The notes under the pieces are model-generated. The model had not been told where the DNA came from. It did no database searches and saw nothing but the letters and a program-made list of their open reading frames with translations. A stretch of DNA of 64,000 bases from NCBI GenBank assembly GCA_002347155.1, contig DDXO01000113.1, forward strand, positions 1,570 to 65,569, read 5' to 3'. Source of the DNA: a candidate division WOR-3 bacterium UBA2258. Lineage in GTDB: Bacteria; Hydrothermota; Tepidihabitantia; Tepidihabitantales; Tepidihabitantaceae. Both the position numbers and the translations under genes were made by a program. Below are positions 1 to 64,000 of the stretch, piece after piece. How positions within the stretch are numbered: the stretch's first letter is position 1; each line of letters opens with the position of its first letter.

Positions 1-663
1 AAAGGTTTTTGAGGACCATTGGTTCTCGTCGATGTCGAAACCAACGTGCGAAAACGCGTGAGCCAGTTCGTGCGCAAGCACGACCGCAGTGAGGTCTTCG
101 ATGTCAAAGCCCTCGTTGCGCGCGAGCAGCCCGATGCTCATCCAATATATCTCAATGCGGTGCTCGTCAATGTAGTATAGGCCGAGTGGGTCAACCGGAA
201 GAGCCATGATACGTTTGCCGATATCGTGACCGCGGACAAGCGAGTAGAGCGCATACACGAGCTGCGTGACGCGATCCAGCTCATCCTTGGTGGCTGACGG
301 TGACTTCGGAGCCAGAAGCTGTGGGACCGACTTCCAGTGCTTCGCTATGAGGGTCAGTCCCTGTCCGGTGTAGCGGAGCAAGCCTCGATGCAAGATGAAG
401 TCCCATAGTACCGGGTCGTCGATCCCGGCGATTAGTTTCTTCACTGCGGGTGGCAATCCATCAACGACCTTCACCTTAACCGAAGTCCGGGCGTCGTCGC
501 TACGGGCTAGCCATAACCCAGTCTCTGTGCGCATCGCCTGACGGGTGACTGCGTTCCATAGCTTGACCGTCTTCTTAACCTCATTCTTGACGCGTGGGCC
601 GAGTATGCGCTTGAGTAGATACTCCTCGCGCTGTTCTCTCCGTGTAGCGCCCAGATCACCCAT
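1..663 (-). CDS. hypothetical protein, N-terminal ~221 aa only (gene runs off the window start); HExxH motif (LAHELAHAF) suggests an ImmA/IrrE-like or other Zn-metallopeptidase fold
   Basis: My own translation of the reverse strand from the ATG at 663 (MGDLGATRREQREEYLLKRILGPRV...VLAHELAHAFSHVGFDIDENQWSSKT) reaches position 1 without a stop. It is absent from the supplied ORF track because it has no in-window stop. Confidence 0.35.
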   Translation of the reverse strand, partial: MGDLGATRREQREEYLLKRILGPRVKNEVKKTVKLWNAVTRQAMRTETGLWLARSDDARTSVKVKVVDGLPPAVKKLIAGIDDPVLWDFILHRGLLRYTGQGLTLIAKHWKSVPQLLAPKSPSATKDELDRVTQLVYALYSLVRGHDIGKRIMALPVDPLGLYYIDEHRIEIYWMSIGLLARNEGFDIEDLTAVVLAHELAHAFSHVGFDIDENQWSSKTF

Positions 664-904
664 ATGGACATCCCTCTTTCCTCGTGACTATGCGGTTAGC
701 TCAGCAGACGACAGGGCGGTCGTGGAGCCTGTCCTCACTGGTACAGCGCTCATGGAGGCCCTGCAAGCTGACACGGCGGCGCGGTACATGTCGCTTTTCG
801 AGCGATACTGGGGCGTGCGTTCTCGGAACCGCTTAATTCCGAAGCACTTGCGTGATGAGTAAACCGCATAGTCACATCTTTCCTTCCGGTCCACAGGTAA
901 CGTT

Positions 905-3900
905 TCATTGGAACAGCAGACCGGCCCATTTGTAGACGCCTTTGCTGACGAGGTGGAAGCGCTCGCGGGGGACGTTGAGCTTGCCCCGGACATGCTTGGC
1001 TTTGTTCAGAGCGGCTTTGGCGAGGCCTTTCTTCTCCAGCTTGTCCCACGGCTCCGCAAAAGGGATGGCAGCGGGTACGGTTTCCTCGTCGACGACTGCC
1101 TTCAGCAGTGCCTCAAACCCGGCCCCGCTGGCTGACGTCGGCGCGACGGCCTCAAGAGCAGCCTGTATCCGCTTGTCGCGCCTGAGGAATTCGGCCCACG
1201 ACGAAAGGAACTCAGTGTGGCCCTTGGTCTTGTTCTCAAGGTACCACTCGGCTTTCTCCAGCAGCCACCAGTCAAAGGCGTCGGCCAGTTCCTGTTCGTA
1301 GGCGACCGGGCCGCATTCCCAGCGGTTCTTCACCTTCCACTGCTCGTCCCAGCGGCGCTTGTAGACCGGCTGCTCAATGCGGCGGATGTGCTCGTTGTCG
1401 CGGATGGCAGTCAGGCGCTCGCGCCAGAGGCGCTTGGACGGATCCGACAAAGCGGACGGAACCAGACTTATCGCGGAAGCGAAGTCGCCCTTTGCGGCCT
1501 GCCAGAGACGATACGGGCGGTCATCCTTGGCGAGCGGCTCGGGCGTGGCCGGAACCTGGGCGGCCGGGTGGTCTTCGGGCAGGAGGCCGTAGGCGGCGTA
1601 GACCAGCCAGTCCATTTCCTCCTGGAGGGCAATCATCTCGGAGCGCAGACGCTCTCGTTCGGCCACGACGCGGTCATAGGCCTGCTTCAGTTCCTCGGCC
1701 GTGCTGAACGGCTTGCCGACGACCGGATGCGGCTGCTCGTATCCGGGCAGAGATGAGTTCCACTCATGGTACGCCTCGCCCGGCTTCTCGAACAGCTTCT
1801 TCATCGCCAACGATGGCAGCTTCTGCCCCCGCTCCCAGCACTCCTCGGCCAGATCTGCCAGTCGCTTCGCCAGCGGATTCCACTCGCCCTTCAGCGCCTG
1901 CGCCACTTTCCCCGGCACTGGCAACTGCTCGACCTTGCCGCCCGCGAAGACATAGTAGGTATCCTTCTCAGGCTGCTCGGACTCCCGCTTGCTGAAGCAC
2001 ACCTGCTTGAGCCAGAACAGCGCGGCGGAGGAGTTGAGAAGGGCTGCGTGAAGTTGGAGGCTGCGCTCGTCGCCGCAGGACACGGGGATGACTGGGGTTG
2101 TCTGCGTGTAGACCCGAGCGCGTTGACTCACGGCGACGTGAATATGTGTGGTGATCTCCGGGACTACGAGCGTGGGAACTTGGCCACGGCGGGTGAAGCG
2201 GTAGTACTCGAACCAAGCCAGCCCGAAGTCCACCTGCGAAAGGCCGCCTAGCTGGGGGCGTTCGGACAGCAGTTTCCTCCATGGCGCAAGGAGAGCCGCG
2301 ACAGTCTTGGACAGCGATGGTTTCAGTTTCGTGTCGTATGGGAACAAGCACCAATGGTCTGAGTCCTGAGCGTAGTTACGAACCATGTCGCCCTCAGAAA
2401 ACAGCGAGAGGTTCCGTCCTTCCACGCCTGCGCGTCGCCAGAACGACGCCGGGTTGTCATAGAGCTCCCGAGCGCCAAAGATGACGTCGAAGCCCATGTG
2501 GTCCACTATGAACGAGCCCAGCAGTTCAGGCCCGGTGACCGCCGCCCGGGTCAGTTCTGCACCGGTCGTGAAGTTCATCGGCCAGACTAGAAACCGTCCT
2601 GCCTCCACGGTCGCCACTTGCACCGCACCATCGTCATAGCTCTGTTTATCGTGTTGCTGCTCTAAGATATGCCACAAAGCGGATTCCTCGGGGGGCGTTT
2701 GCAGGTCACCGCCGCCGGGGAGGATGGCGGCGACACGGACCGGCGTCTTCGGGTCAGACTTCTGGTTCGCGCCAAAGACAAGACAGGTGGGCGTCCCGTG
2801 ACCGGGGAACATCAGGCCGGAGCAGTCTATGACCTTCTGCAGATTCACCTTAGTGAAGAACTGTTCCACCAGCGGTTTGCCGAACTCCCGCTTGGCGAAG
2901 GCATTGGAGACGATGAAGCCAAGCTGGCCAGTAGGCCGGAGCAGGCTGAATGAGAGAGGGAAGAACGGGACAAGCAAGTGGTACTTGCCATAGCAGTACG
3001 GCTGCCAGCGTTCGCGGTAGAGCTCCCGTTTGTCGGGGTTGCGGGCGGTCACGAACGGCGGGTTGCCGACGAAGATGTCGAAACCGCCGACTGGGGCGGG
3101 CGAGGAGCGACGATTCTTCGCTTCGCTCAGAATGACAAGCTGCTCCGGGTAGAAGACCTGGGGGAAGTCTATTCGCCAGGCGAAGTTGAAGGGCGCGTCG
3201 AAACTCGCGCCTTCGAGCTTGCGGAGCTGTTGGACGAATGCGTGTCCGAGCGGCTTCTCCTCCAGTTGGTCGCGTTCCTTCTGCGCCGCCTTCACGCCTT
3301 TGAGAGCGTCATCGAGCTGGCGCGTTTCGTGGGCGATGCGCTGGCGACGGTCGGCATCAGACTTGCCTTCGCCGAACAGCCCTGCAGCTATTGAGTCCTT
3401 GCGGCGCAGAAGCTGAAGCTCGACGCCAATCACTGACTCGCTGACTTCCAGTCGCTTCTTCAGGATGTCCAGGCGCAGGTTGCGCTTCGCGTTCCACGAC
3501 TTCGCCTTGTGCAGGCGCTCGCCCAGGCGGTGGATGGCATCGAAGAGCTTCTGGTAGCGGTGTTCCTTTCCAGGCAGAATGACCACAGGCACGCCGCAGA
3601 TGTGGTCGTGCAGGCTGTCGCCGCGCTTGAAGTTCATCTCAAGGTTAGGCAGTTGCGAGATGTCTTTGAGCGCAGTCCTGAACTGCGTGGGACTGGCGCC
3701 AATCGGGTCAATGCCAAGGTCGTAGTCCACGACCAGCGACAGCCACAGTCGCAACATGCAGATTTCGATTGCCTGCTGCTGGATGTCCACGCCGAACAGG
3801 GCATTCTCGATGATGTCGGCCTTGGTCTCGTGCAGCCACCTGCTGCCCTGCTGGCGCAGCGGGTCAACGTAGCCGTTAGCCGCGGTCTGGGCAAGGCGGC

Positions 3901-5422
3901 GGAGGTTGGTGAGTTCGTGCAGCAGGCCAACCATGAACGCGCCCGAGCCAACCGCCGGGTCGCAGCAGCGCAGTGCTTTGACCAGTTCCAGTAGGCGCGT
4001 GCCTTCCTCGGGCGAGAGGCAAGACTTGAGCTTCTCCAGTTCTTCTCGGTCCAAGCCGTCGGATCCGTCCAATCCGACTAATCGCCGCAGGCGGCCGGGC
4101 CAGTCGTCACCGGTGAGCCGTGGCAGCAGCCACTGGTACAGGACTTCACGGCAGATGAAGTGGACTACTATGCGCGGCGTGTAGAACGAGCCGGTCTCCT
4201 TGCGTTTGTCCGGCGCAGTTGCGTCAGGGTCGGCGGATTCGGCGTGCAGCACGATGGACTCGAAGACCTTGCCGAGCATCTCCGGGTCAACCGCGACTTC
4301 CTGGTTTAGCGGCGTGTCTTCGCGCACCGTGAAGTTGAAGGCTTCCAGCAGTTCGTCAAAGACCTTCTCAAAGGTCGCGTTGCGCACCGGCAGCGGCGGG
4401 TTGTCCCTCTTGCGGCGCGGGGACGGCTCGAATTCGTCGTCGTTGAACAGGCCGCCGTTGAGGAACGGCACGTTGTCCCAGCGCACGAACGCCGAGCTAC
4501 CCGCGCTGCTCAGAGACCAGAAGAGCATGTCGAGGAAGTCCGCGTAGTAGCTGCATTCCTTCGGCCGGTTCCGGTGCGGCTCAAAGCCATCGAGCAGGAA
4601 GCCGCGGCGCTGGTCCAGCCAGCCGCGGTTCTGGACAAAGTAGAGGAAGATGAGTCGTTCAAGCAGGAGCTGCGCCTTGGAGTAGGCTTCGGGCGAATCG
4701 AGCTTGCCGAGTTTCTCAAGGTCGGCCTTGATGAGCTCCAGCGCGGCGTCGAACTGCTTGAAGAACTTGCGGGTAAGCGGTTCTTTGTCAAAGGCCGCGG
4801 CCCACTTCTTAACCCACTCGTCCTTGTCGGCTTCGTCTTCTGGCCAGGCCAAGTTGGGCAGGTTCTCGGTGACGGCCGTGCGCGACGGCTGGCCCGGGAC
4901 CCAGCCGAACGTCGCCAGCTTGGCATCGGCGACCTTACCTGTGCCGAAGGTATCCCGGAACATCGCGAAGACGTACTGCTTGTAGTTGTGCGTGCAGATG
5001 AAAAGGATGTTGCCGAGGTCCCACGAGGGCAGGTTGGCTTCCTTGCGCTTTCCGGCCACGAGCCGGCGCAGAATCGCGCGCAGAGGCGTGCCGAATCCGC
5101 GCGTCTCGAAGACCTTGGGCTCGTCGAACTCCAGCAGGAAGATGCCCCACGGCTGGTCGGCGCGCGGGCGCAGTAGGATTTCGTAGGCTTTGGCCTTGTG
5201 CCCGGTCTCGGGCATACCGAGCTCGTTTGCGCTCCACTCGTAGCCGACATCCTGTGGCTTGATGGGCTTGTCGCTGAGCGGCCAGCGCAGGCAGTCGCCC
5301 AGCAGGTCTGCAGCGAACGAGCGGAAGTCGCGGGCGTTGGCGAGGGCGGAAGCGAGGGACTCGGGGGAAGCCACAGGATTATCCGACGGATCGGTCGGAT
5401 CCGTCTGATGAGCGCGTGCCAC
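905..5422 (-). CDS. large gamma-class N6-adenine DNA methyltransferase of the MmeI / PglX / DrmMI (Type IIG-IIL-like) family, 1505 aa
   Basis: Family-typical helix ERLIFLYFVQNRGWL; motif X-like ETGSFYTPRIVV; motif I DPAVGSGAFMVG; motif IV FVGNPPFV. About 700 aa follow motif IV, covering the target-recognition region plus an extra C-terminal extension. A possible N-terminal D..EPK nuclease-like motif (FLLEFDEPK) is uncertain. Confidence 0.8.
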   Translation of the reverse strand: MARAHQTDPTDPSDNPVASPESLASALANARDFRSFAADLLGDCLRWPLSDKPIKPQDVGYEWSANELGMPETGHKAKAYEILLRPRADQPWGIFLLEFDEPKVFETRGFGTPLRAILRRLVAGKRKEANLPSWDLGNILFICTHNYKQYVFAMFRDTFGTGKVADAKLATFGWVPGQPSRTAVTENLPNLAWPEDEADKDEWVKKWAAAFDKEPLTRKFFKQFDAALELIKADLEKLGKLDSPEAYSKAQLLLERLIFLYFVQNRGWLDQRRGFLLDGFEPHRNRPKECSYYADFLDMLFWSLSSAGSSAFVRWDNVPFLNGGLFNDDEFEPSPRRKRDNPPLPVRNATFEKVFDELLEAFNFTVREDTPLNQEVAVDPEMLGKVFESIVLHAESADPDATAPDKRKETGSFYTPRIVVHFICREVLYQWLLPRLTGDDWPGRLRRLVGLDGSDGLDREELEKLKSCLSPEEGTRLLELVKALRCCDPAVGSGAFMVGLLHELTNLRRLAQTAANGYVDPLRQQGSRWLHETKADIIENALFGVDIQQQAIEICMLRLWLSLVVDYDLGIDPIGASPTQFRTALKDISQLPNLEMNFKRGDSLHDHICGVPVVILPGKEHRYQKLFDAIHRLGERLHKAKSWNAKRNLRLDILKKRLEVSESVIGVELQLLRRKDSIAAGLFGEGKSDADRRQRIAHETRQLDDALKGVKAAQKERDQLEEKPLGHAFVQQLRKLEGASFDAPFNFAWRIDFPQVFYPEQLVILSEAKNRRSSPAPVGGFDIFVGNPPFVTARNPDKRELYRERWQPYCYGKYHLLVPFFPLSFSLLRPTGQLGFIVSNAFAKREFGKPLVEQFFTKVNLQKVIDCSGLMFPGHGTPTCLVFGANQKSDPKTPVRVAAILPGGGDLQTPPEESALWHILEQQHDKQSYDDGAVQVATVEAGRFLVWPMNFTTGAELTRAAVTGPELLGSFIVDHMGFDVIFGARELYDNPASFWRRAGVEGRNLSLFSEGDMVRNYAQDSDHWCLFPYDTKLKPSLSKTVAALLAPWRKLLSERPQLGGLSQVDFGLAWFEYYRFTRRGQVPTLVVPEITTHIHVAVSQRARVYTQTTPVIPVSCGDERSLQLHAALLNSSAALFWLKQVCFSKRESEQPEKDTYYVFAGGKVEQLPVPGKVAQALKGEWNPLAKRLADLAEECWERGQKLPSLAMKKLFEKPGEAYHEWNSSLPGYEQPHPVVGKPFSTAEELKQAYDRVVAERERLRSEMIALQEEMDWLVYAAYGLLPEDHPAAQVPATPEPLAKDDRPYRLWQAAKGDFASAISLVPSALSDPSKRLWRERLTAIRDNEHIRRIEQPVYKRRWDEQWKVKNRWECGPVAYEQELADAFDWWLLEKAEWYLENKTKGHTEFLSSWAEFLRRDKRIQAALEAVAPTSASGAGFEALLKAVVDEETVPAAIPFAEPWDKLEKKGLAKAALNKAKHVRGKLNVPRERFHLVSKGVYKWAGLLFQ

Positions 5423-6158
5423 GGCATTGCGGGTAGCCGGTGCAGCCGAGGAATTGCTGGCCGGCGTGCGGACCTTTGCGGGCGGTGCGCAAGGTCATTG
5501 GCTTGCCGCAGAGCGGGCAGGGAGGAAGGCCGGAATCGGACCGATCAGACGGATCGGACTGATGTTTTGCGCGCTCGGCAATGCGGGCTGCGGCCAGTTG
5601 CTCGCTGTAGCCGCCCTCTTTCACAAAGCCGCGCTCAAGGGCGGCGGTCTGCCGGTCGAGCAGGTAGTTGGCCTGGTGAATCAGGCAGATGATGGCGTTG
5701 GCGACAACGGCGGGGTCGGCGGAGGCGAGCCAGCGGGAATAATCGGACGGAGCCGACCGATCGGACGGATCGGTCCGATGCTGAACACCCAGCGACCGGA
5801 CCTTGCGGGCCTCTGGGTCATCTTTGGCCCATTGGCGCAGGCCACGCTGGCGCAGGAAGTCCTCGTAGTCGAGCAGCAGTTCGTCGAGGCTGCCGCGGGC
5901 GACATTGACAAGCCGAAGCTCGGTCTGGCTTGACGTAGCGGAGGCGCGACTGCCCTCGGCGATGTTCTGCCGGCCGCTGCGTGCCGCCTGTACCATCTGG
6001 TCGTGCGTTCGCGACCGCTTGTCCACGAATCGCTCACAGAATCCCACGGTGGTATCGTAAATGATGGTGGCGACCTGGAATGACCGGAGCGCGCGGTAGC
6101 CGCCGCTGGGGCGAAGGCGCCGGGATCGGTCGAATCCGACGGATCGGTCAGGTTTCAC
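5379..6158 (-). CDS. chimeric ORF: four-helix-bundle protein (TIGR02436-like, 23S rRNA intervening-sequence protein family) fused in-frame to a topoisomerase-type C4 zinc ribbon; modules separated by palindromic repeats
   Basis: Four-helix-bundle signature QNIAEGSRAS...VARGSLDELLLDYEDFLRQRGL; Zn ribbon CPLCGKPMTLRTARKGPHAGQQFLGCTGYPQC. Repeat-encoded DPSDRS linkers lie between the modules. It overlaps the start of the methyltransferase gene. Confidence 0.5.
   Translation of the reverse strand: MKPDRSVGFDRSRRLRPSGGYRALRSFQVATIIYDTTVGFCERFVDKRSRTHDQMVQAARSGRQNIAEGSRASATSSQTELRLVNVARGSLDELLLDYEDFLRQRGLRQWAKDDPEARKVRSLGVQHRTDPSDRSAPSDYSRWLASADPAVVANAIICLIHQANYLLDRQTAALERGFVKEGGYSEQLAAARIAERAKHQSDPSDRSDSGLPPCPLCGKPMTLRTARKGPHAGQQFLGCTGYPQCRGTRSSDGSDRSVG
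5381..5410. repeat. GATCGG-rich palindromic short repeat, copy 1 (atccgacggatcggtcggatccgtctgatg)
   Basis: Shares the core CGGATCGGTC / ATCGGACGGATCGG with three other copies within 800 bp. Reads as DPSD/RIGRI peptides in both strands. Confidence 0.6.
5534..5564. repeat. GATCGG-rich palindromic short repeat, copy 2
   Basis: aatcggaccgatcagacggatcggactgatg. Confidence 0.6.
5741..5780. repeat. GATCGG-rich palindromic short repeat, copy 3
   Basis: aatcggacggagccgaccgatcggacggatcggtccgatg. Confidence 0.6.
6121..6155. repeat. GATCGG-rich palindromic short repeat, copy 4
   Basis: gatcggtcgaatccgacggatcggtcaggtttcac. Confidence 0.6.
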
Positions 6159-9100
6159 GCAACCTCCAGCCAGCAGACGAGCTCAGGCTTGATGGTCAGC
6201 GGCAGGCCACGATCACGCATCAGCTTGAGTACCTTGCCCTGCTCGATGGCCTCACGCTCGGGAGCGAGCTTCTTAACGCCGAGTCGCGCCTTGCGTTTCT
6301 CGCTCGGTTGGCACTGGATGGCAGGCCAGATCAGCTCTATGCCGTCGTGAACCTCGCCGGTATCACGTTCGCGGTAATACCAGCGCACCTCTGATGTCGC
6401 TTGTGCGATGTCGTTCCAGATGCGGTACGCACAGAAAACTCCCGGCTTGAGCTTCAACTCCCGCTTCCACTCCCGGCCGGAGAACACACGCTTGGGCAAG
6501 GTCGGAAGATTTGCGTACAGCTCGGGATGTTCGTGTTCGATTGCCTCCAGCGCAAGACGCAGCTTCTCTTCCGTGCTCTCGTGGCCTTCGTAGGCCTCGT
6601 TGAATTCCTTCAGCGTCATGTCAGGGTCGTCAGGCGTGAGCAGAGCACCTTCGATACCGAGGGCTGCGTTGATGCGCAGAACTTTGCCCGTAACCCGTTT
6701 GAAGAGTCCCAGAATGTCATCAAGGTCCTGGGGCGGCAGGAAGTTCCAGAAGAATATCTTGCGGTCAAGGAGCTTGGGCCGCTTGAGCCGTTTCTCGATT
6801 TCGGTGTCGAGCCGGCGGTCCACGCGGCCGATGCGCTGAATCAGGCGCACCGGGTTCCAGTGCATGTCGTAGTTGATGAGCAGCGAGGCGTCCTGAAGGT
6901 TCAGGCCCTCCGAGAGCACATCGGTCGAGACGAGAATGTCGATTGGCTGTTTCAGGTAGTCCTTCACCTGGCCGGGCTCGCAGTTGTAGTAGGGCGCGAA
7001 GCGACGTATGACTTCCTCGCGGTTCAGCTTGCGCGTTGAGTCGATTTCCTCGACGTTGGGCAGGTCGGCGACGTCGGCCAACTGCTGGCGCAAGTATCGT
7101 GCGGTGGCACGGAACTCGGTGAAGATGGCGACCTTGTGGCCACGGATGTCGGGCGCGTCCTCTTCCGGCTCGCCGGTGAGCAGGGCGAGGAGCTTCTGGA
7201 GTTTGTCATCCTTGGTGGGGTCCTCTTTGTCTTCGGCGGTATAGAACCGCTTCGCTATCTTGGCCAGGAACTCCAGCAGCAGGTTCATGTCTTCAACAAG
7301 GTCGGCCAGCAGCCGGTCCATATGGTGCTCGGCCGGGTCTATCCGCCGCGACTCGGGCAGGTCGTTTTCTTCCTCGTCCTCGTCGTAGCCGAGTTCCAGT
7401 CGCTCGCGCTGGTGGACCTTGATGCGCTTCCAGTACCGGTCATTGGCAGTAACCCAGCCGTCGAACTTTTCCGACGAATAGGCTTTGAGGAAGTCGGCCA
7501 TGTTGGCAAGCAAGTCCTCGACCGATGCTTCAAATGCCTTGTAGGAGCTTTCCAGTCGTTTCAGCAGCAGGGTCCGAATCAGGCCGACGACCTGCTTCTG
7601 CTCAAGCAGCTTCTTCTCGGCCTTCTCGCCCTTGCGATAGGCCTCGGTGCAGTAGAGCGCAAGGTTAAGGAAAGGGGTGTCGCGGTTAAAGGCCTGCTTG
7701 ACCTCGTCGTAGATGGAGGCGTAGACCTTCTTGAGCGAGTACTTCACCACGCGTGGCCGCTGGCGCACCGGGAACGCTGGTTCGTTGGCCCGGCCTTCCT
7801 CTGATGCCTTCACGTACTTGCGGCTGCGCTGGATGAGGACCGACTTGAATATCGGCTGTTCGGTGAGGAACTTCTCGACCGCGCGCAGGTCGGACCAGTC
7901 ACCTAACTGGATGGCATTCTCGAACTGCCGGTCGGGACCCGAGAACACACGGCGGTAGTCGTGGATTCCGATTCGGGCGAAATGGTCCTTCTCCGGCGCG
8001 AAGTAGTTGATGAGGTGATACAGGTCGAGCAGGCGGTTGTTCACGGGGGTTGCGGTGAGCTGGAAGATCTGCTTCTTCGGGTTACCCTCACGCAGCAGGC
8101 GCGTGAGCAGTATGCTACGATTGGACGACGGCGTACGGAAGTGGTGGGCCTCGTCGATTATCACGACGTCGGTATCGCGGCTCAGTTCGACGAGCTTGTC
8201 AGGAGGGACCGTGCTGTCGCGGCCGAAGTCAGTGTGGCGGCGGGTTGAGAACATCTGGCCGTACTCGGTGCGATAGATGTACTTCAGTAGCGGGTCGGGA
8301 TTCTTGTTCGACGGCTTCCAGTGCCGCTCCCAGACGCTCGCCTGGGCCGACTTCGGCACGATGAGCAGGACCCGCTTGCGGTCGTGGACGAAGCGCTCCA
8401 GGAGCATCAGGCCGATGTAGGTCTTGCCGAGGCCGACGCCATCGCAGACGAGCGCGCCACCCCATTGTTGCCCCATCTCGATTGCGGTGCGATAGCCGTC
8501 CTGCTGGTACTTGGAGAGCTTGGGCCAGACGCGGCTCTCGCGCTGCTCCCAGTCGGTGACTGGTGCTTCGCGGCCGGAGAGGAATTCGTACAGCGCCTTG
8601 GCGTAGACCTCGAATGGCGAGAACTCGCGGGTGTGGCGCTCTATTATTCGCAGTGCGTCTTCATTGAGCAGTTCGGTGTCGGCCTTCTCCCACATCGCGG
8701 CGAACCACTCAGCAAGGTCGTCTACGTGAGCGCGGTCAGTCGTAAGCAGGTTCAACTCGATGTTTGTCGAAAGCCCTGCGGCCGTGAAGTTGCTACTGCC
8801 AATGATTGCGAAGTCTACCGGGTTGGGCGGCACAGTGGTGAACACGTAGCTCTTGGCGTGGAACTTACCTCGGCTGTAGACGCGAGCCTCTATCTGATGG
8901 GAACCCAGCGCGGCTTTGACAGCCTCAATGCCAGTCAGCGAGTCGTCGCGTGACTTGGTGAGTTCCAGTGAGTCGTCGTTCTGTACGCGGAAGGCCTCCA
9001 CCAGTTCCAGTCGGGTCCGACGGCCGATGGCGTCGCCGAGCAGTATTCGTATCTTCCCAACCTTCTGCCACTCCCCATCGAGCGCGAGTAATGAACCTAG

Positions 9101-9217
9101 CTCAAAGAAACCGGTCGCGACGTCCAGGCTCTTTGTCGTTTGCGCTATCTGTTTGATTGCGTCGCACAGGGTGATTGACCCCTGATTGTCGATGATGTTG
9201 GGAAGCTTGCTGGCCAT
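6155..9217 (-). CDS. PLD-family (HKD) nuclease domain fused to SNF2-family helicase, 1020 aa
   Basis: N-terminal FHAKSYVF...[12 protein letters not shown] (single HKD-type PLD motif, Nuc/BfiI-like). Helicase motifs [12 protein letters not shown] (I), [10 protein letters not shown] (II), LTATP (III), and [36 protein letters not shown] (helicase C-terminal domain, motifs V-VI). Confidence 0.8.
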   Translation of the reverse strand: [1020 protein letters not shown]

Positions 9218-9611
9218 ACCCTAGTCCGATATCCGGCCAAACATGCGGAGAGTTATAGCCGCGAAAAGCCCGAGAGTCAAGGACGCGGCTCCGCCGCAGT
9301 TCATGCTCAAGCATACCTCGTTCATCGTTGGTTCGTCTATCGTTCCTCGCCCCGGTGGCAGCGCAAGCGCAAGCAGCGACGGTTGCCCCGTGCAGGTGCC
9401 ATCCGATGGCTCAACCCGCCCATTTGAGGCGCCCATCAGGGCGTTGCCGATTGTCGCCAGCAGACTGGAGATTGGCCGCGTGTCCCGCTCGGTTGACATC
9501 CAGACCCGCGAGACCTAGAATCCGGGCGTGAAGACTCCTCATGCGTCCGGCCCGCCCGCCGGTCAAAACCAGCCACGGCGAAGGGAACCGCGGTGAGCGG
9601 GGTACGTTAGC

Positions 9612-9995
9612 ATGGCACTGCTGGATAGACTGCTGAGGCAGCAGTCGAAGCACTGGACCGAGGCAGACTACGAGGAAACGCCTATCGCGTGCCCTGACTG
9701 CGAGAAACCGTTCGGCCACCTCGGCCTGCTCGAGAGTTTCGACCTGACGAGGAAGGAATTCCTGGACGCAGTGCGGGTGCAGGCTTCGGCAGTGCGGGAG
9801 CACCCGTCACACCCCAGGATCACCTGCCCGCACTGTGGGTGCGCGCATGACGTGAACTACCTCGGCGTCTGGATGTTCCTGCTGTTGTGTATGTGGGAAG
9901 TGCTGCTCGAGAAGAAGGTGATAGCGGTTGACGGCGGATTCGCGGCGTTTGTACGCCACGAGGAGAAGGTGACACGCAAGGCGAAGAACCGGTGA
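9612..9995 (+). CDS. small hypothetical protein with two CxxC pairs (CPDC...CPHC), putative zinc ribbon
   Basis: ORF sits in an otherwise gene-free stretch between the defence genes and the TA pair. The cysteine pairs are spaced as in a Zn ribbon. No further support. Confidence 0.35.
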   Translation: MALLDRLLRQQSKHWTEADYEETPIACPDCEKPFGHLGLLESFDLTRKEFLDAVRVQASAVREHPSHPRITCPHCGCAHDVNYLGVWMFLLLCMWEVLLEKKVIAVDGGFAAFVRHEEKVTRKAKNR

Positions 9996-10124
9996 GGGAA
10001 CGCATCACCCAATTCCGCCCGCCCGTTTGACACGCCGAGGTCAGGCCACGGCCGACGGCCAACAGCCGGCGGCTCAAGGCCGGAGCCGGGCCGGAGGTCG
10101 CTTCGATTTGACGGCGTTCACATA

Positions 10125-10751
10125 TTGCGTACAATTGTTCGCGCTATGAGAACAAAGCCGGCGGGTCCGGGTGAAATCCTCTTCGGTGTGGCCAGGCGGA
10201 GAGTATTGGCCCTGTTGTTCGGCCATACCGACGAGGCCTTTCACCTGCGCCAGGTGGTCCGCGAAACCGGTCTCAGTCCGGGCGGCGTGCACCGCGAGCT
10301 CGCGCAGTTGGTCGAGGCTGACCTCGTCACTCGAACCCAGCAGGGGCGACAGGTCTACTTCCAGGCCAACCCGGCGAGTCCGATATTCGCCGAGCTGAAG
10401 AGCCTGCTCGTGAAGACCGCCGGAGTCGCCGACGTGCTGCGCGAGACGCTCGCGCCGCTGGCCGCGAGTATCAGCATTGCGTTCGTGTACGGTTCGGTGG
10501 CGCGAGGCGAGGAGCGCCGCGCGAGCGACGTGGACCTGCTGGTCATCGGTGATGCGTCGTTTGCCGCAGTCACGCAAGCCCTGGCACCGGCACAGCGCAG
10601 GCTGAGCCGCGAGGTGAACCCGACAGTGTACACGCCGGATGAGTTCCGGCAGAAGCTGGCAGCAGGGCACCATTTTCTCCGCAGCGTGACAGCGCGTGAG
10701 AAGCTCTTCCTGTTCGGCAATGAGCACGACCTTAGACATTTGGGTAAGTAA
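10125..10751 (+). CDS. winged-HTH plus nucleotidyltransferase (MNT / KNTase-type) protein, putative antitoxin of an MNT-HEPN pair
   Basis: Nucleotidyltransferase motif YGSVARGEERRASDVDLLVIGD; N-terminal HTH-like region. Confidence 0.65.
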   Translation: MRTIVRAMRTKPAGPGEILFGVARRRVLALLFGHTDEAFHLRQVVRETGLSPGGVHRELAQLVEADLVTRTQQGRQVYFQANPASPIFAELKSLLVKTAGVADVLRETLAPLAASISIAFVYGSVARGEERRASDVDLLVIGDASFAAVTQALAPAQRRLSREVNPTVYTPDEFRQKLAAGHHFLRSVTAREKLFLFGNEHDLRHLGK

Positions 10752-11175
10752 CGGCTCGCTGCAGCGGCACACCTCCAGTCCGGAGGAAATCGCCGACCTG
10801 TTGTCCGTGGTCGAACGGGACATCGCAGCGGCGCAGACCCCGGGTCTGTCCGATGACTGGAAGCTGGCGATTGCATACAATGCCGCCCTTCAGGCCGCAA
10901 AGGCAGCGCTGGCCGCAGCCGGCTTCCGCGTGTCACCGAGTGAGAAGGGACACCACTATCGCCTCGTCGAGTCGCTGCGTTACACGGTCGAGGCGCCGGG
11001 CCGTGACGTGGACCTGTTGCAGCGGATGAAGAAGAAGCGGCATGTGAGCGACTATGAGGTCGCCGGCGCGGTATCGGAGCAGGAGGCCAGGGAGATGCAC
11101 GAGCTGGCACTCCGCATCCGCGAGCTGGTGGTCCACTGGCTGCGTGAGCACCGCTCGGACCTGCTGACGCCGTAG
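10720..11175 (+). CDS. HEPN-domain protein, putative toxin partner of the upstream MNT
   Basis: Overlaps the stop of the MNT gene. Candidate R-x5-H motif (RMKKKRH); typical size (~150 aa) and arrangement. The longer alternative start at 10696 is in the ORF track. Confidence 0.5.
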   Translation: MSTTLDIWVSNGSLQRHTSSPEEIADLLSVVERDIAAAQTPGLSDDWKLAIAYNAALQAAKAALAAAGFRVSPSEKGHHYRLVESLRYTVEAPGRDVDLLQRMKKKRHVSDYEVAGAVSEQEAREMHELALRIRELVVHWLREHRSDLLTP

Positions 11176-11496
11176 CCGGCCTCGCCCTCGGTCCCCAGTC
11201 ACCAATCCCTCGTCTTAGGTCAGAGCATCGTTGGCCTCAGCCACCCTGTTTGCATGCTGTTGTTCGGAGCTTGCCCAGGCGAGAAAAACCGGCAGTTTCG
11301 GCTAAGCCCTTAGTAAACGTATGTTTACTTACCCTGCCACAGGACAGGTGAAGGCAAAGGCAGAGGTAGAAGCATAAACAACTATCTAGCAAAGACTTAG
11401 CGAGTTGCGAGCAGGGGCTTTTTGGCGTTGACTTTGCCCGTCTTCTGACTATCCTACGAATGTGATAAATGGTGAGGTCAGTGAAGCCCTAATGAC

Positions 11497-11625
11497 GCAC
11501 TGTCAGACAGGGTCCGCCGGGGTCAAACCCGAATGACGATTCAAGCTCGAATGAGGGACCAATGTCCAATTCGGACTTAGGACTTCAATTGGAATTGGCC
11601 TCAGCGGCCCCTGTCAGACAGTGCG
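11497..11625. repeat. ~129-bp element bounded by a perfect 17-bp inverted repeat (CGCACTGTCAGACAGGG ... CCCTGTCAGACAGTGCG); MITE-like or long hairpin RNA
   Basis: Arms at 11497-11513 and 11609-11625. The interior carries the GAATGACGA / TTCGGACTT dispersed repeat motif. Confidence 0.5.
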
Positions 11626-11781
11626 TGCTTCGAGCTTCGAGTTTGGCTGTCCGTGGGCCCTGTGGTCCAATCTCGGGACCAGGGACACATGTATCTGGAA
11701 GTAAGAAAATCGGCAAGCGGGCCCTGAGGGGTCCGACAAAAAAGCAGTCGCTGCGCTCATGGAGCAGCGAGAAGGAAAAGA

Positions 11782-12561
11782 ATGACTGGCGACAAGGGGA
11801 ACAGCCCCACGCTCACGGCTGCCATCCGGCACGTTCTGGATGGCGACGTGGACGCCTATGGAACAATCTATGAAGCAATAGACAAACCACTACGTTCGCA
11901 TATCCGATTCATGTACGGCGGCCACGACGAGGAACTCTGGGACGAGATCGCCAACCGCACCCACACCTGCATCTTCGAGAATCTGCATAGGTACGACTCT
12001 GCCCGCGCACCCTTCCTGGCATGGGTGAAGCTGATGTCACGCAACGTCGGTCTCCGAGTCCTGACCGAGCGCTACAATCTGCGCAAGGTCCAGGGCCCGG
12101 ACGGCCGATGGCAGCGCCTTCCGATGACGATTGCCATGGACGAGGAAGCACTGTCCCTCGCGGCCAGGCCTGTGGCCGGCCCTGAGGAGGAGTACTTCGC
12201 CAAGTGGCAGGACCACCTTCTCGCGAAGGAACTCGAGACGCTGGCCAATGAGGGCAGGCTCAGCACCACGCTGCCTGCTCTGGAAGGTCTGACGCAGAAA
12301 CAAGCCGCGAAGAAGCTCGGCATACCGGTCATTCGCCTGCGGCGCCTCATTGAGAGGAACCACCGTCGAATGAGAAAGGGGCTGGTGCGCCGGGGCGTGC
12401 GGCCGGTCGAACGCGTGCCTCACTACGGCATGGTCAGGTACGACACAGACGAGACCCGGTATGACGATGACTGGACGTCATCCCAGGCTGAGACCCTGCC
12501 GGTCGAGCCGGATTCACGGACCGACTCGGCAGCGAAGGAGACTGGAGGGCGGCCCGAATAG
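11782..12561 (+). CDS. sigma-70 family (ECF-like) RNA polymerase sigma factor with C-terminal extension
   Basis: Region-2-like FLAWVKLMSRNVGLRVL and region-4 HTH LTQKQAAKKLGIPVIRLRRLIERNHRRMRKGL. Confidence 0.6.
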   Translation: MTGDKGNSPTLTAAIRHVLDGDVDAYGTIYEAIDKPLRSHIRFMYGGHDEELWDEIANRTHTCIFENLHRYDSARAPFLAWVKLMSRNVGLRVLTERYNLRKVQGPDGRWQRLPMTIAMDEEALSLAARPVAGPEEEYFAKWQDHLLAKELETLANEGRLSTTLPALEGLTQKQAAKKLGIPVIRLRRLIERNHRRMRKGLVRRGVRPVERVPHYGMVRYDTDETRYDDDWTSSQAETLPVEPDSRTDSAAKETGGRPE

Positions 12562-12852
12562 TGCAGAATTCAGAAACCAGAATCCAGAGAGCAGAATTGC
12601 AGGCTCCCGGAAGTCAGAGGCAAGCAGCGGCTGACAGGCAATAGACTACGAACAACATGAGAGCGCCGGCGCAAGCCGGCGTTTCCTGCATCTCCCGACG
12701 AGGGACGAGCAAACGATGGACGACATGACGATTCTTGAGCAAATCCGCCGGTTTCGGACATACAGATAAGTGAGGGGAAAGGACAGTGGTCCAGGGATCA
12801 AGTGACCCAGAGATCAAGTGTGCCGATTCCCCAGTCCGAATGAGCTCAAACC

Positions 12853-13257
12853 GTGCGGCAGAGCCGCACAGAAAGGCAGGGTCCCATGATGGATCCAGCA
12901 AAGCGGATAGCGAAGTGGAACGTGAAGTACAACACGGAGCGCATCAAGGCCACGCTCGACGAGATGCGGCCGACGATGCTCGCGAACGTGACCGCGGTCT
13001 ACCCGATGATCACGGCCATGGAGCTGCAGGTGAAACAGGTCTGCGATGGAGCCGGAGTGTCGGTCATCGAGATCCCGTTCTACCTCAACTTCGGCCGTGA
13101 GCTGTGGGCGCTCTCTCGGAAGGAAATCTCCGGTGAGACGCTCGCCATCGAAGCCGCGACGCTGATCGCGAAGTGGAAGGCCCGCGGCCTGACCGAGGCC
13201 GTGCTCCAGGCCATCCGCACCGACGTCTTCAACGTCAGCGCGCCCATCGCCCCGTAA
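12853..13257 (+). CDS. hypothetical protein (about 123-134 aa; more likely start ATG at 12886)
   Basis: Compact ORF followed by a strong intrinsic terminator. No recognisable motif. Confidence 0.45.
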   Translation: MRQSRTERQGPMMDPAKRIAKWNVKYNTERIKATLDEMRPTMLANVTAVYPMITAMELQVKQVCDGAGVSVIEIPFYLNFGRELWALSRKEISGETLAIEAATLIAKWKARGLTEAVLQAIRTDVFNVSAPIAP

Positions 13258-13332
13258 GCGACGGGAACGGAACCGGACCTTACCACCAAGACACCAAGTC
13301 ACCAAGGTCCGGCAACCAAAGTCCGACGAAGA

Positions 13333-13367
13333 GGGGCCGGGGAAAGCTGTCTTCCCCGGCCCTTTCT
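13333..13367 (+). terminator. rho-independent terminator hairpin (ggggccgggga-aagctgtct-tccccggccc) followed by TTTCT
   Basis: 10-bp GC stem with a 9-nt loop and a short T-run, 75 bp after the stop of the 12853..13257 ORF. Confidence 0.6.
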
Positions 13368-13938
13368 ACATGCCCGGCAAGAGGGAACGACCACGGCTTC
13401 GGGATGCCTGCGGGGTGCTTTGCGGAGGGAGGAGTGAGGAGGGAGGACTGAGTAAGGAGGTGCGAGGAGGAAGGAGGAGTCGGATTTCCGAAGTGGGGGT
13501 GCGTTGTGCAGGGCCGAAGACGAATGGCGAATTCCGAGTGTCAATCCTGGGAGTCGGGACGGCTGGTTACATCCGAGTCCGGTCCCGGCGTAGATCGAGC
13601 ATGGTGGGCCCTTGCCGGGCGCACAAGCAGGGCGGGCGGTTTGCCCGCCCGTCTTTGTTTCTGCCGCGCGAAGTCAGAAGGTAGAAACCAGATTGCAGCA
13701 TGTGGAATTCCGGACTCTATCCTGCGCTTCCGCCTTCCAGCATCCGGTTTCTGACCTCTGACTGCGGGCTGCCCGGACACCCATCCGTATCCACCTGCGT
13801 CCATTCGTGGTTGGCTCTCTTTGTGCTTTGGTCGTGAGATTCCCGGCCGGTACTTCTGTCTTCCAGCATCTGACCCCTGACGTCCAGCTTTGTCTGTCTC
13901 CTTGACCCCCCGTCCCCTTTCAGTTACTCTGGCTCATC

Positions 13939-14988
13939 GTGGTCTTCAACCGCATCCTCACCCACGAACGGCCCCACCTTGACGAAATCGTGGCCATCTG
14001 GCTTTTGCGCAGGTTCGGGGAACAACGGTTTCCCGGCATCGGCACGGCCGCGGTCGAATTCACCTCGATCCGCAGGCTGACGGAGGCCGGCCGCAAATCC
14101 GAGGACTACGAGGCTGAGGGAACGCTGCTGCTCGGCATCGGCGGCGGCCGCTTCGACGAACACCCGACGCTCGACGCCGACCGCAAAGCGGGCGACTGCG
14201 CTACCACGCTGGTCGCCCGGGACCTCGGCATCAGCGATGACCCTTCGCTCGCCAAGATCCTCCGGTTCGTCCGGGCCGCGGATGTCGACGGCAACGCGTC
14301 GCCGTTCGACATCTCCTACGTGGTCAAAGTCCTGCACGCCCGGCACCCCGAAGAACCCGACCGGGTAATCGAGTGGGCGCTTGTGGCAATCGAGGCCAAA
14401 TATCAGGAGCAGTTGCGGTTCTTCACCGTCGTCAAGTCGGAGTTCGAAGCCAGGGCCAGAGTCGAGGAGATTGAGGTGGGGAAGAAGCGGCTGCGGGTCG
14501 TGACCATTGACTCGGACGAGGACGGGATTCACAAGTACGCCCGGTCCGAATTCGGGGCGCGAGCAGCCGTCGTTATCCAGCGCCGGTCGGTGGGAAACGT
14601 GGCGGTCTTCGGCAACAAGCAGGCGGGCGTTGACCTGCGCGAGGCGGCCAAGCTCATCCGCCTGGCCGAGCGTGAAGCCAAAGGGCTCGAGCCTGGGGTT
14701 GATGACGAGAGGCTGCTGGCCGAAGGCTACGCGCCCGGCGCGGAGGAGTGGTTCTACCACAGACAGGGGCAGATGCTCCTCAACGGCAGCCTCACCCAGG
14801 CCGACGTGCCCCCGACCCGGCTCAGTCTCGACCGGATTGCCGAACTCGTGAAAATCGGCGTCGACCCGACGCGGGTCAAGCCGCTTTGCCAGTCAACGGG
14901 TCGCTGCCTCGGCGAGGTCTGCGACTGGTACGCCTGGCAGCTCTCGCGCTGCGCCAGGTTCCGCGGTCCTGTCCCCGACCACAACTAG
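13939..14988 (+). CDS. UPF0160 / MYG1-like metal-dependent hydrolase
   Basis: N-terminal THERPHLDEIVAIWLLRR resembles the MYG1 THNGTFHCDEALACALLR motif. A later GIGGGRFDEH resembles the MYG1 second metal-binding region. Length ~350 aa fits. Confidence 0.45.
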   Translation: MVFNRILTHERPHLDEIVAIWLLRRFGEQRFPGIGTAAVEFTSIRRLTEAGRKSEDYEAEGTLLLGIGGGRFDEHPTLDADRKAGDCATTLVARDLGISDDPSLAKILRFVRAADVDGNASPFDISYVVKVLHARHPEEPDRVIEWALVAIEAKYQEQLRFFTVVKSEFEARARVEEIEVGKKRLRVVTIDSDEDGIHKYARSEFGARAAVVIQRRSVGNVAVFGNKQAGVDLREAAKLIRLAEREAKGLEPGVDDERLLAEGYAPGAEEWFYHRQGQMLLNGSLTQADVPPTRLSLDRIAELVKIGVDPTRVKPLCQSTGRCLGEVCDWYAWQLSRCARFRGPVPDHN

Positions 14989-15094
14989 CCCCCTCCGCGG
15001 CCAAGCCACAATCGTCAGTCGGAAGTCACGACAGGTCTGCCGTGCTTCGTGCCGCACTTCGCCGGGTGCTTGTTGAGGCCGACGGCGCTCCGGC

Positions 15095-15676
15095 TCAGGA
15101 GAATCTGCCGGACCGTTTGATCTGGTCTGTTTGCGGACGAGTGCCGCGGAGCAGGGAAGTCGGCAGTTTAATCGCGGCGCCGAGCCGTCCGACGTGTCGC
15201 GGTCTCCCCTTCGCCGCATCCCGCAGGCATTTGAGTAACTCGTTCTCGCATGAAGAGAGGGTTCGTTCGTACCCGTGCTCAAGCAGGTCGACCAGAAGGC
15301 CGCGAGCCGCGTCGAGCAGCGTGAGCGGGTACACGTCCTGCCGATGCCGGAAGTACTTGCGAATCCATTTGTAGGCCAGGCGGCGTTCTGCCGGGTTCCA
15401 GAGCTTGTGCATCTTCGGCCGGCCGCGGGCGATGGCAGCGCTTGAGATCCGGCTGCGGATCGCGTCAAAGGTCCGGCGGTACATGCGGTCGGACTTGGCT
15501 GCCCCGGGTCGCGCCGCGTACCATTCGCGGAGCGCGAGCAGGCAGTCTGCGGCGGCCGGAGCGAGGCCGGCATAGCGACCAGCGAGCAGGCGCTTAGTGT
15601 ACCTGATGACGACCCGGGACTCGCCCGGACACCAGGGCCGGGCCGGAGGTCTGCGTACTGAGCGTCTGGCCTTCAC
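15095..15676 (-). CDS. hypothetical protein
   Basis: 193-aa ORF with no recognisable motif. Its coding status is uncertain. Confidence 0.3.
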   Translation of the reverse strand: MKARRSVRRPPARPWCPGESRVVIRYTKRLLAGRYAGLAPAAADCLLALREWYAARPGAAKSDRMYRRTFDAIRSRISSAAIARGRPKMHKLWNPAERRLAYKWIRKYFRHRQDVYPLTLLDAARGLLVDLLEHGYERTLSSCENELLKCLRDAAKGRPRHVGRLGAAIKLPTSLLRGTRPQTDQIKRSGRFS

Positions 15677-15835
15677 GTCGCAAGGATACTACGTATTTGT
15701 GAGAACCTGGTCAAGCCCGGCGGGCAGGGAAAACGGGCGTTCGCCGCACCCGCGCGTGCTGTTGGGCCGGTGCGGGCCGAGCAGGGCCGCCGCCCGGCGA
15801 AGCGGGTAGAGCGCCGCGGGCGTGTCCCCGGCCTG

Positions 15836-17782
15836 CTACTTCAGGAAGTACACCTCGCGGAGCTGCGGGCGGCTGAGTGCGTCGGCCGCGGCCTTGAGCT
15901 GTGCGAACTCGGCGACCGAGTAGTCTGTCTTCGTCAGCCTTAACGAGTAGTGGAAGCTCACTCCATCCGCCGTCTTCGCCCAGCCGCCCCGGGCCGTGAT
16001 GCCGGCGGCGGACACTGCGACGCTGTCCGGCAGGACATCCACCTTCAGTCCGCGCGGCAGCTTGATCTTACAGGTGTACTCGTAGCCGCGCGCCGGCTTG
16101 GTCTCGACCGGGTTCGTGCGGCGTGCGCTCGCGGTGAGCCAGAACAGCTCCTCGCCGACCACGGCCGGCGTCGGCACGCGCAGCGAGAGCTCGCCCTTCT
16201 GCGCCACTGCGTAGCGCGGCGCCGTGAAGAAGAAACCGGTGGCCGCCGGCTCGGTCAGATCGGCCAGGTCTGAGAACCAGAACGTGTCGATCTGCGCCCC
16301 GGTCTTGATTGACGAAGCGGTCTGGGCCAGTGCCCGCTTCCGGTCGCTCGAAGTCCGGTTGCGCCAGGCTTCGCGCAGGGAGTTGTCGTAGCAGCCGCCC
16401 GTCATGGTGGTCACCGTTCCGGAGAGGTTGCCGTTCAGTTCGAGCACGAGCTGGGCGGTCGTAACCGCCCGGTCAGCCGGGTTCGGACCCGCGCCCGGAC
16501 TCTTGGTCAGTTGCGTGCTTGCCGAGTCAAGAAGCAGCGCGTCAACCCCGGCGTCCTCGTCCGGTATGGTGCCGTAGATGCGATACTCGGCGAACGGGTC
16601 GAAGAGCATCGGTTTGCCGTCAACGGTCGCCAGTGTAGCGAGCCAGTCGAAGGCGTCGGGCGATGGCACGCCGGGCGGTACGTCCAGCGACGTGCTCAGC
16701 GCGACCGGCGTCGCCGATATGCCCCGAGCGTCGAGCAGGCTGACGAGGAGCCGGTTCTTGTCCCGGCTGTCGCCGTACTTCCAGTTCAGGATATCCTGCG
16801 CCCTGTTGGTTTCGTACCCCGCGTCGCCGTAGTCGAGCCAGATGCTCCGCACCTGCTGGGTGACGAACAGGTAGATGGCTCTCGCAGCTTCGGCATCGGA
16901 CTTGCCTGCGGCCAGGCTGTCGGCAGTCCGCTTCAAAACCGGTGAGGCGACGCGGCCTTTGTCGAAGTCCTTGCGCAGCTTCGTCGCGACCTGTTTCCAG
17001 TCTTTGTACGAAGAGTAGCTGAGCACGGGCACGAGTCGCTCGATGTCGGGCATCGCCGCCTCGCGGAATATCTGCGGCGTGTTTGTCGCCGTCCACGTGT
17101 GCGAGTCCTGTTCAACCACCTCTACGAGGTCCAGACTCGAACCCCGGACTTCCTCTCCCGCTCCAGACCAGGCGTGCGAGTATCCCACTCCCCCGGGCAC
17201 GATCAGCGTGAATTCGCGCTTCAGCGCCGGGTTGAATCCGCCGAACGTGACCGTTCCGGAGAAACCGTCCTCTTTCGCGTTCTTCTTCGGTCTGACCCGT
17301 ACGCGGTACTCGATGACTGCGTCCGGTTCCAGGGCCGGGAACGAAACCACCTTGAGCATCGCGTTGGTGTAGGCCATGGCGCCCGCCACCTCCGGTGCGG
17401 AGACGTCGGAAATCGCACGGGCCTCGGGTTTGACGATACTGCCGTCGGGCCGGTGGGTGCAGGCCTGGAGGACCTCCACGGTCTGGCCGTCTTTGTTGAA
17501 CCTCTGCGTGATTTCGCCGAATTCGTCCCGGCCGCGGTCTTCGAAGATTTTCACCACGAGGTAGCGGTCGAGCGTGGTCGAGTTGTTCTTGTTCACGGTG
17601 ACGGTCTTGCGGTCGAGCAGGATGAGTGCGCCGGCCTCGGGATAGGCTTCCTGACCCGGGGCGGCCCTGATGATGCTGTCTATCTCGCCACCCAGGGACA
17701 AAGTCACAAGGACAATGGAAAAGACGACAGCCAAGCTTGCCACTGGAATCCTTGAATCCTTGATCCCCTGAATCCTAGTCAT
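15836..17782 (-). CDS. secreted DUF3857-like / transglutaminase-like superfamily protein, paralogue B, predicted catalytically inactive (Cys to Ser)
   Basis: Hydrophobic N-terminus (signal peptide). Transglutaminase core region YGDSRDKNRLLVSLLDARGISATPV, where the paralogue has YGVCRDKAALLVGMLRHVGIDAYI. Confidence 0.65.
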   Translation of the reverse strand: MTRIQGIKDSRIPVASLAVVFSIVLVTLSLGGEIDSIIRAAPGQEAYPEAGALILLDRKTVTVNKNNSTTLDRYLVVKIFEDRGRDEFGEITQRFNKDGQTVEVLQACTHRPDGSIVKPEARAISDVSAPEVAGAMAYTNAMLKVVSFPALEPDAVIEYRVRVRPKKNAKEDGFSGTVTFGGFNPALKREFTLIVPGGVGYSHAWSGAGEEVRGSSLDLVEVVEQDSHTWTATNTPQIFREAAMPDIERLVPVLSYSSYKDWKQVATKLRKDFDKGRVASPVLKRTADSLAAGKSDAEAARAIYLFVTQQVRSIWLDYGDAGYETNRAQDILNWKYGDSRDKNRLLVSLLDARGISATPVALSTSLDVPPGVPSPDAFDWLATLATVDGKPMLFDPFAEYRIYGTIPDEDAGVDALLLDSASTQLTKSPGAGPNPADRAVTTAQLVLELNGNLSGTVTTMTGGCYDNSLREAWRNRTSSDRKRALAQTASSIKTGAQIDTFWFSDLADLTEPAATGFFFTAPRYAVAQKGELSLRVPTPAVVGEELFWLTASARRTNPVETKPARGYEYTCKIKLPRGLKVDVLPDSVAVSAAGITARGGWAKTADGVSFHYSLRLTKTDYSVAEFAQLKAAADALSRPQLREVYFLK

Positions 17783-19733
17783 TCTCTCCTCCCGTCTTCA
17801 GCATGACGTGCTGACGCTCGAGTTCCTCGGTCGCGGCCAGAAGGCTCCGCAGGTCTTCATACTCGGTTACCGGCACGAGCGGGGCTTTGAGCCGGAACGA
17901 TGCCTCGTTGGTCAGGAGCCGACCCTTGACGACGGTGGCTGACGTTGCTTCGAACTTGTCGTGTACTTGCGCGAGCGAGTCGGGCACCAGCACCGTCTTG
18001 AAACCTCGGGGCAGTGCCATCCGGTGGACCATATGCCAGGCGAGGGTCGAACGGAGGTCGACATCGTACCTGCGCACCGGCATCGTCGACGCCCAGGAGA
18101 TGGAGCTGGACGTGAACATGCCGCTGCCGGCCTTGGGCAGCGAGAAGCGGATGGTGGATTGGCGACTGGCGCCGGGCGATCCGGGTTTGAGAACGGTGGC
18201 GAAGTCGGGCACCGAGAAACGGAGTTTGATTACAAGCGGCTGGTCCAGGTCGCGCGCGTCAGTCATCGTGACGGTGTCCAGTCTCGCGCCCGGCCCGAAC
18301 GCGCGCAGGTAGGTCTCGAAGCGCTGCTTCTGCCTGAGCGGCGGCAGGTACTGGACCAGCGAGCGCAGGCTGAGTTCCTGCTGCCCGGTGGGCGTCAGCA
18401 CGACTGCGCCAGTGAGCGAACCGTCGGCCCGGAGCGTGTCGTCTATCTGCACCTCGAGCCGGTTCGAATCGGCCGGGATGAGCGGCGTGTAGCGCAGGTC
18501 GTCACCGTCCCGGGTGGCAATCAGCACCCCGCGGTTCATCTCCGAAGCCGCGAGATACTGGCGCGAGTTCTCAACCGTGGGGTCAAGGTAGTAGATACTC
18601 GAATCCGGCCGCTTCACCGCGACGGTCGCGTGGTTGAACTGGTCGACGGGCAGCTCGGCGTCGGTCTGTGACCCGGGGTTCGTCAAGGTGATGTAGGCGT
18701 CAATGCCGACGTGGCGCAGCATCCCGACGAGCAGCGCGGCCTTGTCGCGGCACACGCCGTAGCGTTTCTGGAAAGTGAGGCTGATTTGCTCCGGCTGGTA
18801 CCCTGCCTTCCTGCCCGAGTACGAGGTTTCGACGTAGCGGATGCGCTGGTTGACGAAGTTGTAGAGCGCGCGGACCTTGGCGTCGTCGGTCGGGGCGCCC
18901 GCGACGAGCGAGTCGAGCGCGCGCGCGAGGGCCGAGTCGATACCGTACTGGGTGGAACAGAGCTCGTAGTACCAGCGCGACCAGGTCTGCCAGTCAGGCT
19001 GGGTGCAGACGAGTAGCCGCGTCATTGATTCGCGGTACGGCATCATCGGCTCGTAGACCAGCTTGGGCAGGTCGTGCGCCGACCAGGTCGTGCGCCGGCG
19101 CCTGCCTCTGACTGCGAAGCTCGTGTCCACGCTGCCGCCCTTCACCAGCCAGCGGAACTTCATCGTTGCCGGCGCATCGATCGCGTAGGCCACACACAAC
19201 GCCGGGTCACCGCCTCCAAAGTAATGCTCGGCGTCGTACTGGCTCTCCATCACCGGGTTGTACATGATGTCCTCGGTAACCCATTCGACCGACGAACCAA
19301 GCGCAAGGCCGGGGAACTGGATGGACTTCACCCGCACGTTGGGCAGGACGAACTTCGACCCTTCCCAGAGCGGGGTGGGTACATCCACGATGTCCTTCTT
19401 TCCTACGTTCGCGATCCTCCCGTCCGGCGATATCACCCGGGCCATTCTGACCTCGGCCTTCGAATAGGTCAGGCAGTACTCGTCCCAGGTTGTTGCGTAC
19501 TGCTGCTTGCCCTGCTCGGTCAGGATTTTCACCAGTTTGTGCCGGCGGGTCACGTTCCGGCCGTCGGCCCGGAGCGTGACAAGCGTGGAATCGAACACGG
19601 TGACCGCGTTCGCGTCCGGGTACTTGTCAAGGGTGATGGTCTTCAAGAGCGCGACCGGCGGCGCAGCCGCGGCCGCGGCGCCGGTGAGGAGAGCAAGCGC
19701 CAGTGCCAATCCGGTGGTTCTATTCATAGTCAT
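17775..19733 (-). CDS. secreted DUF3857-like / transglutaminase-like superfamily protein, paralogue A (catalytic Cys present)
   Basis: Signal peptide MTMNRTTGLALALALLTGAAAAAAP. Transglutaminase core YGVCRDKAALLVGMLRHVGIDAYITL. Stop overlaps the start of paralogue B (operon). Confidence 0.7.
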   Translation of the reverse strand: MTMNRTTGLALALALLTGAAAAAAPPVALLKTITLDKYPDANAVTVFDSTLVTLRADGRNVTRRHKLVKILTEQGKQQYATTWDEYCLTYSKAEVRMARVISPDGRIANVGKKDIVDVPTPLWEGSKFVLPNVRVKSIQFPGLALGSSVEWVTEDIMYNPVMESQYDAEHYFGGGDPALCVAYAIDAPATMKFRWLVKGGSVDTSFAVRGRRRRTTWSAHDLPKLVYEPMMPYRESMTRLLVCTQPDWQTWSRWYYELCSTQYGIDSALARALDSLVAGAPTDDAKVRALYNFVNQRIRYVETSYSGRKAGYQPEQISLTFQKRYGVCRDKAALLVGMLRHVGIDAYITLTNPGSQTDAELPVDQFNHATVAVKRPDSSIYYLDPTVENSRQYLAASEMNRGVLIATRDGDDLRYTPLIPADSNRLEVQIDDTLRADGSLTGAVVLTPTGQQELSLRSLVQYLPPLRQKQRFETYLRAFGPGARLDTVTMTDARDLDQPLVIKLRFSVPDFATVLKPGSPGASRQSTIRFSLPKAGSGMFTSSSISWASTMPVRRYDVDLRSTLAWHMVHRMALPRGFKTVLVPDSLAQVHDKFEATSATVVKGRLLTNEASFRLKAPLVPVTEYEDLRSLLAATEELERQHVMLKTGGEND

Positions 19734-20068
19734 CTCCGTTCTTGCCAGCGCTGACTATAGACCGGACTGCGGCGAAGTCAAAAGAATACCGCCTCAGCGG
19801 TCGAGATATCGGGGCCATCCTGATCCGGACGTCCTCGGGTTCGGCCGGCCTGCTCAATCCATGCCGCCGAACCGGCTTTCCCGACCTTGTGAACCCTGGG
19901 GCCGGCTTGGGCCCGGTGTTGGGGTTCGGTACACTTACCTATCCGTGCGCCGCCAGTCAACGGTGGTCTGGTAGTGTCGCAGTCACCCGTTACCGCTAAA
20001 TCATTACCGGACAGCAGGATACTCTGGCACGACCCTGACCGGATGTCGCACTAATGTCGCACCCTTGA

Positions 20069-20096
20069 TTGACAGTCGACAGGACTATGCTATGAT
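20069..20096 (+). promoter_or_regulatory. candidate sigma-70 promoter (TTGACA - 16 nt - TATGAT) ending 7 nt before the kinase-fusion start codon (leaderless-like)
   Basis: Consensus -35 at 20069-20074 and near-consensus -10 at 20091-20096. Speculative. Confidence 0.3.
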
Positions 20097-20102
20097 GAAG
20101 AG

Positions 20103-23100
20103 ATGGCGCAGCCTGCGAGGTTCCAGGTATCACAACTGGTCGCCGACCGTTTCCAAGTGCTTGACCGGCTCGGCGGCGGCGAATTCACGGAAACCTACAA
20201 GGTCACCGACACCGTCGCCAATCGGGTTCTTGCGCTGAAGACCCTGCGGACTGGCGCTCCCAAGTCGGCCGAGGCCCGACTCAATCGCGAATTCTACAGC
20301 CTGTCGCGCTTCTCACACCCGGGCATCGTCACGGCGCTTGACTACGGGTCAACGCCTGATGGACAGCCGTACTTCACCATGGAGTTCATCGAAGGGGTGC
20401 CGATCAATGTCTTCTTTGGGAAGGGCTTTCGTCCCGAACTGAAGACGGTCACGGTTCAACTGCTCGAAGCGCTGGCCCGCGTTCACGCGCAGGGCCTGAT
20501 TCACTGCGACCTCAAGCCGCAGAACATACTGGTGGCCGACAAAGACGGTTCCCTGCGGGCGAGGCTGATTGACTTCGGTTTTGCCGGTCAGCCGGCTCTC
20601 TCCGACGCGGACGCGGCGCGCGGGACATTGGGCTATGTCGCCCCGGAGGTACTCAAGGGCGTGGACACCGATGCCCGTGCCGACCTCTACTCGCTGGGCT
20701 TGGTGCTTTACGAGGTGATCGCCGGCCAGGGTCCGGGTAAGGACAGGGACCTTCGGAAGTGGCTCAGGATGCAGTATTTGTCTGAATTCAAGCCCCCCCG
20801 GGAGTTCGACGAGAATATCCCCGAGGACTTCGCGTCATTAGTGATGTCTCTGATACAGCGAGAGCCGGAGCGGCGGCCGCGCTCGGCCGCGGCAGTGATC
20901 GAGCAACTGACTCACCCCAAAGGTGAGCCGGCCGTCGAAATCGGGCCGCCCGAGTATTCCGTGGCACCGGGTTTTGTCGGTCGCGGTGATGAACTGGCCG
21001 GCCTCAAGGAGATGCTCGACAACGCGAGCAAAGGCAGGGCGGGCTCGGCCTGCGTCACGGGCGAGCGGGGAGTCGGCAAGAGCCGGCTGCTATCCGAGTT
21101 CAAGTTCATGGCGCAGCTCGAGGGCGCGACGATTCTCTCGTTCGAGCGCGCCTCGCTTGGAGCGAGACAGCCGTCGTTGGTCGAGATGATCCGCGGATAC
21201 CTCAGCACCTCCTCTGTCGCCGACATGCCGGCCGGCGACGAGAGCCGGGATGCAGCGCCGGGCGACAAGTATCGTCTGTTCGAGGCCGTGCTCCACGGCC
21301 TGAAGGAAATGAGCGCGTCGCCCCGGGTGCGGCACAGCCTCGTGTTGCTGGTTGACGACCTCGAGCTCTACGACTCGGACAGCCTCCAATTCCTTCGCTA
21401 CCTTGTTTTCGGTCTGAGCAACGAACGCCTTATGGTGCTCGTGGCCGGCGTAAGTGAAGCGCGGTTCTTGGACCTGGTTGCCGAGTTCGGCCGGACTGGC
21501 TGCTTCCAGCACTTCCAGTTGCCCCCGCTGGACCAGGCAGAGGTTACAGACCTGCTGGCATCGCTCGTCGACGAGATGCCGGGCACGGATGAGCTGGCCG
21601 AGTGGCTAACGCGCACTACCGGAGGGAATTCGCTCTTCGTGGTTGAGGCAATCCGGGCACTGATCGAAGGCGGAATCCTGTCCCGGCGGGGTAATCGCTG
21701 GACGCTGGTCCCGGGCGCACTGAATACCTACAAGACTCCGGAATCGGTGGCGGACGTACTGCGCCGGCGATTGGAAACCCTGGCCGCAATAGAGCTTGAG
21801 GTGCTCGAGGTCTCTGCAACCATAGCCGGGCCGTTTACGCTCGCGTTCCTGCGCGCGGTGGAGGAACAGCAGGATGAAGCGGCTCTGTCCGGCGCTGTCG
21901 GGAAGCTGAGGTCGCTGGGCCTGCTGCGCAGTCTCGTAATCGACGGCGAGGCGACCTTCGTGTTGTCGAGCAAGATGCTCGAAGCAGCGATCAACGAAGG
22001 GATGAGAGCTTCGGTCCGGCGCGAGAACCACCGCCGCGTCGCGCTGGTCATTGAAGCGCTCCATCCGGAGAAGACCGACCAACTGCTGTTCGACCTCGCG
22101 CACCATTACGCGCAGGCAGGCATTGAAGACCGCGCCTTCAACTACTCGTTGCAGGCCGGAACCCGAGCCCGCGAACGCCGGCTGAGCGAACAGGCACTCG
22201 GTTACTTCGAAACCGCGCTCGCGTTGGCGGCGCAGGCAGCAACGGCCCGAGAGAAGGTGGAACTGCACGAACGCGTCGGCGAATTGCGGGAGGCCACCGG
22301 GCGGTATCCCGAGGCGATTGACGCCTATACGCAGGGGATGGCAATAATCGCTGCCGACGCGGAACTCGCTCAGGACCAAGAGCTTTCATCCCGGTTCCGG
22401 CGCAGGGTGGGACTGGTGCAACAGAAGCAGGGTCACCACTATGAGGCCTTGGACAACTTCAACCAGGCGCTCCTGCTGCAGCCGGATAGAGGTGCGCCCG
22501 CATATATCGACACACTGAACGATATGGGTTGGTCGTACTACGCGCTCCGCGGTTACGGCCGGGCCGATCAACTGGTCTCCGCTGCCTTGCGACTGTCTGA
22601 GAATCTCAAGAACCGAACGCCGGCAGTCTACAGCCGATTGTCGGCCCGCTCGTTCTACCAGTTGAGCGTCCTCGCGTGGTCGCGGAGCGATCTGGTGCTG
22701 GCTCAGCAACTGGTTGAGCGCAGTCTCGAAATCTATGCGGGGATCGATGCGGAGCGCACCGCCGGCGAGGTCAGCCAGTTCCTTGCGACACTCTGGTGGA
22801 GTCGCGGCAACATTGCCAAAGCGAGGGACCAGTACCAACGGTGTCTGCCGGCGCAGCGGCGTTCGGGCGAGGTATACTCGCTGCTCCGTTCCCTGCAGGG
22901 TCTGGGAATCATATACCAGGCTGAATGCGAATGGGACAAGGCGTACAACTGCTTTGCCGAGGCGCTGAACCTGGCGGAGCGAATCGGCGACAACACGGCC
23001 ATCGCTGACCTCAACTCGAATCTCGGTACGATGAGCGAAGAACGTGGCGACTGGGACCAGGCTCTGGCGGCCTACCGCCGGGCGATTGAGCTGCGGCAGC

Positions 23101-25328
23101 AGGCACAGGCTGACCCCTACGGCCGAAACGTCGTCATGGCGAATCTGACCCAACTGCTCACCCGGCAGGGAGAAACGGCAGAGGCCGAGCGCTTGCTGGA
23201 GGAGATTCAGGCATTCGCGGGCCGGAACCCGACCTCGGATCTGGAATTCATGCTCGGCGTATGCCGTGTCCAGATCCTGCTTCGCACCGGGCGCCTCGAA
23301 GCCGCCCGGAACGCGGTTGCCCGGACGCTCCGGCTGGTCAGGCGCGAACGCGACCCGCGCAAACTCGCCCGGCTGCTCACCTTGGCCAGTGAACTGCGGC
23401 TGACGCAAGGGGAATTCGGCCGGGCTGCCGAGGACGCGCGCCGGGCACTGGTCTACCTCAGGGAGCAGGCGTCTTCCAGTGAGTATGCGGTCGCGCTGCG
23501 GTTTTCGGGGCTGGCCAAGTGCATGCTCGACCGCACCGACCGCGGGTTTCAGGAGATCCGCCGGAGTATCGAGCTGCTGAGGGAAACCGGCGTCCGGCAC
23601 GAATTGGCTCTCTCGCTCATGGCCTCGGCCCAGGCGCTCACCGGGTACGGCCGCCAGGAGATGACCCTCGACCTCAAGCTACCGCTTTCCTTCCGACCGG
23701 TTGCCGAACAGGACGTGGACGAGGCGCTGGCCAACCTCAAGGAGGCCCATGCGATCCTCCGCTCGATCGGGGCTCGCCCTGACGCGCAGCGGGCCGATGA
23801 GTTGATGGAGACGGTCAACCACGTATCCGCGACGTTGCGGCTGAAGGCGCGCGGCCGGGAGGAATACCTGGAGGTCTTCTACGAGATCAGCAAGCTCATC
23901 GGGCTGGGTCTGGAGAAGGAAGACTTTCTTGAGCACATCCTAGATTTGGTGATCGACGTCATCAAGGCCGAACGCGGGCTCCTTTTCCTCATGCAGCGCG
24001 GCAAGCTCGTGCCGGCGGCGGGACGGAACATCGACCATACTACGCTGGCAGATGCCACCGCGGTTTCCCGCTCGGTCTTGCGCAAAGTCAAAAGGGGCGA
24101 GACGGTCTTCAGCGCTGATGCACTGACGGATCCCCGTTTCAACAGCGCAAACAGCGTCATGCTCAATAAGATCCGTTCGCTGCTTTGCGTACCGCTCACG
24201 GTCGAGAAGCGCGTGGTGGGCACGATCTACGTCGACAGCCGGGTCACCGCGCATCTCTTTCTTGATGAGGACATGAATCTCCTCGTGTCCGTGGCAAACC
24301 TGTTGGCCGCCACTATCGACAAGTCGGCGGCGTTCAGGAAGCTGCAGGAGGAGATGTCCGTGCTGCGCGAGGATATGCTGGTGGACGCGGCCACCGGGTA
24401 CTTCATGGGCCGCTCCAAGGCGATGAAGGATGTGTACCGGGTGATTGACCGGATCGCCCCGTCCAACTGCACTGTGCTGCTGACCGGCGAAACCGGTACC
24501 GGCAAAGGTGTTCTGGCCCGGCTGATTCACGCGAAGAGCGAACGCCGCAGCCACGAATTCATGTCCATCAACTGCGGCGCTCTGCCCGAGAACCTGTTCG
24601 AGTCCGAACTGTTCGGCCACGCCCGGGGCGCCTTCACCGGCGCGGTCCGGGACAAAGACGGGCTGTTTGAGGCCGCTGTGGGAGGGACGGTCTTCCTGGA
24701 CGAGGTCAGCAACACGACGCTCGGCGTACAGGCTAAGTTGCTCCAGGTCCTCGACGAGAAGGTCGTGCGCCGGGTCGGCGAAACCCAACCGCGGAAGGTG
24801 GACGTACGGCTCGTCTGCGCGACAAACCGGGACCTTCGCCAGGACGTAAAAGCCGGGCGGTTCCGCGAGGACCTCTTCTACCGCGTGAACGGCGTGACTG
24901 TTAACGTCCCGGCATTGCGTGAGCGCTCCGGCGACATCGGGCTGCTCGCCGACTACTTCGTGAAGCGGTACGCTGGACAGATGAAAAAACCGGTAGACCG
25001 GTGCGAGGAAAGGGCGCTTGAGGTGCTTGCTAGCTACGCCTGGCCGGGCAATGTCCGCGAACTGCAGAATGTCATTGAACGCGCTGTCATCATGACCCAG
25101 AGTAACCGGATTGCCATTGATGACCTGGGAGCTCAGTTTGCCGGAATCGAAAGAATGACAGAAGTGCCTCGCGGCAAGCGCGAGCGATTCGAGCGCAGAG
25201 AAGTGGTCAACGCGCTGCGCGTCACCGGCGGGAACGTAAGCAAGGCAGCAGAGTTGCTGTCAGTTCACCGTCGGCAGTTCCAGCGACTGATGCAGCGCTT
25301 CGGAATAGACCGAACGAATCCCACCTAG
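20103..25328 (+). CDS. 1741-aa multidomain regulator: Ser/Thr protein kinase + STAND/AAA ATPase + TPR repeats + GAF + sigma-54 interaction (AAA+) domain + Fis-type HTH
   Basis: Kinase HCDLKPQNILV, DFGFA, GTLGYVAPE. Second P-loop GERGVGKSRLL. TPR-like repeats. GAF region. Sigma-54 activator motifs GETGTGKGVLARLIH, ESELFGHARGAFTGA, GTVFLDEV, CATNRDL. C-terminal HTH GNVSKAAELLSVHRRQFQRLM. Confidence 0.85.
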   Translation: MAQPARFQVSQLVADRFQVLDRLGGGEFTETYKVTDTVANRVLALKTLRTGAPKSAEARLNREFYSLSRFSHPGIVTALDYGSTPDGQPYFTMEFIEGVPINVFFGKGFRPELKTVTVQLLEALARVHAQGLIHCDLKPQNILVADKDGSLRARLIDFGFAGQPALSDADAARGTLGYVAPEVLKGVDTDARADLYSLGLVLYEVIAGQGPGKDRDLRKWLRMQYLSEFKPPREFDENIPEDFASLVMSLIQREPERRPRSAAAVIEQLTHPKGEPAVEIGPPEYSVAPGFVGRGDELAGLKEMLDNASKGRAGSACVTGERGVGKSRLLSEFKFMAQLEGATILSFERASLGARQPSLVEMIRGYLSTSSVADMPAGDESRDAAPGDKYRLFEAVLHGLKEMSASPRVRHSLVLLVDDLELYDSDSLQFLRYLVFGLSNERLMVLVAGVSEARFLDLVAEFGRTGCFQHFQLPPLDQAEVTDLLASLVDEMPGTDELAEWLTRTTGGNSLFVVEAIRALIEGGILSRRGNRWTLVPGALNTYKTPESVADVLRRRLETLAAIELEVLEVSATIAGPFTLAFLRAVEEQQDEAALSGAVGKLRSLGLLRSLVIDGEATFVLSSKMLEAAINEGMRASVRRENHRRVALVIEALHPEKTDQLLFDLAHHYAQAGIEDRAFNYSLQAGTRARERRLSEQALGYFETALALAAQAATAREKVELHERVGELREATGRYPEAIDAYTQGMAIIAADAELAQDQELSSRFRRRVGLVQQKQGHHYEALDNFNQALLLQPDRGAPAYIDTLNDMGWSYYALRGYGRADQLVSAALRLSENLKNRTPAVYSRLSARSFYQLSVLAWSRSDLVLAQQLVERSLEIYAGIDAERTAGEVSQFLATLWWSRGNIAKARDQYQRCLPAQRRSGEVYSLLRSLQGLGIIYQAECEWDKAYNCFAEALNLAERIGDNTAIADLNSNLGTMSEERGDWDQALAAYRRAIELRQQAQADPYGRNVVMANLTQLLTRQGETAEAERLLEEIQAFAGRNPTSDLEFMLGVCRVQILLRTGRLEAARNAVARTLRLVRRERDPRKLARLLTLASELRLTQGEFGRAAEDARRALVYLREQASSSEYAVALRFSGLAKCMLDRTDRGFQEIRRSIELLRETGVRHELALSLMASAQALTGYGRQEMTLDLKLPLSFRPVAEQDVDEALANLKEAHAILRSIGARPDAQRADELMETVNHVSATLRLKARGREEYLEVFYEISKLIGLGLEKEDFLEHILDLVIDVIKAERGLLFLMQRGKLVPAAGRNIDHTTLADATAVSRSVLRKVKRGETVFSADALTDPRFNSANSVMLNKIRSLLCVPLTVEKRVVGTIYVDSRVTAHLFLDEDMNLLVSVANLLAATIDKSAAFRKLQEEMSVLREDMLVDAATGYFMGRSKAMKDVYRVIDRIAPSNCTVLLTGETGTGKGVLARLIHAKSERRSHEFMSINCGALPENLFESELFGHARGAFTGAVRDKDGLFEAAVGGTVFLDEVSNTTLGVQAKLLQVLDEKVVRRVGETQPRKVDVRLVCATNRDLRQDVKAGRFREDLFYRVNGVTVNVPALRERSGDIGLLADYFVKRYAGQMKKPVDRCEERALEVLASYAWPGNVRELQNVIERAVIMTQSNRIAIDDLGAQFAGIERMTEVPRGKRERFERREVVNALRVTGGNVSKAAELLSVHRRQFQRLMQRFGIDRTNPT

Positions 25329-25793
25329 AGCGGCGTCCGGTCTTCGACGCGCTAGTCTAAGTCTTTTTTTAGCAATGAGTTAGAGCGTAGCCGGAGCGCA
25401 GTGCGACCACAGGCGCGGCCTGCCTAGGTAGCCGGAATTGTCTTCTATATATCGCAGGTACGATTCTTAGCTGCGTTCTGTGCTGCAGGTATGGGAATTG
25501 CTTAAACTTAATTGAGGAATTCGCGGCAATTTCGAGACTGGCGTGACCGAGATGAAAATCCAGGCTACGCCCGTGCTTCGGCGCGAGATCTTACGCCCCA
25601 GTGAAGATGGGTGCGTGTGCCGCGGACATGGTGCAGGTAGGTTCGTAACTGAATGGAGGCTTGAGTGGAAGCCATCGCTCCGTTTCCGATTCCGCCCATG
25701 CCGGGTCCCTGGACCCCGCCGCCCTTCTAGATCGCAGGGCGTAGCCTAATCTACTCCGGCCAGCACCCAAAGCTGTCATTGGGGTGCGGCGAT

Positions 25794-26981
25794 TCAGCCC
25801 GCCAAGGTGGGCTTATTGGTGTTGCGTACGCCGAGCGCGCCAGTCTTATGGCCACGGCGGCTGCGGGACGGAGGCTGGACGTCGGTTCGCGCACCGTCAC
25901 TGGACAGTGAACGCTCGCAGGCATCGAGTACCTCCAAAACACGCAGCTCCTCTTCTCCATCGGTAACCGGGGGCTGGCGCGTCTCCAAGCTCTCAAGAAA
26001 CGCGATACACTCGGCCTTCATCGGTTCGGTTGAGTCGATACGGATCGGTTTGCCGGCGGATTCGGCTGAACTCACAGACGAATCCTTCCAGTCGCCACGT
26101 GGGTAGGTCACCAATCGGTCGGGCGCGGCTTCGTCGAACACCGCCATCTCGTCGGACCCGACCACCACCAGCCGCTGCTCCTGGAAAGGACGCAGTCGAC
26201 TCACGAAAATCTGGGCGCGGACCCCTCCGGCAAACACGAACTGGCTGATGGTAACATCTGATACTCCGCGGCTTAGGTAATCTCCTCCCTGGCATGACGC
26301 AGCCAGCGGCTGCTCGCCGAGCAGGCCCAGAATCACCGAAACCTCGTGCGGGGCGAAGCTCCACAGGATGTTCTCCTCGGCTCGTTGCCGGGCAACGCTC
26401 AGGCGGTTTGAGCAAATGTACTCGACCCTGCCTAGGTCCCCCGCGTCAATCATATCCTTCAGCCTGCAGATAGCGGGGTGGTAGCGCAGGACATTGCCCA
26501 CCATCAGAACTCGACCCGAGCCCGCGGCGGTCCTCACCAGTTCCTGTCCGTCGCGGAGCGTCAGTGCCAGGGGTTTCTCGACGAAAACATCTTTGCCTGC
26601 TCGCAGCGCGGCTCGGACCAGCTCGAAGTGTGACACTGCGGGCGTGGCGATCACGACGGCGCTGACGTCCGGATCCGCCAAGCAGTCTTCTGTGCGACCG
26701 TAGTGCTTGACTGCACCGTTTGGCATGGCGGTCAGCCGTGCAGGGTCGGTGTCGCAGACCGCGCGGAGGGTGCCCAGATCGCCGAAGGTCTGGACGAGAC
26801 CTTTGCCCCACCAGCCAGCACCGATGACCGCAATCCGGCGCTCCACTGCGGCGAGCGGCAGAGACCCAAGATGGAGGCTGTCGACGGACGGGGAAGTCCT
26901 CAGGACAGAGGCGGCGTGCCTGGAATTGACCGGAGACGGTACCCGGCTGCTGGGCTCCAATTCAGTTGCGAGTCGTACCAT
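25794..26981 (-). CDS. Gfo/Idh/MocA family NAD(P)-dependent oxidoreductase
   Basis: Rossmann motif IAVIGAGWWGKG near the N-terminus of the trimmed ORF. The start was moved to the ATG at 26981 (MVRLATE...); the longer track ORF has an implausible N-terminal extension. Confidence 0.75.
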   Translation of the reverse strand: MVRLATELEPSSRVPSPVNSRHAASVLRTSPSVDSLHLGSLPLAAVERRIAVIGAGWWGKGLVQTFGDLGTLRAVCDTDPARLTAMPNGAVKHYGRTEDCLADPDVSAVVIATPAVSHFELVRAALRAGKDVFVEKPLALTLRDGQELVRTAAGSGRVLMVGNVLRYHPAICRLKDMIDAGDLGRVEYICSNRLSVARQRAEENILWSFAPHEVSVILGLLGEQPLAASCQGGDYLSRGVSDVTISQFVFAGGVRAQIFVSRLRPFQEQRLVVVGSDEMAVFDEAAPDRLVTYPRGDWKDSSVSSAESAGKPIRIDSTEPMKAECIAFLESLETRQPPVTDGEEELRVLEVLDACERSLSSDGARTDVQPPSRSRRGHKTGALGVRNTNKPTLAG

Positions 26982-28254
26982 GTGGCTAATCCAGACTAGA
27001 AAGCGTCGGCGCAGCAACAATCCGAGACGGGGTTTGGGCCAAAGCCTGGACGGAGGTGTGATGGGCCATCCCTGGCTGGCAGTTACTATCAAACGGGGAC
27101 CGACAGACTGACTGCTGCGCCGACCATAATGAGCGACCCCCAACTGGAGGCGTACTGCAAAGACGTTCGGTATCATGGAGGCTGGACACCTGAACACCGC
27201 AGTCTACGTGCTTAGCGAGGCGAGACCCAGGGGCCGATTTCATTGTCCTTCCCAAAGCACAACGTGTGCCGAACAGCGTCGAGGAAGCCATTTTCGACGC
27301 AGGTCACGTATTTCCAACGACTAACGGAGAATCGCGTCGGCAGCGTCTGGTGCGACAACGAGGCGTGATGGCGATGGTAGAACGTATAACTAACGTATAT
27401 ATGGAACTTAAATGCCGTGACACTAGCATGTGCTCAAGTCTCACCTGCGCACCTGCCAACAGCGCGTTACAGACGTTTCCTCGATTTCCGCCATGGAAGT
27501 GGCCTAATGATCGCCGCTTGCGCATGGCTCCGCACATAGAAACGGCGTCCGGCTGCTGGAAGCGCGCGGGTTTTGGGCACCAGGGGCTTCCTGCGTGTGG
27601 ATTCAACGCCAGCACTGCTGAGGCGGGGTGTCGTCGCACCATAGGCCTTGTACGTCTCCTAGTCATATCATGCGTAGATACGTTGTTTATATGGTGCGAC
27701 ATTTGATTCGAGTCGCAATGGCTGGTTTGGACAGCGTCTATGCTTACTGCGCTGGTGACTTGGCTGGAGCGCTGCTGTGCCTAGAGTGGCAGCACAAGCC
27801 TACTTCCGGTTGCCTCCCGGCGCTGCCGGCACAGTAGCAGCTTGAAGCAGGTGCGCGGCGTTGGCCGGTCTCTCGCTCAGCCGGCGGGGCGGGGGCGTGA
27901 GGCGCAAGTACGGTCGAATGCCCTGCCGACGGCCGTTGTGTTCGGCGGCAGTTGAAGTTGGACGAAGTCCGGCTGTGGCGGTAGGGCTGCGTCGCCCTCG
28001 CGGGTTGTGAGCCGAATGCTGGCTGTACGTGAGTCCGGGGCCGGCGTTCAGGTTGTCCAGGAAACAGGTCCTCGGACCAGCGGTGCAGTCGCCGCCGGAC
28101 CCCGGATTCGTACGGTGACACTTCCTTGGTTGTATGCATTCACTTGACCTCGGGCCTCTTTCCGGATATAACATCCGCATGCAAGGCCGATTGGCGCACA
28201 AGCGACTCGGGAACAAGCCGTCGCCGCCCGGGCGTGCGGCGACTTCGAGGTACA

Positions 28255-31059
28255 ATGGAATACATTGACGCGTTGACGAACTCACTGCCGTCTGTTAGGG
28301 CTCCGTTCGAACTGGGACGGGCCGCGATGAAATCCTGCAGTTGGGACAAGGCGATCGGTTTCTTCGAAGTTGCGTCGAAAGACGCGGCTGGAACCGAGCT
28401 CGTCGCGCTCGCGAGTCTCACCGGGCTTTGTCACCGGATGTCGGGCAGGTGGCGGGAGGCTCGGGCAAGTCAAGAGGAGTCGTCCCGGCTGGCAGACCAG
28501 TTCGGGGACAGAGAAGGAAAGGCGATAGCGCTGACCAACCTCGGACCGGCCTGCCATGCCCTCGGTGAACTGGACAAGGCTCTCAAGTACCACGAACAGG
28601 CCCTGGCAATGGCGGACGAGGCCTCGAATCCGCGCCTGCAGGCCGAAAACCGCCGCGGCATCGGGCTCGTATACCTTGCCAGGGGCGATACCGAAAAAGC
28701 CCTCAAGCAGCACGAGCAGGCCCTTACCACATACCGCGCCGCCAGGCACTGGCCGGGCGAGGTAGAGGCGCTTTGCGACGTCGGGCTCGCATTTCAAGCC
28801 AGGGGCGAGACTGACAGGGCCATCAAGCAATACGAGCACGCAGTGACGGTCGGCCGCGAGATCGAGTATCTGCCGGGCGTCTCGACTGCTCTCGGTTGCG
28901 CCGGGAAAGCGTACCGGGATGCGGCCAAGCCGGACAAGGCGCTGAAGTACCTGGAAGAAGCGCTGGCGACGGCGCGCGAACTCGGGGACCTCCCGGCTCA
29001 GGCAGACAATCTCGGCAACATCGGGCTGGCTCACCTTGCCCGACTCGACGCCAGCAAGGCCAAGATACCCCTCGAGCAGGCGCTCACGCTGCAACGCCGG
29101 ATGGGAAACAAACCGGGCCTGGCGGCAGCACTGAACGGCGTCGGGCAGCTATATGCGGCGACGCGCCGCCCTGACAAGGCCCTGCAGTCATTCGAGGAAG
29201 CGCTGGCGACGGCGCGCGCTCTCGCTAACCCGCAGTTGCAGGCAGCGAGCCTGAGTAACATCGGGCTTCTCCATCAGGCCGGCGGCAGGCCGGACAGGGC
29301 GCTGAAGTGCTTCGCGCAGGCCCTGCTCCTGTACGCAGCCATCGGTTCCCGTGCAGGTGTCGAACAGGCCACCAAGAGCGTGAAGCCGCTGGCGATGCAG
29401 ATGGGCGCAGAGCGATTCGCGGCCGGATGCGTCGAGGCCGGGATGCCGAAGCCCGATGCCGATAAGCTGGCGAAGCAACTGCTGTCGATAGCCCCGTCGG
29501 CGCCAAAGGTCGACCGCGAGGCGCTGGCGCGGCGCACCAGTGAGGAAGCCGAGGCTCGAGTCCGGCTTGAGGAGGAACGCAAACGCGCCGCGCACCGCGT
29601 CCAGGAGGAAGTTGAAGAAAAGACACGCGCCGAGGTGGAACGAACGAAGCGCGCTGAAGAAGAGCGCCGGGTCGCCGCGCAACGTGCGAAAGAAGAGGCT
29701 GAGGCCGAGCGCAGGCGCAAGGAAGAGGAGCAGCGACTCGCCGCGCAGCGCGCCCAGGAAGAAGCCGAGGCAAAGACCCACACCGAGGCGGAGCGTGCAA
29801 AGAAAGCCGAGGAAGACCGCCGGGTTGCGGCTCAGCGCGCCAAGGAAGAAGCCGAGGCCAGGCGCCGCGCCGAGGCGGAACGGAAGCGTCGGCAGGAAGA
29901 GCAGCGGATTGCCGCGCAGCGGGCGAAGCAGGAAGCCGAGGCCAGGGCGAAGGTCGAAGCCGAGCGCAGGCGGAAGGAAGAGGAGAGGATGGCCGCCGAG
30001 CGACGCGCCCGGGAGGAAGCCGAAGCCAAGGCCCGGGCCGAAGAGGCGCGCCGCCAGGCTGAGCAGCGCGCGAAGGCAGAGGCCGAATCGAGGGCCAGGG
30101 CTGAGGTGGAAATCAAGCGGCTCGAGGAACAGGAGCGCAAGCTTGCACAGGCACGAGCCAAAGAGGATGCCAAGGCCACGGCCCGGCTGGACGCGGAACG
30201 CAGGAAACTTGAGGCAGAGGACCGCAGACTCAAGGAAGACGAACGCAGAATCGCGGAACGGCGGGCGCAGATCGAGGCTGAGATGAAGGCCTATGCCGCC
30301 GCTGAACCCGACCGCCGGGAAGAAGAACGGAAGCTCTCCGAACGACGGGCGCAGCTCGAGGCCGAGGTTAAGGCCCGTGCTGAGGCCGAGCGTAAGCGTG
30401 AAGAAGAGGAACAGAGCGTCCAAGAAGAGGCCGAGGCCAAAGTCAGAGTCGAGGCCGAGCACAAGCGGATCGAGGAAGAAGCACGCGCACTGGCCGAGAA
30501 ACGCGCCCGGCTGACGGCCGAAGCGAAGGCCAGCGCCGAAATGGAACGCCGGCTCGCTGAGCAACGCGCCCGGGAGGAAGCCGAAGCCAGTGCCCGCGCC
30601 GAAGAAGAACAGCGGAAGCTCGAAGAAGAGGAACGCCGCCTAGCCGAGATCCGTGCCAGGGAAGAAGCTGAGGTCAAGGCACGAGCTGAAGAGGAGCGAC
30701 GGAAGCTCGAGGAAGCCGAACGCCGGCTGGCCGAGATCCGCGCCCGGGAGGAAGCCGAAGCGAAGGCCCGCGCCGAGGCGGAGCGGAAGCTGGCCGAACT
30801 GCGCGCCGAAGAAGTGGCCGAAGCCCAGGCCCGCGCTGAAGAGAAGCGCAAACTCCTTGAGTACCGCGCTCAGCTCGAGGCCCAGGCCAGGGCCCGCGCC
30901 GAGGCGGAACGCAAACGGGCCCAGGAGCAGGCCGAGGCCAAGGCCCGCCTGGAGGCGGAGGCCAGGCGAGTCGAAGAAGAAGAGCGGAAACTGGCCGAGC
31001 GGCGCGCCAGGCTCGAAGCCGAAGCCAAGGCCCGCGCCGAAAAGGGACGCAAGAAGTAA
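28255..31059 (+). CDS. TPR-repeat protein with ~520-aa C-terminal ER/K-rich (EAEAKARAEAERKRR...) low-complexity helical repeat domain
   Basis: N-terminal ~380 aa contain many 34-aa TPR-like units (ALKYHEQALAMA..., ALKQHEQALTTY..., AIKQYEHAVTVG...). From ~29520 onward the sequence is a near-periodic E/A/R/K repeat. Start trimmed to the ATG at 28255 (MEYIDALT). Confidence 0.7.
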   Translation: MEYIDALTNSLPSVRAPFELGRAAMKSCSWDKAIGFFEVASKDAAGTELVALASLTGLCHRMSGRWREARASQEESSRLADQFGDREGKAIALTNLGPACHALGELDKALKYHEQALAMADEASNPRLQAENRRGIGLVYLARGDTEKALKQHEQALTTYRAARHWPGEVEALCDVGLAFQARGETDRAIKQYEHAVTVGREIEYLPGVSTALGCAGKAYRDAAKPDKALKYLEEALATARELGDLPAQADNLGNIGLAHLARLDASKAKIPLEQALTLQRRMGNKPGLAAALNGVGQLYAATRRPDKALQSFEEALATARALANPQLQAASLSNIGLLHQAGGRPDRALKCFAQALLLYAAIGSRAGVEQATKSVKPLAMQMGAERFAAGCVEAGMPKPDADKLAKQLLSIAPSAPKVDREALARRTSEEAEARVRLEEERKRAAHRVQEEVEEKTRAEVERTKRAEEERRVAAQRAKEEAEAERRRKEEEQRLAAQRAQEEAEAKTHTEAERAKKAEEDRRVAAQRAKEEAEARRRAEAERKRRQEEQRIAAQRAKQEAEARAKVEAERRRKEEERMAAERRAREEAEAKARAEEARRQAEQRAKAEAESRARAEVEIKRLEEQERKLAQARAKEDAKATARLDAERRKLEAEDRRLKEDERRIAERRAQIEAEMKAYAAAEPDRREEERKLSERRAQLEAEVKARAEAERKREEEEQSVQEEAEAKVRVEAEHKRIEEEARALAEKRARLTAEAKASAEMERRLAEQRAREEAEASARAEEEQRKLEEEERRLAEIRAREEAEVKARAEEERRKLEEAERRLAEIRAREEAEAKARAEAERKLAELRAEEVAEAQARAEEKRKLLEYRAQLEAQARARAEAERKRAQEQAEAKARLEAEARRVEEEERKLAERRARLEAEAKARAEKGRKK

Positions 31060-31098
31060 TCCTGATGCCGGCGTCCGAACCGACGCCGTGCGACGCAT

Positions 31099-31121
31099 CG
31101 GGCGGGCATCACGCCCGCCCG
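31099..31121. terminator. GC hairpin (cgggcgggc-atcac-gcccgcccg) between convergent genes; possible bidirectional terminator
   Basis: Perfect 9-bp stem 40 bp after the TPR/ERK gene stop and ~90 bp beyond the 3' end of the minus-strand lipoprotein ORF. No clear U-tract. Confidence 0.4.
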
Positions 31122-31211
31122 ACCGCTACAGAGGCACGTCCGGCTATTGGGGTTCCGGCGTTCGGAATTCAATCGTTATTCGAGTTTCGGACTTCGGGTT
31201 TCGTCCTGCGC

Positions 31212-31613
31212 CTAGCCTCTGCTCGCCAGGTAGTCGCAGAAACTGCTGAGCCCGGACCCGACGCGCGGGCTGGCGCTGCGGACCGCGGGAATGGCCACAC
31301 GCATGAGCGCGACAGCCTGCGGCGATGTCAGCTTCTCGCTGGCCTTCATGTTGTGCTCGTTCAGGGCAACGGCAAAGGCGGCTGCGGCCCCGCCATAGTC
31401 CTTTCTGTCGACTGCCAGCCGGACTGCATCGGTCATGTGGTCGGCTGACTTCACGCCCGCTTTGGTCAGCGTGGATTGAAGCACGGCATAGGCCGCCTCC
31501 TCGCCGGCGACCCGGGCAGCCTGGCGAAACCAGCGGCTGTTGCAGCCCAGAACCGTGCAGCAGAGAACGGCGACCAGAACCGGCAGCGCGAAACGACGAA
31601 CGATGCTAATCAT
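31212..31613 (-). CDS. small putative lipoprotein, hypothetical
   Basis: N-terminal hydrophobic segment ending LGC (lipobox-like); 133 aa. Confidence 0.45.
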   Translation of the reverse strand: MISIVRRFALPVLVAVLCCTVLGCNSRWFRQAARVAGEEAAYAVLQSTLTKAGVKSADHMTDAVRLAVDRKDYGGAAAAFAVALNEHNMKASEKLTSPQAVALMRVAIPAVRSASPRVGSGLSSFCDYLASRG

Positions 31614-32703
31614 ATCCAGGTATCCTCCTGCAATGGCGTATCGTTCTACCCGCTGTTGACTGCTTTGTCAAGAAACCCGACTTCTCCCGATTCCGGTATT
31701 GAGAGGCACACCTGAGCTCTCACGGTTGGGCCGGCTCGACTGCAGTTTTAACCCGCCGGGCGTTCTCATTCCGTCCGTTCCTGCGGTGGCGCTGCTACTC
31801 GAGGGCGTACGCCCCCGAGTCGCCCTGCGCTTTCGCAGAGCCCATCCGAGGGCTCAGCAATACCGCTTGGGGAACCCTCGACACACGGAGGCTACCCGCA
31901 GCCTGCCGAATGGCCGCGCGGTGATTCCAGGACCGGCACCGGTTCCAGGGACTGCCGACAACCTCAGGCCCGGTTTGCCAACATAGCCAGCCCCCCGCAT
32001 CTCGGCTTCCCGCCGTGTCCACCATGGCGGTGGAGGCTGAGAAGACGCCGTAGTCCGGTTTCACCCGTCTCCTCGCAGGTGAGCTCATTAAACGGGTAGC
32101 GTCCCCATTTACGGTCCATTTACGGTCCAGGCATGATGCTCCTTCCACGCCCCCGCCGGTCACAGGCAGCCTGCAAACGCTAGCACCGGCAAGCACACAG
32201 GCGCGTGGTCCTATCACATCGTGATCATGGCTCGCAATGGCCAATGGAACAAGCGCTGCTGCGACCTAAAGCTAACGCTCATACATGCGGTGTTACTACT
32301 ACATCTACTACTTCCGCTAGAACCTGGGGTAGGACTTGACTTATGTCCCCAGTGCCCTGCCCGGGGGCTAGCCCCCGGCCACCCGGAGGTAGCACCGGTG
32401 GTCTGCGGTCAGAGTAAACGTCATCTAGTAGCAGGTCTACTACTTCAACTGATTCCTGTCATACCATGTCCGCAAGTATGATAGATTGTATCCTACAGCT
32501 ACAGGTTGCATATATGATAAGTAGTAGCTCTCCTCCCTCCCGACCATCCCAGTCCAGAGAGCGGTATAAGGTGCAGTCGGCCGTAAACCAGCACCGACAG
32601 AGCTTCTCTTCTGTGCCGTGAAGTCAACAGGTTAGACTCAAGTAAGACAGAACAAAGCGGCCCGAGGAGACGCGAGCTGCCGACTGTGAAAACGACTGCC
32701 CGG

Positions 32704-35274
32704 CTACTCGGTCAGAACGATCTTGCGAGCAACTCGCGGCCTGCTGCCGACTTGGGCTTGAGCTTGCGCGTGGGCTTCTCTCACAAAGTACACCCCCGGC
32801 GCCAGATGGCTGATGTCGTTCAGCCCGACACTCAGTACTGCCACCCTGCGCCCGGTCGCGTCCCATAACTCGCTCGCCACCCAGATCCGCATCGGTGTTC
32901 CGCGGCGGATTGCCGTCGGACCAATGCCTAGCGCCCGCTTCTCGGATGCCAGCTCCTCCAGCCCGACGAGCATGCTGTCACGTATCACGGGAATCACATC
33001 TCCGTATCTGTAGTAGTCGTACTGCGCTACGTAGATGCGGTTCGTGACACGGTTCAGCACGAGTGAGTTCTTCTCGGCGGCCATCGATGGTGGCAGCCGC
33101 ACCGTCGCAACCGCACTGTCGCCCCGCACGTCAATCACCAGAAGCGCTGAATCGGCCATGGAAGCGCAATAGACGAAGTTTCCGGTGTGGTCCAAGCACA
33201 TATCAGATATCATCTGCCCCACCCAGAAGGAGTCCACAAGAACGTTGGTCCTGGTGTCGATTATGAACATGTGTGAGCTGCCGGGCCAATGGCTAGGGTA
33301 GGCTACACCGCAATAGACCTTGTGCGAGTGCGGTGTATTGACGAAACTCACTCGGACGGCGTAGGGAATCCGCCCATGAAGGGTGCAAACCTCGGCGGGC
33401 TTATCCATATTCACGCTGCGTATGCTGGTTGTTGCCCCACCTGTGTATATCCTGCGGTCCGCTGGGCAGGCGACGGCGTCGTTGATGGTCCCTAGGGTAT
33501 CGGGGGCGGAGGCGACAATGCTGTCGCCCGCGCAGTCTATGGCCACCACGGACCACGTGCCAAGACACCACAGCGTGTTGTCCTCGGGCACGAGTAGCAG
33601 TTCGTAGATTCGCCCACCGTAAGCAGGAATGCTCACCACTTTGGTCAAGCTGTCGCGGTCGCAGTCGATGACATCTATGAAGTAGCCGCTGCGGGCCGGG
33701 TCGTAGGCGCAGGCGTACAGCTTGTTCAGACCCCTATGAAGTTGAGTGACGCGCACTTCGTTGTTCGTTATCACCTTGTGGACAACGGTATTCGTGGAGC
33801 AATCGTAGACGGTCACCGAGTTGCCGTGGCCGCTCCACGCCGCCGTGCTCCAATACAGTCGATTGTTGTTCGAGTTGTAGCAGAGCGCCGCGGGATTCTC
33901 GCCTGCATACGCATAGGAAGTGACGACATTCCGAGCGCAGTCGACTACCCCAACACTGCCGCACGCCGATGGCCCGTACATGAAGTAGAGTAAGTTGCGC
34001 ACGGTGTCCAGGACGATGCTCCCGGCCTTCATCGTCAGCGGAACAACGCCAGCGACGCTGTCACCCGTGCCATCGATGGCCGAGAGCAGACAGCCACCGT
34101 ACCGCTGGTCTCCACTGACTCGTCGCACCGGAAAGCAGTACAACCGGTTGAGACCCGGGCTCCAGCCTCCACCGGGTGGGACACCATCGACATAGACGCT
34201 AGTCAGCTGCTCGCCGGTCGTGCCGTCGTACATGAAGACCTCGTCGTAGTAGGTCCTGAAAAAGATGTAGAGCAGGTCCCGCGCGGTATTGCAGGCTAGG
34301 AAGGTGATGGGAAGTATGGTGATGGTCGTCTTAAGGACTGTATCCGCCGTACAGTCTATGCCGGTCAAGATGCCCCAGTCGCGGTCGGAACCCGTGCAGT
34401 AGATGCGGTTTCGCTGAGGGTCGCACGCCAGCAGCGGCTTCAGGCTGTCAAAGGGAAGCCGGGCAACAACACTGTCGCCATCAGTCCGGATGGCGAATAG
34501 GGTGTCGATAGTAGCAGCATAGACCTTCTGGGCGGTTGGATTCCAGCAGAGCGCAACAGCCGAACGAACCTCGGGCAGGACGACGACGACGCTGTCCGTG
34601 GCGCAGTCGATCACCGCAAGCCACCCGTTCCGACCGACGTACAACTTGTTTGAAGCTGAGTCGTAGCCGAAAGCTGACGCCGCCACGGGAATCGTGCCCA
34701 TCATTGTATCCGAAGCACAGTCGATGACGGAGATATGGTCGCCGCCGCAGTACAAGCGATCGTTCTGAGCGTTGTACTGCATGACCGGGACAATCCGGGC
34801 ACTGTGAATGGCTGACGTGATTTGGTACGTGGCACAGTCCACCACCACAACTGAGTCAACGTCTAACCTGGCAACGTAGAGCTTGCCGTGTGGCGGCACG
34901 TAGCAGAGAGCCTTCACTGGACCAGTAGAAACGCGGGCAAGTCTCTTGCAGGTGATGGCCTCAGCAACGATGACCCCACCGCTGTCGGCTTCTCCACCGA
35001 CGTAGAGCCGTGGATGCGCCGGATTCTCATCCCAAGCCAGGTGATACGGACCATTCAGCGGCCCGAGTGTGTCCGGTAGCTTGATCGTCGTTTCGAGATA
35101 CTGGGCCGAGAGGGGCGACGCAAGCAGCGCCCCCAGCGCCAGCACGAAAACCAGCACCTTTGGCCCCGTGAGGTGGCCGCAGATCAATCGTTCACGATTC
35201 CTCGGCGCATTCTGCGCCATCCGATACTCCGAGCCGGTGTGAACCCTGTTCATTCGAACCTCCACAGCGCCCAA
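32704..35274 (-). CDS. secreted YVTN-type beta-propeller repeat protein with T9SS-type (TIGR04183-like) C-terminal sorting domain
   Basis: Signal peptide; many repeats ending in LY/IY-x-G (NKLYVG, NRLYCG, NRIYCTG, NKLYACA, RRIYTGG). C-terminus GRRVAVLSVGLNDISHLAPGVYFVREAHAQ...RKIVLTE resembles the Por secretion CTD. Confidence 0.7.
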   Translation of the reverse strand: MGAVEVRMNRVHTGSEYRMAQNAPRNRERLICGHLTGPKVLVFVLALGALLASPLSAQYLETTIKLPDTLGPLNGPYHLAWDENPAHPRLYVGGEADSGGVIVAEAITCKRLARVSTGPVKALCYVPPHGKLYVARLDVDSVVVVDCATYQITSAIHSARIVPVMQYNAQNDRLYCGGDHISVIDCASDTMMGTIPVAASAFGYDSASNKLYVGRNGWLAVIDCATDSVVVVLPEVRSAVALCWNPTAQKVYAATIDTLFAIRTDGDSVVARLPFDSLKPLLACDPQRNRIYCTGSDRDWGILTGIDCTADTVLKTTITILPITFLACNTARDLLYIFFRTYYDEVFMYDGTTGEQLTSVYVDGVPPGGGWSPGLNRLYCFPVRRVSGDQRYGGCLLSAIDGTGDSVAGVVPLTMKAGSIVLDTVRNLLYFMYGPSACGSVGVVDCARNVVTSYAYAGENPAALCYNSNNNRLYWSTAAWSGHGNSVTVYDCSTNTVVHKVITNNEVRVTQLHRGLNKLYACAYDPARSGYFIDVIDCDRDSLTKVVSIPAYGGRIYELLLVPEDNTLWCLGTWSVVAIDCAGDSIVASAPDTLGTINDAVACPADRRIYTGGATTSIRSVNMDKPAEVCTLHGRIPYAVRVSFVNTPHSHKVYCGVAYPSHWPGSSHMFIIDTRTNVLVDSFWVGQMISDMCLDHTGNFVYCASMADSALLVIDVRGDSAVATVRLPPSMAAEKNSLVLNRVTNRIYVAQYDYYRYGDVIPVIRDSMLVGLEELASEKRALGIGPTAIRRGTPMRIWVASELWDATGRRVAVLSVGLNDISHLAPGVYFVREAHAQAQAQVGSRPRVARKIVLTE

Positions 35275-35580
35275 GGCGCCATGCTTCCCGGTCAGTCCAC
35301 AGACATCAGACCCGGCCTGTCATCAGCATCCTCACCGTAAGCCAAACCCGGGACCTCGCCCATTGGGCATGTCCCGTAAGGAACCAGAGACAGGTTGTCT
35401 GAAGATACCCTGCACCTGCACCTTGTCAAGCGCCGGCGCACCAAGGTTTCTGCATTCGTCCAGAGAGGCTTGCGCGTCATGTTATCAGGGGCACTTCCCC
35501 ATTTCCCTGCAAACAGGCGCGGCCTGCCCCGCTGACCTCGCGCTCCCGCGACAGGCAAGCCCGACCCTGCGGCACGCGGC

Positions 35581-36963
35581 TCACCGGCTGCCCGGTACTA
35601 CCTGCGGCCCCCGGATTCTCTCGAGTTTTGCCTTCAGTTGTTTGGCCACCGGCTCGTTTGGCGAACGCTTGAGCCACTCGTCGACGAAGGCATCGGCGAC
35701 GTCTTTCCTCTCGCCGCGCACCATCCAGTCGACCGCCTTGTGCCAGGCATCAGCCGCTTCGTCTTTGCTGGCAAGCGAGTCGTTGCGCTGGGCCAGCAGC
35801 ACGTAGAGGTTTGCGTAGTTCACGGCCAGGGGCGCGATCAAACGTGTCAGCGGCGACATGTTCTGCGGCCAGGGCGGCACCCGCTTCGGCCAGCGGAGCC
35901 GGTAGTTGCTCGTCAGATTCTCGATAAGACGGTCGTAGTCTACCGGCGCCGCCGGTTTCTCCTCAATCACGCGGGAGACAAGGCCTTCCCGTACCATCCG
36001 GTCCAGATACAGCTCGCTGATGATATTCCTGAGGGTGACCGCGAAGTAGACCGGCCGCCCGGCTTTGGTCGCGCTGGCGATGACGTTGGTGACCACCTGC
36101 TCCGACACCAGTTCCACGTGGTTCTCGCCCTTTCTCGGCACGAGGGAGTCTATCTCCTCGTCTGTGAAGGAAACCGGCAGGCCGAGCGAGTCCTTCATCA
36201 TCTTGACGACCGCAGGGATATTGAGGAGCGGCACGTTGGCGACGATCACATCCGGCCGGAACCGTTCGCGGCCGTTCTGCAAAGCCCAGAGCGGGTTGGT
36301 GGCGTTGTCGCCCTGGGTGAAGAGGATGGCGTTCGGCGCGAGGCCGACCAGCAGATTGTAGCCGAAGTCGAGCACCGGCTGCGGGTAGTAACGCTTCCGC
36401 CAGAGCTCGGAAGCCTGGTGCCTCGCGTCGGACAGCCGCCCCCGTGCCATGTAGCCGGACCAGAGTTGAAGGTTGGCGTGCGCGTTGAACGGATGGTCCG
36501 AGGCTGCAGCCTTGAGGTTGCAGCGCTCCGACTCGGCGTAGCGGGCCGAATCACTCACATCCGGGAGCGCTGCCAGCGTTCCCGTACGCAATGGCTGGTT
36601 GAGGTCCGCGTAGTTGAGGAGCACGCCAACCGCCTCCGAGTCGAGCTCCAGCGCCCTGCGTGCGTTGACCAGCGCTGAGTCCAGGCGGGAGATATAGCGG
36701 TACGTCATGCCCAGCCCATGGTAGGCCTCGGCGCTTTGCGGAAAGCGGTCGGCCAGGTCGCGGTAGATTGCCTGCGCCGAGTCGTATGCCGCTGCATAGA
36801 ACAACTGGTGCGCCATGGCCAGTTTCTCCTCGGCGCCGGGCTCGGTAGTCGGCTTCGTGATGCCCCAGCGCGTCCAGGCCGGGCTGGCCGCGCGGCGCCT
36901 GCCGCAGCCGACGCTGCCCGCGACTAGGACCACGCTGACTAGTGCTATGATTGTCGTTCTCAT
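35581..36963 (-). CDS. TPR-containing putative lipoprotein
   Basis: Start trimmed to MRTTIIALVSVVLVAGSVGCG (signal and lipobox-like); TPR units (AEAYHGLGMTYRYISRLDSALVNARRALELD). Confidence 0.6.
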   Translation of the reverse strand: MRTTIIALVSVVLVAGSVGCGRRRAASPAWTRWGITKPTTEPGAEEKLAMAHQLFYAAAYDSAQAIYRDLADRFPQSAEAYHGLGMTYRYISRLDSALVNARRALELDSEAVGVLLNYADLNQPLRTGTLAALPDVSDSARYAESERCNLKAAASDHPFNAHANLQLWSGYMARGRLSDARHQASELWRKRYYPQPVLDFGYNLLVGLAPNAILFTQGDNATNPLWALQNGRERFRPDVIVANVPLLNIPAVVKMMKDSLGLPVSFTDEEIDSLVPRKGENHVELVSEQVVTNVIASATKAGRPVYFAVTLRNIISELYLDRMVREGLVSRVIEEKPAAPVDYDRLIENLTSNYRLRWPKRVPPWPQNMSPLTRLIAPLAVNYANLYVLLAQRNDSLASKDEAADAWHKAVDWMVRGERKDVADAFVDEWLKRSPNEPVAKQLKAKLERIRGPQVVPGSR

Positions 36964-37071
36964 ATTACCTCCGTTAGTTCTGCTGGGGCGTGTCGCTGGC
37001 GTAGTCGATGCCCATCGGTGTGATAGCATTGAGACGCACTGCAGCGGCAAAAGTGTTCGGTCCCGGGCCGG

Positions 37072-37677
37072 CTAGTCGGACGTATCTGGCGCCAGCGCGT
37101 TGAGCGAGTCGATGTAGGCCTGGGTCAGGCCGGTCGAGTCGGTGACCATCTGCACGGCGCGCTGGACCATGTACATGTCGGAGCCGGCGGAGATATCCTT
37201 GTCTTTCACGATGCTGACAATCTGCTGCAGTTCGGCGTTATCGGTTATCGGTCCGAGGTCAAAGGTGTCGCCGGCGTCGGGTATGTCGCGGTACTTGTTG
37301 CAGCAGAAGGTGCCCAGGAGCGTCTTCGTCGTCAGAACCGTTGCGGTGACCGGCTGGTCTTTCAGGAAGAGCAGGTGCTGGGTCTGGCTGTTCCGGCGCA
37401 CAAGCAGCAGCCCGGCGGGCAGTAGGTCGCTCTCGGTGCCTGAGGTGCGCGAGACCGCCCTGAACGCGACGGTCATCGGACCCATGCGGCTCAGGTCCGG
37501 GTCACCGGTTATCGCGATGACGTTGATGTTCGGGTTGAGGGTGAATCGGGTGCCCGTCGGCTCGAATTCGGTCGGCGTAAGAACATCACATGCCAGAAAC
37601 AACAGGAGCAGCGCCAGCGTGCCGCGCAGCAAGAAGCGGGTATGGTACTCGTGGAACATATATGAGTTATAAGTCAT
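37072..37677 (-). CDS. lipoprotein, paralogue 1 of a CC-motif (TFCCN) family
   Basis: Lipobox LLFLAC. Shares LKD...TFCCN...D.PD..D architecture with 39531..40142. Confidence 0.5.
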   Translation of the reverse strand: MTYNSYMFHEYHTRFLLRGTLALLLLFLACDVLTPTEFEPTGTRFTLNPNINVIAITGDPDLSRMGPMTVAFRAVSRTSGTESDLLPAGLLLVRRNSQTQHLLFLKDQPVTATVLTTKTLLGTFCCNKYRDIPDAGDTFDLGPITDNAELQQIVSIVKDKDISAGSDMYMVQRAVQMVTDSTGLTQAYIDSLNALAPDTSD

Positions 37678-37689
37678 ACGGCCGGATTG

Positions 37690-39531
37690 TCAAGAGGAAG
37701 CACGGGCCGGACGCAGCAGCGGCCTGAGGGCCCGGAGACGGCGGAGAAGGTCTTGCCGGCCGAGCTTCTGGAGCGCGCGCTGGGCGTAGACGTAGTTGCC
37801 GGGCTCGTGGAGCTGCAGCAGGGCGCGCTGCAGTCTGACTTCTTTCGGGTCGCGCGGCACGTAAAGCGGCTTGCCGGTGAACGGGTCTTTGCCGGTATGC
37901 CAGGCAGCGGCCGCAGCGGTCATTGGCAGCGGCGTGAACTGCTGGACCTGGCGGATAAAGAGCCGCTCGGTGCGCACGAGAAACTCGGCGAGTTCGAGCG
38001 CATCGTCGACGGTCGAGCCGGGATGGCCGGAAATGAAGTAGGGAATCAGGTACTGCTTCCGGCCGAGCCGGCGGTTCGCATCGGCGAAGCGGCGGCGGAA
38101 GGCCAGGTACGAGGCGTGGGAGGGCTTATGCATGGCGGCAAGCACGCGGGAGGAGACGTGCTCCGGTGCAACACGAAGCTGGCCCGAGACGTAGTGGCGG
38201 CAGAGCTGGTCGAGGTAATCGAGGCCGCGCCTGTCGTCGAGCAGGTCGAACCGGAACCCGGTGCCGACCGAGACCCTTTTCACGCCGGGGAGTCTGCGGA
38301 CGGCCTCGAGCGCGGCCAGTTCCTCGCCGGCTGCGAGGCGCAGGTTCGGGCAGCGCTGCGGCCAGGTGCACTCGCGGTCAGGGCAGACGCGGCCGGCTGC
38401 CATCTTGGCGCAGGTCGCGGCGTACATGTTCGCGGTCGGGCCGCCGACGTCGGTGATGTGTCCTTTGAAGCCCTCAAGCCGGGTGATCCGTGCCGCCTCG
38501 GCAAGGATTGACTTCCTGCTCCGCCACTGAATGATGCGGCCCTGGTGAGCGGCGAGGGAGCAGAATGTGCAGGAGCCGAGACAGCCGCGGTGCGACGTTA
38601 TTGAGAACCGGACAGTCTCGAGCGCTGGTATCTTCTCCTTGTAGTCGGGATGCGGCAGGCGCGTGTACGGGAGGTCGTAGACATGATCGAGTTCGTCCTG
38701 CGGCATCGGCTCAGGCAAAGGGTAGTGGACGACCCAGCGGTCCGCGTGCACCTGCGCCACGACTCGGCCGTGAGGATTGTCGGCTTCGTGGTGCCAGAGG
38801 CGGAAAGCTTCATTGAACGCCTCTTTGTCAGTGCTGACCCGCTCGTACGACGGCAGCGCGACCGCATCGAGCGGCGGCTCCCGGCGATTGACGCAACTGC
38901 CGCGGATGCCGTCCAGAAGGGACGGGGCGAGGGGAGAGGGGCAAGGGGCGGGGGGCACGGAACCGAGGCGGCGGGCGACTTCGACCACTGCTCTTTCTGC
39001 CATGCCGTAGAGCAGGATGTCGGCGCGCGTGTCGAGCAGGAGCGAGCGCCGGACCGCGTCTTCCCAGTAGTCGTAGTGCGCGAGCCGGCGCAGGCTGGCC
39101 TCGACGCCGCCGATGACGAGCGGCACGTCCTTGTAGGCTTCGCGCAGGCGATTGCAGTAGACGGTAGTCGCACGGTCGGGGCGCAGGCCCGGTCTGCCGC
39201 CGGGTGAGAAGTCGTCCGCGCGCCGGCGCTGTCGGGTCGGGCTGTGGTTGGCGACGAGCGAATCAACATTGCCGGCCGCGACTCCAAAAAAGAGTCGCGG
39301 CCGGCCGAGAGAAACGAAGTCTTCGAGCCCGGACCAGCGGGGCTGGGCGATGACGCCGACGCGGAAGCCCGCGTCGAGCAGGACCCGCGCTATTACCGCG
39401 CTACCGAACGAAGGGTGGTCGACGTAAGCGTCACCGGTAACGATGATGACGTCACACGATTCCCACCCGAGCGCCGCCATCCCCGGTCGGGACAGCGGCG
39501 GCAATACCGCCGCTGGAGCGGCGGGGTGCAT
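37690..39531 (-). CDS. ygiQ: YgiQ (UPF0313) family radical SAM protein
   Basis: N-terminal [17 protein letters not shown] (YgiQ hallmark); radical [12 protein letters not shown]; length ~613 aa. Confidence 0.85.
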
Positions 39532-40142
39532 CAGGGCAGAGCCTGAAGCTTGGTCTTGGTCGAGTCTGTCAGTCCTTCACCGTCAGTGATCTCGGACAGG
39601 GCCTCCTGCGCCAGTTCGACTGCGTCATCGGTGTTGAGCGCCTTGGGGGCGACGATGTCGAGCAGCTCCTGGGTTTCCCTGTCCCACTCCCGTCCGGCGA
39701 TAGTGTAGTAGGAATCGTCATCGGGCACGTCAAGGCTCTCTTCGTTGCAGCAGAAGGTCGGTACAATCGCGTTCGAGGTCCCGCCGCCGGCAGCAATGAA
39801 GGAGAAGTCCTTGAGTATCATCATGTACTGGTAGTCGGGGATGTTCGGACTGAACACGAGCCCGGCCGGGAACTTGACCTGGACATCGCCGCTGTTGCTG
39901 TTGCTGACAACCAGCCACAGGGGCAGGTCCGACTCCGGGATGACGTCATCGTAGCCGTACATCGAGTCGATGCTGACACCGTTCGGCAACGAGTAGGACT
40001 GAATGTTCTCCGACATGGGCTGGAAAGCTCCGCGCTCCCATGCCCGCTCCGGGGCTTTGCCCTGGTCGCAAGCGCTCCCCGTCAGTAACACGAAGGCTGC
40101 GGTCAGAACGAGCAGACTGAACAGACGAGATGCGTGTTTCAT
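39531..40142 (-). CDS. lipoprotein, paralogue 2 of the CC-motif (TFCCN) family
   Basis: Signal [16 protein letters not shown]; [18 protein letters not shown]; similar to 37072..37677. Confidence 0.5.
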
Positions 40143-40291
40143 GCATACATGATGGACAGGAAAAAACGGATGTCAACCCGCGACAACCGGCTCCTGTCTC
40201 AGGTCAGGGCTGGAAAGCGGCCGGGGAAGTCACCCGGTTGTCATACGGTCAGGCAACCTGGTTACGAGCTGGCCGGAACTGAAGCCCGTCG

Positions 40292-41785
40292 CTAGAGAAG
40301 GACGAGCCTGCGTGTGAAGCACGTTCCCGGCCCTCTGAGCTGGAGGAAGAACGTGCCCGCCGGAACCCGATCGCCGGACTGCAACTTCCGGTCCCAGTTC
40401 CAGAACTGGGGTCCGGGCTCGAGCCACGCCTGAAACACGTTCGCTACGAGGCGGCCGGCGGCGTCGTAGACTGCGAGCGAGTAGCTGCCCGGCCGGCTGA
40501 TGGTCGCGCTGAACTGCACTGTCCCGACCGCGGGGTTGGGCCACGCGGCAGGAAGCCGTAATCGCGCTTCGGTGGCCGGGTCCTCGGGAGAGGAGAGCCA
40601 CGGCGCGCTAAACCAGACGCCCAGGGGTCCGGCGTCGGACTGCTGGCTGTAGAACAGACCCGGCAGCCGCATCGGCGCGTGCGGCACATAGACGAGCTTT
40701 GGCGGGAGCCTGGATAGTGGACGCCGGCTGACCTTGACCGGTTCCAGCCAGCCGTCGAGGTTAAGGGAGTTAGCGCACGTCCACCATGCCGCGACTGAGT
40801 CTCCGTTGCGCCGGCTGCTGGAGCTGTAGCAGAGACTGACATAGTCGTTTGGAGCGGACCGGTCAACGGCAAGGCAGGGCTGCTGCTCGTCACGGAACGA
40901 GTTACCGAACGGCAGACCCGGGGTCCAGGTCGAACCGCCGTCCGCGCTCGCCGAGTACTCGAGGTCGAGCACCGCCGTATCGCGGCGCCCGGCGGTGTAG
41001 AAAATCCAGACTGCGGCCTGGAATTCCGGGCTGGAGTCGGCCTGTACTACGGTCGGTTCGAGGCACTGACCCGCGAAGGTGTCGCTCACGACCCGGTATG
41101 TAGACCAGTAGCCGGGCATCGCGTAGTGGCGGTTATAGGAATAGTGAATCTCGCCGCCATTGAGCGCGTAGCGCCAGGCGCAGTGAACCGTAGAGCCGTT
41201 CGTGTAGGAAACGCATGGGTCCCACGCGTTCCACCAGTCGGTTCCCGCCTCCCAGGACGCGCCGTAGTCGAGTGACCGGGTGAAGGTGCCGGTGCGGCCG
41301 GTACGGTGCTCGTTTGCATAAAGGCAGTAAAGGTAGTAGTGGTCGTCGCGGTCGAGCGCTGCCGAAAAGTCGTCAACCGTGTCCGGACCCACCGCGACCG
41401 GCGCCAGTGAGAACAGGCCCGAGTCAGGGCCGATCCGTGCCAGCCACAAGTCACCGGCACCCCCGGCCACGAGCAGGAAAATGTAGAGAAACGAGGAGTC
41501 GCCCTGGCCGAAGAGCAGTTGCAGCTTCCGAACTGCCGAGTCGGCGCGGACCGCGCCGCGGGTCTGCCAACTGGAGCCGAAATCACTCGAGCGATAGAGC
41601 CCGACTGTGTGGTCGGCGTTCGCAACTGCCGCCCAGATAACCCCGGCGGTGTCGGCCACCGCATCAAAGGCACTGACCTTGCCGGTGTCGACCAGGACTT
41701 CCGATTCCCAGAACCCGGCGAGCGCGACCGACCCGGCCGCCAGCAGAGACAGGATGGTACCTGCGCTTCGCACCGACATATTCAA
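40292..41785 (-). CDS. secreted BNR/Asp-box repeat (sialidase-like beta-propeller) protein with T9SS-type C-terminal sorting domain
   Basis: Asp-box motifs SSDFGSSW, SLDYGASW, SADGGSTW. C-terminus LAVYDAAGRLVANV...GTFFLQLRGPGTCFTRRLVLL. Confidence 0.65.
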   Translation of the reverse strand: MNMSVRSAGTILSLLAAGSVALAGFWESEVLVDTGKVSAFDAVADTAGVIWAAVANADHTVGLYRSSDFGSSWQTRGAVRADSAVRKLQLLFGQGDSSFLYIFLLVAGGAGDLWLARIGPDSGLFSLAPVAVGPDTVDDFSAALDRDDHYYLYCLYANEHRTGRTGTFTRSLDYGASWEAGTDWWNAWDPCVSYTNGSTVHCAWRYALNGGEIHYSYNRHYAMPGYWSTYRVVSDTFAGQCLEPTVVQADSSPEFQAAVWIFYTAGRRDTAVLDLEYSASADGGSTWTPGLPFGNSFRDEQQPCLAVDRSAPNDYVSLCYSSSSRRNGDSVAAWWTCANSLNLDGWLEPVKVSRRPLSRLPPKLVYVPHAPMRLPGLFYSQQSDAGPLGVWFSAPWLSSPEDPATEARLRLPAAWPNPAVGTVQFSATISRPGSYSLAVYDAAGRLVANVFQAWLEPGPQFWNWDRKLQSGDRVPAGTFFLQLRGPGTCFTRRLVLL

Positions 41786-41936
41786 GCTTCGACGCTGACG
41801 AAGTCAAGGGCAGAAGTGAAGAGGGAGACCGTGGGACAACAGCCCTGGCTGAGACGTCGAGGACTGACGTCGGAGTTGGAAGGGCCGGCGGAGTTGGATT
41901 GACAGCCGGAACCGACCGGTTACATTTAAGGCAAGC

Positions 41937-44225
41937 ATGACGCGATGCAGCAGCGTTGTTATAGCCGGCGGGCGGTGGCCCACGCCTGGACGGCTTGCGG
42001 TCACAGGCAGCCTGCTGCTCGCAATCGCCCACGCCGGAATCCTCGCGCCGCAATGGTCGCGTCCGCTCGATGCCGGTCTGGTGTCGGCCGCGGTCGGCGC
42101 GAGCACGTACAATACCGAGCGCCTGTTCCTGCTGCTAGCCGACGGGCGCGTCGTCGCGGTCTCGGCAGGCGATAGTCTCCGCGAAGTCGGCCGAGCGCCA
42201 ACCGGCGCAACTGCACTGGTAGCGCTGTCGACGCCCCCGCTCGGCGCGTCGGACATCGCGCTGTTCCTGACGGTCAAAACCCCCGGCGCCTGCGACCTTG
42301 TGGCGTGGAACCGCAACGGACAGGAACTCTGGAGGTCGCCCATTGCCGGGATGACTGCGGTCGACAGCCTCTTTCTGGTCGCCGAGGCCGAGAACCGGGC
42401 CGAGTTCTGCGCCTGGCAACGAGGCGAGCCCTGGCTGGTCATTGTCGGCAAGCGGCTCTGGCAGTACTCGGCGAGCGCCATCCGTCTCAAGCCTGGGTTC
42501 ACTCCGCGCGACGCGCTGGTCTGTGACTTGAACCGCGATGGCTCGCCCGAGCTCGTGTTCTTCGACGGCGCGCGACTAGCGGTCTTCCACGTCCGGCAGG
42601 AGCGTGAGCTCCGCTGCCAGTGGCCGACCTCAGGGCTCGCCGCAGAGCTCATCCCAAAGCCGCTTATCGCCTGCACGGTGTTCGACTCCATCCCGATGCT
42701 GCTGGTCGTTACCGGCGAGACCCTGCGCTATGTCAACGCCATGACTGGGGACGAAGAACACCGGCTCGTTGCCGGCTCCGCCTCTGGCCTGCCCGGCAGG
42801 GTCGATGTGGTCGCCGCCCGCGGTGCGGCCGCCTATGCGGCCGGCGCCGACTCCTCGGCGCGCTGCTACGTGGCGCGGCTCGCGGCGAGCGGCCCGGCGC
42901 GGGAGCACACGCTTCTGCGACTGGCGCCCGGCGCGCGGGTCAGGTCTCTTGCCATGCTTGGCGACTGGCCGATGGTTCAGGTCCGCGGCGCAGGCGAAAC
43001 GGATGACCTGGTCCTCTGCGCTCCGGGGCTGACCGGCACGGCTGACAGATCGCCGGGATACGGCCGCGTCCGGCTCCTGCGTATCATCCAGCTACGAATC
43101 GACGAAGACACCTTTCCCGACCTGGTTGTGCTGCGCACGGCCGGTGACGCGCGCTGGCGGATTGACGTCTTCGCAAATCGGGTCGGGCAGCTCGCCGACG
43201 AACTGCAGCGGGCACGTCAGGTCCTGCTGCGCGCGGCCCTTGGCCAGAGCGATAACGCGGTGCGGCGCGCCGTCCGCCGCGTGCGCGAACTCGAGCGCGA
43301 AACGGGCGTGGGCGACTTCGGCCAGGAGCGAAGCGTCCTTGACCGGTTCCAGACGTCGGCCCGACGGCGCCGGACTGTTGCCTACGCCGGCGCGCTGGTC
43401 GCCGCCCTGTTGGCCGCTGGCCTCGGCTGGCTGGTGCTTAGGCGCCGCCGCAGATCGCCGGTTCAGCAGATTGAGAAGCTGCCTGTCGCGGACCGGGTGG
43501 CGCTGGCCGCGGACCTGATAGCGCTCGACCACAACTTCATGTCCAAGGGCAACCGGCCGGCAGGGTTTGAGCGGCTTATCGAAATCCGCAACCGCTATGG
43601 TCTCGATCGCGACCGCGACCTCGGCCAGGCCGGGCAAGTGAGCAGCGAGCGGTTGCCGAGCGTCTACGCCGGAGCCATCACCCGGCTCATCGACTCCACT
43701 ACCACTGTGCGACTGCTCGATCTCATCCAGAACGCGGCCCGGAGTTCGCCGCGCGGCCACGAATTCGAGTTCCTTGAACTCAGCCCGGCAGAACTCAGGC
43801 GGCTTGAGCGCCGACCCGGCATCAGGCTGATCGCAGTTGCCAACCACGAATCCCCGGACTATCTGCGCCACTTCCGCGTCTTCGCTAACCCCGAGGTGCG
43901 GGGAACGCTTGAGCACATCGTACTCGACCACATCCGCCACGCCGCCAACTGGGCCCACATCATCACCAGCTACACGGTCAACACCCAGTGGAACCGCCGT
44001 CTGCTCATTTCGTTCCGGTCGGACAGCCCGCATGTTATCCCGTTCGCAGACCCGCGAGCTCACATCACGAGCCGGCTGCGGGAACTCCAGGCGATGCTTC
44101 GCCCCGCAGTTGACGTCCCGCGCGACGCGGGCGCGCTGGTCGGCCCGCTCGAGCGACTCTGGCTTTCGATAGCCGACTACATCGCAGTGCTCGAGGAAGC
44201 CCGGGCGCGGACTTCAGTCCCTTGA
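41937..44225 (+). CDS. membrane protein: N-terminal extracytoplasmic repeat domain, single TM (LVAALLAAGLGWLVL), ~270-aa cytoplasmic domain of unknown function
   Basis: Hydrophobic signal/TM near the N-terminus, TM near residue 490 followed by RRRRR. Possible sensor partner of the downstream sigma-54 activator. Confidence 0.55.
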   Translation: MTRCSSVVIAGGRWPTPGRLAVTGSLLLAIAHAGILAPQWSRPLDAGLVSAAVGASTYNTERLFLLLADGRVVAVSAGDSLREVGRAPTGATALVALSTPPLGASDIALFLTVKTPGACDLVAWNRNGQELWRSPIAGMTAVDSLFLVAEAENRAEFCAWQRGEPWLVIVGKRLWQYSASAIRLKPGFTPRDALVCDLNRDGSPELVFFDGARLAVFHVRQERELRCQWPTSGLAAELIPKPLIACTVFDSIPMLLVVTGETLRYVNAMTGDEEHRLVAGSASGLPGRVDVVAARGAAAYAAGADSSARCYVARLAASGPAREHTLLRLAPGARVRSLAMLGDWPMVQVRGAGETDDLVLCAPGLTGTADRSPGYGRVRLLRIIQLRIDEDTFPDLVVLRTAGDARWRIDVFANRVGQLADELQRARQVLLRAALGQSDNAVRRAVRRVRELERETGVGDFGQERSVLDRFQTSARRRRTVAYAGALVAALLAAGLGWLVLRRRRRSPVQQIEKLPVADRVALAADLIALDHNFMSKGNRPAGFERLIEIRNRYGLDRDRDLGQAGQVSSERLPSVYAGAITRLIDSTTTVRLLDLIQNAARSSPRGHEFEFLELSPAELRRLERRPGIRLIAVANHESPDYLRHFRVFANPEVRGTLEHIVLDHIRHAANWAHIITSYTVNTQWNRRLLISFRSDSPHVIPFADPRAHITSRLRELQAMLRPAVDVPRDAGALVGPLERLWLSIADYIAVLEEARARTSVP

Positions 44226-44281
44226 CTTACGGCTGGCGCTCCATACACTTAGCCAGTTGAGCGCTACCCGGATTCCACACG

Positions 44282-45928
44282 ATGGCTAAGCCGGTCATCC
44301 TGGTGGTCGACGACCTTGCGACCAGCTTCGAGAGCCTGGTCAGCAGCATCAGCCGGTACGACGGCGGCCGGCTGGCACGCGAGTTCGACTACATTCACCT
44401 CGACTGCTTCTCCGTGCTTCGGCAATGGTACAACCGGAACCGGTCCCGTTTCGTGTCGCTGATAGTCCAGGACGTGGACTTCAGCCACATCCAGGACGAA
44501 AAGAAACTGGTTGACTATCCGGACATCCTCAAACCGCTGCAGCGTACACTCGACATCAAAGCCCTGCAGGGTTTCCTCATCTACGGTTACCTCCGCCAGG
44601 GCAACATCGACCGCATTGCTCCGGTCATCTTCGTCTCCTGCCGCATCGGAATGGAATCAACCAGCGAGTTCTCTGAGTTCATCATCCGGCCTGGGTATGG
44701 ACTCTGCTCCTTCGTGCCGGAGAGCGCGGTCGGGGACCAGTACTACCCGAAGATTGCCGAGTCCATCGACGCCCTTGCCATCCGGCCCCTGACCGACGAA
44801 CAGCGCAGCCACTGGACCAACGAGCACCATCTGGTGATCGGCCGGGCGCGCAAAATGGCTTTCCTGGCCTACGAGATCGAACGGATTGGCCCGTCCGACG
44901 CCACCGTCCTCTTGCTGGGCGGGCCGGGTGTGGGCAAGGAACTCGTCGCCAATGCGCTGCACCGCTGCAGCTACCGCCATGTCGAAAACGACCCCGGTCG
45001 GGAATACCCGCTGACTGTCAACATGGCCGCGCTGAGCCCCAACCTGGTAGAAGACGAACTCTTCGGGCACCAGCGCGGAGCATTCACCGGCGCAACCGGA
45101 GAACGGGCGGGAATCCTCGAGTCGGCGCGGGGCTCGACCGTCTTTCTCGACGAGATCGGAGACATTGGGCAGGATACGCAGGTCAAACTCCTTCGGGCGA
45201 TGGAATACCACCGGATCAAGCGTGTCGGCAGCTCGCGCGAAATGAGCATTGACATGCGCATCATCGCCGCCACCAACCGGACCGTACCCGAGCTCCAGAC
45301 ACGGTTCCGACCCGATTTCTACGGTCGGCTGGTCCAGCACTGCATCCCGGTGCCGTCGATCCGCGAACGCTGGGAAAACGAGCCGGGCGACACTGTCGAG
45401 GCCGATATTGAAGACCTCGCCCAGTTCACAATCCGGACTATGAATGCCAGCCCCAGGCACAAACGCCACCTCGGAATCGAGCGCACTGCGGTCAAATTGA
45501 TCCGGCAGGTCGTGCAGCAGCACGTTGACGGCGGCGAAGACCTGCTCGAAGGAAACATCCGGACGCTCCGGAACATCATCGAGCGCGCGTACGAACGTGC
45601 TCAGTACGACGGCAGCGCTGAAATCGGCCTCGGGCATGTGATGCCCGCGCTCGGCATGGTCAGGCTCCTCAACGCCCAGACGCCACGCCCTGCCGTTGCC
45701 GGACCCAGCCAGCAAGACCAGACTGCCGTACCCGCTGCCATCCCGACGCCGACCACCGATCCGTTTGCGCTGCGTAACCTTGTCGGAACCCTCAATCTGC
45801 AGGACATAGAGCGTCGAGCCATCAAAGAAGCCCTTGAAAAGACGGGCAACAACCAGACTCACGCTGCCGAACTTCTCGGCATTCACCGCGATACCCTCCG
45901 CCGCAAAATGGCGGAGCACGAACTATGA
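44282..45928 (+). CDS. sigma-54-dependent transcriptional regulator (NtrC family) with divergent N-terminal receiver-like domain
   Basis: ILVVDD receiver start. AAA+ motifs LLLGGPGVGKELVANALH, EDELFGHQRGAFTGA, GSTVFLDEIGD, RIIAATN. Fis-type HTH TGNNQTHAAELLGIHRDTLRRKM. Confidence 0.85.
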   Translation: MAKPVILVVDDLATSFESLVSSISRYDGGRLAREFDYIHLDCFSVLRQWYNRNRSRFVSLIVQDVDFSHIQDEKKLVDYPDILKPLQRTLDIKALQGFLIYGYLRQGNIDRIAPVIFVSCRIGMESTSEFSEFIIRPGYGLCSFVPESAVGDQYYPKIAESIDALAIRPLTDEQRSHWTNEHHLVIGRARKMAFLAYEIERIGPSDATVLLLGGPGVGKELVANALHRCSYRHVENDPGREYPLTVNMAALSPNLVEDELFGHQRGAFTGATGERAGILESARGSTVFLDEIGDIGQDTQVKLLRAMEYHRIKRVGSSREMSIDMRIIAATNRTVPELQTRFRPDFYGRLVQHCIPVPSIRERWENEPGDTVEADIEDLAQFTIRTMNASPRHKRHLGIERTAVKLIRQVVQQHVDGGEDLLEGNIRTLRNIIERAYERAQYDGSAEIGLGHVMPALGMVRLLNAQTPRPAVAGPSQQDQTAVPAAIPTPTTDPFALRNLVGTLNLQDIERRAIKEALEKTGNNQTHAAELLGIHRDTLRRKMAEHEL

Positions 45929-46071
45929 TCCTACGTCCGTTGCATTTTGCTGCAGCAGACTGAAGCAGACTGCTGATTCTACGACCAGCATGCGGTCCTT
46001 CGGCGTCGGCTCGCGAAGAGGCAAGTTCTTACTTTACAGTATGTTAAATCGACGGGTCAACGCAAAGCAGG

Positions 46072-46087
46072 TTGGCATGGCATTTGC
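46072..46087 (+). promoter_or_regulatory. sigma-54 (-24/-12) promoter TGGCAT-N5-TTGCA
   Basis: ttGGcatggcattTGCa with GG and GC separated by 10 nt. It lies 300 bp upstream of the GT4 gene and directly downstream of a sigma-54 activator gene. Confidence 0.55.
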
Positions 46088-46386
46088 ACTTGTCCAAGCA
46101 CATGCTGGGATAGCGGTGGGCCCTGAGAGTCAGACCGAGCCAAGCTGAGGTTCTCTCCAGGGAAGGAAGCGCTCATAAGTCCCCTCCTCACCAGTCAACA
46201 CTCTCGACGGGGACCGACAAAGAACGCGGCGCACCAGAGCCTACGGTACGCCGCGTATCTTTTTGGGGTTTCTCCCGTCGCCCGGGTATTTTCGCGGCCT
46301 GTCAAGTCCGGGCATCGCCTCAAAGCAACCGCCTGTCAGCCCGAATCCTTGACCCGCCCCACATCTGCCAATAATATGAGCGTCCC

Positions 46387-47496
46387 ATGCGAATGCTGAT
46401 TGTGAACTGGCGTTGCGCCAGGAACCCCTTGGCCGGCGGCGCGGAGATCTACTTGCAGGAGGTGTTCTCCCGCTTGGTCAGCCGCGGCCACGGGGTGACT
46501 CTGCTCAGCGCACGTTTCCCCGGGTCGCAGCCGGAGGACGTCATTGAAGGCATCCGGATCATCCGCGCGGGCGGCAAGCTGACATTCAACTTCACGGCGG
46601 CACGCGTGGTCGGGCCTCTCGCCGAATCACTGAACGCGGACATCGTCATCGACGACCTGAACAAGATCCCCTTCTACTCTCCTTGGCACACTGGACGACC
46701 CGTCCTAGCCCTCCTGATGCACCTGTTCCGGGGCAGCATCTTCCGCGAGGTATTGCCGCCGATGGCGACCTACGTGTGGCTGGCCGAGACGATGATCCCG
46801 CTCGCATACAGACAGTGCCGGTTTGCCGTGCTCTCGGAGAGCTCCAAGAGCGATACGGTGAGAGTGGGTATCGCGCCGGACCGGATAGCTGTGATTCCAC
46901 CCGGTACCGACTTCAACCGGTTCAGCCCCGACACCACGATACCCCGCGAACGCCTCGTTCTGCATGTCGGCCGGCTCAAGCGGTACAAGGCAACTGACCA
47001 CCTGCTGCAAGCCGCCCGGCTGCTGAAGGAACGGGGCGTGGAGTTCACGACCGTGATAGTCGGCGACGGCGACGACAAACCGAGGTTGGAAGCGCTGGCC
47101 GTCAAACTCGGGCTGGGTGGGAGTATCCGGTTCACCGGGTTCGTACCGGAAGCGGAGAAGGTGAGCTGGTACCGCCGGGCTGCGGTGCTTGCCGAGAACT
47201 CGATCAAGGAAGGCTGGGGGCTGATAGTGATGGAGGCAAACGCCTGCGGAACGCCGGTGGTTGTCGCCGACTCGCCCGGCCTGCGCGATTCGTCGCGAGA
47301 TGGCATGAACGGACTCATGTACCCGTACGGTGACGTAGCCGCGCTGGCCGAGAAGCTGGAGAAGCTTTTGTCAGACGCCGCACTCCGCAACCGCCTGGGC
47401 GAGCAGGCGATTGCCTGGTCGCAGCAATACACCTGGGACGGCGCGGCAGCGGCGATGGAGCGCGTAATCGAGCAAACGATCAACGAAGGACGATGA
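46387..47496 (+). CDS. GT4-family glycosyltransferase
   Basis: C-terminal EGWGLIVMEANACGTPVVVADSPGLRD (GT4 E-x7-E region); ~369 aa. Confidence 0.8.
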   Translation: MRMLIVNWRCARNPLAGGAEIYLQEVFSRLVSRGHGVTLLSARFPGSQPEDVIEGIRIIRAGGKLTFNFTAARVVGPLAESLNADIVIDDLNKIPFYSPWHTGRPVLALLMHLFRGSIFREVLPPMATYVWLAETMIPLAYRQCRFAVLSESSKSDTVRVGIAPDRIAVIPPGTDFNRFSPDTTIPRERLVLHVGRLKRYKATDHLLQAARLLKERGVEFTTVIVGDGDDKPRLEALAVKLGLGGSIRFTGFVPEAEKVSWYRRAAVLAENSIKEGWGLIVMEANACGTPVVVADSPGLRDSSRDGMNGLMYPYGDVAALAEKLEKLLSDAALRNRLGEQAIAWSQQYTWDGAAAAMERVIEQTINEGR

Positions 47497-48509
47497 AGGA
47501 AGAACTGACGCCCGCGCTTGAAGTACAGTCGGTGGTCAAGAACTTCCGCCGCGGCCGCGGCCTTAAGCGGAAAATCACCCGGGCGGTGGACGGGGCGACG
47601 CTGACGCTGCCCCGCGGCGAGCTGTTCGGCCTGCTGGGCCCGAACGGCGCCGGTAAGACCACGCTCGTACGCTGCATCGCGACGCTCTTGATTCCCGACG
47701 CCGGCACCATCAAAGTGCTCGGCCACGACGCCTTCAAAGACTCGCTCTACTGCCGCCAGCGAATCGGGCTTCTGACCTCGGGTGAACGGACGCTGTACTG
47801 GAAGCTCTCGGCGCGCGACAACCTCAACTTCTTCGCCGCGCTGTATGGACTGACCGGTAAGGCCCGAGACAGACGGATTGACTACCTGATCGAGCTCCTC
47901 GGTCTCAAAGAGGTCGAGCGGGACCGGCTCGAGCGCTACTCGTCGGGGATGAAGCAGAAGGTGAGTCTGGCCCGGGCCATCCTGCATGACCCCGAGCTCA
48001 TCCTGCTCGACGAACCATCGCTCGGGCTCGACCCGCAGTTCGCCCGCTTCATCCGGCAATTCATCAAGGACGAGCTGAACCGGAAGCAGGGGAAGACGAT
48101 CCTGCTGACCACTCACTACATGGACGAGGCCGACGAGCTCTGCCGGCGTATTGCCTTCATCAACAAGGGCAGGATAGTCAACGTCAAGACCCCCGAGCAG
48201 TACAAACGCGACATCCCGCATACCGAGGTACTGGAAATCCGCCTCCAAGGGCAGCCCGACGCCGCACCGCTTCAGGCCCTGCCCGGGGTCGAGCGTGTCG
48301 CGTCCGATTTCAAAGACGGCGTGACCACGCTCAAGGTAGTGGCCCCGCGGGCCGAGGCGGTCCTGTCGGAGGCCATCGAGCACCTGCGCAAGGGGGGCCG
48401 GATTCTCGGGATTGACATCAAACAGCCGACGCTCGAGGACGTGTTCCTGTACGTCACCGGTACATCGCTCGGCGCCGATACCGCCGAGCACAAACCGGTA
48501 GCCGAATGA
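47493..48509 (+). CDS. ABC transporter ATP-binding protein
   Basis: Walker A GPNGAGKTT; signature YSSGMKQKVSLARA; Walker B ILLDEPSLGLD. Confidence 0.85.
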   Translation: MKEELTPALEVQSVVKNFRRGRGLKRKITRAVDGATLTLPRGELFGLLGPNGAGKTTLVRCIATLLIPDAGTIKVLGHDAFKDSLYCRQRIGLLTSGERTLYWKLSARDNLNFFAALYGLTGKARDRRIDYLIELLGLKEVERDRLERYSSGMKQKVSLARAILHDPELILLDEPSLGLDPQFARFIRQFIKDELNRKQGKTILLTTHYMDEADELCRRIAFINKGRIVNVKTPEQYKRDIPHTEVLEIRLQGQPDAAPLQALPGVERVASDFKDGVTTLKVVAPRAEAVLSEAIEHLRKGGRILGIDIKQPTLEDVFLYVTGTSLGADTAEHKPVAE

Positions 48510-49336
48510 GCCTCACCGCGACCGCCGCCGCCATCCGGGCCGAGATGGTCAAGACGATACGCATCTACTTCTCGTATCCCGTAATCGTAGTATTCTGGGC
48601 GATTTTCCCGGTGCTTTGGGTCCTGCCGTTCCTGTTCCAGGGCAAGGCGCTGGTGGGTTCCTACGACAGCGCCGCATTCGAGCGACTGACCGGCTCGGGC
48701 AACTACATGGCCTTCATTCTCATCGGCGCGATGGTGTCGAACTTCGTCTTCTCCGGACTCTGGGGAGTCGGCAACAGCCTGCGCGAGGAAACCTACTGGG
48801 GCACGATGGAGTACATTATCGCCTCGCCCACGCATCCGCTGGTCGTCCTCATCGGCAAAACCCTGGCCGAGGCCGCAGTGACAACGTGCATCGTGGCGCT
48901 GCAGGCGACCATCATCAGCCTGCTGCCGTTCGGCATTTCGTTCACCGTCGCCAAGGTGCTGCCCGTCCTGTTGCTCGTTGCCCTGCTGATGGTCGGGTTC
49001 TACGGCTTCGCCATCGCCTTTGCCGGCTTCACCCTGCTCATCAAAGAAGCCCACGGCTGGGTCCATACGCTGGAATGGGTCTTCTTTCTCTTCTCGCCCA
49101 TCCGTTACCCGGTCCAGGTGAACATCATCACCGAGTTCGTCAGCAAGCTGATACCGCTGACCTGGGCGCTTGTCGCCATCCGCGCCATCATCCTGCTCAA
49201 CCAGCGCGACGTCGGGCTCTGGAACATCGTCGGCATCCTGCTGGCGATGGATGCCGCGCTGCTTGTCGGCGGCTACTTCACGTTCGTGGCGCTTGAGCGC
49301 AAAACCCGGCGCGACGGCACCGTGGGGATGCATTAG
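48506..49336 (+). CDS. ABC-2 type transporter permease
   Basis: Six hydrophobic segments; operon with the upstream ATPase (4-nt overlap). Confidence 0.7.
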   Translation: MSLTATAAAIRAEMVKTIRIYFSYPVIVVFWAIFPVLWVLPFLFQGKALVGSYDSAAFERLTGSGNYMAFILIGAMVSNFVFSGLWGVGNSLREETYWGTMEYIIASPTHPLVVLIGKTLAEAAVTTCIVALQATIISLLPFGISFTVAKVLPVLLLVALLMVGFYGFAIAFAGFTLLIKEAHGWVHTLEWVFFLFSPIRYPVQVNIITEFVSKLIPLTWALVAIRAIILLNQRDVGLWNIVGILLAMDAALLVGGYFTFVALERKTRRDGTVGMH

Positions 49337-49361
49337 GAAAGTGACGAGCGACAGATTTCGA

Positions 49362-50249
49362 ATGACGAATGACGGAACCGGACAATCGACAGCCGACCCT
49401 TGTCATTCGTCACTCCCTCGGCGGTTGCGACACTACGCCAGCGCGGTCTGGGCCGAGAATATCAAAGAGTGGAAACTCGAACTTACCTACCCGCTCGACT
49501 TTCTCCGCAGCCTGATTGACCCGGTCGTCTACCTGCTGCCTTACGTCTTCTACGGCATCGCGCTCGTGGGCGGACGGTTTTCCCCGAACCTTGAGAAGCT
49601 CGTCGGGACCACCGACATCGTCAGTTTCATCACCATCGGCTACGTCTTCATCGGGTTCATGAACATGGCACTCTGGGCAATGGGATTCAGCCTGCGCAAG
49701 GAACAGATGTACGGCACGCTCGAAGCGGTCTTCGCCGCGCCGGTACCGCGGTGGATTTTCACGATGGGGATGTCCATGCACTCGATACTCCACCAGTTCC
49801 TTATGATTCTGGTGCAACTGCTTTTCATACTCGCGGTCTTCAGCCTCAAAGTCAACCCGCTCGGGTTGCTGCCGGCGCTGGCGATGATCGGCCTGATGCT
49901 GATCGCACTCTACGGTATCGGCATGATAATGGCTTCGACCACGCTGCTCTTCAAACAGGGCTGGCTCATCTCCGAGGCGCTCGGCAGCCTGCTGATGGTG
50001 GTGACGCCGATTGCCTACCCGCTCGCGGTCCTGCCGTTGTTCATGCAGAAGGTCGCGCTCGCGGTGCCGACCACCTACGGCATCCTCGCCTCGCGCCACT
50101 TCCTGATGGGCGAGCAGATGGGATTCTCGGTCCTGACCGCTTTCGTGCGCGTGGCGGTCCTGTGCATTGTCTGGGTTGTGTTCGGGCTCGTCGTCTTCGC
50201 CCTGATTGACCGCTACACCCGCCGCAGCGGAACGCTGAGTCACTACTGA
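49362..50249 (+). CDS. ABC-2 type transporter permease (second)
   Basis: Start trimmed to the ATG at 49362 (MTNDGTG...), because the longer track ORF overlaps the previous gene out of frame. Multiple TM segments. Confidence 0.6.
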   Translation: MTNDGTGQSTADPCHSSLPRRLRHYASAVWAENIKEWKLELTYPLDFLRSLIDPVVYLLPYVFYGIALVGGRFSPNLEKLVGTTDIVSFITIGYVFIGFMNMALWAMGFSLRKEQMYGTLEAVFAAPVPRWIFTMGMSMHSILHQFLMILVQLLFILAVFSLKVNPLGLLPALAMIGLMLIALYGIGMIMASTTLLFKQGWLISEALGSLLMVVTPIAYPLAVLPLFMQKVALAVPTTYGILASRHFLMGEQMGFSVLTAFVRVAVLCIVWVVFGLVVFALIDRYTRRSGTLSHY

Positions 50250-50347
50250 TGAGAAAGGGATCAAGGGACCAAGGGATCAAGGGGTCGAGTTCGGGCACTC
50301 TCTCCCTCTCTCCCTTTTTCCCTCTCTCCCTTCCTCTCGGCGTCTCC

Positions 50348-51289
50348 ATGGGCGACCCGGCCGGCATCGGGCCGGAGATAATTCTGAAGTCGCTGTCACG
50401 CATGCCACGGCTGCGCTGCCGCGTGTTCGGGTCGTTGGCCGTGTTCGAGCGCGAGCGGTCGCGGCTTGGCACCAAGGTTGACCTCTCGTCCGTTGAGGAT
50501 GTTGCCGGGCGGCTCGGCGTTTTCAGGATGGGCCGTGCCCAGCGGAACTGCGGCGCGGCCGCTCTTGCCTGCCTCGAGGCCGGCGTGCGGAAACTCAGAG
50601 CGGGCCACATTTCCGCGCTCGTCACCGGGCCGGTTTCCAAAGAGGCCCTGCGCATGGCCGGCTTCACGTGGCCGGGTCAGACCGAATTCCTTGCGGAACG
50701 GCTGGGCGCGAAACGTCACGCCATGCTGGCATGGACCCCGCGCTTCAAAGCCGTCTTCGTCACCATCCATGAACCGCTTGCCCGTGTATCCCGGCACATA
50801 ACCGCTGCCGCGGTGGCCGAGAAGGCCGGAATGCTTGACCGGTTCCTGCGCGACTCCGGCGTGGCCCGACCGCGAATCTGCGTGATGGCATTCAACCCGC
50901 ACGCGTTCGAGTTCAGCCTCGGCGAAGAGAAGCGGATTGCCGAAGGCATCGCCCGCGCCCGCCGCGCCGGCATCAACGCCGTCGGTCCCACCCCCGCCGA
51001 CGCCGCCGTGGCTGGATTGTCCCGGGTCCGCGATTCGTCATTCGGACTTCGGACTTCGGACTTGCCGTTCGACGGCTTCGTCGCCCTCTACCACGACCAG
51101 GCCATGATTCCGGCCAAACTGCTCGGCCGCGGTTCGGGGGTCAATGTCACGCTCGGACTCGGCCGCGTCCGCACCTCGCCTCTGCACGGCGTGGCCTTCG
51201 ACATCGCCGGCAAAGGCATCGCCTCGCCCGGTTCGATGCTCTCCGCTATCCGGCTGGCGCAAGGCCTCGGCCGGTCCGGTTCTCGCTAG
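50348..51289 (+). CDS. pdxA: 4-hydroxythreonine-4-phosphate dehydrogenase PdxA-family protein
   Basis: MGDPAGIGPEII N-terminal signature; ALYHDQAM; NVTLGLGRVRTSPLHG. Start trimmed to 50348. Confidence 0.8.
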   Translation: MGDPAGIGPEIILKSLSRMPRLRCRVFGSLAVFERERSRLGTKVDLSSVEDVAGRLGVFRMGRAQRNCGAAALACLEAGVRKLRAGHISALVTGPVSKEALRMAGFTWPGQTEFLAERLGAKRHAMLAWTPRFKAVFVTIHEPLARVSRHITAAAVAEKAGMLDRFLRDSGVARPRICVMAFNPHAFEFSLGEEKRIAEGIARARRAGINAVGPTPADAAVAGLSRVRDSSFGLRTSDLPFDGFVALYHDQAMIPAKLLGRGSGVNVTLGLGRVRTSPLHGVAFDIAGKGIASPGSMLSAIRLAQGLGRSGSR

Positions 51290-51523
51290 TTCACTTCAGG
51301 AAAAAAGAAGACAGGAGAGGCGGGGACGGCCGGGGTGGAAATCAGACGGCCATTTGATTTGACTATCTCATAGAATGGGTACATCCTAGGAGCTAGCGGA
51401 GGTTGAGATGCTCTTTGCCGCCTGACAAACCGTCCCCCGCCTCACCAGTCAGACATATAATTATACCCCCGGTACCGGGGCTGTAAAGCGGAGCCTGTTA
51501 TTCCTGACTTGGCCGAAGCCTTG

Positions 51524-52834
51524 TCAGAAACCGGCGTCGGCGCGGTCCTGGCCAGAGAACCGGTCCTGATAGCGGCGCCAGGCCTCCTGGCGGTGCCGCT
51601 CCATCTCTTCCACGACGTTCTGAGCTTCTTCATTCCGACCAAGGAACAGGAGCGAGTCGGCCAGCGTCACGTACGCTGACTGGTCGTAGTGGTTGAGCCG
51701 GGTGGCCCGGCGGCAGGCTTCAATCGCCCGGTAATAGTCCCCGTGTTCAAAGTAGAGCACCCCCAGCAGGCTGAGTGTATCCGCGCGTTCCGAATCCAGC
51801 TTGTTCGCCGCCTCGGCGGCCTCGATTGCCTGGTCGAGCTGACCGGACTCGTGGTGCAGGTTGGACAGCCTTATCAGCAGTTCCGGGTCATCCGGGTTGC
51901 GGCCGGTGAGCGTCTCCAGCGCGGCCCGGGCCTCGCGCCGCATGTGGAAATACTCGTAGAACCCGCTGGTCAGCTCCGGCTGGTTGCCGAAACGCTGTTT
52001 GATGGCCTCGTACCGGTCCAAGGCTTCGTCAAGCTTCCCCAACCGGCTGAGACAGTCCATCTGGTAGAAGTAAGGGGCGGGTTCGTCCGGCTCCTCGGCC
52101 ATCGCCCGGCCGAATTCGGTCGCGGCTTCCTCGACCATGCCGTCAAGGTAGTAGTCGCGGCCCAGCTTCTCGTGAGGGTTCTCGATGTCCGGGTCGATTG
52201 CCTTTGCCCGCACATATTCCTCGAGCGCGCTCTGGTACTCGCCGCTCATGGCGTAGGCGACGCCCAGCGAGACGCGGGCGCGGACGTTGTCGGAGTCGAG
52301 CTCCAGCGCCCGGCGGAAAGCAGCCACACCCTTCTCTTCGTCGCCCGAGTATTCATGCAGGATCCCAAGCCCGATATGTATGTCGAGGTCCTCGGGCAGG
52401 TGCCTCAGCGCCTGGTTGAACAGGTCCTCGGCGCGGGAGAAGTTCGAGAGGTACAGGTACCGGACCGCCTCGCAGGCAATCGTATACGGGTGCCGGGCGT
52501 CAACCTCGAGGGCGTGGGCGCACAGATCATCGAGCGTGTCCTCCTCGGACAACAGGTCAGCGCAGAGCGCGGCCAGATAGTGGATGTGCAGATTGCTGGG
52601 CGCGACGTGCAGGGCCTCGAGCAGAAGATCGAGCGCCTCGTCTTCATCCTCGCGGTAGAAGGCAGCCCGGGCCTGGCGGAACAGATGGCCGGCCGAATGG
52701 ACGCGGCCGGGCTCGGCCACTGCGCGCCTGTTAGCCTGACGGTCGCGGTGTCGGCGGGGACTGGGGACCGACTCCACGCTCAATTGTAGACATTTTCCGG
52801 CGGGATGCAATAACCGGTTGCTGGTCGCGTGCAA
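51524..52834 (-). CDS. TPR-repeat protein
   Basis: Multiple 34-aa TPR units (EEAQNVVEEMERH..., YYRAIEACRRATRLN..., LDEALDRYEAIKQRFG...). Confidence 0.65.
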   Translation of the reverse strand: MHATSNRLLHPAGKCLQLSVESVPSPRRHRDRQANRRAVAEPGRVHSAGHLFRQARAAFYREDEDEALDLLLEALHVAPSNLHIHYLAALCADLLSEEDTLDDLCAHALEVDARHPYTIACEAVRYLYLSNFSRAEDLFNQALRHLPEDLDIHIGLGILHEYSGDEEKGVAAFRRALELDSDNVRARVSLGVAYAMSGEYQSALEEYVRAKAIDPDIENPHEKLGRDYYLDGMVEEAATEFGRAMAEEPDEPAPYFYQMDCLSRLGKLDEALDRYEAIKQRFGNQPELTSGFYEYFHMRREARAALETLTGRNPDDPELLIRLSNLHHESGQLDQAIEAAEAANKLDSERADTLSLLGVLYFEHGDYYRAIEACRRATRLNHYDQSAYVTLADSLLFLGRNEEAQNVVEEMERHRQEAWRRYQDRFSGQDRADAGF

Positions 52835-52904
52835 ACGCGGAATCGCACGCCACGGAGGCGAGAATCGGACTACCGGGATGATGTGTCAGTCGTGCGCTGC
52901 GCGG

Positions 52905-53267
52905 CTACTCGCGGGGGCCGAGCCAGGCGTCGACGGGCTTGAGTGCGCCGAGGGCGTAGAGCAGGACGATGAGCAGGGTGTAGCCGGTGGCCGTTAGCAG
53001 GCTCAGGACGAGCTGGCGCCCGCGCATCTTCGGGGACTGGCCTGCCACCACGCCGGCTGTGCCCCGGGCCATCATCAGAATCCCCGCAGCGTTTGTCAGC
53101 CAGTAGCCCGCGATCATCGCCGGAGCGAAAAGCCGGCGCGAAACCAGGCTGACGAGGCTGGCAAAGACCCAGGCGAGCGGCAGATTTATGAACGTGTCGT
53201 TCCACCACGACAACGGGGAGAGCAGATAGCCGATGAAGGCCACAATCCCGGAGCCAATCCTGCGCAT
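52905..53267 (-). CDS. small membrane protein, hypothetical
   Basis: Three to four hydrophobic helices; 120 aa. Confidence 0.4.
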   Translation of the reverse strand: MRRIGSGIVAFIGYLLSPLSWWNDTFINLPLAWVFASLVSLVSRRLFAPAMIAGYWLTNAAGILMMARGTAGVVAGQSPKMRGRQLVLSLLTATGYTLLIVLLYALGALKPVDAWLGPRE

Positions 53268-54394
53268 AGCTCTCTAACATTACGGATTGAACCTTTATCG
53301 GTCAAGTCCTCACCGGTCGCTGCGATGCGAGTGGTAGGCGTCCGTGATCGATGCCGCATCAGACGTTCCACTGGTCCTCGCATCATGGTAGCCACTGTGT
53401 TCTTAACCGTTTCCCTCGCCGGGTACTGAACCGGGCCTCAAGCGGAATGTCCGACTGGACCTCAACCTTGACCCAAACCTTGATCCTCATTCCTGTCCGT
53501 CACTGGCCTTCGAACCTGTCCTCCAGCTCAACCTCGACCTTAGCATGACGCTGAACCCGGCATCGGTCCTCTCTTCCAAGCTCGCGCCGATCCTCAGGTT
53601 GAAACTCACGTAGTACCTGCAACCGGCTCTCAGAAGACTACCCTCCCGGCAATCCCTGGGCAGACCACCCCCGGGTCCTGATTGTGGTCTGGTGTGGTGC
53701 AGACATAATACGTAGATGGCGCTTCCTGCCGTCGCGGCCTTTGCCAACTCGTATCGGCCCTCTCCGCACGTCGATGGAGCCTGCGACGAGATCCGCGCGG
53801 GAGCCTAAGTCGCTTGACCGCAGCGTGATACGCAATCGGGGTACCGCGTACCGCTTTCCCGTATGATACATGCGCCATAGGGTACAGTGAGCAATTCAAT
53901 TGTCCGTCCGCATGGCGTCCACGCTCCGGCTCTTGCCTTCTGACCTTTTCTCCACTCGAGACTCTTCCCTCCGGCCAAGGGCCGCGCATGACCGGCTCGC
54001 AGCCGCCAGTTGCAGACGGCTCGACAGATAACTTGACTGATGCTTGACTGCTCGCCATGAGCTCACGGCGGGGAGCGGGCGCGCTGTCGGACAGGTGCCG
54101 CTGCGGCGAAGTCAGGGGCCCGGTACTGACCTTGACAAAGGCGCCGTGCTGAATAGCATAACTCCGTGCAGTGGTGCTGTCGGCGCGATTCGCCGCGCTC
54201 CGGTGCCCGGCCCGGAGGAGGACACCGAGCGTGATCCAATTCGAGCGGCGCCGCTTCTTTCCCGAGCGGCGGTACCGCCTGCCACTGCGCTGGGTTTTGT
54301 GGGGAGCAGTCGCGCTGCTGTTCCTTGTATTCATAGTAATCATGAAGCTGTTCAGATGAGGCCGAACTGCATTGACCCGAAAAGGAGTCGCTAG

Positions 54395-55582
54395 ATGACA
54401 AAACTTCACTGGAGCTATAAGGACGTGTTCCGCGCCCTGCGTCTCGGCTTCTCGGCCAAGAAGGTCTGGATGATGTCCCTCGGCCTGCTGGTCGGATTCG
54501 CGGGGTATACGATCCTCACCTACATCGCCTACGCGGTCGCCGGTACGGACTTTCTGGCAGTGTGGCAGACGTTCCGGCTGCTGCCGCTTCCGGCGCCGTT
54601 CGACTACCTATTCCCCTGGTATTCGTGGATAATCTCCGCCGCCGCGATGCTCTGGTTCCTCTGCTCGTTGCTCATTACCGGCACGGCCGTGTCCAAGGTC
54701 GCCTACGAGCAGTTACGCGGCGACGAGTTCTACGAGTCGCGAGAGGCGTTTCGTTTCGCGTTCCGGAACAGCCCGGCGGTGCTTTCGAGCCCGCTTCTGA
54801 TTCTGGCTTTCGTCGCCCTGATCGTCGCCTTCGGTCTCATCTTCAGCCTGCTCGGGGCGATACCGGCGGCAGGCGAGATCTTCGTCGGCCTGCTCGCAGT
54901 CTTGGCCTTCCTTGCGTCGCTGTTCATTGTCTATCTGCTCATCGTCTTCTGCTTCGCGCTGCTGCTCGGTCCGAGCGTCATCGGTGCCACTCACTCGGAC
55001 ACCTTCGACACCCTGTTCGAGGTGTTCTCCTGCGTAAACGAGCAACCGGCGCGCCTCATCTGGTACACCGCCACGACCTTGCTGCTCGCCAAGATGGGTT
55101 CGTTCCTGCTCGGGCTTGCGACCAGCGCCGCCGGCCGCATCGGCTACACGGTTACCGGGGTTTTCATGGGCGAGAAGCTGACCGACGTGATAGGTAATGC
55201 GGCCTACTACTTCAAGCTGGCCGTTCCGTACTGGTGTCCCCAGCTCTTCCATCGGGCCTTCCTCGCAGAGACGAACCTCTACGGCTTCCCCCAGATATAT
55301 CTTCCGAGCGAGTACGTAAACCTCGGGTGGAGCCACGACATCGCCTCTCTGCTGCTGGGCGCCCTGTTCTACCTCATCGCCATCATGGTCGTGGGATACG
55401 GCCTCTCGGTCTGGTTCACGGGCATGACGCTCAACTTCGCGGTCCTGGCCTACAAGAAGGACGAGAAGAACGTGCTGGAACTGCCCGAGGACGAGGAAGA
55501 GTTGATCGAGCCGGTGCCCAATCCCGAGCTTGATGACCTTAAGCCGAAGCCGGCATCAGAAGAGCCAGCAAACAAGGACTAG
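54395..55582 (+). CDS. polytopic membrane protein, hypothetical
   Basis: At least eight hydrophobic segments; acidic C-terminal tail. Confidence 0.5.
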   Translation: MTKLHWSYKDVFRALRLGFSAKKVWMMSLGLLVGFAGYTILTYIAYAVAGTDFLAVWQTFRLLPLPAPFDYLFPWYSWIISAAAMLWFLCSLLITGTAVSKVAYEQLRGDEFYESREAFRFAFRNSPAVLSSPLLILAFVALIVAFGLIFSLLGAIPAAGEIFVGLLAVLAFLASLFIVYLLIVFCFALLLGPSVIGATHSDTFDTLFEVFSCVNEQPARLIWYTATTLLLAKMGSFLLGLATSAAGRIGYTVTGVFMGEKLTDVIGNAAYYFKLAVPYWCPQLFHRAFLAETNLYGFPQIYLPSEYVNLGWSHDIASLLLGALFYLIAIMVVGYGLSVWFTGMTLNFAVLAYKKDEKNVLELPEDEEELIEPVPNPELDDLKPKPASEEPANKD

Positions 55583-55645
55583 CCTCGACCGGTAGAATAG
55601 TTAAATTAACGTCTTTCAATAACTTAGGTCCAAACGGAGCCGCGC

Positions 55646-57925
55646 TTGGCTGGCGGCTATAAGGTCGTAATTCAAGGCCAGGTCCAGGGCCTTGGTTTCA
55701 GACCTCATGTGTACCGGCTCTCGAAGACCTTGGGCGTACGGGGCTTTGTCACAAACTCGAACCTGGGTGTAGTCGTCGAGGCCCAAGGGAAGAACGCCAG
55801 GCGGTTCGTGCAGAAACTGACACTCAACCCACCGCCCTTGGCCGTGATAACCTCATTCCGAGTCAGCCGAACACGAAGTCGGCCCTATCCGGACTTCTCC
55901 ATCAAACCGAGCCGCGCCGACAAAGGTGCTGGCGTCGATGTGCTGCCCGACCTTGCCATCTGCCCGGACTGCCGCCGCGAGATACGCGACCCGGCCGACC
56001 GCCGGTACGGGTACGCCTTCACCAACTGCACGCAGTGCGGTCCCCGCTATTCGATTATCGAGCACCTCCCCTACGACCGGCCGAACACAACGATGGCGGG
56101 CTTCAGAATGTGCCCCGCGTGTCGGGGTGAATACGCCGACCCGGGCGACCGGCGCTATCATGCCCAGCCGATTGCTTGCCCGATCTGCGGCCCCGGGCTC
56201 GCGACCTCGCCGGCCAGCACGAAGCTGTCGCCAGTTGAAGCGGCGGCGCAGGCCCTGCTGGGCGGGAAGATAGTCGCGCTCAAAAGCTTGGGTGGCTTTC
56301 AACTCGCCTGTGACGCCACGAACGACCGTGCCGTGGAGCTGCTCCGGAGGCGAAAGCGCCGGCCAGCGAAGCCGTTCGCGCTGATGTGCGAGGGTATAAC
56401 GGTGACCCGGGGATTCTGCCGCGTCGCCCCGGCGGCAAGCGAAGTCATGCTCTCGGCCGCGGCGCCGATCGTCCTGCTGCCGAAGTCGCCCGACCCCGTT
56501 TTGCACGTGGCCGAAGCGGTCGCTCCGCGCAACCCCCGCCTCGGCGTGATGCTGCCCTACACACCACTGCATGTAGTCCTTTTTGAACGGCTGCGGCGCG
56601 CGAGCGGCAGGCCGGCAGTGCTGGTAATGACGAGCGCCAACCGCAAAGAAGACCCGATAGTCGCGGAGGAGAAGAGACTCGCCGAGGAACTCCCGGGCGT
56701 GCCTGACCTGGTACTCTCTCACAACCGCCCGATTGCCAATCGCTGCGATGATTCAGTGGTGATGGCCGAAGCAGGAGGGAAGTCTCCCCTGACATTCGTC
56801 CGGCGTGCTCGCGGCTATGCGCCGCAGCCCATCCCTCTGGGCCGGATGTTTCACGTGAAACGCCCGGTTCTCGCGGTCGGGGGCGAGTTCAAGAACACCT
56901 TTGCCTTGGCCTGCGGTGACCGGGCTTTCCTGAGCCCGCACATCGGCACGGTCGAAACCGCAGCCGGCGAGGCATTCTGGCGCGAGACCGTTGCGCGCTA
57001 TGTAGAGTGGACCGGCATCAGACCCGGCATGGTGGCCGCAGACCTTCACCCCGACTATGCGTCAACGCGGCTGGCAGAACGCTTGTCCAGCAACCTCGGG
57101 CTGCCGCTCCTGCGAGTGCAGCACCACTACGCGCACATCCTATCGGTCATGGCTGAACACGACCTTCATGGCCCGGTGCTGGGACTGGCGTTTGACGGAA
57201 CCGGGCACGGAACGGATGGCGCTATCTGGGGAGGCGAGTTCCTGTTGGTACAAGACAGAGCTAACTGGCAGCGGATAGGACATTTAGGCTATCTTCGTCT
57301 TGCCGAAGCCGGTGCCGGACTCGCGAACCCTGTTCGGGTAGCTCGGGCCTATCTAAGCCAGGCAGAAGCCTTTGCCGGCTCGAGCTCGCGCAGGCGTTCG
57401 GTGGTCTGGCATAAGCTTCCACAGACTTCTTCTGTCGGACGACTGTTCGATGCTGCGGCGGCGATAACCGGGGCCTGCGGAGCTGCGTCCTTCGACGGGG
57501 AAGCCCCCATCGCATTGGAGGCTTTGGCCGACCCCGCGGAGGAAAGGAGCTGGCCGTACAACGACCTGCTCGACCTGGAGGTCTACCCCGCGTTGTTGCG
57601 ACCGGAGCCGATTGTCCTCTTTGTTGCGCGTGAAACAGCGGCGGGCGCAGACGCGGCGGAGGTTGCGGCCCGGTTCCACAATACGCTGTCCGGTGCCGCT
57701 GTGCGGCTTGCCGACCTTCTGTGTGCGCGACACGGCGTCACGACCGTGTGTCTCTCGGGCGGTTCGTTCCAGAACTCGCTGCTCCGCCGACGGGTTGCTG
57801 CCGGACTCCGTTCCCGTGGGCGACGCGTGCACTGGAACCAGACCGTACCACTCAACGACGGCGGTATCTCCTACGGCCAGATCGCAGCCGCCGCCTGGGC
57901 ACAGCCGCCGTATCCGAATCGCTGA
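55646..57925 (+). CDS. hypF: [NiFe]-hydrogenase maturation carbamoyltransferase HypF
   Basis: Acylphosphatase-like N-terminus (VQGLGFRPHVYRL). Two Zn-finger motifs (CPDCRREIRDP...CTQCGPRYS; CPACRGEYADP...CPICGP). YrdC-like and Kae1-like C-terminal regions. ~760 aa. Confidence 0.85.
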   Translation: MAGGYKVVIQGQVQGLGFRPHVYRLSKTLGVRGFVTNSNLGVVVEAQGKNARRFVQKLTLNPPPLAVITSFRVSRTRSRPYPDFSIKPSRADKGAGVDVLPDLAICPDCRREIRDPADRRYGYAFTNCTQCGPRYSIIEHLPYDRPNTTMAGFRMCPACRGEYADPGDRRYHAQPIACPICGPGLATSPASTKLSPVEAAAQALLGGKIVALKSLGGFQLACDATNDRAVELLRRRKRRPAKPFALMCEGITVTRGFCRVAPAASEVMLSAAAPIVLLPKSPDPVLHVAEAVAPRNPRLGVMLPYTPLHVVLFERLRRASGRPAVLVMTSANRKEDPIVAEEKRLAEELPGVPDLVLSHNRPIANRCDDSVVMAEAGGKSPLTFVRRARGYAPQPIPLGRMFHVKRPVLAVGGEFKNTFALACGDRAFLSPHIGTVETAAGEAFWRETVARYVEWTGIRPGMVAADLHPDYASTRLAERLSSNLGLPLLRVQHHYAHILSVMAEHDLHGPVLGLAFDGTGHGTDGAIWGGEFLLVQDRANWQRIGHLGYLRLAEAGAGLANPVRVARAYLSQAEAFAGSSSRRRSVVWHKLPQTSSVGRLFDAAAAITGACGAASFDGEAPIALEALADPAEERSWPYNDLLDLEVYPALLRPEPIVLFVARETAAGADAAEVAARFHNTLSGAAVRLADLLCARHGVTTVCLSGGSFQNSLLRRRVAAGLRSRGRRVHWNQTVPLNDGGISYGQIAAAAWAQPPYPNR

Positions 57926-58105
57926 GGCTGCAGCCCCCGTCTTTTTTGCGCCGTGATGCGAGACTGAGCTTGACTCTCAGAGCCGCGGGTCTAGAATCGT
58001 CGCCGGCAGACTAGCGACCCTACAATTCGTTCCTTGTTGAATGCTGACGCGCCGTCGGCGTGTCGCCTTTTTGCCGCAGACGGGGGCATGCGCGAGAATG
58101 TGGGC

Positions 58106-58114
58106 GGTTTTGTG
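58106..58114 (-). promoter_or_regulatory. consensus DnaA box (TTATCCACA on the minus strand) 77 bp upstream of the dnaA start
   Basis: Perfect 9-mer tgtggataa on the plus strand. Confidence 0.5.
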
Positions 58115-58190
58115 GATAACCGGCTGGGCAGGTTTCTCGCTCGTTGTCGTAAAGGCTATTCAAACGTGGTTTTTCCGAAAGGGGCTGCAG

Positions 58191-59576
58191 ATGGGTGTGG
58201 CTGACAGCGACGTACGACCGCGCGTTGGGCACCAAGCCCTGCCCGACGCCGCAAGACTCTGGGCCGACATCCTCGACTATGTGAAGCCACGCGTAAGTCG
58301 TGAAGGCTTCGAAACTTGGCTTACACCAACGCGGGGCCGCGCCCTGTCGAACGGTGTCCTCGAGGTTGAGGTCCCTAACTCTTTCTTTGCCGATTGGCTG
58401 AGCCAGCACTACTCAGCCGAGGTCAGGGCTGCGCTTACGAGTGTTTCCCAGCAGGACGTCTCCGTTTCCTTCCGTCCGCGCGACGCGGCCGACACCGGCG
58501 TCCTGATCCGTCGTGCCCCGGTACGGCGGCCGGTCGTCAGACAGAACGGCTACCGGCTCCAGTCGCACCTTTCCTTCGAGAATTTCGTCGTGGGCGAGTC
58601 GAACCGTCTCGCTGTGGCTGCGGCTCGCAGCGTTGCCGAGCGGCCGGGCGCGAACTACAACCCGCTCTTCATATACGGCGGTGTCGGCTTGGGTAAAACC
58701 CACCTTGCCCAGGCGATCGGCAATCTCGCGCTGGCGAAGAAACCGGCTTTGAAGGTCTACTACACGGCTGCCGACGACCTGTTCCTTGAGCTCATCCAAG
58801 CCATTGAGAAGAACACCCGCCTCGAGTTCAAGGACAAGTACCGGTCTCTGGACCTGCTGCTGCTTGACGACGTCCACTACCTGGTCGGGAAGGAACGGCT
58901 ACAAGAGGAGGTCTTCTACATCTTCAACTCACTCCACGATGCTGGCAGCCAGATCGTCTTCACCAGCGACCGGCCACCGCAGGACATACCCGCGCTCGAA
59001 GGTAGGCTTGCCTCAAGGCTCGGCTCAGGCCTAGTCGTAGACATTCAGGCACCGGAGCTCGAGACGCGCATCGCCATTCTCAAACAGAAGGCCGCCATGG
59101 ACCATGCGGACCTGCCTGACGACGCCGCGTACTTCATTGCCGCCCGCGTCCGCACCAGTGTCCGTGCGCTCGAGGGTAGCTGGATACGTCTGCTTGCCCT
59201 CGCCTCGCTCGACGACCGACCCATCACCGTCGCCCTGGCCGAAGAGGCGCTCAGGGACCTCGTCAGGGAGGAAGAGCCGGTTGACCACAACCGCATCATA
59301 AAAGCCTGTGCCGACTACTTCGGGGTCACGCTTAAGGACATCACCAACGGTGGCCGGACCAAGCAATTAGCACTCGCCCGGCAGGTGGCGATGTACCTGC
59401 TGCGAGCCACACTGAGCCTCTCACTAAAGGAGATCGGCGGCCTCTTCGGAAACAAGGATCACACGACGGTGATGCATGCTGTTAAGCGAGTCGGTAACCT
59501 CAGGACCAGCGACCCTGTTTTCGCCTCGAGGCTTGAGAAGCTATCGAAGGGCATAAGCCGTGGGGAAACCGGTTGA
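58191..59576 (+). CDS. dnaA: chromosomal replication initiator protein DnaA
   Basis: N-terminal LWADILDYVKPRVSREGFETWLTP; Walker A GGVGLGKTHLAQAIGN; LLLDDVHYL; FTSDRPP; C-terminal DnaA-box-binding KQLALARQVAMYLLR...GNKDHTTVMHAVKRV. Start trimmed to the ATG at 58191. Confidence 0.9.
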   Translation: MGVADSDVRPRVGHQALPDAARLWADILDYVKPRVSREGFETWLTPTRGRALSNGVLEVEVPNSFFADWLSQHYSAEVRAALTSVSQQDVSVSFRPRDAADTGVLIRRAPVRRPVVRQNGYRLQSHLSFENFVVGESNRLAVAAARSVAERPGANYNPLFIYGGVGLGKTHLAQAIGNLALAKKPALKVYYTAADDLFLELIQAIEKNTRLEFKDKYRSLDLLLLDDVHYLVGKERLQEEVFYIFNSLHDAGSQIVFTSDRPPQDIPALEGRLASRLGSGLVVDIQAPELETRIAILKQKAAMDHADLPDDAAYFIAARVRTSVRALEGSWIRLLALASLDDRPITVALAEEALRDLVREEEPVDHNRIIKACADYFGVTLKDITNGGRTKQLALARQVAMYLLRATLSLSLKEIGGLFGNKDHTTVMHAVKRVGNLRTSDPVFASRLEKLSKGISRGETG

Positions 59577-60234
59577 CACAGATGTTAGTCCCGCTAGTTG
59601 ATTGCTGCGTCCACGAGATATCCCTTGGTCTGCACAAGTATGACTTGCAGTATCTGTTTGTCAGCGTATGACTTACGCTTAATCAACCGGTACTAACATC
59701 CCAACAACAACAACAAGAGCTTTTTTCAATAGTGATGCTGCAAACAATTCTGTAGAAACCCGCTTATACATCAGGTAACTGCTTACAATACTACACTATG
59801 CGTAAAGCGGGTTCCTACTGATGTTGCCGTGCATCTGAGGCACTACGTGTGACTCAATTCGCCGCTTAGAACGCTGCCATCAAGCCTTGGTAGTGTCATC
59901 GGTCATTCACTGTAAAGTTCTATATCCTGAGGCCGCGAGACTGATAGGCCTTCGCTTGGACCTGCAATTCTGGGTGACCGGGTTGGGGGCCTTGCATGGG
60001 GACGAAGACGAATAGCGACGGGCGAAGCACGAGGCTGCGTACATGCCTTTGAGCGTGGCCCGCGTCGCTGAGCATCGTGATTCTGGCGCACTTACCACTT
60101 CTCCCGGAAGGAACGTTGTTACTTGTCAGCCAAGCGGGTCTGCTCCCAACTCGGATTGACACGCTGGACTAGCTGACTATGATTACCTCTTGGCCGCTTA
60201 TTGGCCGGACATCACAGGAAAACGTAATTAGAGC
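59577..60234. other. AT-richer 650-bp intergenic region downstream of dnaA; candidate oriC / DNA unwinding region
   Basis: Lower GC than the surrounding coding sequence and no convincing ORF. No perfect DnaA boxes seen, only degenerate TTATACATC-like sites. Confidence 0.3.
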
Positions 60235-61227
60235 ATGGTCAGGCTGAGCGAAGACTCAAAGTACGGGTTCGCCATCGGGCGAGTGCGGGCGCTTGAACCG
60301 ACGCTCATGGACCGGCCGCGCTATGAACGGTTTGTTCGAGCGCGGGGCGGCGAGGAATTCGCCGCGGCATTGGCCGAGACAGCTTATGGGAAGTTCCTGG
60401 AAGGAGGCGCCGCAGGGGTAGCGCGGGCGCTCGAAGGCGCGGCCAAGGAAAACAGCACCTTCTTTTCCGCCTGTGCACTGGACGAGTGGTTGGTACGGTT
60501 GTTCTCGATGCCTGCCGCATTCCGTGTCATGAAGGCAGCCGTGAAGGGTGCGTTGTCGCAGGGAGGGAGCGATATAACGCTCCCGGAGGAACTTGTTGCT
60601 CTGCCGGAGAGGCCAATCATCGCCAAGGTTGTTGGCGACGTTCTGCAGGCTTTTTCCCGGGACCGAAACCCGGCAGCCGTTGACGCGGCCGTGGACCGGC
60701 TCCAGCAGCAGGTGGAGCGGCAGGTGGCGAGCGCGAGCGAGTTCGTGGCCGGGTACTTCGCGCTGCATGCCGACACCGAAAACCTGCGTACGCTGGTGCG
60801 AGTGAAGGCAAGAGAGAATGACGACAAGGTCCTGGCAGGGGAGATGGAAACCGCTTTCCTGGAAGGCGGGGCACTGACGCTCGCCAGTCTGCTGTCGGCG
60901 CTGCCGCAGCCTTGGGAAGCGATACTGGGCCTGCTCGCCAAGGCACCACCCAACGGCGTGGGCAGCGAGGAATTTCGCGAGTACTTGGAGCAGGGAAGAG
61001 CGGCGCTGACGGACCGGCGTTCGTTCTTACGGATGGAACGGCTCGGGCGCGAGCTAGAGCTCGGCTATCTGCGCCTGACCCGCTATGCGACGTTCGGACA
61101 CGAACCGCTGGTCGCCTTCTTTCTCCTACGCGAGAACGAACTGCGTAACCTGCGGCTCCTCTACGCGGCGAAGCTCGCCGGCCTCGGGGTCGAGCAAACG
61201 CAGGACCTGGTGGCCTATGTCGAGTAG
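60235..61227 (+). CDS. V/A-type ATP synthase subunit C (d)
   Basis: N-terminal YGFAIGRVRALEPTLM matches the subunit C start; 330 aa; directly precedes subunits F, A and B. Confidence 0.65.
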   Translation: MVRLSEDSKYGFAIGRVRALEPTLMDRPRYERFVRARGGEEFAAALAETAYGKFLEGGAAGVARALEGAAKENSTFFSACALDEWLVRLFSMPAAFRVMKAAVKGALSQGGSDITLPEELVALPERPIIAKVVGDVLQAFSRDRNPAAVDAAVDRLQQQVERQVASASEFVAGYFALHADTENLRTLVRVKARENDDKVLAGEMETAFLEGGALTLASLLSALPQPWEAILGLLAKAPPNGVGSEEFREYLEQGRAALTDRRSFLRMERLGRELELGYLRLTRYATFGHEPLVAFFLLRENELRNLRLLYAAKLAGLGVEQTQDLVAYVE

Positions 61228-61612
61228 CGAAACGCAGCACTCGCCCGGCGACCTGACGGCCAAGGTCGGCGTCGTGGGGCGACCGGAAGTCATCGCGCCG
61301 TTCCGCGCATCAGGTTTCGCCGTCTTTGCGGTCGAGCCGGGACCTGAAGCCGGGCGGCAGGTCGAGGCCCTGCTCGCAGCCGGCCTGTCGGTGCTGTTCT
61401 ACACAGAGGACTTAGCGATGCATCTGGCCGACTTGATCGGCCGCCACAGCCGGGGAGCAACTCCGTGTCTGGTGATGCTGCCGATGGGCGCGGAGCAGCG
61501 CGGGCTGGAGCGACTGAGGGAGATTGTCAGGCGTGCCGTCGGAGCGGACGTGTTCGGCCGCGCGCAGGCTCCGCGGGGAGAGAAGACCTCGGTTCCGTAC
61601 GAAGGAGATTAG
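61217..61612 (+). CDS. V/A-type ATP synthase subunit F
   Basis: Start trimmed to the ATG at 61217 (MSSSETQ...). Pattern VGVVG..E.I.PF...G...F..E....LFYTE..A..L.....P.LVMLP. Stop abuts the start of subunit A. Confidence 0.6.
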
Positions 61613-61614
61613 CG

Positions 61615-63390
61615 ATGAGTGAAAGCCAGGGTACGATTATAAAGGTTTCGGGTCCGCTGGTGGTAGCCGAAGGTCTCGCCGGGGCGAGGATGTACGACGT
61701 CGTGAAGGTCAGCGAGAAACGGCTGGTCGGCGAGATCATCGAACTCGAAGGCGACCGCGCGTCAATCCAGGTCTACGAAGAAACCGGAGGCGTGGGCCCG
61801 GGCGAGCCGGTATTCCCGACCTTTGAGCCGCTCTCGGTCGAGTTGGGACCAGGGCTGATCGAGTCGATCTACGACGGAATTCAGCGACCGCTGGATGTCA
61901 TCCAGAAGCAGACAGGGGACTTCATCAGCCGAGGCGTGGAGGCGCCGCCGCTCGACCGGAGCCGGAAGTGGGGCTTCACCCCGCTGCGCAAGCCCGGCGA
62001 CCAGGTCGAACCCGGCGACATTGTCGGGGAAGTCCAGGAGACCGTTCTCGTGCGCCACCGGATAATGCTGCCACCCGGGATGGCGGGTGAGATAGTCCGG
62101 ATCGGACCGGGCGAGTTCACGGTCGACGACCCGGTCGCGTTTATCAAGACCTCGAACGGCGAGCAGCCGCTGAAGATGACTCAGCGCTGGCCGGTGCGTC
62201 GCCCGCGGCCCTACCGCCGGAAGCTGCAGCCGGACCAGCCGCTCGTGACCGGTCAGCGAGTGGTTGACACCTTTTTCCCGATCGCGAAGGGCGGAACGGC
62301 AGCCGTACCCGGGCCGTTTGGCTCGGGCAAGACCATTATCCAGCACCAGTTCGCCAAGTGGTCGGACGCGCAGATAATCATCTTCGTCGGCTGCGGCGAG
62401 CGCGGCAACGAGATGACCGACGTGCTCAAGGAGTTCCCGAACCTTGTCGATCCGAAGTCAGGGGAGCCACTCATGAAGCGGACCGTTCTCATCGCCAACA
62501 CCTCGAACATGCCGGTGGCCGCGCGCGAAGCCTCAATCTACACCGGCATTACCCTGGCCGAGTACTACCGCGACATGGGGTACTCGGTGGCCTTGCAGGC
62601 CGACTCGACCTCGCGCTGGGCCGAGGCGATGCGGGAAATCTCGGGCCGCCTGGAGGAGATGCCGGGCGAAGAAGGCTACCCCGCTTACCTCGCCACCCGC
62701 GTTGCCGAGTTCTATGAGCGTGCCGGCCGGATTGTCTGCCTGGGCCGGACCCCGGAGGGCAAGGAACAGGAAGGAGCGGTGTCGGTCGTGGGGTCGGTAT
62801 CGCCGCCCGGCGGCGACCTCAACGACCCGGTCGTGCAGGCGACCCTGCGCGTGGTCAAGGTTTTCTGGTCGCTGGAGGACCGGCTGGCATTTCAGCGGCA
62901 CTTCCCGGCTATCTCCTGGTTGAATTCGTACTCGCTCTATTCCGATGTGCTGCGCGAGTCGTTTGACCGCCAGGCGACGCCGGAATTCATGAAGGACGCG
63001 GCGGCGGCCATGCAGCTGCTCGAGAAAGAGGCCGAACTGGAGGAAATCGTCCGCCTTGTTGGAAAGGACACGCTGTCGGCGCAGGACCGACTGGTGCTGG
63101 AAGCCGCCCGCTCGATCCGCGAGGACTTCCTGCACCAGAACGCGTTCCACGAAGTCGATACCTACGCGTCGCTGAACAAGCAGGCGGCGATGCTCAGCGC
63201 GATTCTCCGTTTCCACGCGCTGGGTCGCGCCGCACTGGCACGCGGCGTCGAGATCGAAGCGATCGAGCGGGCCGCTGCCCGCGACCGCATCGCCCGGATG
63301 AAGTACCTGACCGAGGCAGAGGCGCCGGCTGCCATCGCCCAGACCTGCTCCGACCTCGAAAAAGAGCTGGACGTCCTGGAGGCGAAATGA
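61615..63390 (+). CDS. atpA: V/A-type ATP synthase catalytic subunit A
   Basis: Start trimmed to 61615 ([20 protein letters not shown]). Walker A GPFGSGKT; conserved non-homologous region; 591 aa. Confidence 0.9.
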
Positions 63391-64000
63391 TCCGCGAATA
63401 CCAGACGGTTACATCGATCGCCGGGCCGCTTATGCTGGTTGCCGACGTGGAGGGTGTCAAGTACCAGGAACTGGTGCAGATTACGCTTCCGTCCGGCGAG
63501 GTCAGACGCGGCCAGGTGCTGGAGGTCGAAGGCGACCACGCGCTGGTCCAGGTGTTCGAGGGAACGACCGGTATCGACGTGCCGTCGGCCAAGGTACGTT
63601 TCATGGCCCGCGGCATAACCATCGACCTGTCGCCGGAAATCCTCGGCCGGGTGTTCGGCGGTCTGGGGCGGCCGCGCGACGGCGGGCCGGCGATAATCCC
63701 GGACCGGCGCGTGGACGTCAACGGCGCGCCGATCAATCCCTACGCGCGCGAGTACCCGAACGAGTTCATCCAGACCGGAGTCTCTTCCATCGACGGGCTT
63801 AATACCCTGGTCCGCGGCCAGAAGCTGCCGATTTTCTCCGGTTCCGGCCTGCCGCACAACCGCCTGGCTGCACAGATTGTTCGGCAGGCGCGGGTGTTGG
63901 GTACGAGCGAGCCGTTCGCTGTGGCTTTCGGCGCGATGGGCATTACGTTCGAGGAGGCGGAGTTCTTCATCCGCGGTCTCACTCAGTCGGGCGCGCTCGA
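63387..64000 (+). CDS. atpB: V/A-type ATP synthase subunit B (N-terminal part; continues beyond the window)
   Basis: [23 protein letters not shown]...[15 protein letters not shown]...; ATG overlaps the subunit A stop (ATGA). Confidence 0.85.

Follow-up and report, generated by a model that had tools for sequence, protein, structure and literature searches.

The window, that is, the whole 64-kb stretch of DNA that was analysed, carries three consecutive open reading frames on the minus strand, encoding a helicase, a four-helix-bundle (4HB) protein and a large DNA methyltransferase (MTase), all at the positions given in the original prediction:

6155..9217, minus strand: core gene 1, a 1020-aa PLD(HKD)-SWI2/SNF2 helicase, predicted nuclease-motor subunit (Pfam, PADLOC)
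5379..6158, minus strand: facultative insert, a 259-aa four-helix-bundle/Zn-ribbon protein (domain models, 81-locus comparison)
905..5374, minus strand: core gene 2, a gamma-class N6-adenine DNA methyltransferase (Pfam, NCBIfam, PADLOC, public gene calls)

The gene boundaries had been described as overlapping, which holds for the helicase and 4HB genes (4 nt, GTGA) but not for the 4HB and MTase genes. The 44-nt overlap of the latter two is an artefact, because it counts from the start of the longest open reading frame (1505 aa, from 5422), whereas public gene calls place the likely GTG start at 5374, giving a protein of 1489 aa and a gap of 4 nt after the 4HB stop codon. A promoter and terminator scan yielded signals at background level only.

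The context of the cassette is defence-island-like: an MNT/HEPN pair precedes it, BrnT follows it, and relatives hold toxin- or defence-type inserts between the core genes; the wider chromosomal region around the locus is otherwise housekeeping. The 10 kb of the same contig past window position 1 hold only an orphan 344-aa gene, BrnT with a small gene, a glycosyltransferase gene and a SurA-like gene. The partial HExxH gene noted earlier downstream of the MTase gene (1-663) is real and is, in full, this 344-aa gene; it was rejected as a system component, having no family match and not being kept beside the cassette in relatives. A check of the 10 kb flanking the locus on each side, and of the rest of the 64-kb window, found none of drmA/drmB/drmC, pglW/Y/Z, brxC, YprA or DUF499. 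The absence of DrmA and DrmB reported at first was thus confirmed, also for DrmC, with the contig checked 10 kb beyond window position 1.

The nuclease-helicase and the methyltransferase

Pfam and a motif check bear out the description of the helicase as a single-HKD PLD domain placed N-terminal to a complete SNF2 motif set:

8690..9157, minus strand: PLD nuclease domain, aa 21-176 (Pfam PLDc_2), with a single HKD motif (H120, K122, GSSN 140-143, N152, E154)
6815..8521, minus strand: SNF2 motor, aa 233-801, with GLGKT 262-266 (Walker A), DEAHH 355-359, TATP 388-391 and QRIGRVDR 794-801

The Pfam domains are PLDc_2 (aa 21-176), SNF2-rel_dom/ResIII (233-410) and Helicase_C (691-801), and the protein contains only one HKD-type motif (HAKSYVF...GSSN, aa 120-143). 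The residues of the HKD and helicase motifs are invariant in an alignment of 25 homologues with 49-78% identity. The PADLOC model C3a139 'HKD+Snf2' (PDLC01075), which derives from PMC6546367, matches the helicase at 7.7e-60 over aa 7-898 and is also the top match for the helicases of distant loci; by this full-length match and its intact motifs, the window protein belongs to the HKD-SWI2/SNF2 family, for which at least 4991 homologues were counted at E<=1e-20. The DrmD models NF038317 and NF038318 match in the C-terminal half only, at 140 bits (cut-off 610) and 83 bits (cut-off 950), and the helicase core is nearest to DrmD/BrxHII/RapA-type SNF2 proteins, the match to RapA being weak. A phmmer search of PDB sequences returned no close solved relative of the helicase or the MTase. 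Plasmid relatives of the helicase are 25-30% identical and occur in other gene arrangements (in Enterococcus, for example, helicase, DUF4391, Type III-like Mod and Res), and have little bearing on the window clade.

The MTase is composed of the following parts:

4778..5365, minus strand: signature N-terminal alpha/beta domain, ORF aa 20-215, common to all partner MTases
4433..4777, minus strand: helical spacer, aa 216-330, holding ERLIFLYFVQNRGWL (aa 255-269)
2738..3997, minus strand: catalytic domain, aa 476-895, in which a mostly helical insertion of ~290 aa separates motif I from motif IV
1844..2737, minus strand: putative target-recognition region, aa ~896-1193, resembling the same part of BREX-2 PglX
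1067..1636, minus strand: C-terminal DUF7008, aa 1263-1452 (Pfam PF22654, 9.3e-18)

All three sequence signatures previously read in this protein, namely ERLIFLYFVQNRGWL, motif I (DPAVGSGAF, aa 488-496, nt 3935-3961) and motif IV (NPPF, aa 787-790, nt 3053-3064), are present. Its assignment to an MmeI/PglX family stands as far as a PglX/Eco57I-family N6-adenine MTase is meant, whereas the matches of MmeI_hel and MmeI_Mtase do not reach their Pfam cut-offs; the matches above cut-off are Eco57I and DUF7008, the latter strongly conserved across 45 homologues. The BREX-2 PglX model NF033451 scores 329.8 bits (3.4e-98), under its cut-off of 400, and the PADLOC PglX model PDLC02529 matches at 1.6e-103, both with their best stretch at aa 779-1193 against profile positions 357-789. 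Pfam detects no Type_ISP_C domain in the window MTase.

The N-terminal domain of ~200 aa is the most widely conserved part among the partner MTases. Its relatives were collected by exhaustive phmmer, a word-indexed search having given 5 fragments only, and it is seen solely at the N-terminus of proteins of ~1000-1500 aa. PD-(D/E)xK catalytic residues are not conserved in it among the partners, and the window MTase has G137-N138 where the family consensus is D-D. We predict that this domain has a degenerate nuclease-like fold and serves to dock the helicase.

Distribution and synteny of the gene pair

The comparison covered 81 related loci, which represent roughly a dozen phyla and include two from archaeal metagenome-assembled genomes (MAGs). 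The helicase gene is followed by a large same-strand MTase gene in 73-74 of them, and in six of the seven exceptions the contig ends <=1.4 kb from the helicase. After the MTase, the commonest neighbour family is seen in just 6 loci, and the 81 share no conserved third gene beside the pair. Looking up from the MTase side gave the same picture: an intact PLD-SNF2 gene precedes 5 of 6 DUF7008-type MTase homologues, and the sixth has a helicase remnant.

These counts bear on the reading of the MTase as a self-sufficient Type IIG/IIL enzyme, in which case the PLD-SNF2 helicase would lie beside it without being related to it, or would form a single-gene defence of its own. The order of a gamma-class motif I, NPPF and then a specificity domain is indeed a Type IIG/IIL feature. 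In contrast to MmeI, BpuSI or DrdV, however, the window MTase has no conserved nuclease residues in its N-terminal domain, and MTases of its type nearly always have a separate nuclease-helicase beside them, often with a junction of 1-6 nt. We therefore regard a stand-alone enzyme, which the original prediction had named as a refuting outcome, as very improbable.

The original prediction had also allowed for the 4HB gene as a part of the system, but it is not a core component. The 259-aa protein combines a 23S_rRNA_IVP/TIGR02436 four-helix bundle, TIGR04258 (4helix_suffix) and a Top1-type C4 zinc ribbon, and among the 81 loci its gene is found only in the window contig and the closest relative (L004). 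Elsewhere the helicase-MTase junction is 1-6 nt long or holds unrelated inserts, such as PIN, NYN, Fic, YhcG and IS200 genes. The 4HB/Zn-ribbon gene is an optional passenger at an insertion hot spot between the core genes. Copies of a 9-nt-periodic GATCGGWC-type repeat lie at both of its junctions and between its modules:

5371..5409: copy at the 4HB/MTase junction
5534..5563: copy between the 4helix-suffix and Zn-ribbon modules
5732..5779: copy between the four-helix-bundle core and the suffix domain
6115..6153: copy at the helicase/4HB junction, just past the helicase stop

The specificity domains of the partner MTases are swapped: most are Type ISP-like and some TaqI-like, while the window protein has a PglX(BREX-2)-like region plus DUF7008. 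A Type_ISP_C-like domain was found in 30 of the 52 full-length partners, with Pfam E-values of 1e-70 to 1e-81 in the five that were scanned. Two partners were also scanned with PADLOC, and their matches to the C-terminal half of a Type ISP profile reach 1e-53 and 3e-30. The spread of the cassette across phyla is patchy and looks horizontal.

A non-defence module, acting in methylation-coupled DNA remodelling, repair or gene regulation, might be considered from the housekeeping roles of RapA-like SNF2 proteins, which the window helicase resembles weakly, and from the otherwise housekeeping surroundings. The patchy, horizontal-looking distribution, the swapped specificity domains, the conserved nuclease fusion, the toxin-antitoxin genes that flank the pair and the toxin and defence cargo embedded in relatives speak against it, and we judge it quite improbable.

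Named systems and the proposed mechanism

From comparative genomics, Aravind and colleagues have described HKD-SWI2/SNF2 fusions in restriction-modification (R-M) contexts (PMC3417536), and no paper naming or testing the two-gene PLD-SNF2 and MTase cassette was found in the literature searched. The cassette is therefore only partly undescribed, since the link of HKD-SNF2 proteins to R-M is published and PADLOC models match both proteins. The earlier suggestion of an undescribed variant of two to three genes thus holds in part: the genes are two, and they are widespread in bacteria and occur in two archaeal MAGs.

Without drmA/B/C, BREX, YprA or DUF499 genes, the locus is not a standard DISARM, BREX, ARMADA or BREX-related system, but several of these share parts with it. 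In class 1 DISARM, a SNF2 helicase gene also lies directly upstream of a large N6-adenine MTase gene (10.1101/2021.12.28.474362), and the DrmD and DrmMI models match both window proteins partially. DISARM, however, has drmA, drmB (DUF1998) and a separate drmC, whereas here the PLD domain is fused to SNF2. The proposed DISARM-like architecture thus probably holds as to a relationship with the DrmD-DrmMI pair, but not as to the core genes, and the DrmD models stay below cut-off. ARMADA contains an adjacent ArmA-ArmB pair of a BrxHII/RapA-like SNF2 protein and a PglX-like (YeeA-related) MTase, and its type II adds a GajB-like helicase (10.1101/2025.09.15.676423). ARMADA is always accompanied by a nuclease-bearing YprA-like helicase, whereas at the window locus the SNF2 protein carries the nuclease; no YprA-like DEAD/DEAH helicase with a DUF1998-type module was found in the window or extended contig, nor is one conserved in relatives.

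Type-2 BREX-related, DUF499-centred systems likewise have an N-terminal HKD endonuclease-Swi2/Snf2 fusion and an N6 MTase, and an R-M-like logic has been proposed for them (PMC12839542), but a DUF499 AAA+ ATPase and a DUF3780 protein are indispensable to them, and both are absent at the window locus and not conserved in relatives. Among named families, the PglX of BREX type 2/Pgl scores highest for the catalytic-plus-specificity region of the MTase. The window nevertheless has no pglW, pglY, pglZ, brxD or brxHI; a PglZ phosphatase and a BrxC/PglY ATPase are both missing from the genes and Pfam domains listed for the extended contig and from the large window ORFs; and the N-terminal domain of the window MTase is specific to helicase-linked MTases. 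Type III enzymes need a beta-class Mod and a Res with a C-terminal PD-(D/E)xK domain, in contrast to the gamma-class Eco57I-type MTase and N-terminal PLD found here. In CglI/NgoAVII and SauUSI too, a PLD-family nuclease that acts as a dimer or tetramer is powered by an SF2 helicase-like ATPase (PMC5737866, PMC5861437, PMC7913695).

Type ISP enzymes (LlaGI, LlaBIII) have the same parts as the cassette: a nuclease, an SF2 translocase, a gamma-class N6-adenine MTase and a single specificity domain. They carry them on one polypeptide, with an Mrr/PD-ExK nuclease, a Type I-like helicase motor and Type_ISP_C, whereas the cassette divides them between a nuclease-helicase and an MTase-specificity protein, with a PLD/HKD nuclease, a SWI2/SNF2 motor and, in the window, a PglX(BREX-2)-like region plus DUF7008. 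The earlier hint of a Type ISP-like architecture accordingly fits the majority of full-length partner MTases, but not the window MTase itself.

The locus is best read, with a probability of about 0.6, as a self-contained two-subunit, ATP-dependent, R-M-like defence enzyme, a 'split Type ISP-like' system akin to the DrmD-DrmMI and ArmA-ArmB pairs. With its C-terminal specificity region, the MTase would recognise a short asymmetric DNA site, where methylation of one adenine would mark host DNA as self. The PLD-SNF2 protein would dock on the MTase, probably via the conserved N-terminal domain, which resembles a degenerate copy of the Type IIG/IIL nuclease domain. At an unmethylated site, the SNF2 motor may then translocate DNA, driven by ATP. 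Single-HKD nucleases such as Nuc and BfiI function as dimers. Since a working PLD site needs two HKD motifs and each polypeptide has one, cutting by the PLD-SNF2 subunit would depend on dimerisation or on two complexes meeting. SauUSI is a single-HKD nuclease that functions as a dimer (PMC7913695), and Type ISP enzymes cleave upon convergence of two translocating enzymes (PMC7049714). As to the candidate anti-phage system first proposed, domains and synteny identify an R-M-type, defence-like module, from which we infer the anti-phage activity itself, as we do subunit interaction, translocation and the cleavage rule.

Some observations sit uneasily with this reading. The specificity region of the window MTase is not of the Type ISP type, and its best matches are BREX-type PglX proteins, which act without an obvious nuclease. 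In both ARMADA and class 1 DISARM, other proteins work alongside the SNF2 and PglX-like pair. In ARMADA, which is experimentally active, defence depends on each of the four genes and on the NPPW motif of the MTase (10.1101/2025.09.15.676423); with an MTase motif needed for defence itself, simple R-M logic may not apply to the cassette. Phage replication might thus be blocked without simple cleavage, as in BREX, DISARM or ARMADA, or the pair could be a sub-module needing components elsewhere in the genome. The kinship of the MTase with BREX-2 PglX and of the helicase core with DrmD, BrxHII and RapA agrees with this alternative. The sub-threshold scores (329.8 against 400 for BREX-2 PglX, 140 against 610 for DrmD) and the lack of any other conserved gene, be it near the pair in the 81 loci or in the window and extended contig, count against it, as does the fused PLD domain, whose invariant catalytic residues place an effector within the pair. 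We consider it unlikely, and prefer the two-subunit R-M-like enzyme.

More tentatively, and at somewhat less than even odds, the cassette may be one member of a widespread group of ATP-dependent restriction enzymes with two subunits that has so far gone without a name. In such enzymes, a SNF2 motor of the chromatin-remodeller type, bearing a PLD nuclease, would be recruited by a Type IIG/ISP-like MTase whose own nuclease domain has decayed to a docking domain, and the junction of the two genes would be a landing site for other defence and toxin genes. Catalogues appear to count these MTases as stand-alone Type IIG enzymes: the PADLOC Type IIG models match partner MTases at about 1e-210, and therefore some 'Type IIG' census counts may be two-subunit systems whose helicase is ignored. 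If the reading is correct, the cassette would be a new ATP-dependent restriction architecture, with PLD and SNF2 motor in one subunit and MTase and specificity domain in the other, and the simplest available setting for the SNF2 and PglX-like pair of the poorly understood class 1 DISARM and ARMADA. It would also provide a bacterial SNF2 motor with DNA cutting as a simple read-out for studies of motor targeting. Additionally, the hot spot at the helicase/MTase junction could be mined for new defence genes.

Genes of the cassette

The locus at window positions 905-9217 carries three co-directional minus-strand open reading frames (ORFs), and ORF calls, Pfam matches and motif positions bear out the anatomy given in the original prediction. 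A PLD-SNF2 helicase and a large methyltransferase (MTase) are separated by a four-helix-bundle/Zn-ribbon gene (4HB).

6155-9217, minus: PLD-SNF2 helicase, 1020 aa, ATG start; Pfam domains PLDc_2 (aa 21-176), SNF2/ResIII N-lobe (aa 233-410) and Helicase_C (aa 691-801); a single HKD-type motif, HAKSYVF...GSSN (aa 120-143); full set of helicase motifs, GLGKT (262-266), DEAHH (355-359), TATP (388-391) and QRIGRVDR (794-801)
5379-6158, minus: 4HB gene, 259 aa
Longest ORF from 5422, public gene calls from GTG 5374 (1489 aa), minus: gamma-class N6-adenine MTase; ERLIFLYFVQNRGWL (aa 255-269), motif I DPAVGSGAF (488-496), motif IV NPPF (787-790)

The HKD and helicase motif residues are unchanged throughout an alignment with 24 homologues (49-78% identity). 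The MTase contains Pfam domains Eco57I and, C-terminally, DUF7008. The 4HB protein joins a TIGR02436/23S_rRNA_IVP four-helix bundle, a TIGR04258 suffix domain and a Top1-type C4 zinc ribbon. The predicted overlap of gene boundaries holds for the helicase/4HB junction, where 4 nt (GTGA) are shared, and fails for the 4HB/MTase junction, since the seeming 44-nt overlap results from taking the longest ORF, and the publicly called GTG start at 5374 leaves a 4-nt gap past the 4HB stop.

Conservation of the gene pair and insertion at its junction

The helicase belongs to a very large family (at least 4991 proteins at E<=1e-20). A scan with one genome per species gave 80 related loci, found in Planctomycetota, Poribacteria, Bipolaricaulota, Acidobacteriota, Actinomycetota, Chloroflexota, Armatimonadota, Bacteroidota, Verrucomicrobiota, Nitrospirota and Pseudomonadota, as well as in two archaeal MAGs (Thermoplasmatales and Methanotrichaceae). 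When ORFs were called in these loci and clustered, the helicase cluster covered 79 loci, a large same-strand protein (median 1056 aa, maximum 1587) lay directly downstream of the helicase in 73, and the third-ranking gene family occurred in 6 only. Among the seven loci without a tblastn match to the window MTase, six have a contig end less than 1.4 kb from the helicase; in L036, also without such a match, the partner was found by clustering. In the reverse direction, an intact PLD-SNF2 gene precedes five of six DUF7008-type MTase homologues and a helicase remnant precedes the other. Adjacency is thus seen from both the helicase and the MTase side, and the core of the cassette is a two-gene unit. 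The original prediction of a compacted DISARM-like variant was wrong in so far as it implied rarity, given a pair present in 73 loci and many phyla.

Other arrangements were also observed. The same gene pair, an uncharacterised protein of ~210-240 aa and a CBS-domain protein of ~355 aa, lies downstream of two DUF7008-type MTases, P0220 and P0224 (L085 7528-9245, L086 5264-7080, L093 11551-13299), followed in L085 and L086 by a 1222-aa UvrD/AAA_30-type helicase; all these genes are absent from the window. On the Enterococcus faecium plasmid NZ_CP092570.1 (L090), a distant PLD-SNF2 relative (26% identity) belongs to a different four-gene arrangement, consisting of a helicase-related protein, DUF4391, a site-specific methyltransferase and a DEAD/DEAH helicase, so the helicase superfamily teams up with several kinds of methylase.

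In insert-free loci the helicase stop and the MTase start are typically a few bases apart, with many gaps of 1-6 nt, while about a third of the loci have at least one unrelated gene between them. The inserts in relatives (loci L005, L017, L018, L021, L026, L037, L051, L068, L070, L084, L087 and L092) include PIN, NYN, DUF5615, DUF4258, DUF3800 and Fic proteins, one antidote protein, a nuclease of the YhcG type, an AAA ATPase accompanied by an S8 peptidase, an IS200-type transposase and four tandem ~265-aa genes without Pfam assignment; in the window the site is 5375-6154. The junction is an insertion hot spot for unrelated toxin, defence or mobile genes. Among the sampled loci, the 4HB gene recurs only in L004, the closest relative, and unrelated genes occupy its position in other loci; it is therefore a facultative passenger of the hot spot, outside the cassette core, and not the system component first proposed.

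A 9-nt-periodic, partly palindromic repeat (GATCGGWC-type) forms four clusters that edge and subdivide the 4HB insert.

6115-6153: helicase/4HB junction
5732-5779: 4HB/suffix junction
5534-5563: suffix/Zn-ribbon junction
5371-5409: Zn-ribbon/MTase junction

The pattern GATCGGWCNGATCGGWC, with up to 2 mismatches, has 15 matches against 0.21 expected, 13 of them inside the clusters, which encode (S/T)D(P/R/G)SDRS linkers. The 4HB homologue of L004 has comparable SDRSD-rich stretches.

Relation to known systems and proposed mode of action

Existing models already match both cassette proteins, each separately. The best PADLOC model for the helicase, 'C3a139, HKD+Snf2', matches nearly its full length (7.7e-60); a 2018 listing gives this family only as one encoded near type III CRISPR-cas cassettes (PMC6546367). 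Matches to the DrmD, BrxHII, DpdE, HmaA and RapA models are confined to the helicase core, with DrmD scoring 140 bits against a curated cut-off of 610. The MTase is best matched by the BREX-2 PglX model NF033451, whose 329.8 bits fall short of its cut-off of 400, and by PADLOC PglX PDLC02529 (1.6e-103); Type IIG and DrmMI models come next and match it in part. A phmmer search of PDB sequences returned no close relative of either protein.

The N-terminal ~200 residues of the MTase (ORF aa 20-215) match nearly all MTase partners in the related loci, even where the remainder is unrecognisable. Exhaustive searching with phmmer gave 442 cluster representatives with this domain at E<=1e-3, of which 221 reach E<=1e-10; it is N-terminal in every case, in proteins of ~1000-1500 aa if complete. 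The C-terminal halves vary from partner to partner: of the 52 full-length partners, a Type ISP-like specificity domain is present in 30, a TaqI_C-like domain in 14 and the window type, with its DUF7008, in two. The window type forms a sizeable subclass of its own, comprising more than 100 clusters at ~50% identity. Pfam Type_ISP_C matches the five partners scanned for it at 1e-70 to 1e-81, and in the two PADLOC-scanned partners, those of L043 and L064, the C-terminal half of a Type ISP profile matches at 1e-53 and 3e-30, respectively. The type of specificity domain is not correlated with helicase identity across loci, which points to swapping of specificity modules between partners, as expected of specificity determinants. 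Some partners (L064 7776-11777, L083 13065-17615) carry an additional C-terminal Peptidase_S24 (LexA/UmuD-like) domain after the Type ISP-like one, which hints at self-cleavage or at control linked to damage.

PADLOC 'Type IIG restriction enzyme-methyltransferase' models fit the partners of L043, L064 and L013 very strongly. One of these models, PDLC03610, matches the two partners scanned at ~1e-210, so that loci of this kind probably figure in defence censuses as stand-alone, single-protein Type IIG systems.

By membership tests, the cassette belongs to none of DISARM class 1, BREX, ARMADA, DUF499-centred BREX-related systems, Type IIG/IIL, Type ISP or Type III. The 10 kb on either side of the cassette on L001, the window's contig extended past position 1, and the window's large ORFs contain no drmA, drmB, drmC, pglW/Y/Z, brxC, YprA-like or DUF499 gene. 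The predicted absence of DrmA, DrmB and DrmC therefore stands, and the L001 genes rule out the main refuting case of the original prediction, a standard DISARM lying immediately beyond the window. The closest gene-for-gene relatives are the SNF2 and PglX-like pairs DrmD-DrmMI of DISARM class 1 and ArmA-ArmB of ARMADA (10.1101/2025.09.15.676423), but ARMADA has its nuclease on a YprA-like helicase, which the cassette lacks. Type-2 BREX-related systems share the helicase architecture (N-terminal HKD plus Swi2/Snf2) but need DUF499 and DUF3780 besides it (PMC12839542). Fusions of HKD with SWI2/SNF2 ATPases in bacterial R-M systems already appear in comparative-genomics reviews (PMC3417536). No paper naming or testing the two-gene cassette was found in the literature searched; REBASE and most subscription journals lay outside it, so an earlier description may exist. 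The cassette is real and conserved, and it probably functions as a defence module.

Judged from their domains, the parts most likely amount to a self-contained ATP-dependent restriction-modification enzyme divided over two genes, whose proposed mode of working would be closest to that of a Type ISP enzyme. Since the MTase has a single catalytic domain and a single specificity region, it would be expected to bind an asymmetric site and to methylate only one of the strands, as Type IIL, Type ISP, Type III and BREX enzymes do. The PLD-SNF2 protein would provide motor and nuclease, and the conserved N-terminal domain of the MTase is the obvious candidate for subunit contact. In the single-HKD nucleases Nuc and BfiI, as in SauUSI (PMC7913695), two subunits together make up the active site; cleavage should thus depend on dimerisation or on two complexes coming together. 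In Type ISP enzymes, cutting occurs upon convergence of two translocating molecules (PMC7049714), and CglI illustrates that an SF2 ATPase can drive a PLD nuclease (PMC5737866, PMC5861437).

Surroundings of the cassette

The helicase protein is on record from L001, a 183-kb metagenome contig identical to the window. Upstream of the cassette, unrelated genes accompany a nucleotidyltransferase/HEPN pair.

Window 1-663 (full gene L001 18555-19589), minus: 344-aa gene downstream of the MTase, the partial HExxH protein of the original prediction
L001 20056-20578, just past window position 1: BrnT toxin and 66-aa gene, downstream of the MTase
L001, downstream of the MTase: glycosyltransferase on the opposite strand, then a SurA-like gene
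Window 10125-10751 and 10696-11175, plus: nucleotidyltransferase/HEPN pair (weak Pfam matches, public gene calls)

The 344-aa protein, with AHELAH as its HExxH motif, has no Pfam or PADLOC match, and none of the other sampled loci has a counterpart of its gene beside the cassette. Toxin-antitoxin-like pairs are found on both sides of the cassette, nucleotidyltransferase/HEPN upstream and BrnT with the 66-aa gene downstream. Outside the cassette, the window's large ORFs encode housekeeping proteins (DnaA, HypF, V-type ATPase subunit, sigma-54 activators, radical SAM enzyme). A 1741-aa fusion of Ser/Thr kinase, AAA_16, TPR, GAF, sigma-54 activator and Fis-type HTH is encoded at 20103-25328 (plus). 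The DnaA gene lies at 58041-59576 (plus) and the cumulative GC skew of the whole window has its maximum near 42 kb, observations that may place the window close to a replication landmark.

Follow-up and report, generated by a model that had tools for sequence, protein, structure and literature searches.

Inherited nonamer repeat arrays in a widespread accessory gene, found here between two defence genes of a WOR-3 bacterium

A defence operon in a 64-kb stretch of DNA from the candidate division WOR-3 bacterium UBA2258 (the whole stretch is hereafter called the window) raises the question why a small gene wedged between a helicase gene and a methyltransferase gene is crossed by four copies of a short palindromic repeat, and whether these copies arrived at this locus or came with the gene. 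The reading that we prefer, with a probability of roughly 0.55, is that they are inherited, family-wide arrays of a nonamer in a promiscuous small gene, which are used as linkers and spacers, change by whole units and are kept by their symmetry.

The repeat unit is nine nucleotides long, GATC-N-G-W-C-N, is strand-symmetric and forms tandem arrays of 2-4 units at four sites of the window. A preliminary description of the sequence had taken the 16-mer ATCGGACGGATCGGTC as the shared core; with up to three mismatches it has 15 matches in the window against 0.97 expected, a number reached in 0 of 100 shuffles, while the exact 16-mer is present at just one site, and the true repeat unit is the 9-mer, not the 16-mer. 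A repeat search returned eight copies in a 9-nt register (5371-5409, 5534-5563, 5732-5779 and 6115-6153), every arm at the four sites being complementary to every other, and TRF gave a period of 9 for 5381-5409 and for 5742-5773. The strict unit pattern GATC.G[AT]C.GAT, or its mirror, had no match outside the four arrays in the whole window. These searches confirm that the four repeats exist; the count of the 16-mer, run for the window, shows that it is not dispersed there, with 13 of the 15 relaxed matches inside the four sites.

A single open reading frame on the minus strand (5379-6158) passes through all four arrays. This accessory gene has a predicted product of 259 aa, composed according to domain profiles of a four-helix bundle, a suffix domain and a Top1-type zinc ribbon, and is the sole member of its family in the window. 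Its GTG start shares bases with the stop codon TGA of the upstream gene (GTGA), which encodes a fusion of a PLD (HKD) nuclease with an SNF2 helicase (6155..9217, minus strand, 1020 aa; profiles and PADLOC, best PADLOC match 'HKD+Snf2' C3a139, E 7.7e-60). Downstream lies the gene of a PglX / Eco57I-type N6-adenine methyltransferase with DUF7008 (905..5374, minus strand; profiles and PADLOC). PADLOC has no model for the accessory gene. The 5' array (6124..6153) consists of about three degenerate 9-nt units directly after the GTG start and encodes DRSVGFDRS, with GATC out of the Asp-codon frame. The L1 linker array (5741..5779) joins the TIGR02436 part to the TIGR04258 suffix with about four units (TDPSDRSAPSD, GAT = Asp), and the L2 linker array (5534..5563) joins the suffix domain to the zinc ribbon with about three (SDPSDRSD). 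The 3' array (5380..5409), also of about three units, yields SDGSDRSVG in a shifted frame, provides the TAA stop (5381-5379) and is located directly upstream of the probable methyltransferase start. That the repeats are palindromic, free of stops and translated in one frame, as the preliminary description had claimed, is borne out by this single frame; across copy 1 the plus strand reads IRRIGRI. The further claim, namely that codons 6-13 of the methyltransferase come from copy 1, is an artefact of the longest open reading frame, which extends to a GTG at 5422. Translation probably starts from the GTG at 5374-5372, 4 nt past the accessory-gene TAA: gene callers let the orthologous methyltransferases of L006 and L008, two loci with the same operon, begin just past the cassette stop, and the L008 methyltransferase cannot be extended into the array because an in-frame TAG stands two codons upstream of its ATG.

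The accessory protein passes the NCBIfam cut-offs for both TIGR02436 (aa 25-95, 5874..6086, minus strand; 32.3 bits, cut-off 24) and the TIGR04258 four-helix-bundle suffix domain (aa 149-197, 5568..5714, minus strand; 72.1 bits, cut-off 40, with the full model 1-49 covered), whereas the match to PF05635 in the first segment remains below its cut-off (29.5 against 33.8 bits). The C4 zinc ribbon of the topoisomerase I type (aa 214-251, 5406..5519, minus strand) matches PF01396 (Zn_ribbon_Top1) with 37.7 bits at a cut-off of 32; its profile matches topoisomerase chains in the PDB, and its cysteines are invariant in the family alignment. AlphaFold predicts helices 25-44, 50-71 and 77-104 with high confidence in the first segment, and helices 149-180 and 186-200 in the suffix domain. 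The protein belongs to the TIGR02436 / PF05635 proteins (the '23S rRNA intervening sequence protein' or S23 family, which includes DGR Avd) with a TIGR04258 suffix, and relatives have already been named 'four helix bundle suffix domain-containing protein' by NCBI and JGI. Unlike Avd, the accessory gene has no adjoining reverse transcriptase detectable by domain profiles. A literature search found no paper on the suffix subfamily, its zinc ribbon, its placement in restriction operons or its DNA repeats. Residues with pLDDT below 50 coincide with the four arrays, namely 1-18 (5' array), 128-136 (L1), 199-209 (L2) and 254-259, suggesting that the arrays behave as flexible, disordered linkers, in line with one of the earlier suggestions. 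The closest structural matches of the model are the S23-family crystal structures 2gsc and 2rld, and foldseek aligned 152-157 columns with these targets of only 112-117 residues. From the span of these alignments the suffix probably supplies the last helix of the bundle, and copy 3 (the L1 array) probably sits within the four-helix-bundle fold; to that extent the earlier claim that copy 3 interrupts the bundle is likely to hold.

More than 8000 homologues of the accessory gene have the same architecture. PF01396 is present in all 120 homologues listed out of these, and PF05635 in nearly all; these 120 come from WOR-3, Chloroflexi, Deltaproteobacteria, Verrucomicrobia and others with 65-97% identity, and for the family across phyla the range is 62-97%. 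The protein alignment places linkers at the same four positions across the family, and in 81 family genes arrays were detected at L1 in 60, at L2 in 62, at the 3' end in 44 and at the 5' end in 32. The internal arrays are always in frame 0 (GAT = Asp; 60/60 at L1 and 62/62 at L2), and the 3' array is in frame 1 in 34 of 44 genes. Of all 44, 16 have their stop codon ahead of the array, 6 within it and 22 beyond it; in L010 the 3' array is entirely intergenic. In about a quarter of the family genes no array could be detected at L1 or L2, which makes the arrays dispensable for the protein, and in some members the linkers are of much the same length but free of the repeat. Between the window, L006 and L008 all indels fall in arrays, and those at L1, L2 and the 3' end are exactly 9 nt: L008 is one unit shorter at L1, and the window is one unit shorter than both others at L2 and at the 3' array. 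The 5' array is a whole-block indel, missing from L006 and L008 and present in the window and in P0001. We conclude from these comparisons that the arrays at this locus are inherited parts of a widespread accessory gene, neither recent insertions nor scars of fused fragments. A conserved family with arrays at the same positions is also, in part, the outcome that the preliminary description had itself named as speaking against insertion.

The neighbourhoods of the accessory gene are diverse, including SNF2/DUF1156/DUF499 operons, a position between hsdS and hsdR in many loci, and many non-defence contexts. The gene prrC is likewise a small accessory gene embedded between hsdS and hsdR in restriction operons. 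The likeness to such genes lies in the exact placement of a small, unrelated gene between core subunit genes with which it is co-transcribed, in the window between helicase and methyltransferase; the difference lies in the non-defence neighbourhoods. Homologues of the PLD-SNF2 gene at 48-53% identity (L334-L336) directly adjoin the methyltransferase gene, neither a gene nor an array intervening, and in a homologue at 62% identity (L333) the slot is occupied by an NYN gene. These junctions indicate that in this lineage the accessory gene, together with its arrays, probably entered an older defence operon of two genes (PLD-SNF2 helicase-nuclease and, after it, PglX-like methyltransferase) precisely between the stop of the first and the start of the second.

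Codon usage was compared in 92 family genes, with linkers delimited from the protein alignment to avoid circularity. Asp is encoded by GAT in 91% of 635 linker codons but in 36% of 982 domain codons, Arg by CGG in 58% against 26%, and Ser by TCN in 92% against about 50%. GATC reaches 42.6 per kb in the family linkers (497 observed, 33.7 expected) and 5.1 per kb in the domains, and all 8 GATC sites of the accessory gene in the window fall in arrays. The flanking genes are depleted, with 3 sites against 10.8 expected in the helicase gene and 4 against 15.3 in the methyltransferase gene; in L008 the methyltransferase gene has 0 against 15.2 expected and the cassette 11, and observed/expected ratios in the hosts go down to 0.11-0.16. 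The symmetry is visible at the free positions of the unit as well: T is rare at position 5 (6-8%) and, mirror-wise, A at position 9 (10-12%), and position 7 has A and T in roughly equal shares. The arrays are conserved as nucleotide sequence, not merely as amino acids.

The same arrays occur in at least 120 viral and at least 120 genomic stretches, with frequencies drawn from samples of the collection (among the matches listed). Among these matches the hosts include the PVC phyla, Acidobacteriota, Myxococcota, Hydrogenedentota, Geobacterales and others, and of the 140 arrays in genomes just 17 have an accessory-family gene beside them, of the 149 in viruses none. The dispersed arrays have 2 to more than 10 units, are mostly intergenic and mostly at gene boundaries, next to members of 107 Pfam families, with no strong upstream or downstream preference relative to genes and a mild strand asymmetry; a GC3-based heuristic places about 10-12% of them in-frame within genes, e.g., in loops of NRPS adenylation domains. 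Their presence at hundreds of unrelated loci, together with the nucleotide-level conservation, fits a DNA element tolerated in-frame, as had been proposed. Palindromic dispersed REP/RPE repeats behave similarly, being found between genes and in-frame within unrelated coding genes, whose products tolerate them as additional stretches of peptide, and REP elements, including CGTC- and GTAG-tagged ones, are known from several phyla including PVC, a dedicated transposase not always being evident (PMC3733652). Rickettsia palindromic elements (RPE) and intragenic REPs measure, however, 20-40 bp as single stem-loops or some 100-150 bp as longer elements and end in a GTAG or CGTC tag, whereas the nonamer arrays are tandem 9-nt units with GATC and GWC dyads, have no tag and, within the window, occur in a single gene. 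Palindromic amphipathic repeat coding elements (PARCEL) are tandem coding repeats of dyad-symmetric DNA, sporadic through horizontal transfer and borne by 'gene-centric vehicles' (PMC2996958); their unit is a 25-residue amphipathic motif of structured membrane-protein domains, whereas the nonamer encodes three residues of a disordered hydrophilic linker and is abundant in non-coding DNA too.

How the arrays are maintained is less certain, and several explanations compete. Selection on a flexible Asp/Ser/Arg/Pro-rich spacer alone, with the DNA repeat as a by-product, would explain the family-wide linker positions, the invariable Asp frame of the internal arrays, the predicted disorder and the non-repeat linkers of some members, but we regard it as very unlikely; it is already contradicted by the fixed synonymous sites and by a 3' array conserved in another frame and even past the stop codon, and the same arrays are present in phages and, at unrelated loci, in DNA that is not coding. 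Mobile mini-elements recently inserted here, or scars fusing unrelated gene fragments, as the preliminary description mainly held, are highly improbable. Whole arrays can be gained or lost, as the 5' array demonstrates, P0042 and P0058 have an extra N-terminal zinc ribbon attached via an array, and the stop codon shifts through the 3' array; yet relatives of many phyla and operon types have the three-module architecture and the internal and 3' arrays as well, all of which are therefore older than this locus, and the window has no other copy. Neither terminal inverted repeats nor target duplications nor a transposase came to light, and recent insertion or fusion at this locus is largely refuted by the comparison of sequences. 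Simple-sequence contingency loci are tandem repeats in restriction-modification operons whose copy number differs between strains (PMC7383803), and the arrays resemble them in standing within a restriction-type operon and in differing in unit number between orthologues. Such loci shift the frame and switch genes ON and OFF. Units of 9 nt are unable to shift it: orthologues differ in their internal and 3' arrays without loss of frame, and an ON/OFF frameshift switch is refuted. The arrays, moreover, hold merely 2-4 units and the methyltransferase start lies past the array. The suggested phase-variation device is excluded, with next to no probability left to repeat slippage toggling the operon.

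Two further explanations concern the nucleic acid itself. Hairpins in the operon mRNA might set processing, stability or translational coupling of the helicase, the small gene and the methyltransferase, resembling REP elements or the RNase III stems bordering 23S rRNA intervening sequences, certain of which code for proteins of this family (PMC10053308). The self-complementary arrays would permit pairing (for copy 1, an 8-bp stem around a 5-nt loop), in many loci the terminal arrays abut stop codons and downstream starts or SD-like GGAG/GGA motifs, arrays elsewhere are chiefly at gene boundaries, and the mean folding z in 60 genes is -1.1 to -1.6 against -0.2 in a control region, with about 30% below -2. 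However, these z-scores are weak (-0.4 to -1.3 for the arrays of the window), absolute stability is no better than in the coding control, many arrays elsewhere are homogeneous tandem runs incapable of hairpins, an Rfam search of the arrays gave no match, and side preference and strand asymmetry are slight; we consider an RNA-level role quite unlikely. The arrays might instead be kept for their GATC sites, as target clusters for a methyltransferase acting on GATC or for a protein whose binding is methylation-sensitive, or as restriction break and rejoin points, at which the self-complementary 4-nt ends left by GATC-cutting enzymes would allow modules to be excised, inverted and re-inserted or the unit number to be altered in a 9-nt register. 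The 15-fold enrichment of GATC in linkers, its retention in strongly depleted operons and hosts, the position of arrays at module and gene boundaries, the whole-unit internal and 3' indels, the similar frequency of core types that come as reverse-complement pairs and the abundance of arrays in phages and defence operons all agree with this. It remains unlikely nonetheless: GATC recognition leaves the conservation of the G-W-C half unexplained, neither an array nor an obvious GATC target is seen at cassette-free junctions or at other insertion sites, slippage accounts for the 9-nt indels equally well, and the hosts spread over many phyla.

Our preferred reading would assign different uses to the arrays. 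The two internal ones, always reading Asp-[Arg/Pro/Gln]-[Ser/Thr], may be disordered spacers that separate folded modules, and the two terminal ones gene-boundary spacers through which a start or stop codon can slide. The arrays would gain or lose whole 9-nt units in slippage-type events, and the frame would therefore never be broken. As the cause of their conservation we favour the double dyad symmetry about GATC and GWC, by which either strand would yield the same hydrophilic tripeptide, and which would also permit homogenisation by slippage and hairpin template switching. Against symmetry it may be said that a gene of fixed orientation gives no obvious reason for a two-strand constraint, that the hairpin potential of the arrays is modest, and that the strong retention of GATC in GATC-depleted operons could point instead to a role of GATC itself, for instance in methylation-dependent binding or in restriction-related recombination. 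The repeat class is dispersed across many phyla and phages, with the accessory gene as its most consistent carrier, and the outcome of such symmetry would be a frame-tolerant, orientation-independent repeat, suited to intergenic spacers or protein loops.

Searched with the 16-mer core of the repeats at up to three mismatches, the 64-kb window returned 15 matches against 0.97 expected, 13 of them inside the four sites of the preliminary description, and a single minus-strand open reading frame (5379-6158; 259 aa) spans all four, so the repeats and the frame running through them are real. A repeat search resolved eight overlapping copies in a 9-nt register (5371-5409, 5534-5563, 5732-5779 and 6115-6153), with mutual complementarity between each site and every other, and TRF gave a period of 9. 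The true unit is the 9-mer GATC-N-G-W-C-N, and since it is palindromic both around the GATC centre and around W, an array looks alike on the two strands. The stricter unit pattern had no match in the window outside the four sites. The window arrays are 20-45 bp long, carry no fixed tag, and fade at their edges into degenerate units. A further, weak TRF hit (score 39), 3.1 tandem copies of the 12-nt GCGGAAGCGAGG, lies at 5321-5358 in the first methyltransferase codons; it is unrelated to the GATC arrays. An adapter or assembly artefact was ruled out, because the genomes of isolates (Oligosphaera ethanolica, Streptomyces novaecaesareae) also contain arrays and conserved proteins carry them in-frame. 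The unit is not a known Illumina adapter.

Judged by profile scores, the 259-aa protein is a member of the four-helix-bundle suffix family, passing the cut-offs of both TIGR02436 and TIGR04258. TIGR02436 matched aa 25-95, N-terminal to the suffix, over model positions 4-69 of 109 only (32.3 bits vs cut-off 24), TIGR04258 ('four helix bundle suffix') matched aa 149-197 over its whole length, model 1-49 of 49 (72.1 vs 40), and a Top1-type C4 zinc ribbon (PF01396) matched aa 214-251 (37.7 vs gathering score 32), its cysteines C214, C217, C239 and C245 being invariant in an alignment of 21 sequences; PF05635 of Pfam stayed below its own cut-off (29.5 vs 33.8). A protein search found at least 8000 homologues. 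Among the matches listed, which came from WOR-3, Chloroflexi, Deltaproteobacteria, Verrucomicrobia, Limnocylindria and metagenomes at 65-97% identity, the zinc ribbon was present in 120 of 120 and the four-helix-bundle domain in nearly all. In an alignment of 21 homologues, [ST]-D-[RPQ] tracts of variable length occupy the same four places, two of them terminal (N and C) and two internal, preceding the suffix domain and the zinc ribbon respectively. On this comparison the small gene is not a local fusion, and the three-module protein appears to be widespread.

The AlphaFold2 model of the protein consists of confident helices and a small sheet, with pLDDT below 50 at residues 1-18, 128-136, 199-209 and 254-259; these are the array-encoded segments, and the arrays are thus predicted to encode disordered spacers. 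The best PDB matches were 2gsc and 2rld, both TIGR02436 crystal structures (probability 0.96-1.0, TM 0.6-0.7 on the target, E-values only 0.2-0.3), with alignments spanning 152-157 columns for targets of 112-117 residues. From this span the last helix of the bundle would be placed beyond the array at 5741-5779, which would support the earlier suggestion that this copy interrupts the bundle. The protein belongs to a known but unstudied family: PADLOC holds no model for it, and nothing relevant was found in the literature on the repeat motif, TIGR04258, TIGR02436/PF05635 or four-helix-bundle genes in type I systems. Two family proteins (P0042, P0058) have an additional N-terminal zinc ribbon of the Top1 type, linked to the four-helix bundle by a TDR/TDP repeat tract, and this arrangement points to a possible module rearrangement at the arrays.

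The small gene lies between a PLD(HKD)-SNF2 helicase gene (6155-9217, minus strand; best PADLOC hit 'HKD+Snf2') and a PglX/Eco57I-type methyltransferase gene with DUF7008 (905-5374, minus strand; profile matches), and its own GTG start overlaps the helicase stop (GTGA). Two orthologous operons (L006, L008) form the same three-gene island and nothing more, flanked by unrelated housekeeping genes. At three loci with a more distant helicase (L334, L335, L336; 48-53% identity) the methyltransferase gene follows the helicase directly, with no gene and no array between them, and at a fourth (L333; 62% identity) a NYN-domain gene occupies the slot (L333:9246-9875). Because the distant helicase homologues adjoin the methyltransferase without small gene or array, the operon is taken to have had two genes originally, and the small gene, arrays included, to have entered it precisely where the stop codon of one gene meets the start of the next. 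With a NYN-domain gene in its place at L333, this position seems generally open to accessory genes. By its scores the operon is neither BREX nor DISARM, since PglX of BREX-2 (329.8 vs 400) and DrmD (140 vs 610; both NCBIfam) remain below their cut-offs and the orthologous islands comprise three genes only.

The preliminary description had read TDPTDPSD, encoded by the array next to the stop codon, as methyltransferase codons. These residues occur only in the longest methyltransferase frame, which begins at GTG 5422 within the conserved CRGT codons of the small gene's zinc ribbon; L006 has no start codon at the matching position, an in-frame TAG bars upstream extension in L008, and in both orthologues gene callers place the methyltransferase start right after the cassette stop, all of which speaks against that reading. 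By alignment with these operons, the window methyltransferase likely starts at GTG 5374-5372, 4 nt past the TAA, and automatic longest-ORF annotation would give it 16 spurious residues.

In type I systems (L005, L010-L012 and numerous loci from metagenomes) the small gene separates hsdS from hsdR; L001 carries it in an SNF2/DUF1156/DUF499 operon, and many further copies have non-defence neighbours. The 133 ORFs flanking family genes gave matches to 120 Pfam families in all, with Methylase_S occurring 15 times and HSDR_N 10 times, and 2.9 million viral contigs contained no copy of the family gene. The arrays are inherited parts of this promiscuous accessory gene. At L170:1300-1720, which lies upstream of an hsdR gene by about 2.4 kb, arrays persist on both sides of an N-terminal RIRPGGGY segment fused out of frame to the zinc ribbon; a stand-alone zinc-ribbon module between arrays was ruled out here, the locus being a degraded, frame-shifted cassette remnant.

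We scanned viral contigs for three GATC in register and GTDB species genomes for a four-GATC pattern, and obtained at least 120 stretches from each; the frequencies that follow are sample values, among the matches listed. The main genomic sources were Planctomycetota, Verrucomicrobiota (including Akkermansia), Lentisphaerota, Kiritimatiellia, Hydrogenedentota, Acidobacteriota, Myxococcota and Geobacterales, with several array loci per MAG. The window arrays belong to a repeat class dispersed over phyla and phages. An array adjoined a family gene in 0 of 149 viral and 17 of 140 genomic cases. The ORFs at 150 array flanks fell into 107 unrelated Pfam families, among which only NRPS/PKS domains recur and whose 25 most frequent include no transposase family; this diversity of neighbours rules out the arrays as markers of other four-helix-bundle genes or of transposases. 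Nor are solo arrays footprints of the cassette, because arrays abound in viral contigs, in which the family gene was not found; the lack of arrays between hsdS and hsdR at array-selected loci, and at PLD-SNF2/methyltransferase junctions free of the cassette, also counts against footprints.

A heuristic based on GC3 classed about 10-12% of the sampled arrays as in-frame and intragenic, and the majority as non-coding or located at the borders of genes. Phage contigs carry them between consecutive genes (L086, L076, L055), often between the stop codon and the following ribosome-binding site. In-frame arrays occur in an NRPS adenylation-domain loop (VVLAR, array, LVAYV) at L143:1033-1063, L147:3438-3468 and 6639-6678, and L173:353-374 and 6731-6779; in these Acidobacteriota synthetases the array takes the place of the loop that connects the conserved VVxAR and LVAYV strands in the C-terminal subdomain, and it recurs once per module, at a spacing of about 3.2 kb in L147. 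The free positions of the unit mirror one another across the dyad (few units have T at position 5 or A at 9, and at 7 the two bases are about equally common), and strand bias relative to transcription is only mild. Lentisphaerota (O. ethanolica and MAGs) possess long-hairpin arrays, each opening with a GGATCNGAC run, turning at an invariant CCGACGACCTGATC centre, closing with a run of complementary units, and flanked by a conserved cttcttcgcggacg motif (L186:1902-2171, L198:7404-7483, L203:298-400, L243:6185-6263), which look like a lineage-specific REP-like derivative. On further contigs (L213:2600-4930, L152:800-900, L222:6500-6600, L242/L215) the surroundings of the arrays are themselves repetitive, being longer non-coding tracts built from short tandem repeats of other kinds, including G-rich runs, GGTCGGAGGTCAGA and GTCCCGTCCGT, and some lineages therefore have composite repeat regions.

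Among known elements, intragenic REP/RPE elements (PMC3733652) and PARCELs (PMC2996958) are, as the arrays are, palindromic, dispersed and tolerated in-frame; the arrays differ from all of them as tandem, GATC-phased 9-nt units that lack a terminal tag and encode a disordered tripeptide repeat. REP/REPIN sequences are imperfect 20-40 bp palindromes, each single and bearing a conserved terminal tag (GTAG or CGTC); they are mostly extragenic at high copy number genome-wide, and go with a RAYT (IS200/IS605-type) transposase, whereas the window arrays are untagged and confined, within the 64 kb, to one gene, and the top 25 neighbour families of arrays (150 ORFs) contain no transposase. RPEs resemble the arrays more closely in lying both between genes and in-frame inside them, as the arrays do in the small gene and the NRPS loops, but they measure about 100-150 bp, have a family-specific consensus and belong to Rickettsia, while the class described here, with its 9-nt units and lengths of 20-45 bp in the window, occurs in other phyla. 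MITEs would be marked by terminal inverted repeats and a target-site duplication; operon junctions free of the cassette show no array. The DGR accessory protein Avd has a reverse transcriptase with template and variable repeats nearby; in the window, PLD-SNF2 helicase and Eco57I-type methyltransferase genes flank the small gene, and reverse transcriptase is absent among the most frequent Pfam families adjoining family genes at other loci.

That the repeats were recently inserted at this locus, or are scars of a fusion of gene fragments, as had been proposed, is contradicted by the large number of homologues and by the linker positions and arrays shared by most of the family members sampled. 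A purely protein-level linker would account for the disordered spacers, but it is contradicted by the codons: in 92 distinct family genes with DNA, using the two internal linkers as delimited by an hmmalign-based segmentation of the protein alignment independent of the motif, Asp is GAT in 91% of linker cases (n=635) vs 36% in the domains of the same genes (n=982), Arg is CGG in 58% vs 26%, and Ser is TCN in 92% vs about 50%. Moreover, the internal arrays are always in the GAT = Asp frame (60/60 and 62/62), yet the 3' array is mostly in a different one (34 of 44 genes). The stop codon follows the 3' array in 22 genes, falls within it in 6 and precedes the whole of it in 16; at L010, one of the type I loci, the 3' array is intergenic. 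On codon and frame evidence, the arrays are conserved as nucleotide sequence and not merely as linkers. Frameshift phase variation of the defence operon, also suggested before, is excluded by the 9-nt unit; phase-variable repeats have units not divisible by 3 or sit in a promoter spacer, whereas the period here is 9 and, between the operons of the window, L006 and L008, indels are confined to the arrays and are exactly 9 nt in both internal linkers (5741-5779 and 5534-5563) and in the 3' array (5380-5409). The window has a 5' array (6124-6153) that both orthologues lack. In these alignments the arrays change by whole units. RNA hairpins are a weak candidate: Rfam gave no match to positions 5200-6400 even at E values up to 1, and RNA structure is not taken as the main explanation because hairpin z-scores are insufficient (-0.4 to -1.3 for the window arrays, with a family mean of only -1.1 to -1.6).

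The strongest rival is a putative GATC-specific function, either methylation-sensitive binding or restriction and rejoining at GATC, and it is so because the arrays form GATC islands inside GATC-depleted operons. The linkers contain 42.6 GATC per kb (497 observed, 33.7 expected) vs 5.1 in the domains, and all eight GATC sites of the small gene in the window fall within arrays; the helicase gene has 3 vs 10.8 expected and the methyltransferase gene 4 vs 15.3, the observed/expected ratio of the whole window being about 0.64. The L008 methyltransferase gene contains none vs 15.2 expected, and the cassette there 11. This depletion of both large defence genes suggests long exposure to GATC-directed restriction. 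A GATC-specific function would, however, leave the GWC half of the unit unexplained. The more likely reading is that the pattern persists by its double dyad symmetry, in which a 9-bp period is forced because the GATC and GWC centres are 4.5 bp apart. Such an array would encode the same hydrophilic tripeptide on both strands, nearly free of stops, and could be homogenised by slippage and hairpin template switching; the symmetry would make it tolerable in intergenic spacers, in protein loops and across shifting start and stop codons.

A bolder reading, to which we give about one chance in five, is that GATC-phased arrays might be an undescribed, widespread, strand-symmetric and translation-tolerant repeat, selected at the nucleotide level (probably for its GATC sites) and providing transferable junctions at which genes and domains are shuffled, for instance via breakage and rejoining at GATC or via template switching, and that the four-helix-bundle/zinc-ribbon gene might be a mobile hitch-hiker cassette which uses them to settle precisely between restriction-modification genes. 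Should the arrays be no more than slippage-prone linkers, they would be a neat but unremarkable trait of a family already known, though uncharacterised. If the codon and distribution results hold, a linker with fixed synonymous sites would be a clear case of nucleic-acid-level constraint concealed in coding sequence, the same array being kept whether it is translated or not, and surviving as a GATC island in GATC-depleted defence operons. Annotation pipelines treat such arrays as low-complexity sequence and may set the start codons of adjacent genes wrongly, as with the longest-ORF methyltransferase. The recurrence of the arrays over PVC bacteria, Acidobacteriota, Myxococcota, other groups and their phages would then point to an unrecognised repeat class, similar in spirit to REP, RPE and PARCEL elements, with possible consequences for the reshuffling of operons and multidomain proteins and for the role of the very common, unstudied four-helix-bundle genes inside restriction systems.

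Follow-up and report, generated by a model that had tools for sequence, protein, structure and literature searches.

A gene from candidate division WOR-3 encodes a 1741-residue protein that is probably (we put it at roughly 60%) a multi-input sigma-54 activator which, in the WOR-3 lineage, regulates its own expression and drives a gene for a small proline-rich peptide. This reading draws on the sequence of the gene and its flanks, compared with orthologous loci that are designated here by L-numbers (L004, L005, L007, etc.) and set against the window, i.e., the whole 64-kb stretch of DNA analysed. The gene is real, but its family is widespread and uncharacterised. Sigma-54 activators are, according to the textbooks, controlled by receiver, GAF or PAS domains, and this large and deeply conserved family places a kinase of eukaryote-like type and a STAND switch resembling those of NLRs and MalT ahead of the AAA+ motor.

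An intact kinase-STAND-sigma-54 fusion and its relatives

The gene and the domains of its product are as follows.

20103–25328, plus strand: activator gene (kinase-STAND-TPR-GAF-sigma-54), from the ORF, Pfam and homologue alignment
20151–20891, plus strand: Hanks-type Ser/Thr kinase domain, non-RD (HCD), residues 17–263 (Pfam Pkinase, 6e-42)
20985–22004, plus strand: STAND NTPase module (P-loop, helical domain, winged helix), about residues 295–634
22008–23822, plus strand: TPR/helical-repeat sensor array, about residues 636–1240
23919–24317, plus strand: GAF domain, residues 1273–1405 (Pfam, 7e-14)
24405–25151, plus strand: sigma-54 interaction AAA+ domain and lid, residues 1435–1683 (Pfam, 3e-68)
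25179–25301, plus strand: Fis-type HTH, residues 1693–1733, recognition helix HRRQFQRL clade-specific (HTH_8, 1.7e-9)

The reading frame runs uninterrupted from ATG to TAG, and its product carries, in this order, a non-RD Ser/Thr kinase, a MalT-like STAND ATPase, a TPR array, a GAF domain, a sigma-54 AAA+ domain with GAFTGA loop and a Fis HTH; no transmembrane segment is predicted in it. An earlier note, made from the letters of this DNA, had described such a single-chain fusion, and rightly so: the ORF is intact, the identical protein occurs in independent assemblies, more than 100 full-length homologues are colinear with it, Pfam detects each of Pkinase, AAA_16, TPR, GAF, Sigma54_activat and HTH_8, and the motifs quoted are present (HCDLKPQN at 134–141, DFG at 157–159, APE at 180–182, GAFTGA at 1509–1514). 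The chance that a PknK-like and a NifA-like gene were joined by misassembly or a frameshift, which the note itself had named as what would overturn it, is as good as nil, and that reading is already refuted. Nothing except the unusual length was found in its favour; GC content stays at 0.59–0.67 along the gene with no break, composition and GC3 are even throughout, and 112 colinear full-length homologues, with identity down to 28%, cross the TPR-GAF junction. The exact sequence is present on JGI, ENA, Logan and NCBI contigs, and because the identical product recurs in at least three independent assemblies, which differ in samples and pipelines, the ORF is no chimera.

Residue conservation was counted over 113 full-length sequences, 112 homologues among them. 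The kinase domain (144 bits against a Pfam cutoff of 31.7) is PknB-like by sequence comparison with the PDB and has the complete Hanks catalytic set (K46, E63, D136, N141, D157, A180–E182). K46, E63, H134, D136, K138, D157, P181 and E182 are conserved in 111–113 of the 113 sequences, and position 141 is N in 92 sequences and H in the remaining 21. The middle residue of the HxD motif (135) is C in 73 sequences and G in 13, with R confined to 5; the HCD motif found here has no RD arginine, and the kinase is therefore of the non-RD type. In the STAND module, AAA_16 matches residues 291–444 (1e-19, 72 bits against a cutoff of 32.6), Walker A is GERGVGKS (320–327), with its three G and its K kept in 112–113 sequences, and Walker B is LLVDD (415–419), with DD (418–419) in 100 of 113. 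The succession of nucleotide-binding domain, helical domain, winged helix and repeat sensor is that of STAND proteins, and the fold resembles NLR and Apaf-1. The sensor array comprises six TPR_12 stretches and TPR_MalT (Pfam), its fold similarity to TPRs being only generic.

The output end is equally complete. Sigma54_activat (PF00158) matches residues 1435–1600 (3e-68, 229 bits against a cutoff of 20.2) and AAA_lid_14 residues 1606–1683, and the structures of ZraR, NtrC1 and PspF match the AAA+ domain at 1e-60 to 1e-74. Its motifs are Walker A GETGTGKG (1462–1469), GAFTGA (1509–1514), Walker B DE (1533–1534) and FREDLFYR (1587–1594); GETGTGK, DE 1533–1534, R1588 and R1594 are invariant in the 113 sequences, and the loop, with family consensus G[AS]FTGA, is kept in 111–113. 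By its AAA+ and GAFTGA features, the protein thus qualifies in sequence as a bacterial enhancer-binding protein (bEBP). All three nucleotide-binding modules retain their catalytic residues (in 100–113 of 113), which fits a device that takes a signal to sigma-54 within one polypeptide.

The earlier note had proposed just such a one-component system coupling kinase and STAND sensing to sigma-54, and had added that the fusion is rare. The intact chain and the conserved catalytic residues fit the first statement; the second falls, since the search for orthologues found the architecture to be common, in WOR-3 and in several other groups, an outcome that the note itself had set as grounds for its refutation. 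At least 112 full-length clusters at 90% identity have it, with candidate division WOR-3, Acidobacteriota/Thermoanaerobaculia, Sorangium, Rhodothermales and Planctomycetota among the named sources. Among the 150 closest clusters at 50% identity, kinase, STAND, GAF and sigma-54 domains occur together in 41 representatives, kinase and STAND without further output in 85, and kinase, STAND and GAF without the sigma-54 domain in 12. A scan of genome contigs by full-length alignment, which was dominated by generic sigma-54 activators (most conserved peptides GAFTGA and WPGNVREL), gave only L008 (Rhodothermales) and L078 (Planctomycetota) as full-length matches. Neither the peptide nor a fusion of kinase, STAND and sigma-54 modules is described in the literature that we searched, which also contains no experimental work on the family; a 2008 survey of the myxobacterial kinome by Perez et al. 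is said to mention, perhaps, kinase-regulator fusions in Sorangium.

The two ends of the chain recall different known systems. The sigma-54 activators NifA, NorR and FhlA have GAF, AAA+ (GAFTGA) and Fis HTH in equal order; the NifA profile TIGR01817 aligns over residues 1256–1676, the NorR profile over 1262–1736 and the NifA structure 9qq6_C over 1325–1735, and relative to these activators all sigma-54-contact and ATPase residues are retained. However, the protein has an additional N-terminal kinase-STAND-TPR module of about 1250 residues, and its likely target is a micro-peptide gene in place of the nif, nor or hyc operons. The NifA equivalog TIGR01817 gives 369 bits, below its cutoff of 528.85, there are no nif genes nearby, and no NCBIfam model reaches its cutoff with the protein; with scores short of all curated equivalog cutoffs, it is none of NifA, NorR and FhlA.

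PknK phosphorylates the regulator VirS and is not known to have a DNA-binding or sigma-54 module. Like the present protein, PknK of Mycobacterium tuberculosis begins with a Hanks kinase, after which come an AAA_16/MalT-like ATPase and helical repeats; here, in contrast, the output to transcription is part of the chain itself and the kinase is non-RD (HCD). MalT, the STAND activator of E. coli, differs in its LuxR HTH, its sigma-70 promoters and its lack of kinase, GAF and AAA+ sigma-54 modules. Kinase-STAND-GAF proteins and the TIGR03903 family ("TOMM system kinase/cyclase fusion protein") share the kinase-STAND(-TPR)(-GAF) input platform and differ in their outputs, many such proteins being histidine kinases like cyanobacterial HstK or carrying a cyclase. 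TIGR03903, which we take to be encoded beside small modified-peptide precursor genes, matches residues 392–1042 with 225 bits, far under its 706-bit cutoff. The PknK family, with multiple linked domains, is included in an atlas of bacterial kinases (bioRxiv 10.1101/2025.01.12.632604).

Candidate promoters and the proline-rich peptide gene

Upstream of the activator gene, two DUF3857 genes lie on the minus strand (15836–19733), the nearer of which (17775–19733) also has a transglutaminase domain; downstream, a convergent gene (25794–27197, minus strand) encodes a GFO/IDH/MocA oxidoreductase. Across ten orthologue groups (33–100% identity) the protein-coding neighbours are unrelated, and the DUF3857/transglutaminase pair, present only beside the 87% orthologue, was dropped as a conserved partner. 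The second sigma-54 activator that the earlier note had placed next to the gene is not there: apart from the present protein, GAFTGA occurs in the window only in the product of 44282–45928 (plus strand), 19 kb off. A promoter of sigma-54 type does adjoin the gene, as the note had said, at 25487–25502; the near-consensus TGGCATGGCATTTGCA at 46073 belongs in the neighbourhood of the 44282–45928 gene. No rpoN lies within the 64-kb window; its existence is implied by consensus −24/−12 promoters in orthologous loci and by the second bEBP in the window. The elements around the activator gene are the following.

20044–20062, plus strand: two direct TGTCGCAC repeats (20044–20051 and 20055–20062), 11 bp apart, putative operator
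20069–20096, plus strand: sigma-70-type promoter TTGACA-16-TATGAT, 11/12 matches, extended −10 TG (sequence scan)
25401–25407, plus strand: GTGCGAC (GTCGCAC in reverse orientation), putative enhancer (UAS), 86 nt upstream of the −24 element
25445–25474, plus strand: conserved non-coding block CTATnTATCGCAGrTrCGA..CTTAkCTGC in the UAS-promoter interval (alignment)
25487–25502, plus strand: sigma-54-type −24/−12 promoter AGGTATGGGAATTGCT, 159 nt downstream of the stop codon (conservation in orthologous loci)
25655–25730, plus strand: ribosome-binding site GGAGG (25655–25659) and 21-codon ORF (GTG 25665 to TAG 25730), MEAIAPFPIPPMPGPWTPPPF
25796–25813, plus strand: terminator-like hairpin AGCCCGCCAAGGTGGGCT past the peptide ORF, with a weak T-tract

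The two TGTCGCAC repeats abut the −35 element of the regulator's own sigma-70-type promoter, which suggests autoregulation. The scan for promoters of this type found two sites, with 0.2 expected in shuffles, and with the −10 element ending 6 nt short of the ATG a leaderless mRNA is possible. As another candidate promoter, TGGCAC at 20025 was rejected, the GC of its −12 element being missing. A repeat pair of the form (W)TGTCGCA(C/T), with extended consensus WTGTCGCAC, precedes the regulator in the window, L004, L005, L007, L088, L137 and L138, at 47–91 nt from the start codon in six loci and at 6–24 nt in L137. Exact copies of TGTCGCAC number only four in the 64 kb, each beside a putative promoter of the system; as a count of the 8-mer alone, this is not significant (2.9 expected in the window). 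Over nine loci, the density of GTCGCA/TGCGAC is 2.2–10 per kb in the flanks of the gene and 0.3–1.2 per kb elsewhere.

The HTH of the activator most likely binds these sites in the WOR-3 lineage. A helix of the form H-R-R/Q-Q/T-x-Q-R-L/V is common to the orthologues that have TGTCGCAC sites at their loci, and the acidobacterial and Sorangium clades have another recognition helix in its place; P0085 (locus L141) has the same helix, yet its flanks are without the exact hexamer, and the site could belong to another factor. The intact gene, its domains, the conserved motifs, the STAND fold and the preserved layout of promoter, site and micro-ORF, with purifying selection on the peptide, are established by the analysis; the DNA-site assignment, the activation mechanism and the roles of kinase and peptide are what we infer.

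On its own, the promoter at 25487–25502 is weak (8 of 11 consensus positions, −24 element AGGTAT), the background of such 16-mer matches being 0.74 per kb per strand, and it convinces only because it is conserved in orthologous loci. A −24/−12 element lies 151–173 nt after the stop codon in L004, L088, L005, L137, L093, L007 and L143, at +204 in L140 as a perfect TGGCACGGAAGTTGCT (15/15) and at +379 in L138 as TGGCACAAAAATTGCT (14.5/15). The putative enhancer recurs across the loci: a (G)TGCGAC(A/C) site precedes the −24 element by 84–93 nt in the window, L004, L007, L088, L093 and L143 and by 104–122 nt in L138 and L140, GTGCGAC forms an invariant column block in a four-locus alignment, and L005 has a one-mismatch variant in the same alignment column. 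The block at 25445–25474 is a candidate DNA-bending site or second operator. Window-wide, relaxed promoter matches and the 7-mer co-occur no more often than by chance (10 observed, 8.6 expected), and the case for a target rests therefore on positional conservation across loci; no regulon is claimed past two positionally conserved promoters.

Downstream of the promoter lies the peptide ORF, which is not extendable, as an in-frame TGA directly precedes it. Past the stop codon come a −24/−12 element, a GGAGG and a proline-rich ORF of 16–21 codons in the window, L088/L090, L005, L137, L093, L007, L138 and L143, i.e., in eight of ten orthologue groups, with the promoter at a distance of 151–379 nt; in L140 the layout recurs, its promoter matching the consensus and its ORF encoding a prepeptide with signal peptide. 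Homologous micro-ORFs occur in seven further orthologue groups and signal-peptide or six-repeat precursors in three more. In all, 11 groups have a micro-ORF or prepeptide gene directly downstream, and in three of these a Sec signal peptide is encoded; in the more distant orthologues a Sec signal peptide precedes the motif, which in one case is repeated six times in tandem. The peptide motif is found once in the entire window. In diverged pairs its pN/pS is 0.14–0.40 (pS 0.65–0.80, pN 0.11–0.30): the peptide is under purifying selection, with synonymous change near saturation. The hairpin at 25796–25813 shares its sequence with the 3' end of the convergent gene, and L143 has a clear intrinsic terminator after its peptide ORF. 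A role as leader peptide in attenuation was rejected, because the next gene is convergent here and a different one elsewhere and the terminator directly follows in L143.

It is very unlikely that the conserved downstream unit is a non-coding RNA in which the proline-rich ORF is incidental. The ORF is indeed very short, the window has a 150-nt leader and no protein homologue is on record, the six-repeat precursor of L139 finding no match as a database query. Against this, GGAGG is correctly spaced at every locus, the amino-acid motif is held while third positions approach saturation, low-GC L138 included, the motif recurs inside signal-peptide and six-repeat proteins, and Rfam has no family match at 25300–27800. 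The peptide gene is probably the direct target of the activator. L141 (33% identity) has a proline-rich prepeptide gene apparently with a sigma-70-type promoter, and GTCGCA sites are absent; L142 (29% identity, Thermoanaerobaculia) has no proline-rich peptide. As these two deviate, the link between regulator and peptide is confined to the WOR-3 clade.

Proposed mode of action and other roles for the peptide

The N-terminal two thirds of this cytoplasmic activator form a PknK-like module, with its non-RD Hanks kinase, MalT-like STAND ATPase and TPR sensor array, and the NifA/NorR-like C-terminal third (GAF, AAA+, Fis HTH) is, as we picture it, the output, which would remodel sigma-54 RNA polymerase at the expense of ATP. 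Its HTH would sit on TGTCGCAC sites, those at its own sigma-70 promoter among them, and from the site about 86 nt upstream of the −24/−12 element it would switch on the unit for the 21-residue proline-rich peptide; in the sub-clade of the window it may also turn on a second sigma-54 transcript, on the minus strand at 27271. While the system is off, the closed STAND module and the GAF domain would hold the AAA+ domains back from the active hexamer. A ligand at the TPR array and/or the GAF domain, together with ATP at the STAND module, would cause oligomerisation, a STAND-driven assembly step that we infer by analogy with MalT; the AAA+ ring would thereby form at the enhancer, and the non-RD kinase domains would come close enough to one another to phosphorylate, in trans, the protein itself or other substrates.

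The regulator, enhancer, promoter and micro-ORF form a cassette of less than 6 kb, the first concrete, compact and portable candidate target for the family. E. coli has sigma-54, which makes reconstitution there feasible and opens the way to asking what STAND oligomerisation, the kinase and ligands of the GAF and TPR domains each do to gate an enhancer-binding protein, and whether a proline-rich micro-peptide is a signal. The peptides add an unannotated family of 16–21 residues to an uncultivated phylum, with secreted multi-copy precursors in relatives, and gene callers overlook what is the most informative neighbour of the activator gene.

What the peptide does bears on how the activator is triggered. 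It may be output only, e.g., a secreted antimicrobial, ribosome-targeting, surface or adhesion peptide, with the regulator sensing an unrelated intracellular or metabolic cue through GAF and TPR and no feedback on the sensor, an alternative that we hold possible though doubtful. The conserved promoter-ORF unit and the secreted forms in distant orthologues agree with it, as does the binding of small molecules by the GAF domains of NifA, NorR and FhlA, and PIYPPPRPAPP and IPPRPKPGP presumably bear a loose resemblance to insect proline-rich antimicrobial peptides. However, the peptides are not cationic, unlike known proline-rich antimicrobials, no co-conserved immunity or export genes accompany them and no annotated homologue was found.

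Alternatively, the peptide could be an autoinducer in the manner of quorum sensing, exported, re-imported and bound by the TPR array, where it would set off STAND oligomerisation and so its own sigma-54-dependent expression. We rate this as rather unlikely; the export route would be Sec where a signal peptide is present and a dedicated exporter for the short forms. The idea refines the best explanation without contradicting it, and feedback through the TPR array may occur. The positive-feedback pair of receptor and pheromone would resemble PlcR-PapR, NprR-NprX or Rgg-SHP, and, as in RRNPP systems, a small peptide gene adjoins the gene of the putative receptor. Pfam finds none of the RRNPP family domains (XRE-type HTH, Rap-type effector) in the protein, and given their absence and the WOR-3 lineage it is not an RRNPP member and at most works similarly. 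In contrast to RRNPP/Rgg-SHP systems (PlcR-PapR, NprR-NprX, Rap-Phr) of Firmicutes, WOR-3 is diderm, the circuit depends on sigma-54 and not sigma-70, and the protein adds a STAND ATPase, a kinase and a GAF domain and has no XRE-type HTH. The likeness is thus a "works-like" hypothesis only, with putative peptide binding. Its fullest form, in which docking at the TPR array leads to a STAND-driven AAA+ ring, activates the kinase by induced proximity and adds a phosphorylation output, is likewise rather unlikely; if true, RRNPP-like peptide quorum sensing would be on record outside Firmicutes for the first time, here with sigma-54-dependent autoinduction, and the protein would be the first of the enhancer-binding proteins known to be gated by a STAND module.

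A last alternative, which we find scarcely credible, is an Avs/NLR-like anti-phage sensor whose kinase-STAND-TPR part recognises a phage protein and whose sigma-54 module induces a toxic peptide or RNA for abortive infection. It has the NLR- and Apaf-1-like fold on its side, together with PADLOC matches of the kinase domain (PD-T4-6, mad6, MkoA) and of the bEBP domain (RtcR-type), and a restriction-modification/BREX-like cluster (905–9217) and a HEPN/nucleotidyltransferase pair (10125–11175) lie 9–19 kb upstream. However, the PADLOC matches are to single generic domains and, among the 25 families listed, none spans the STAND/TPR region; the whole protein and the STAND sensor match no defence model, and neighbouring genes have no PADLOC matches. 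The nearby defence genes are not conserved at orthologous loci, and the orthologues form a vertical-type series in WOR-3 (33–100% identity) with cis elements intact, unlike a patchy island gene.

A second candidate target on the minus strand

The multi-input activator may have one further target, beyond the peptide gene, in the convergent flank.

27256–27357, minus strand: TGTCGCAC (27357–27350) 86 nt upstream of a sigma-54-type promoter CGGCACACGTTGTGCT (27271–27256)
27005–27124, minus strand: conserved structured segment of the transcript, with a 12-bp closing helix GUCGGCGCAGCA/UGCUGCGCCGAC

The spacing of −86 between UAS and promoter is the same at both candidate promoters of the window, and an additional TGTCGCAC lies beyond this pair at 27701–27694. 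Promoter and site are conserved in L088, and the counterpart in L005 is TGGCATGCATCGTGCA at 16128 (minus strand) with three sites upstream. The structured segment is limited to orthologues of at least 70% identity, and with only two covarying pairs among three sequences its structure is not established. It is a candidate small RNA or, alternatively, may serve the oxidoreductase gene as 5' leader, and its closing helix surrounds an unpaired, anti-Shine-Dalgarno-like CAUCACACCUCC.

Domain architecture and family of the regulator

The regulator gene (20103-25328, plus strand) encodes an intact sigma-54 activator (bEBP), in which all three nucleotide-binding modules are conserved, and is accompanied by a conserved cis-regulatory cassette. 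It is a single unbroken ORF of 1741 codons, with a uniform GC3 of 0.78 and a GC content that shows no break. The Pfam matches along the protein are:

residues 17-263, Pkinase (6e-42)
residues 291-444, AAA_16
between AAA_16 and GAF, six TPR_12 stretches and TPR_MalT
residues 1273-1405, GAF
residues 1435-1600, Sigma54_activat (3e-68)
residues 1606-1683, AAA_lid_14
residues 1693-1733, HTH_8

This order agrees with the chain described in an earlier note, the core of which was correct: the HCDLKPQN, DFG and APE motifs, the second P-loop and the GAFTGA loop are all located in the 1741-aa protein. That note had named a frameshift or an assembly chimera as what would overturn it, and such an artefact is refuted because the exact 1741-aa sequence is found on independent contigs of the JGI, ENA and Logan assemblies, and in the NCBI record too. 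No hydrophobic segment suggestive of a membrane span was found in the protein.

Residue conservation was counted over 113 aligned sequences, namely the query and 112 full-length homologues. The kinase residues K46, E63, H134, D136, K138, D157, P181 and E182 are conserved in 111-113 of the 113 sequences, the STAND Walker A is nearly invariant, the Walker B DD is present in 100, and the Walker A, G[AS]FTGA, DE and arginines of the sigma-54 module are invariant. Between the catalytic-loop His and Asp there is a Cys in 73/113 and a Gly in 13/113, with other residues in the remainder; since Arg occupies this position in only 5/113, the kinases form a non-RD family. Judged by the sequence features tested, the regulator is a member of the bEBPs, of the Hanks kinases (non-RD subtype) and of the STAND NTPases; its input platform resembles PknK and its output resembles NifA. 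Its C-terminal 490 residues can be aligned to NifA, NorR, ZraR and NtrC1; the scores are below the respective cutoffs for NifA, NorR and FhlA, so that it is none of these three. None of the curated NCBIfam models covers it, every match being under its cutoff, and no paper describing this family was found in the literature searched.

More than 100 homologues that span the full length (1,650-1,940 aa) and share the Pfam set were retrieved by database search, at 87% to 28% identity. The sources named among them include candidate division WOR-3, Acidobacteriota/Thermoanaerobaculia, Polarisedimenticolaceae and Sorangium, and full-length matches occur in Rhodothermales and Planctomycetota genomes as well. 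An exhaustive search with residues 1-1200 gave 18,590 clusters (50% identity) at E<=1e-30; among the best 150 cluster representatives, 41 carry kinase, STAND, GAF and sigma-54 modules, 12 kinase, STAND and GAF only, and 85 kinase and STAND only. The earlier note had called the fusion rare, a claim that fails: these sequence comparisons show a deep and widespread family of more than 1000 proteins, whose kinase-STAND platform is itself very common, and an architecture common in the lineage is what the note itself had said would refute it. The relatives that have kinase, STAND and GAF modules and lack the sigma-54 module, together with the TIGR03903 kinase/cyclase fusions, show this platform coupled to outputs of other kinds. 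An anti-phage STAND system is an unlikely reading of the regulator, as PADLOC returns only generic single-domain matches for it and its inheritance is orthologue-like.

A conserved promoter and proline-rich micro-ORF

The protein-coding neighbours of the regulator, namely two DUF3857 genes (minus strand, one with an added transglutaminase domain) and a GFO/IDH/MocA oxidoreductase, are not conserved among orthologues: the DUF3857 pair is retained in the 87% orthologue only, and all surrounding genes are different at 70%, 60%, 50%, 49%, 45%, 44%, 39% and 33% identity. Unlike these neighbours, the non-coding DNA right after the regulator stop codon is conserved, with an invariant GTGCGAC, a block CTATnTATCGCAGrTrCGA..CTTAkCTGC and a -24/-12 (sigma-54-type) element, behind which lies an ORF for a proline-rich peptide.

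Promoter and peptide ORF at the regulator loci (protein identity in brackets; offsets measured from the regulator stop codon)
Window: -24/-12 AGGTATGGGAATTGCT at +159; peptide ORF MEAIAPFPIPPMPGPWTPPPF at +337 (25665-25730, plus strand)
L004 (87%): -24/-12 GGGTATGGGAATTGCT at +157; contig stops short of the ORF
L088/L090 (82-90%): -24/-12 AGGTATGGGAATTGCT at +160; peptide ORF MEATRPFPIPPMPGPITPPPY at +332
L005 (70%): -24/-12 TGGAATGAGAATTGCC at +167; peptide ORF MMGTPFPIPPMPLPITPPPY at +221
L137 (60%): -24/-12 TGGCACCGAACATGCG at +169; peptide ORF MPVFGIPIPPRPGPVAPPVR at +224
L093 (58%): -24/-12 AGGCACTTGATTTGCT at +173; peptide ORF MDGIPIPPRPGPLGPP at +230
L007 (50%): -24/-12 TGGTATTATAAATGCA at +164; peptide ORF MDGWGVPIYPPPIPAPPK at +217
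L138 (49%): -24/-12 TGGCACAAAAATTGCT at +379; peptide ORF MDGPFAPIYPPPIPAPPTA at +465
L143 (45%): -24/-12 CGGCATCTGAATTGCT at +151; peptide ORF MDGPIVPIYPPPRPAPPGK at +214
L140 (39%): -24/-12 TGGCACGGAAGTTGCT (consensus) at +204; 49-aa prepeptide at about +252

Over the window, -24/-12 matches of comparable quality have a frequency of about 0.74 per kb on each strand, yet a slot of about 25 nt is filled in eight orthologue groups, which is not chance. A GGAGG ribosome-binding site precedes each peptide ORF, and at L143 an intrinsic terminator follows directly 3' of it. At L004 (15420-15518, plus strand), the sequence diverges after the conserved promoter into an ORF starting MPKRLPPLVCDEKDRKFVEE, where the contig ends; a mobile element may have inserted at the expected position of the peptide gene.

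When the window is translated in all six frames, the proline-rich motif appears a single time, and PFPIPPMPGPWTPPPF is an N-terminally trimmed form of the window peptide. Subtypes of the peptide are PFPIPPMP, PIYPPP and IPPRP. In more distant orthologues the same motif stands behind a Sec-type signal peptide, as in the prepeptides of L140 (MKLFRKIIGVLLLLVSVAVLAGKLHA followed by DETPTWPTPVPGPPVPPPPIDGH) and L141 (...GATLAMA followed by DPTNALPPPTQPLPLPAPPQ), while the L139 (44%) precursor, for which no homologue is recorded, is 139 aa long and has DGIIIPPRPKPGPSWLADGT six times in tandem as well as a signal peptide. Codon comparisons of the peptides gave a pS of 0.65-0.80, i.e., near-saturated synonymous change, and a pN of 0.11-0.30; the ratio of 0.14-0.40 indicates purifying selection on the peptide. 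Rfam holds no family that matches the micro-ORF region, and the alternative that the conserved element is a non-coding RNA, its proline-rich ORF being incidental, is disfavoured by this substitution pattern and by the signal-peptide versions of the motif.

As L142 (29%, acidobacterial) has no proline-rich peptide at its locus and the L141 promoter is apparently of the sigma-70 type, the linkage of regulator and peptide is, to judge from these loci, a trait of the WOR-3 clade and not of the whole family. After the regulator homologue of L142, from Thermoanaerobaculia, there is instead a secreted protein that is rich in Cys and about 190 aa long (8270-8870, plus strand), and the small secreted product that goes with the regulator may differ from clade to clade of the family.

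Candidate binding sites and proposed mechanism

The hexamer GTCGCA/TGCGAC occurs 2.2-10 times per kb in the regulator-gene flanks of nine loci vs 0.3-1.2 times elsewhere, with WTGTCGCAC as extended consensus. The putative site of the regulator, the exact 8-mer TGTCGCAC, has four copies only in the window, which, with related features, are:

20044 and 20055, TGTCGCAC, 11 bp apart, directly next to the -35 element of a strong promoter of sigma-70 type
TTGACA-16-TATGAT (11/12 match), that promoter, with 6 nt between the end of its -10 and the regulator ATG
25401-25407, reverse-oriented GTGCGAC, with the peptide promoter 86 nt downstream
27271-27256, minus strand, second -24/-12 element CGGCACACGTTGTGCT
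27350 and 27694, minus strand, TGTCGCAC, the former 86 nt upstream of CGGCACACGTTGTGCT

L004, L005, L007, L088, L137 and L138 likewise have a (W)TGTCGCA(C/T) repeat pair 5' of the regulator gene. CGGCACACGTTGTGCT and its site are kept in L088 and L005 and not in more distant orthologues. Orthologues whose loci carry the sites have in common the recognition helix H-R-R/Q-Q/T-x-Q-R-L/V, which unrelated sequences replace in the acidobacterial and Sorangium clades. The assignment of the site is correlative, an argument from position and cross-species conservation, and neither the count in the window (4 observed vs 2.9 expected) nor the relaxed co-occurrence of promoter and site (10 vs 8.6) is significant alone. 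No Shine-Dalgarno precedes the regulator ATG (20069-20105, plus strand), and given the position of the -10, the 5.2-kb mRNA may be leaderless. In the putative minus-strand transcript from CGGCACACGTTGTGCT (27005-27357), conserved blocks could pair as a 12-bp closing helix that encloses an unpaired, anti-Shine-Dalgarno-like CAUCACACCUCC; this transcript may be a small RNA under sigma-54 control, may serve as leader of the oxidoreductase gene (25794-26981), or may carry a small ORF (MKSAPGSRLA...).

The overall statement that the regulator is a bEBP with the peptide gene as its direct target has, in our estimate, a probability of roughly 0.6. The HTH would bind the TGTCGCAC sites, autoregulating the sigma-70-type promoter of its own gene, and the protein would act as enhancer-binding activator of the peptide promoter and, in this sub-clade, also of the minus-strand promoter at 27271. 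The predicted 5' ends of the two transcripts are near 25512 (plus strand) and 27245 (minus strand), and the peptide transcript would be short, spanning 25512-25815. By analogy with MalT and other STAND proteins, a TPR/GAF ligand together with ATP might open the STAND module and lead to oligomerisation, an economical route to the AAA+ hexamer that every bEBP requires; we hold such STAND-gated assembly to be possible, at somewhat less than even odds. Non-RD kinases are usually switched by assembly or proximity and not by activation-loop phosphorylation, and oligomerisation could juxtapose the kinase domains for trans-phosphorylation, either as a second output or as a lock on the active state.

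Autoinduction by the peptide, resembling RRNPP or Rgg-SHP systems, is an attractive possibility by analogy, with a receptor gene adjoining the peptide gene and secreted precursors in relatives; equally compatible is a peptide that is output only, the regulator sensing an unrelated signal. That the peptide itself is the TPR ligand appears unlikely. Membership of the RRNPP family is rejected, there being no common HTH or effector domain and the phylum being another, and the regulator may function similarly outside it. The regulator is thus a bEBP whose kinase-STAND input is unstudied and whose probable target is a micro-peptide gene, and its value is raised by the conserved cassette in which it is joined by a candidate enhancer, a sigma-54-type promoter and the proline-rich micro-ORF. 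This cassette is unannotated, apparently undescribed, and could be tested directly by reconstitution in E. coli.

A second activator and other features of the window

The second sigma-54 activator that the earlier note had placed next to the regulator is absent, the only other GAFTGA protein being encoded 19 kb away (44282-45928, plus strand; 548 aa, Sigma54_activat and HTH_8, the N-terminal 185 residues without a Pfam match). Since no TGTCGCAC site is present at its locus (44282-46090), it is probably part of a separate circuit. The best consensus sigma-54 promoter of the window, TGGCATGGCATTTGCA at 46073, lies 3' of this gene (region 44282-46090, plus strand) and upstream of an operon for a GT4 glycosyltransferase and an ABC-2 transporter (46387-50249). 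The arrangement wrongly ascribed to the window is that of L141 (33%), where a response-regulator-type sigma-54 activator (1564-2940, plus strand) is directly upstream of the giant gene, and a good sigma-54 promoter, CGGCACGCTTCTTGCT, is found 632 nt downstream, ahead of a 97-aa ORF.

A defence-type cluster occupies 905-11175, in place of which the L004 locus has an HsdM-type methylase:

905-5422, minus strand, Eco57I/MmeI-like methyltransferase with DUF7008
5379-6158, minus strand, 23S-rRNA-IVP/zinc-ribbon protein
6155-9217, minus strand, PLD-SNF2/helicase protein
10125-11175, HTH-nucleotidyltransferase and HEPN pair

The gene at 28126-31059 (plus strand) encodes a protein of 977 aa in which a TPR array at the N-terminus gives way to about 550 highly repetitive E/R/A/K-rich residues (AEAKARAEAERK-type), and these repeats explain why the AT skew is extreme (0.6-0.68) between 29.5 and 31 kb. 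Further along are PdxA (50249-51289) and HypF (55646-57925). At 58041-59576 and 60235-63390 (plus strand) the window has dnaA, so that the replication origin may be near, and, just downstream of it, genes for V/A-type ATPase subunits.
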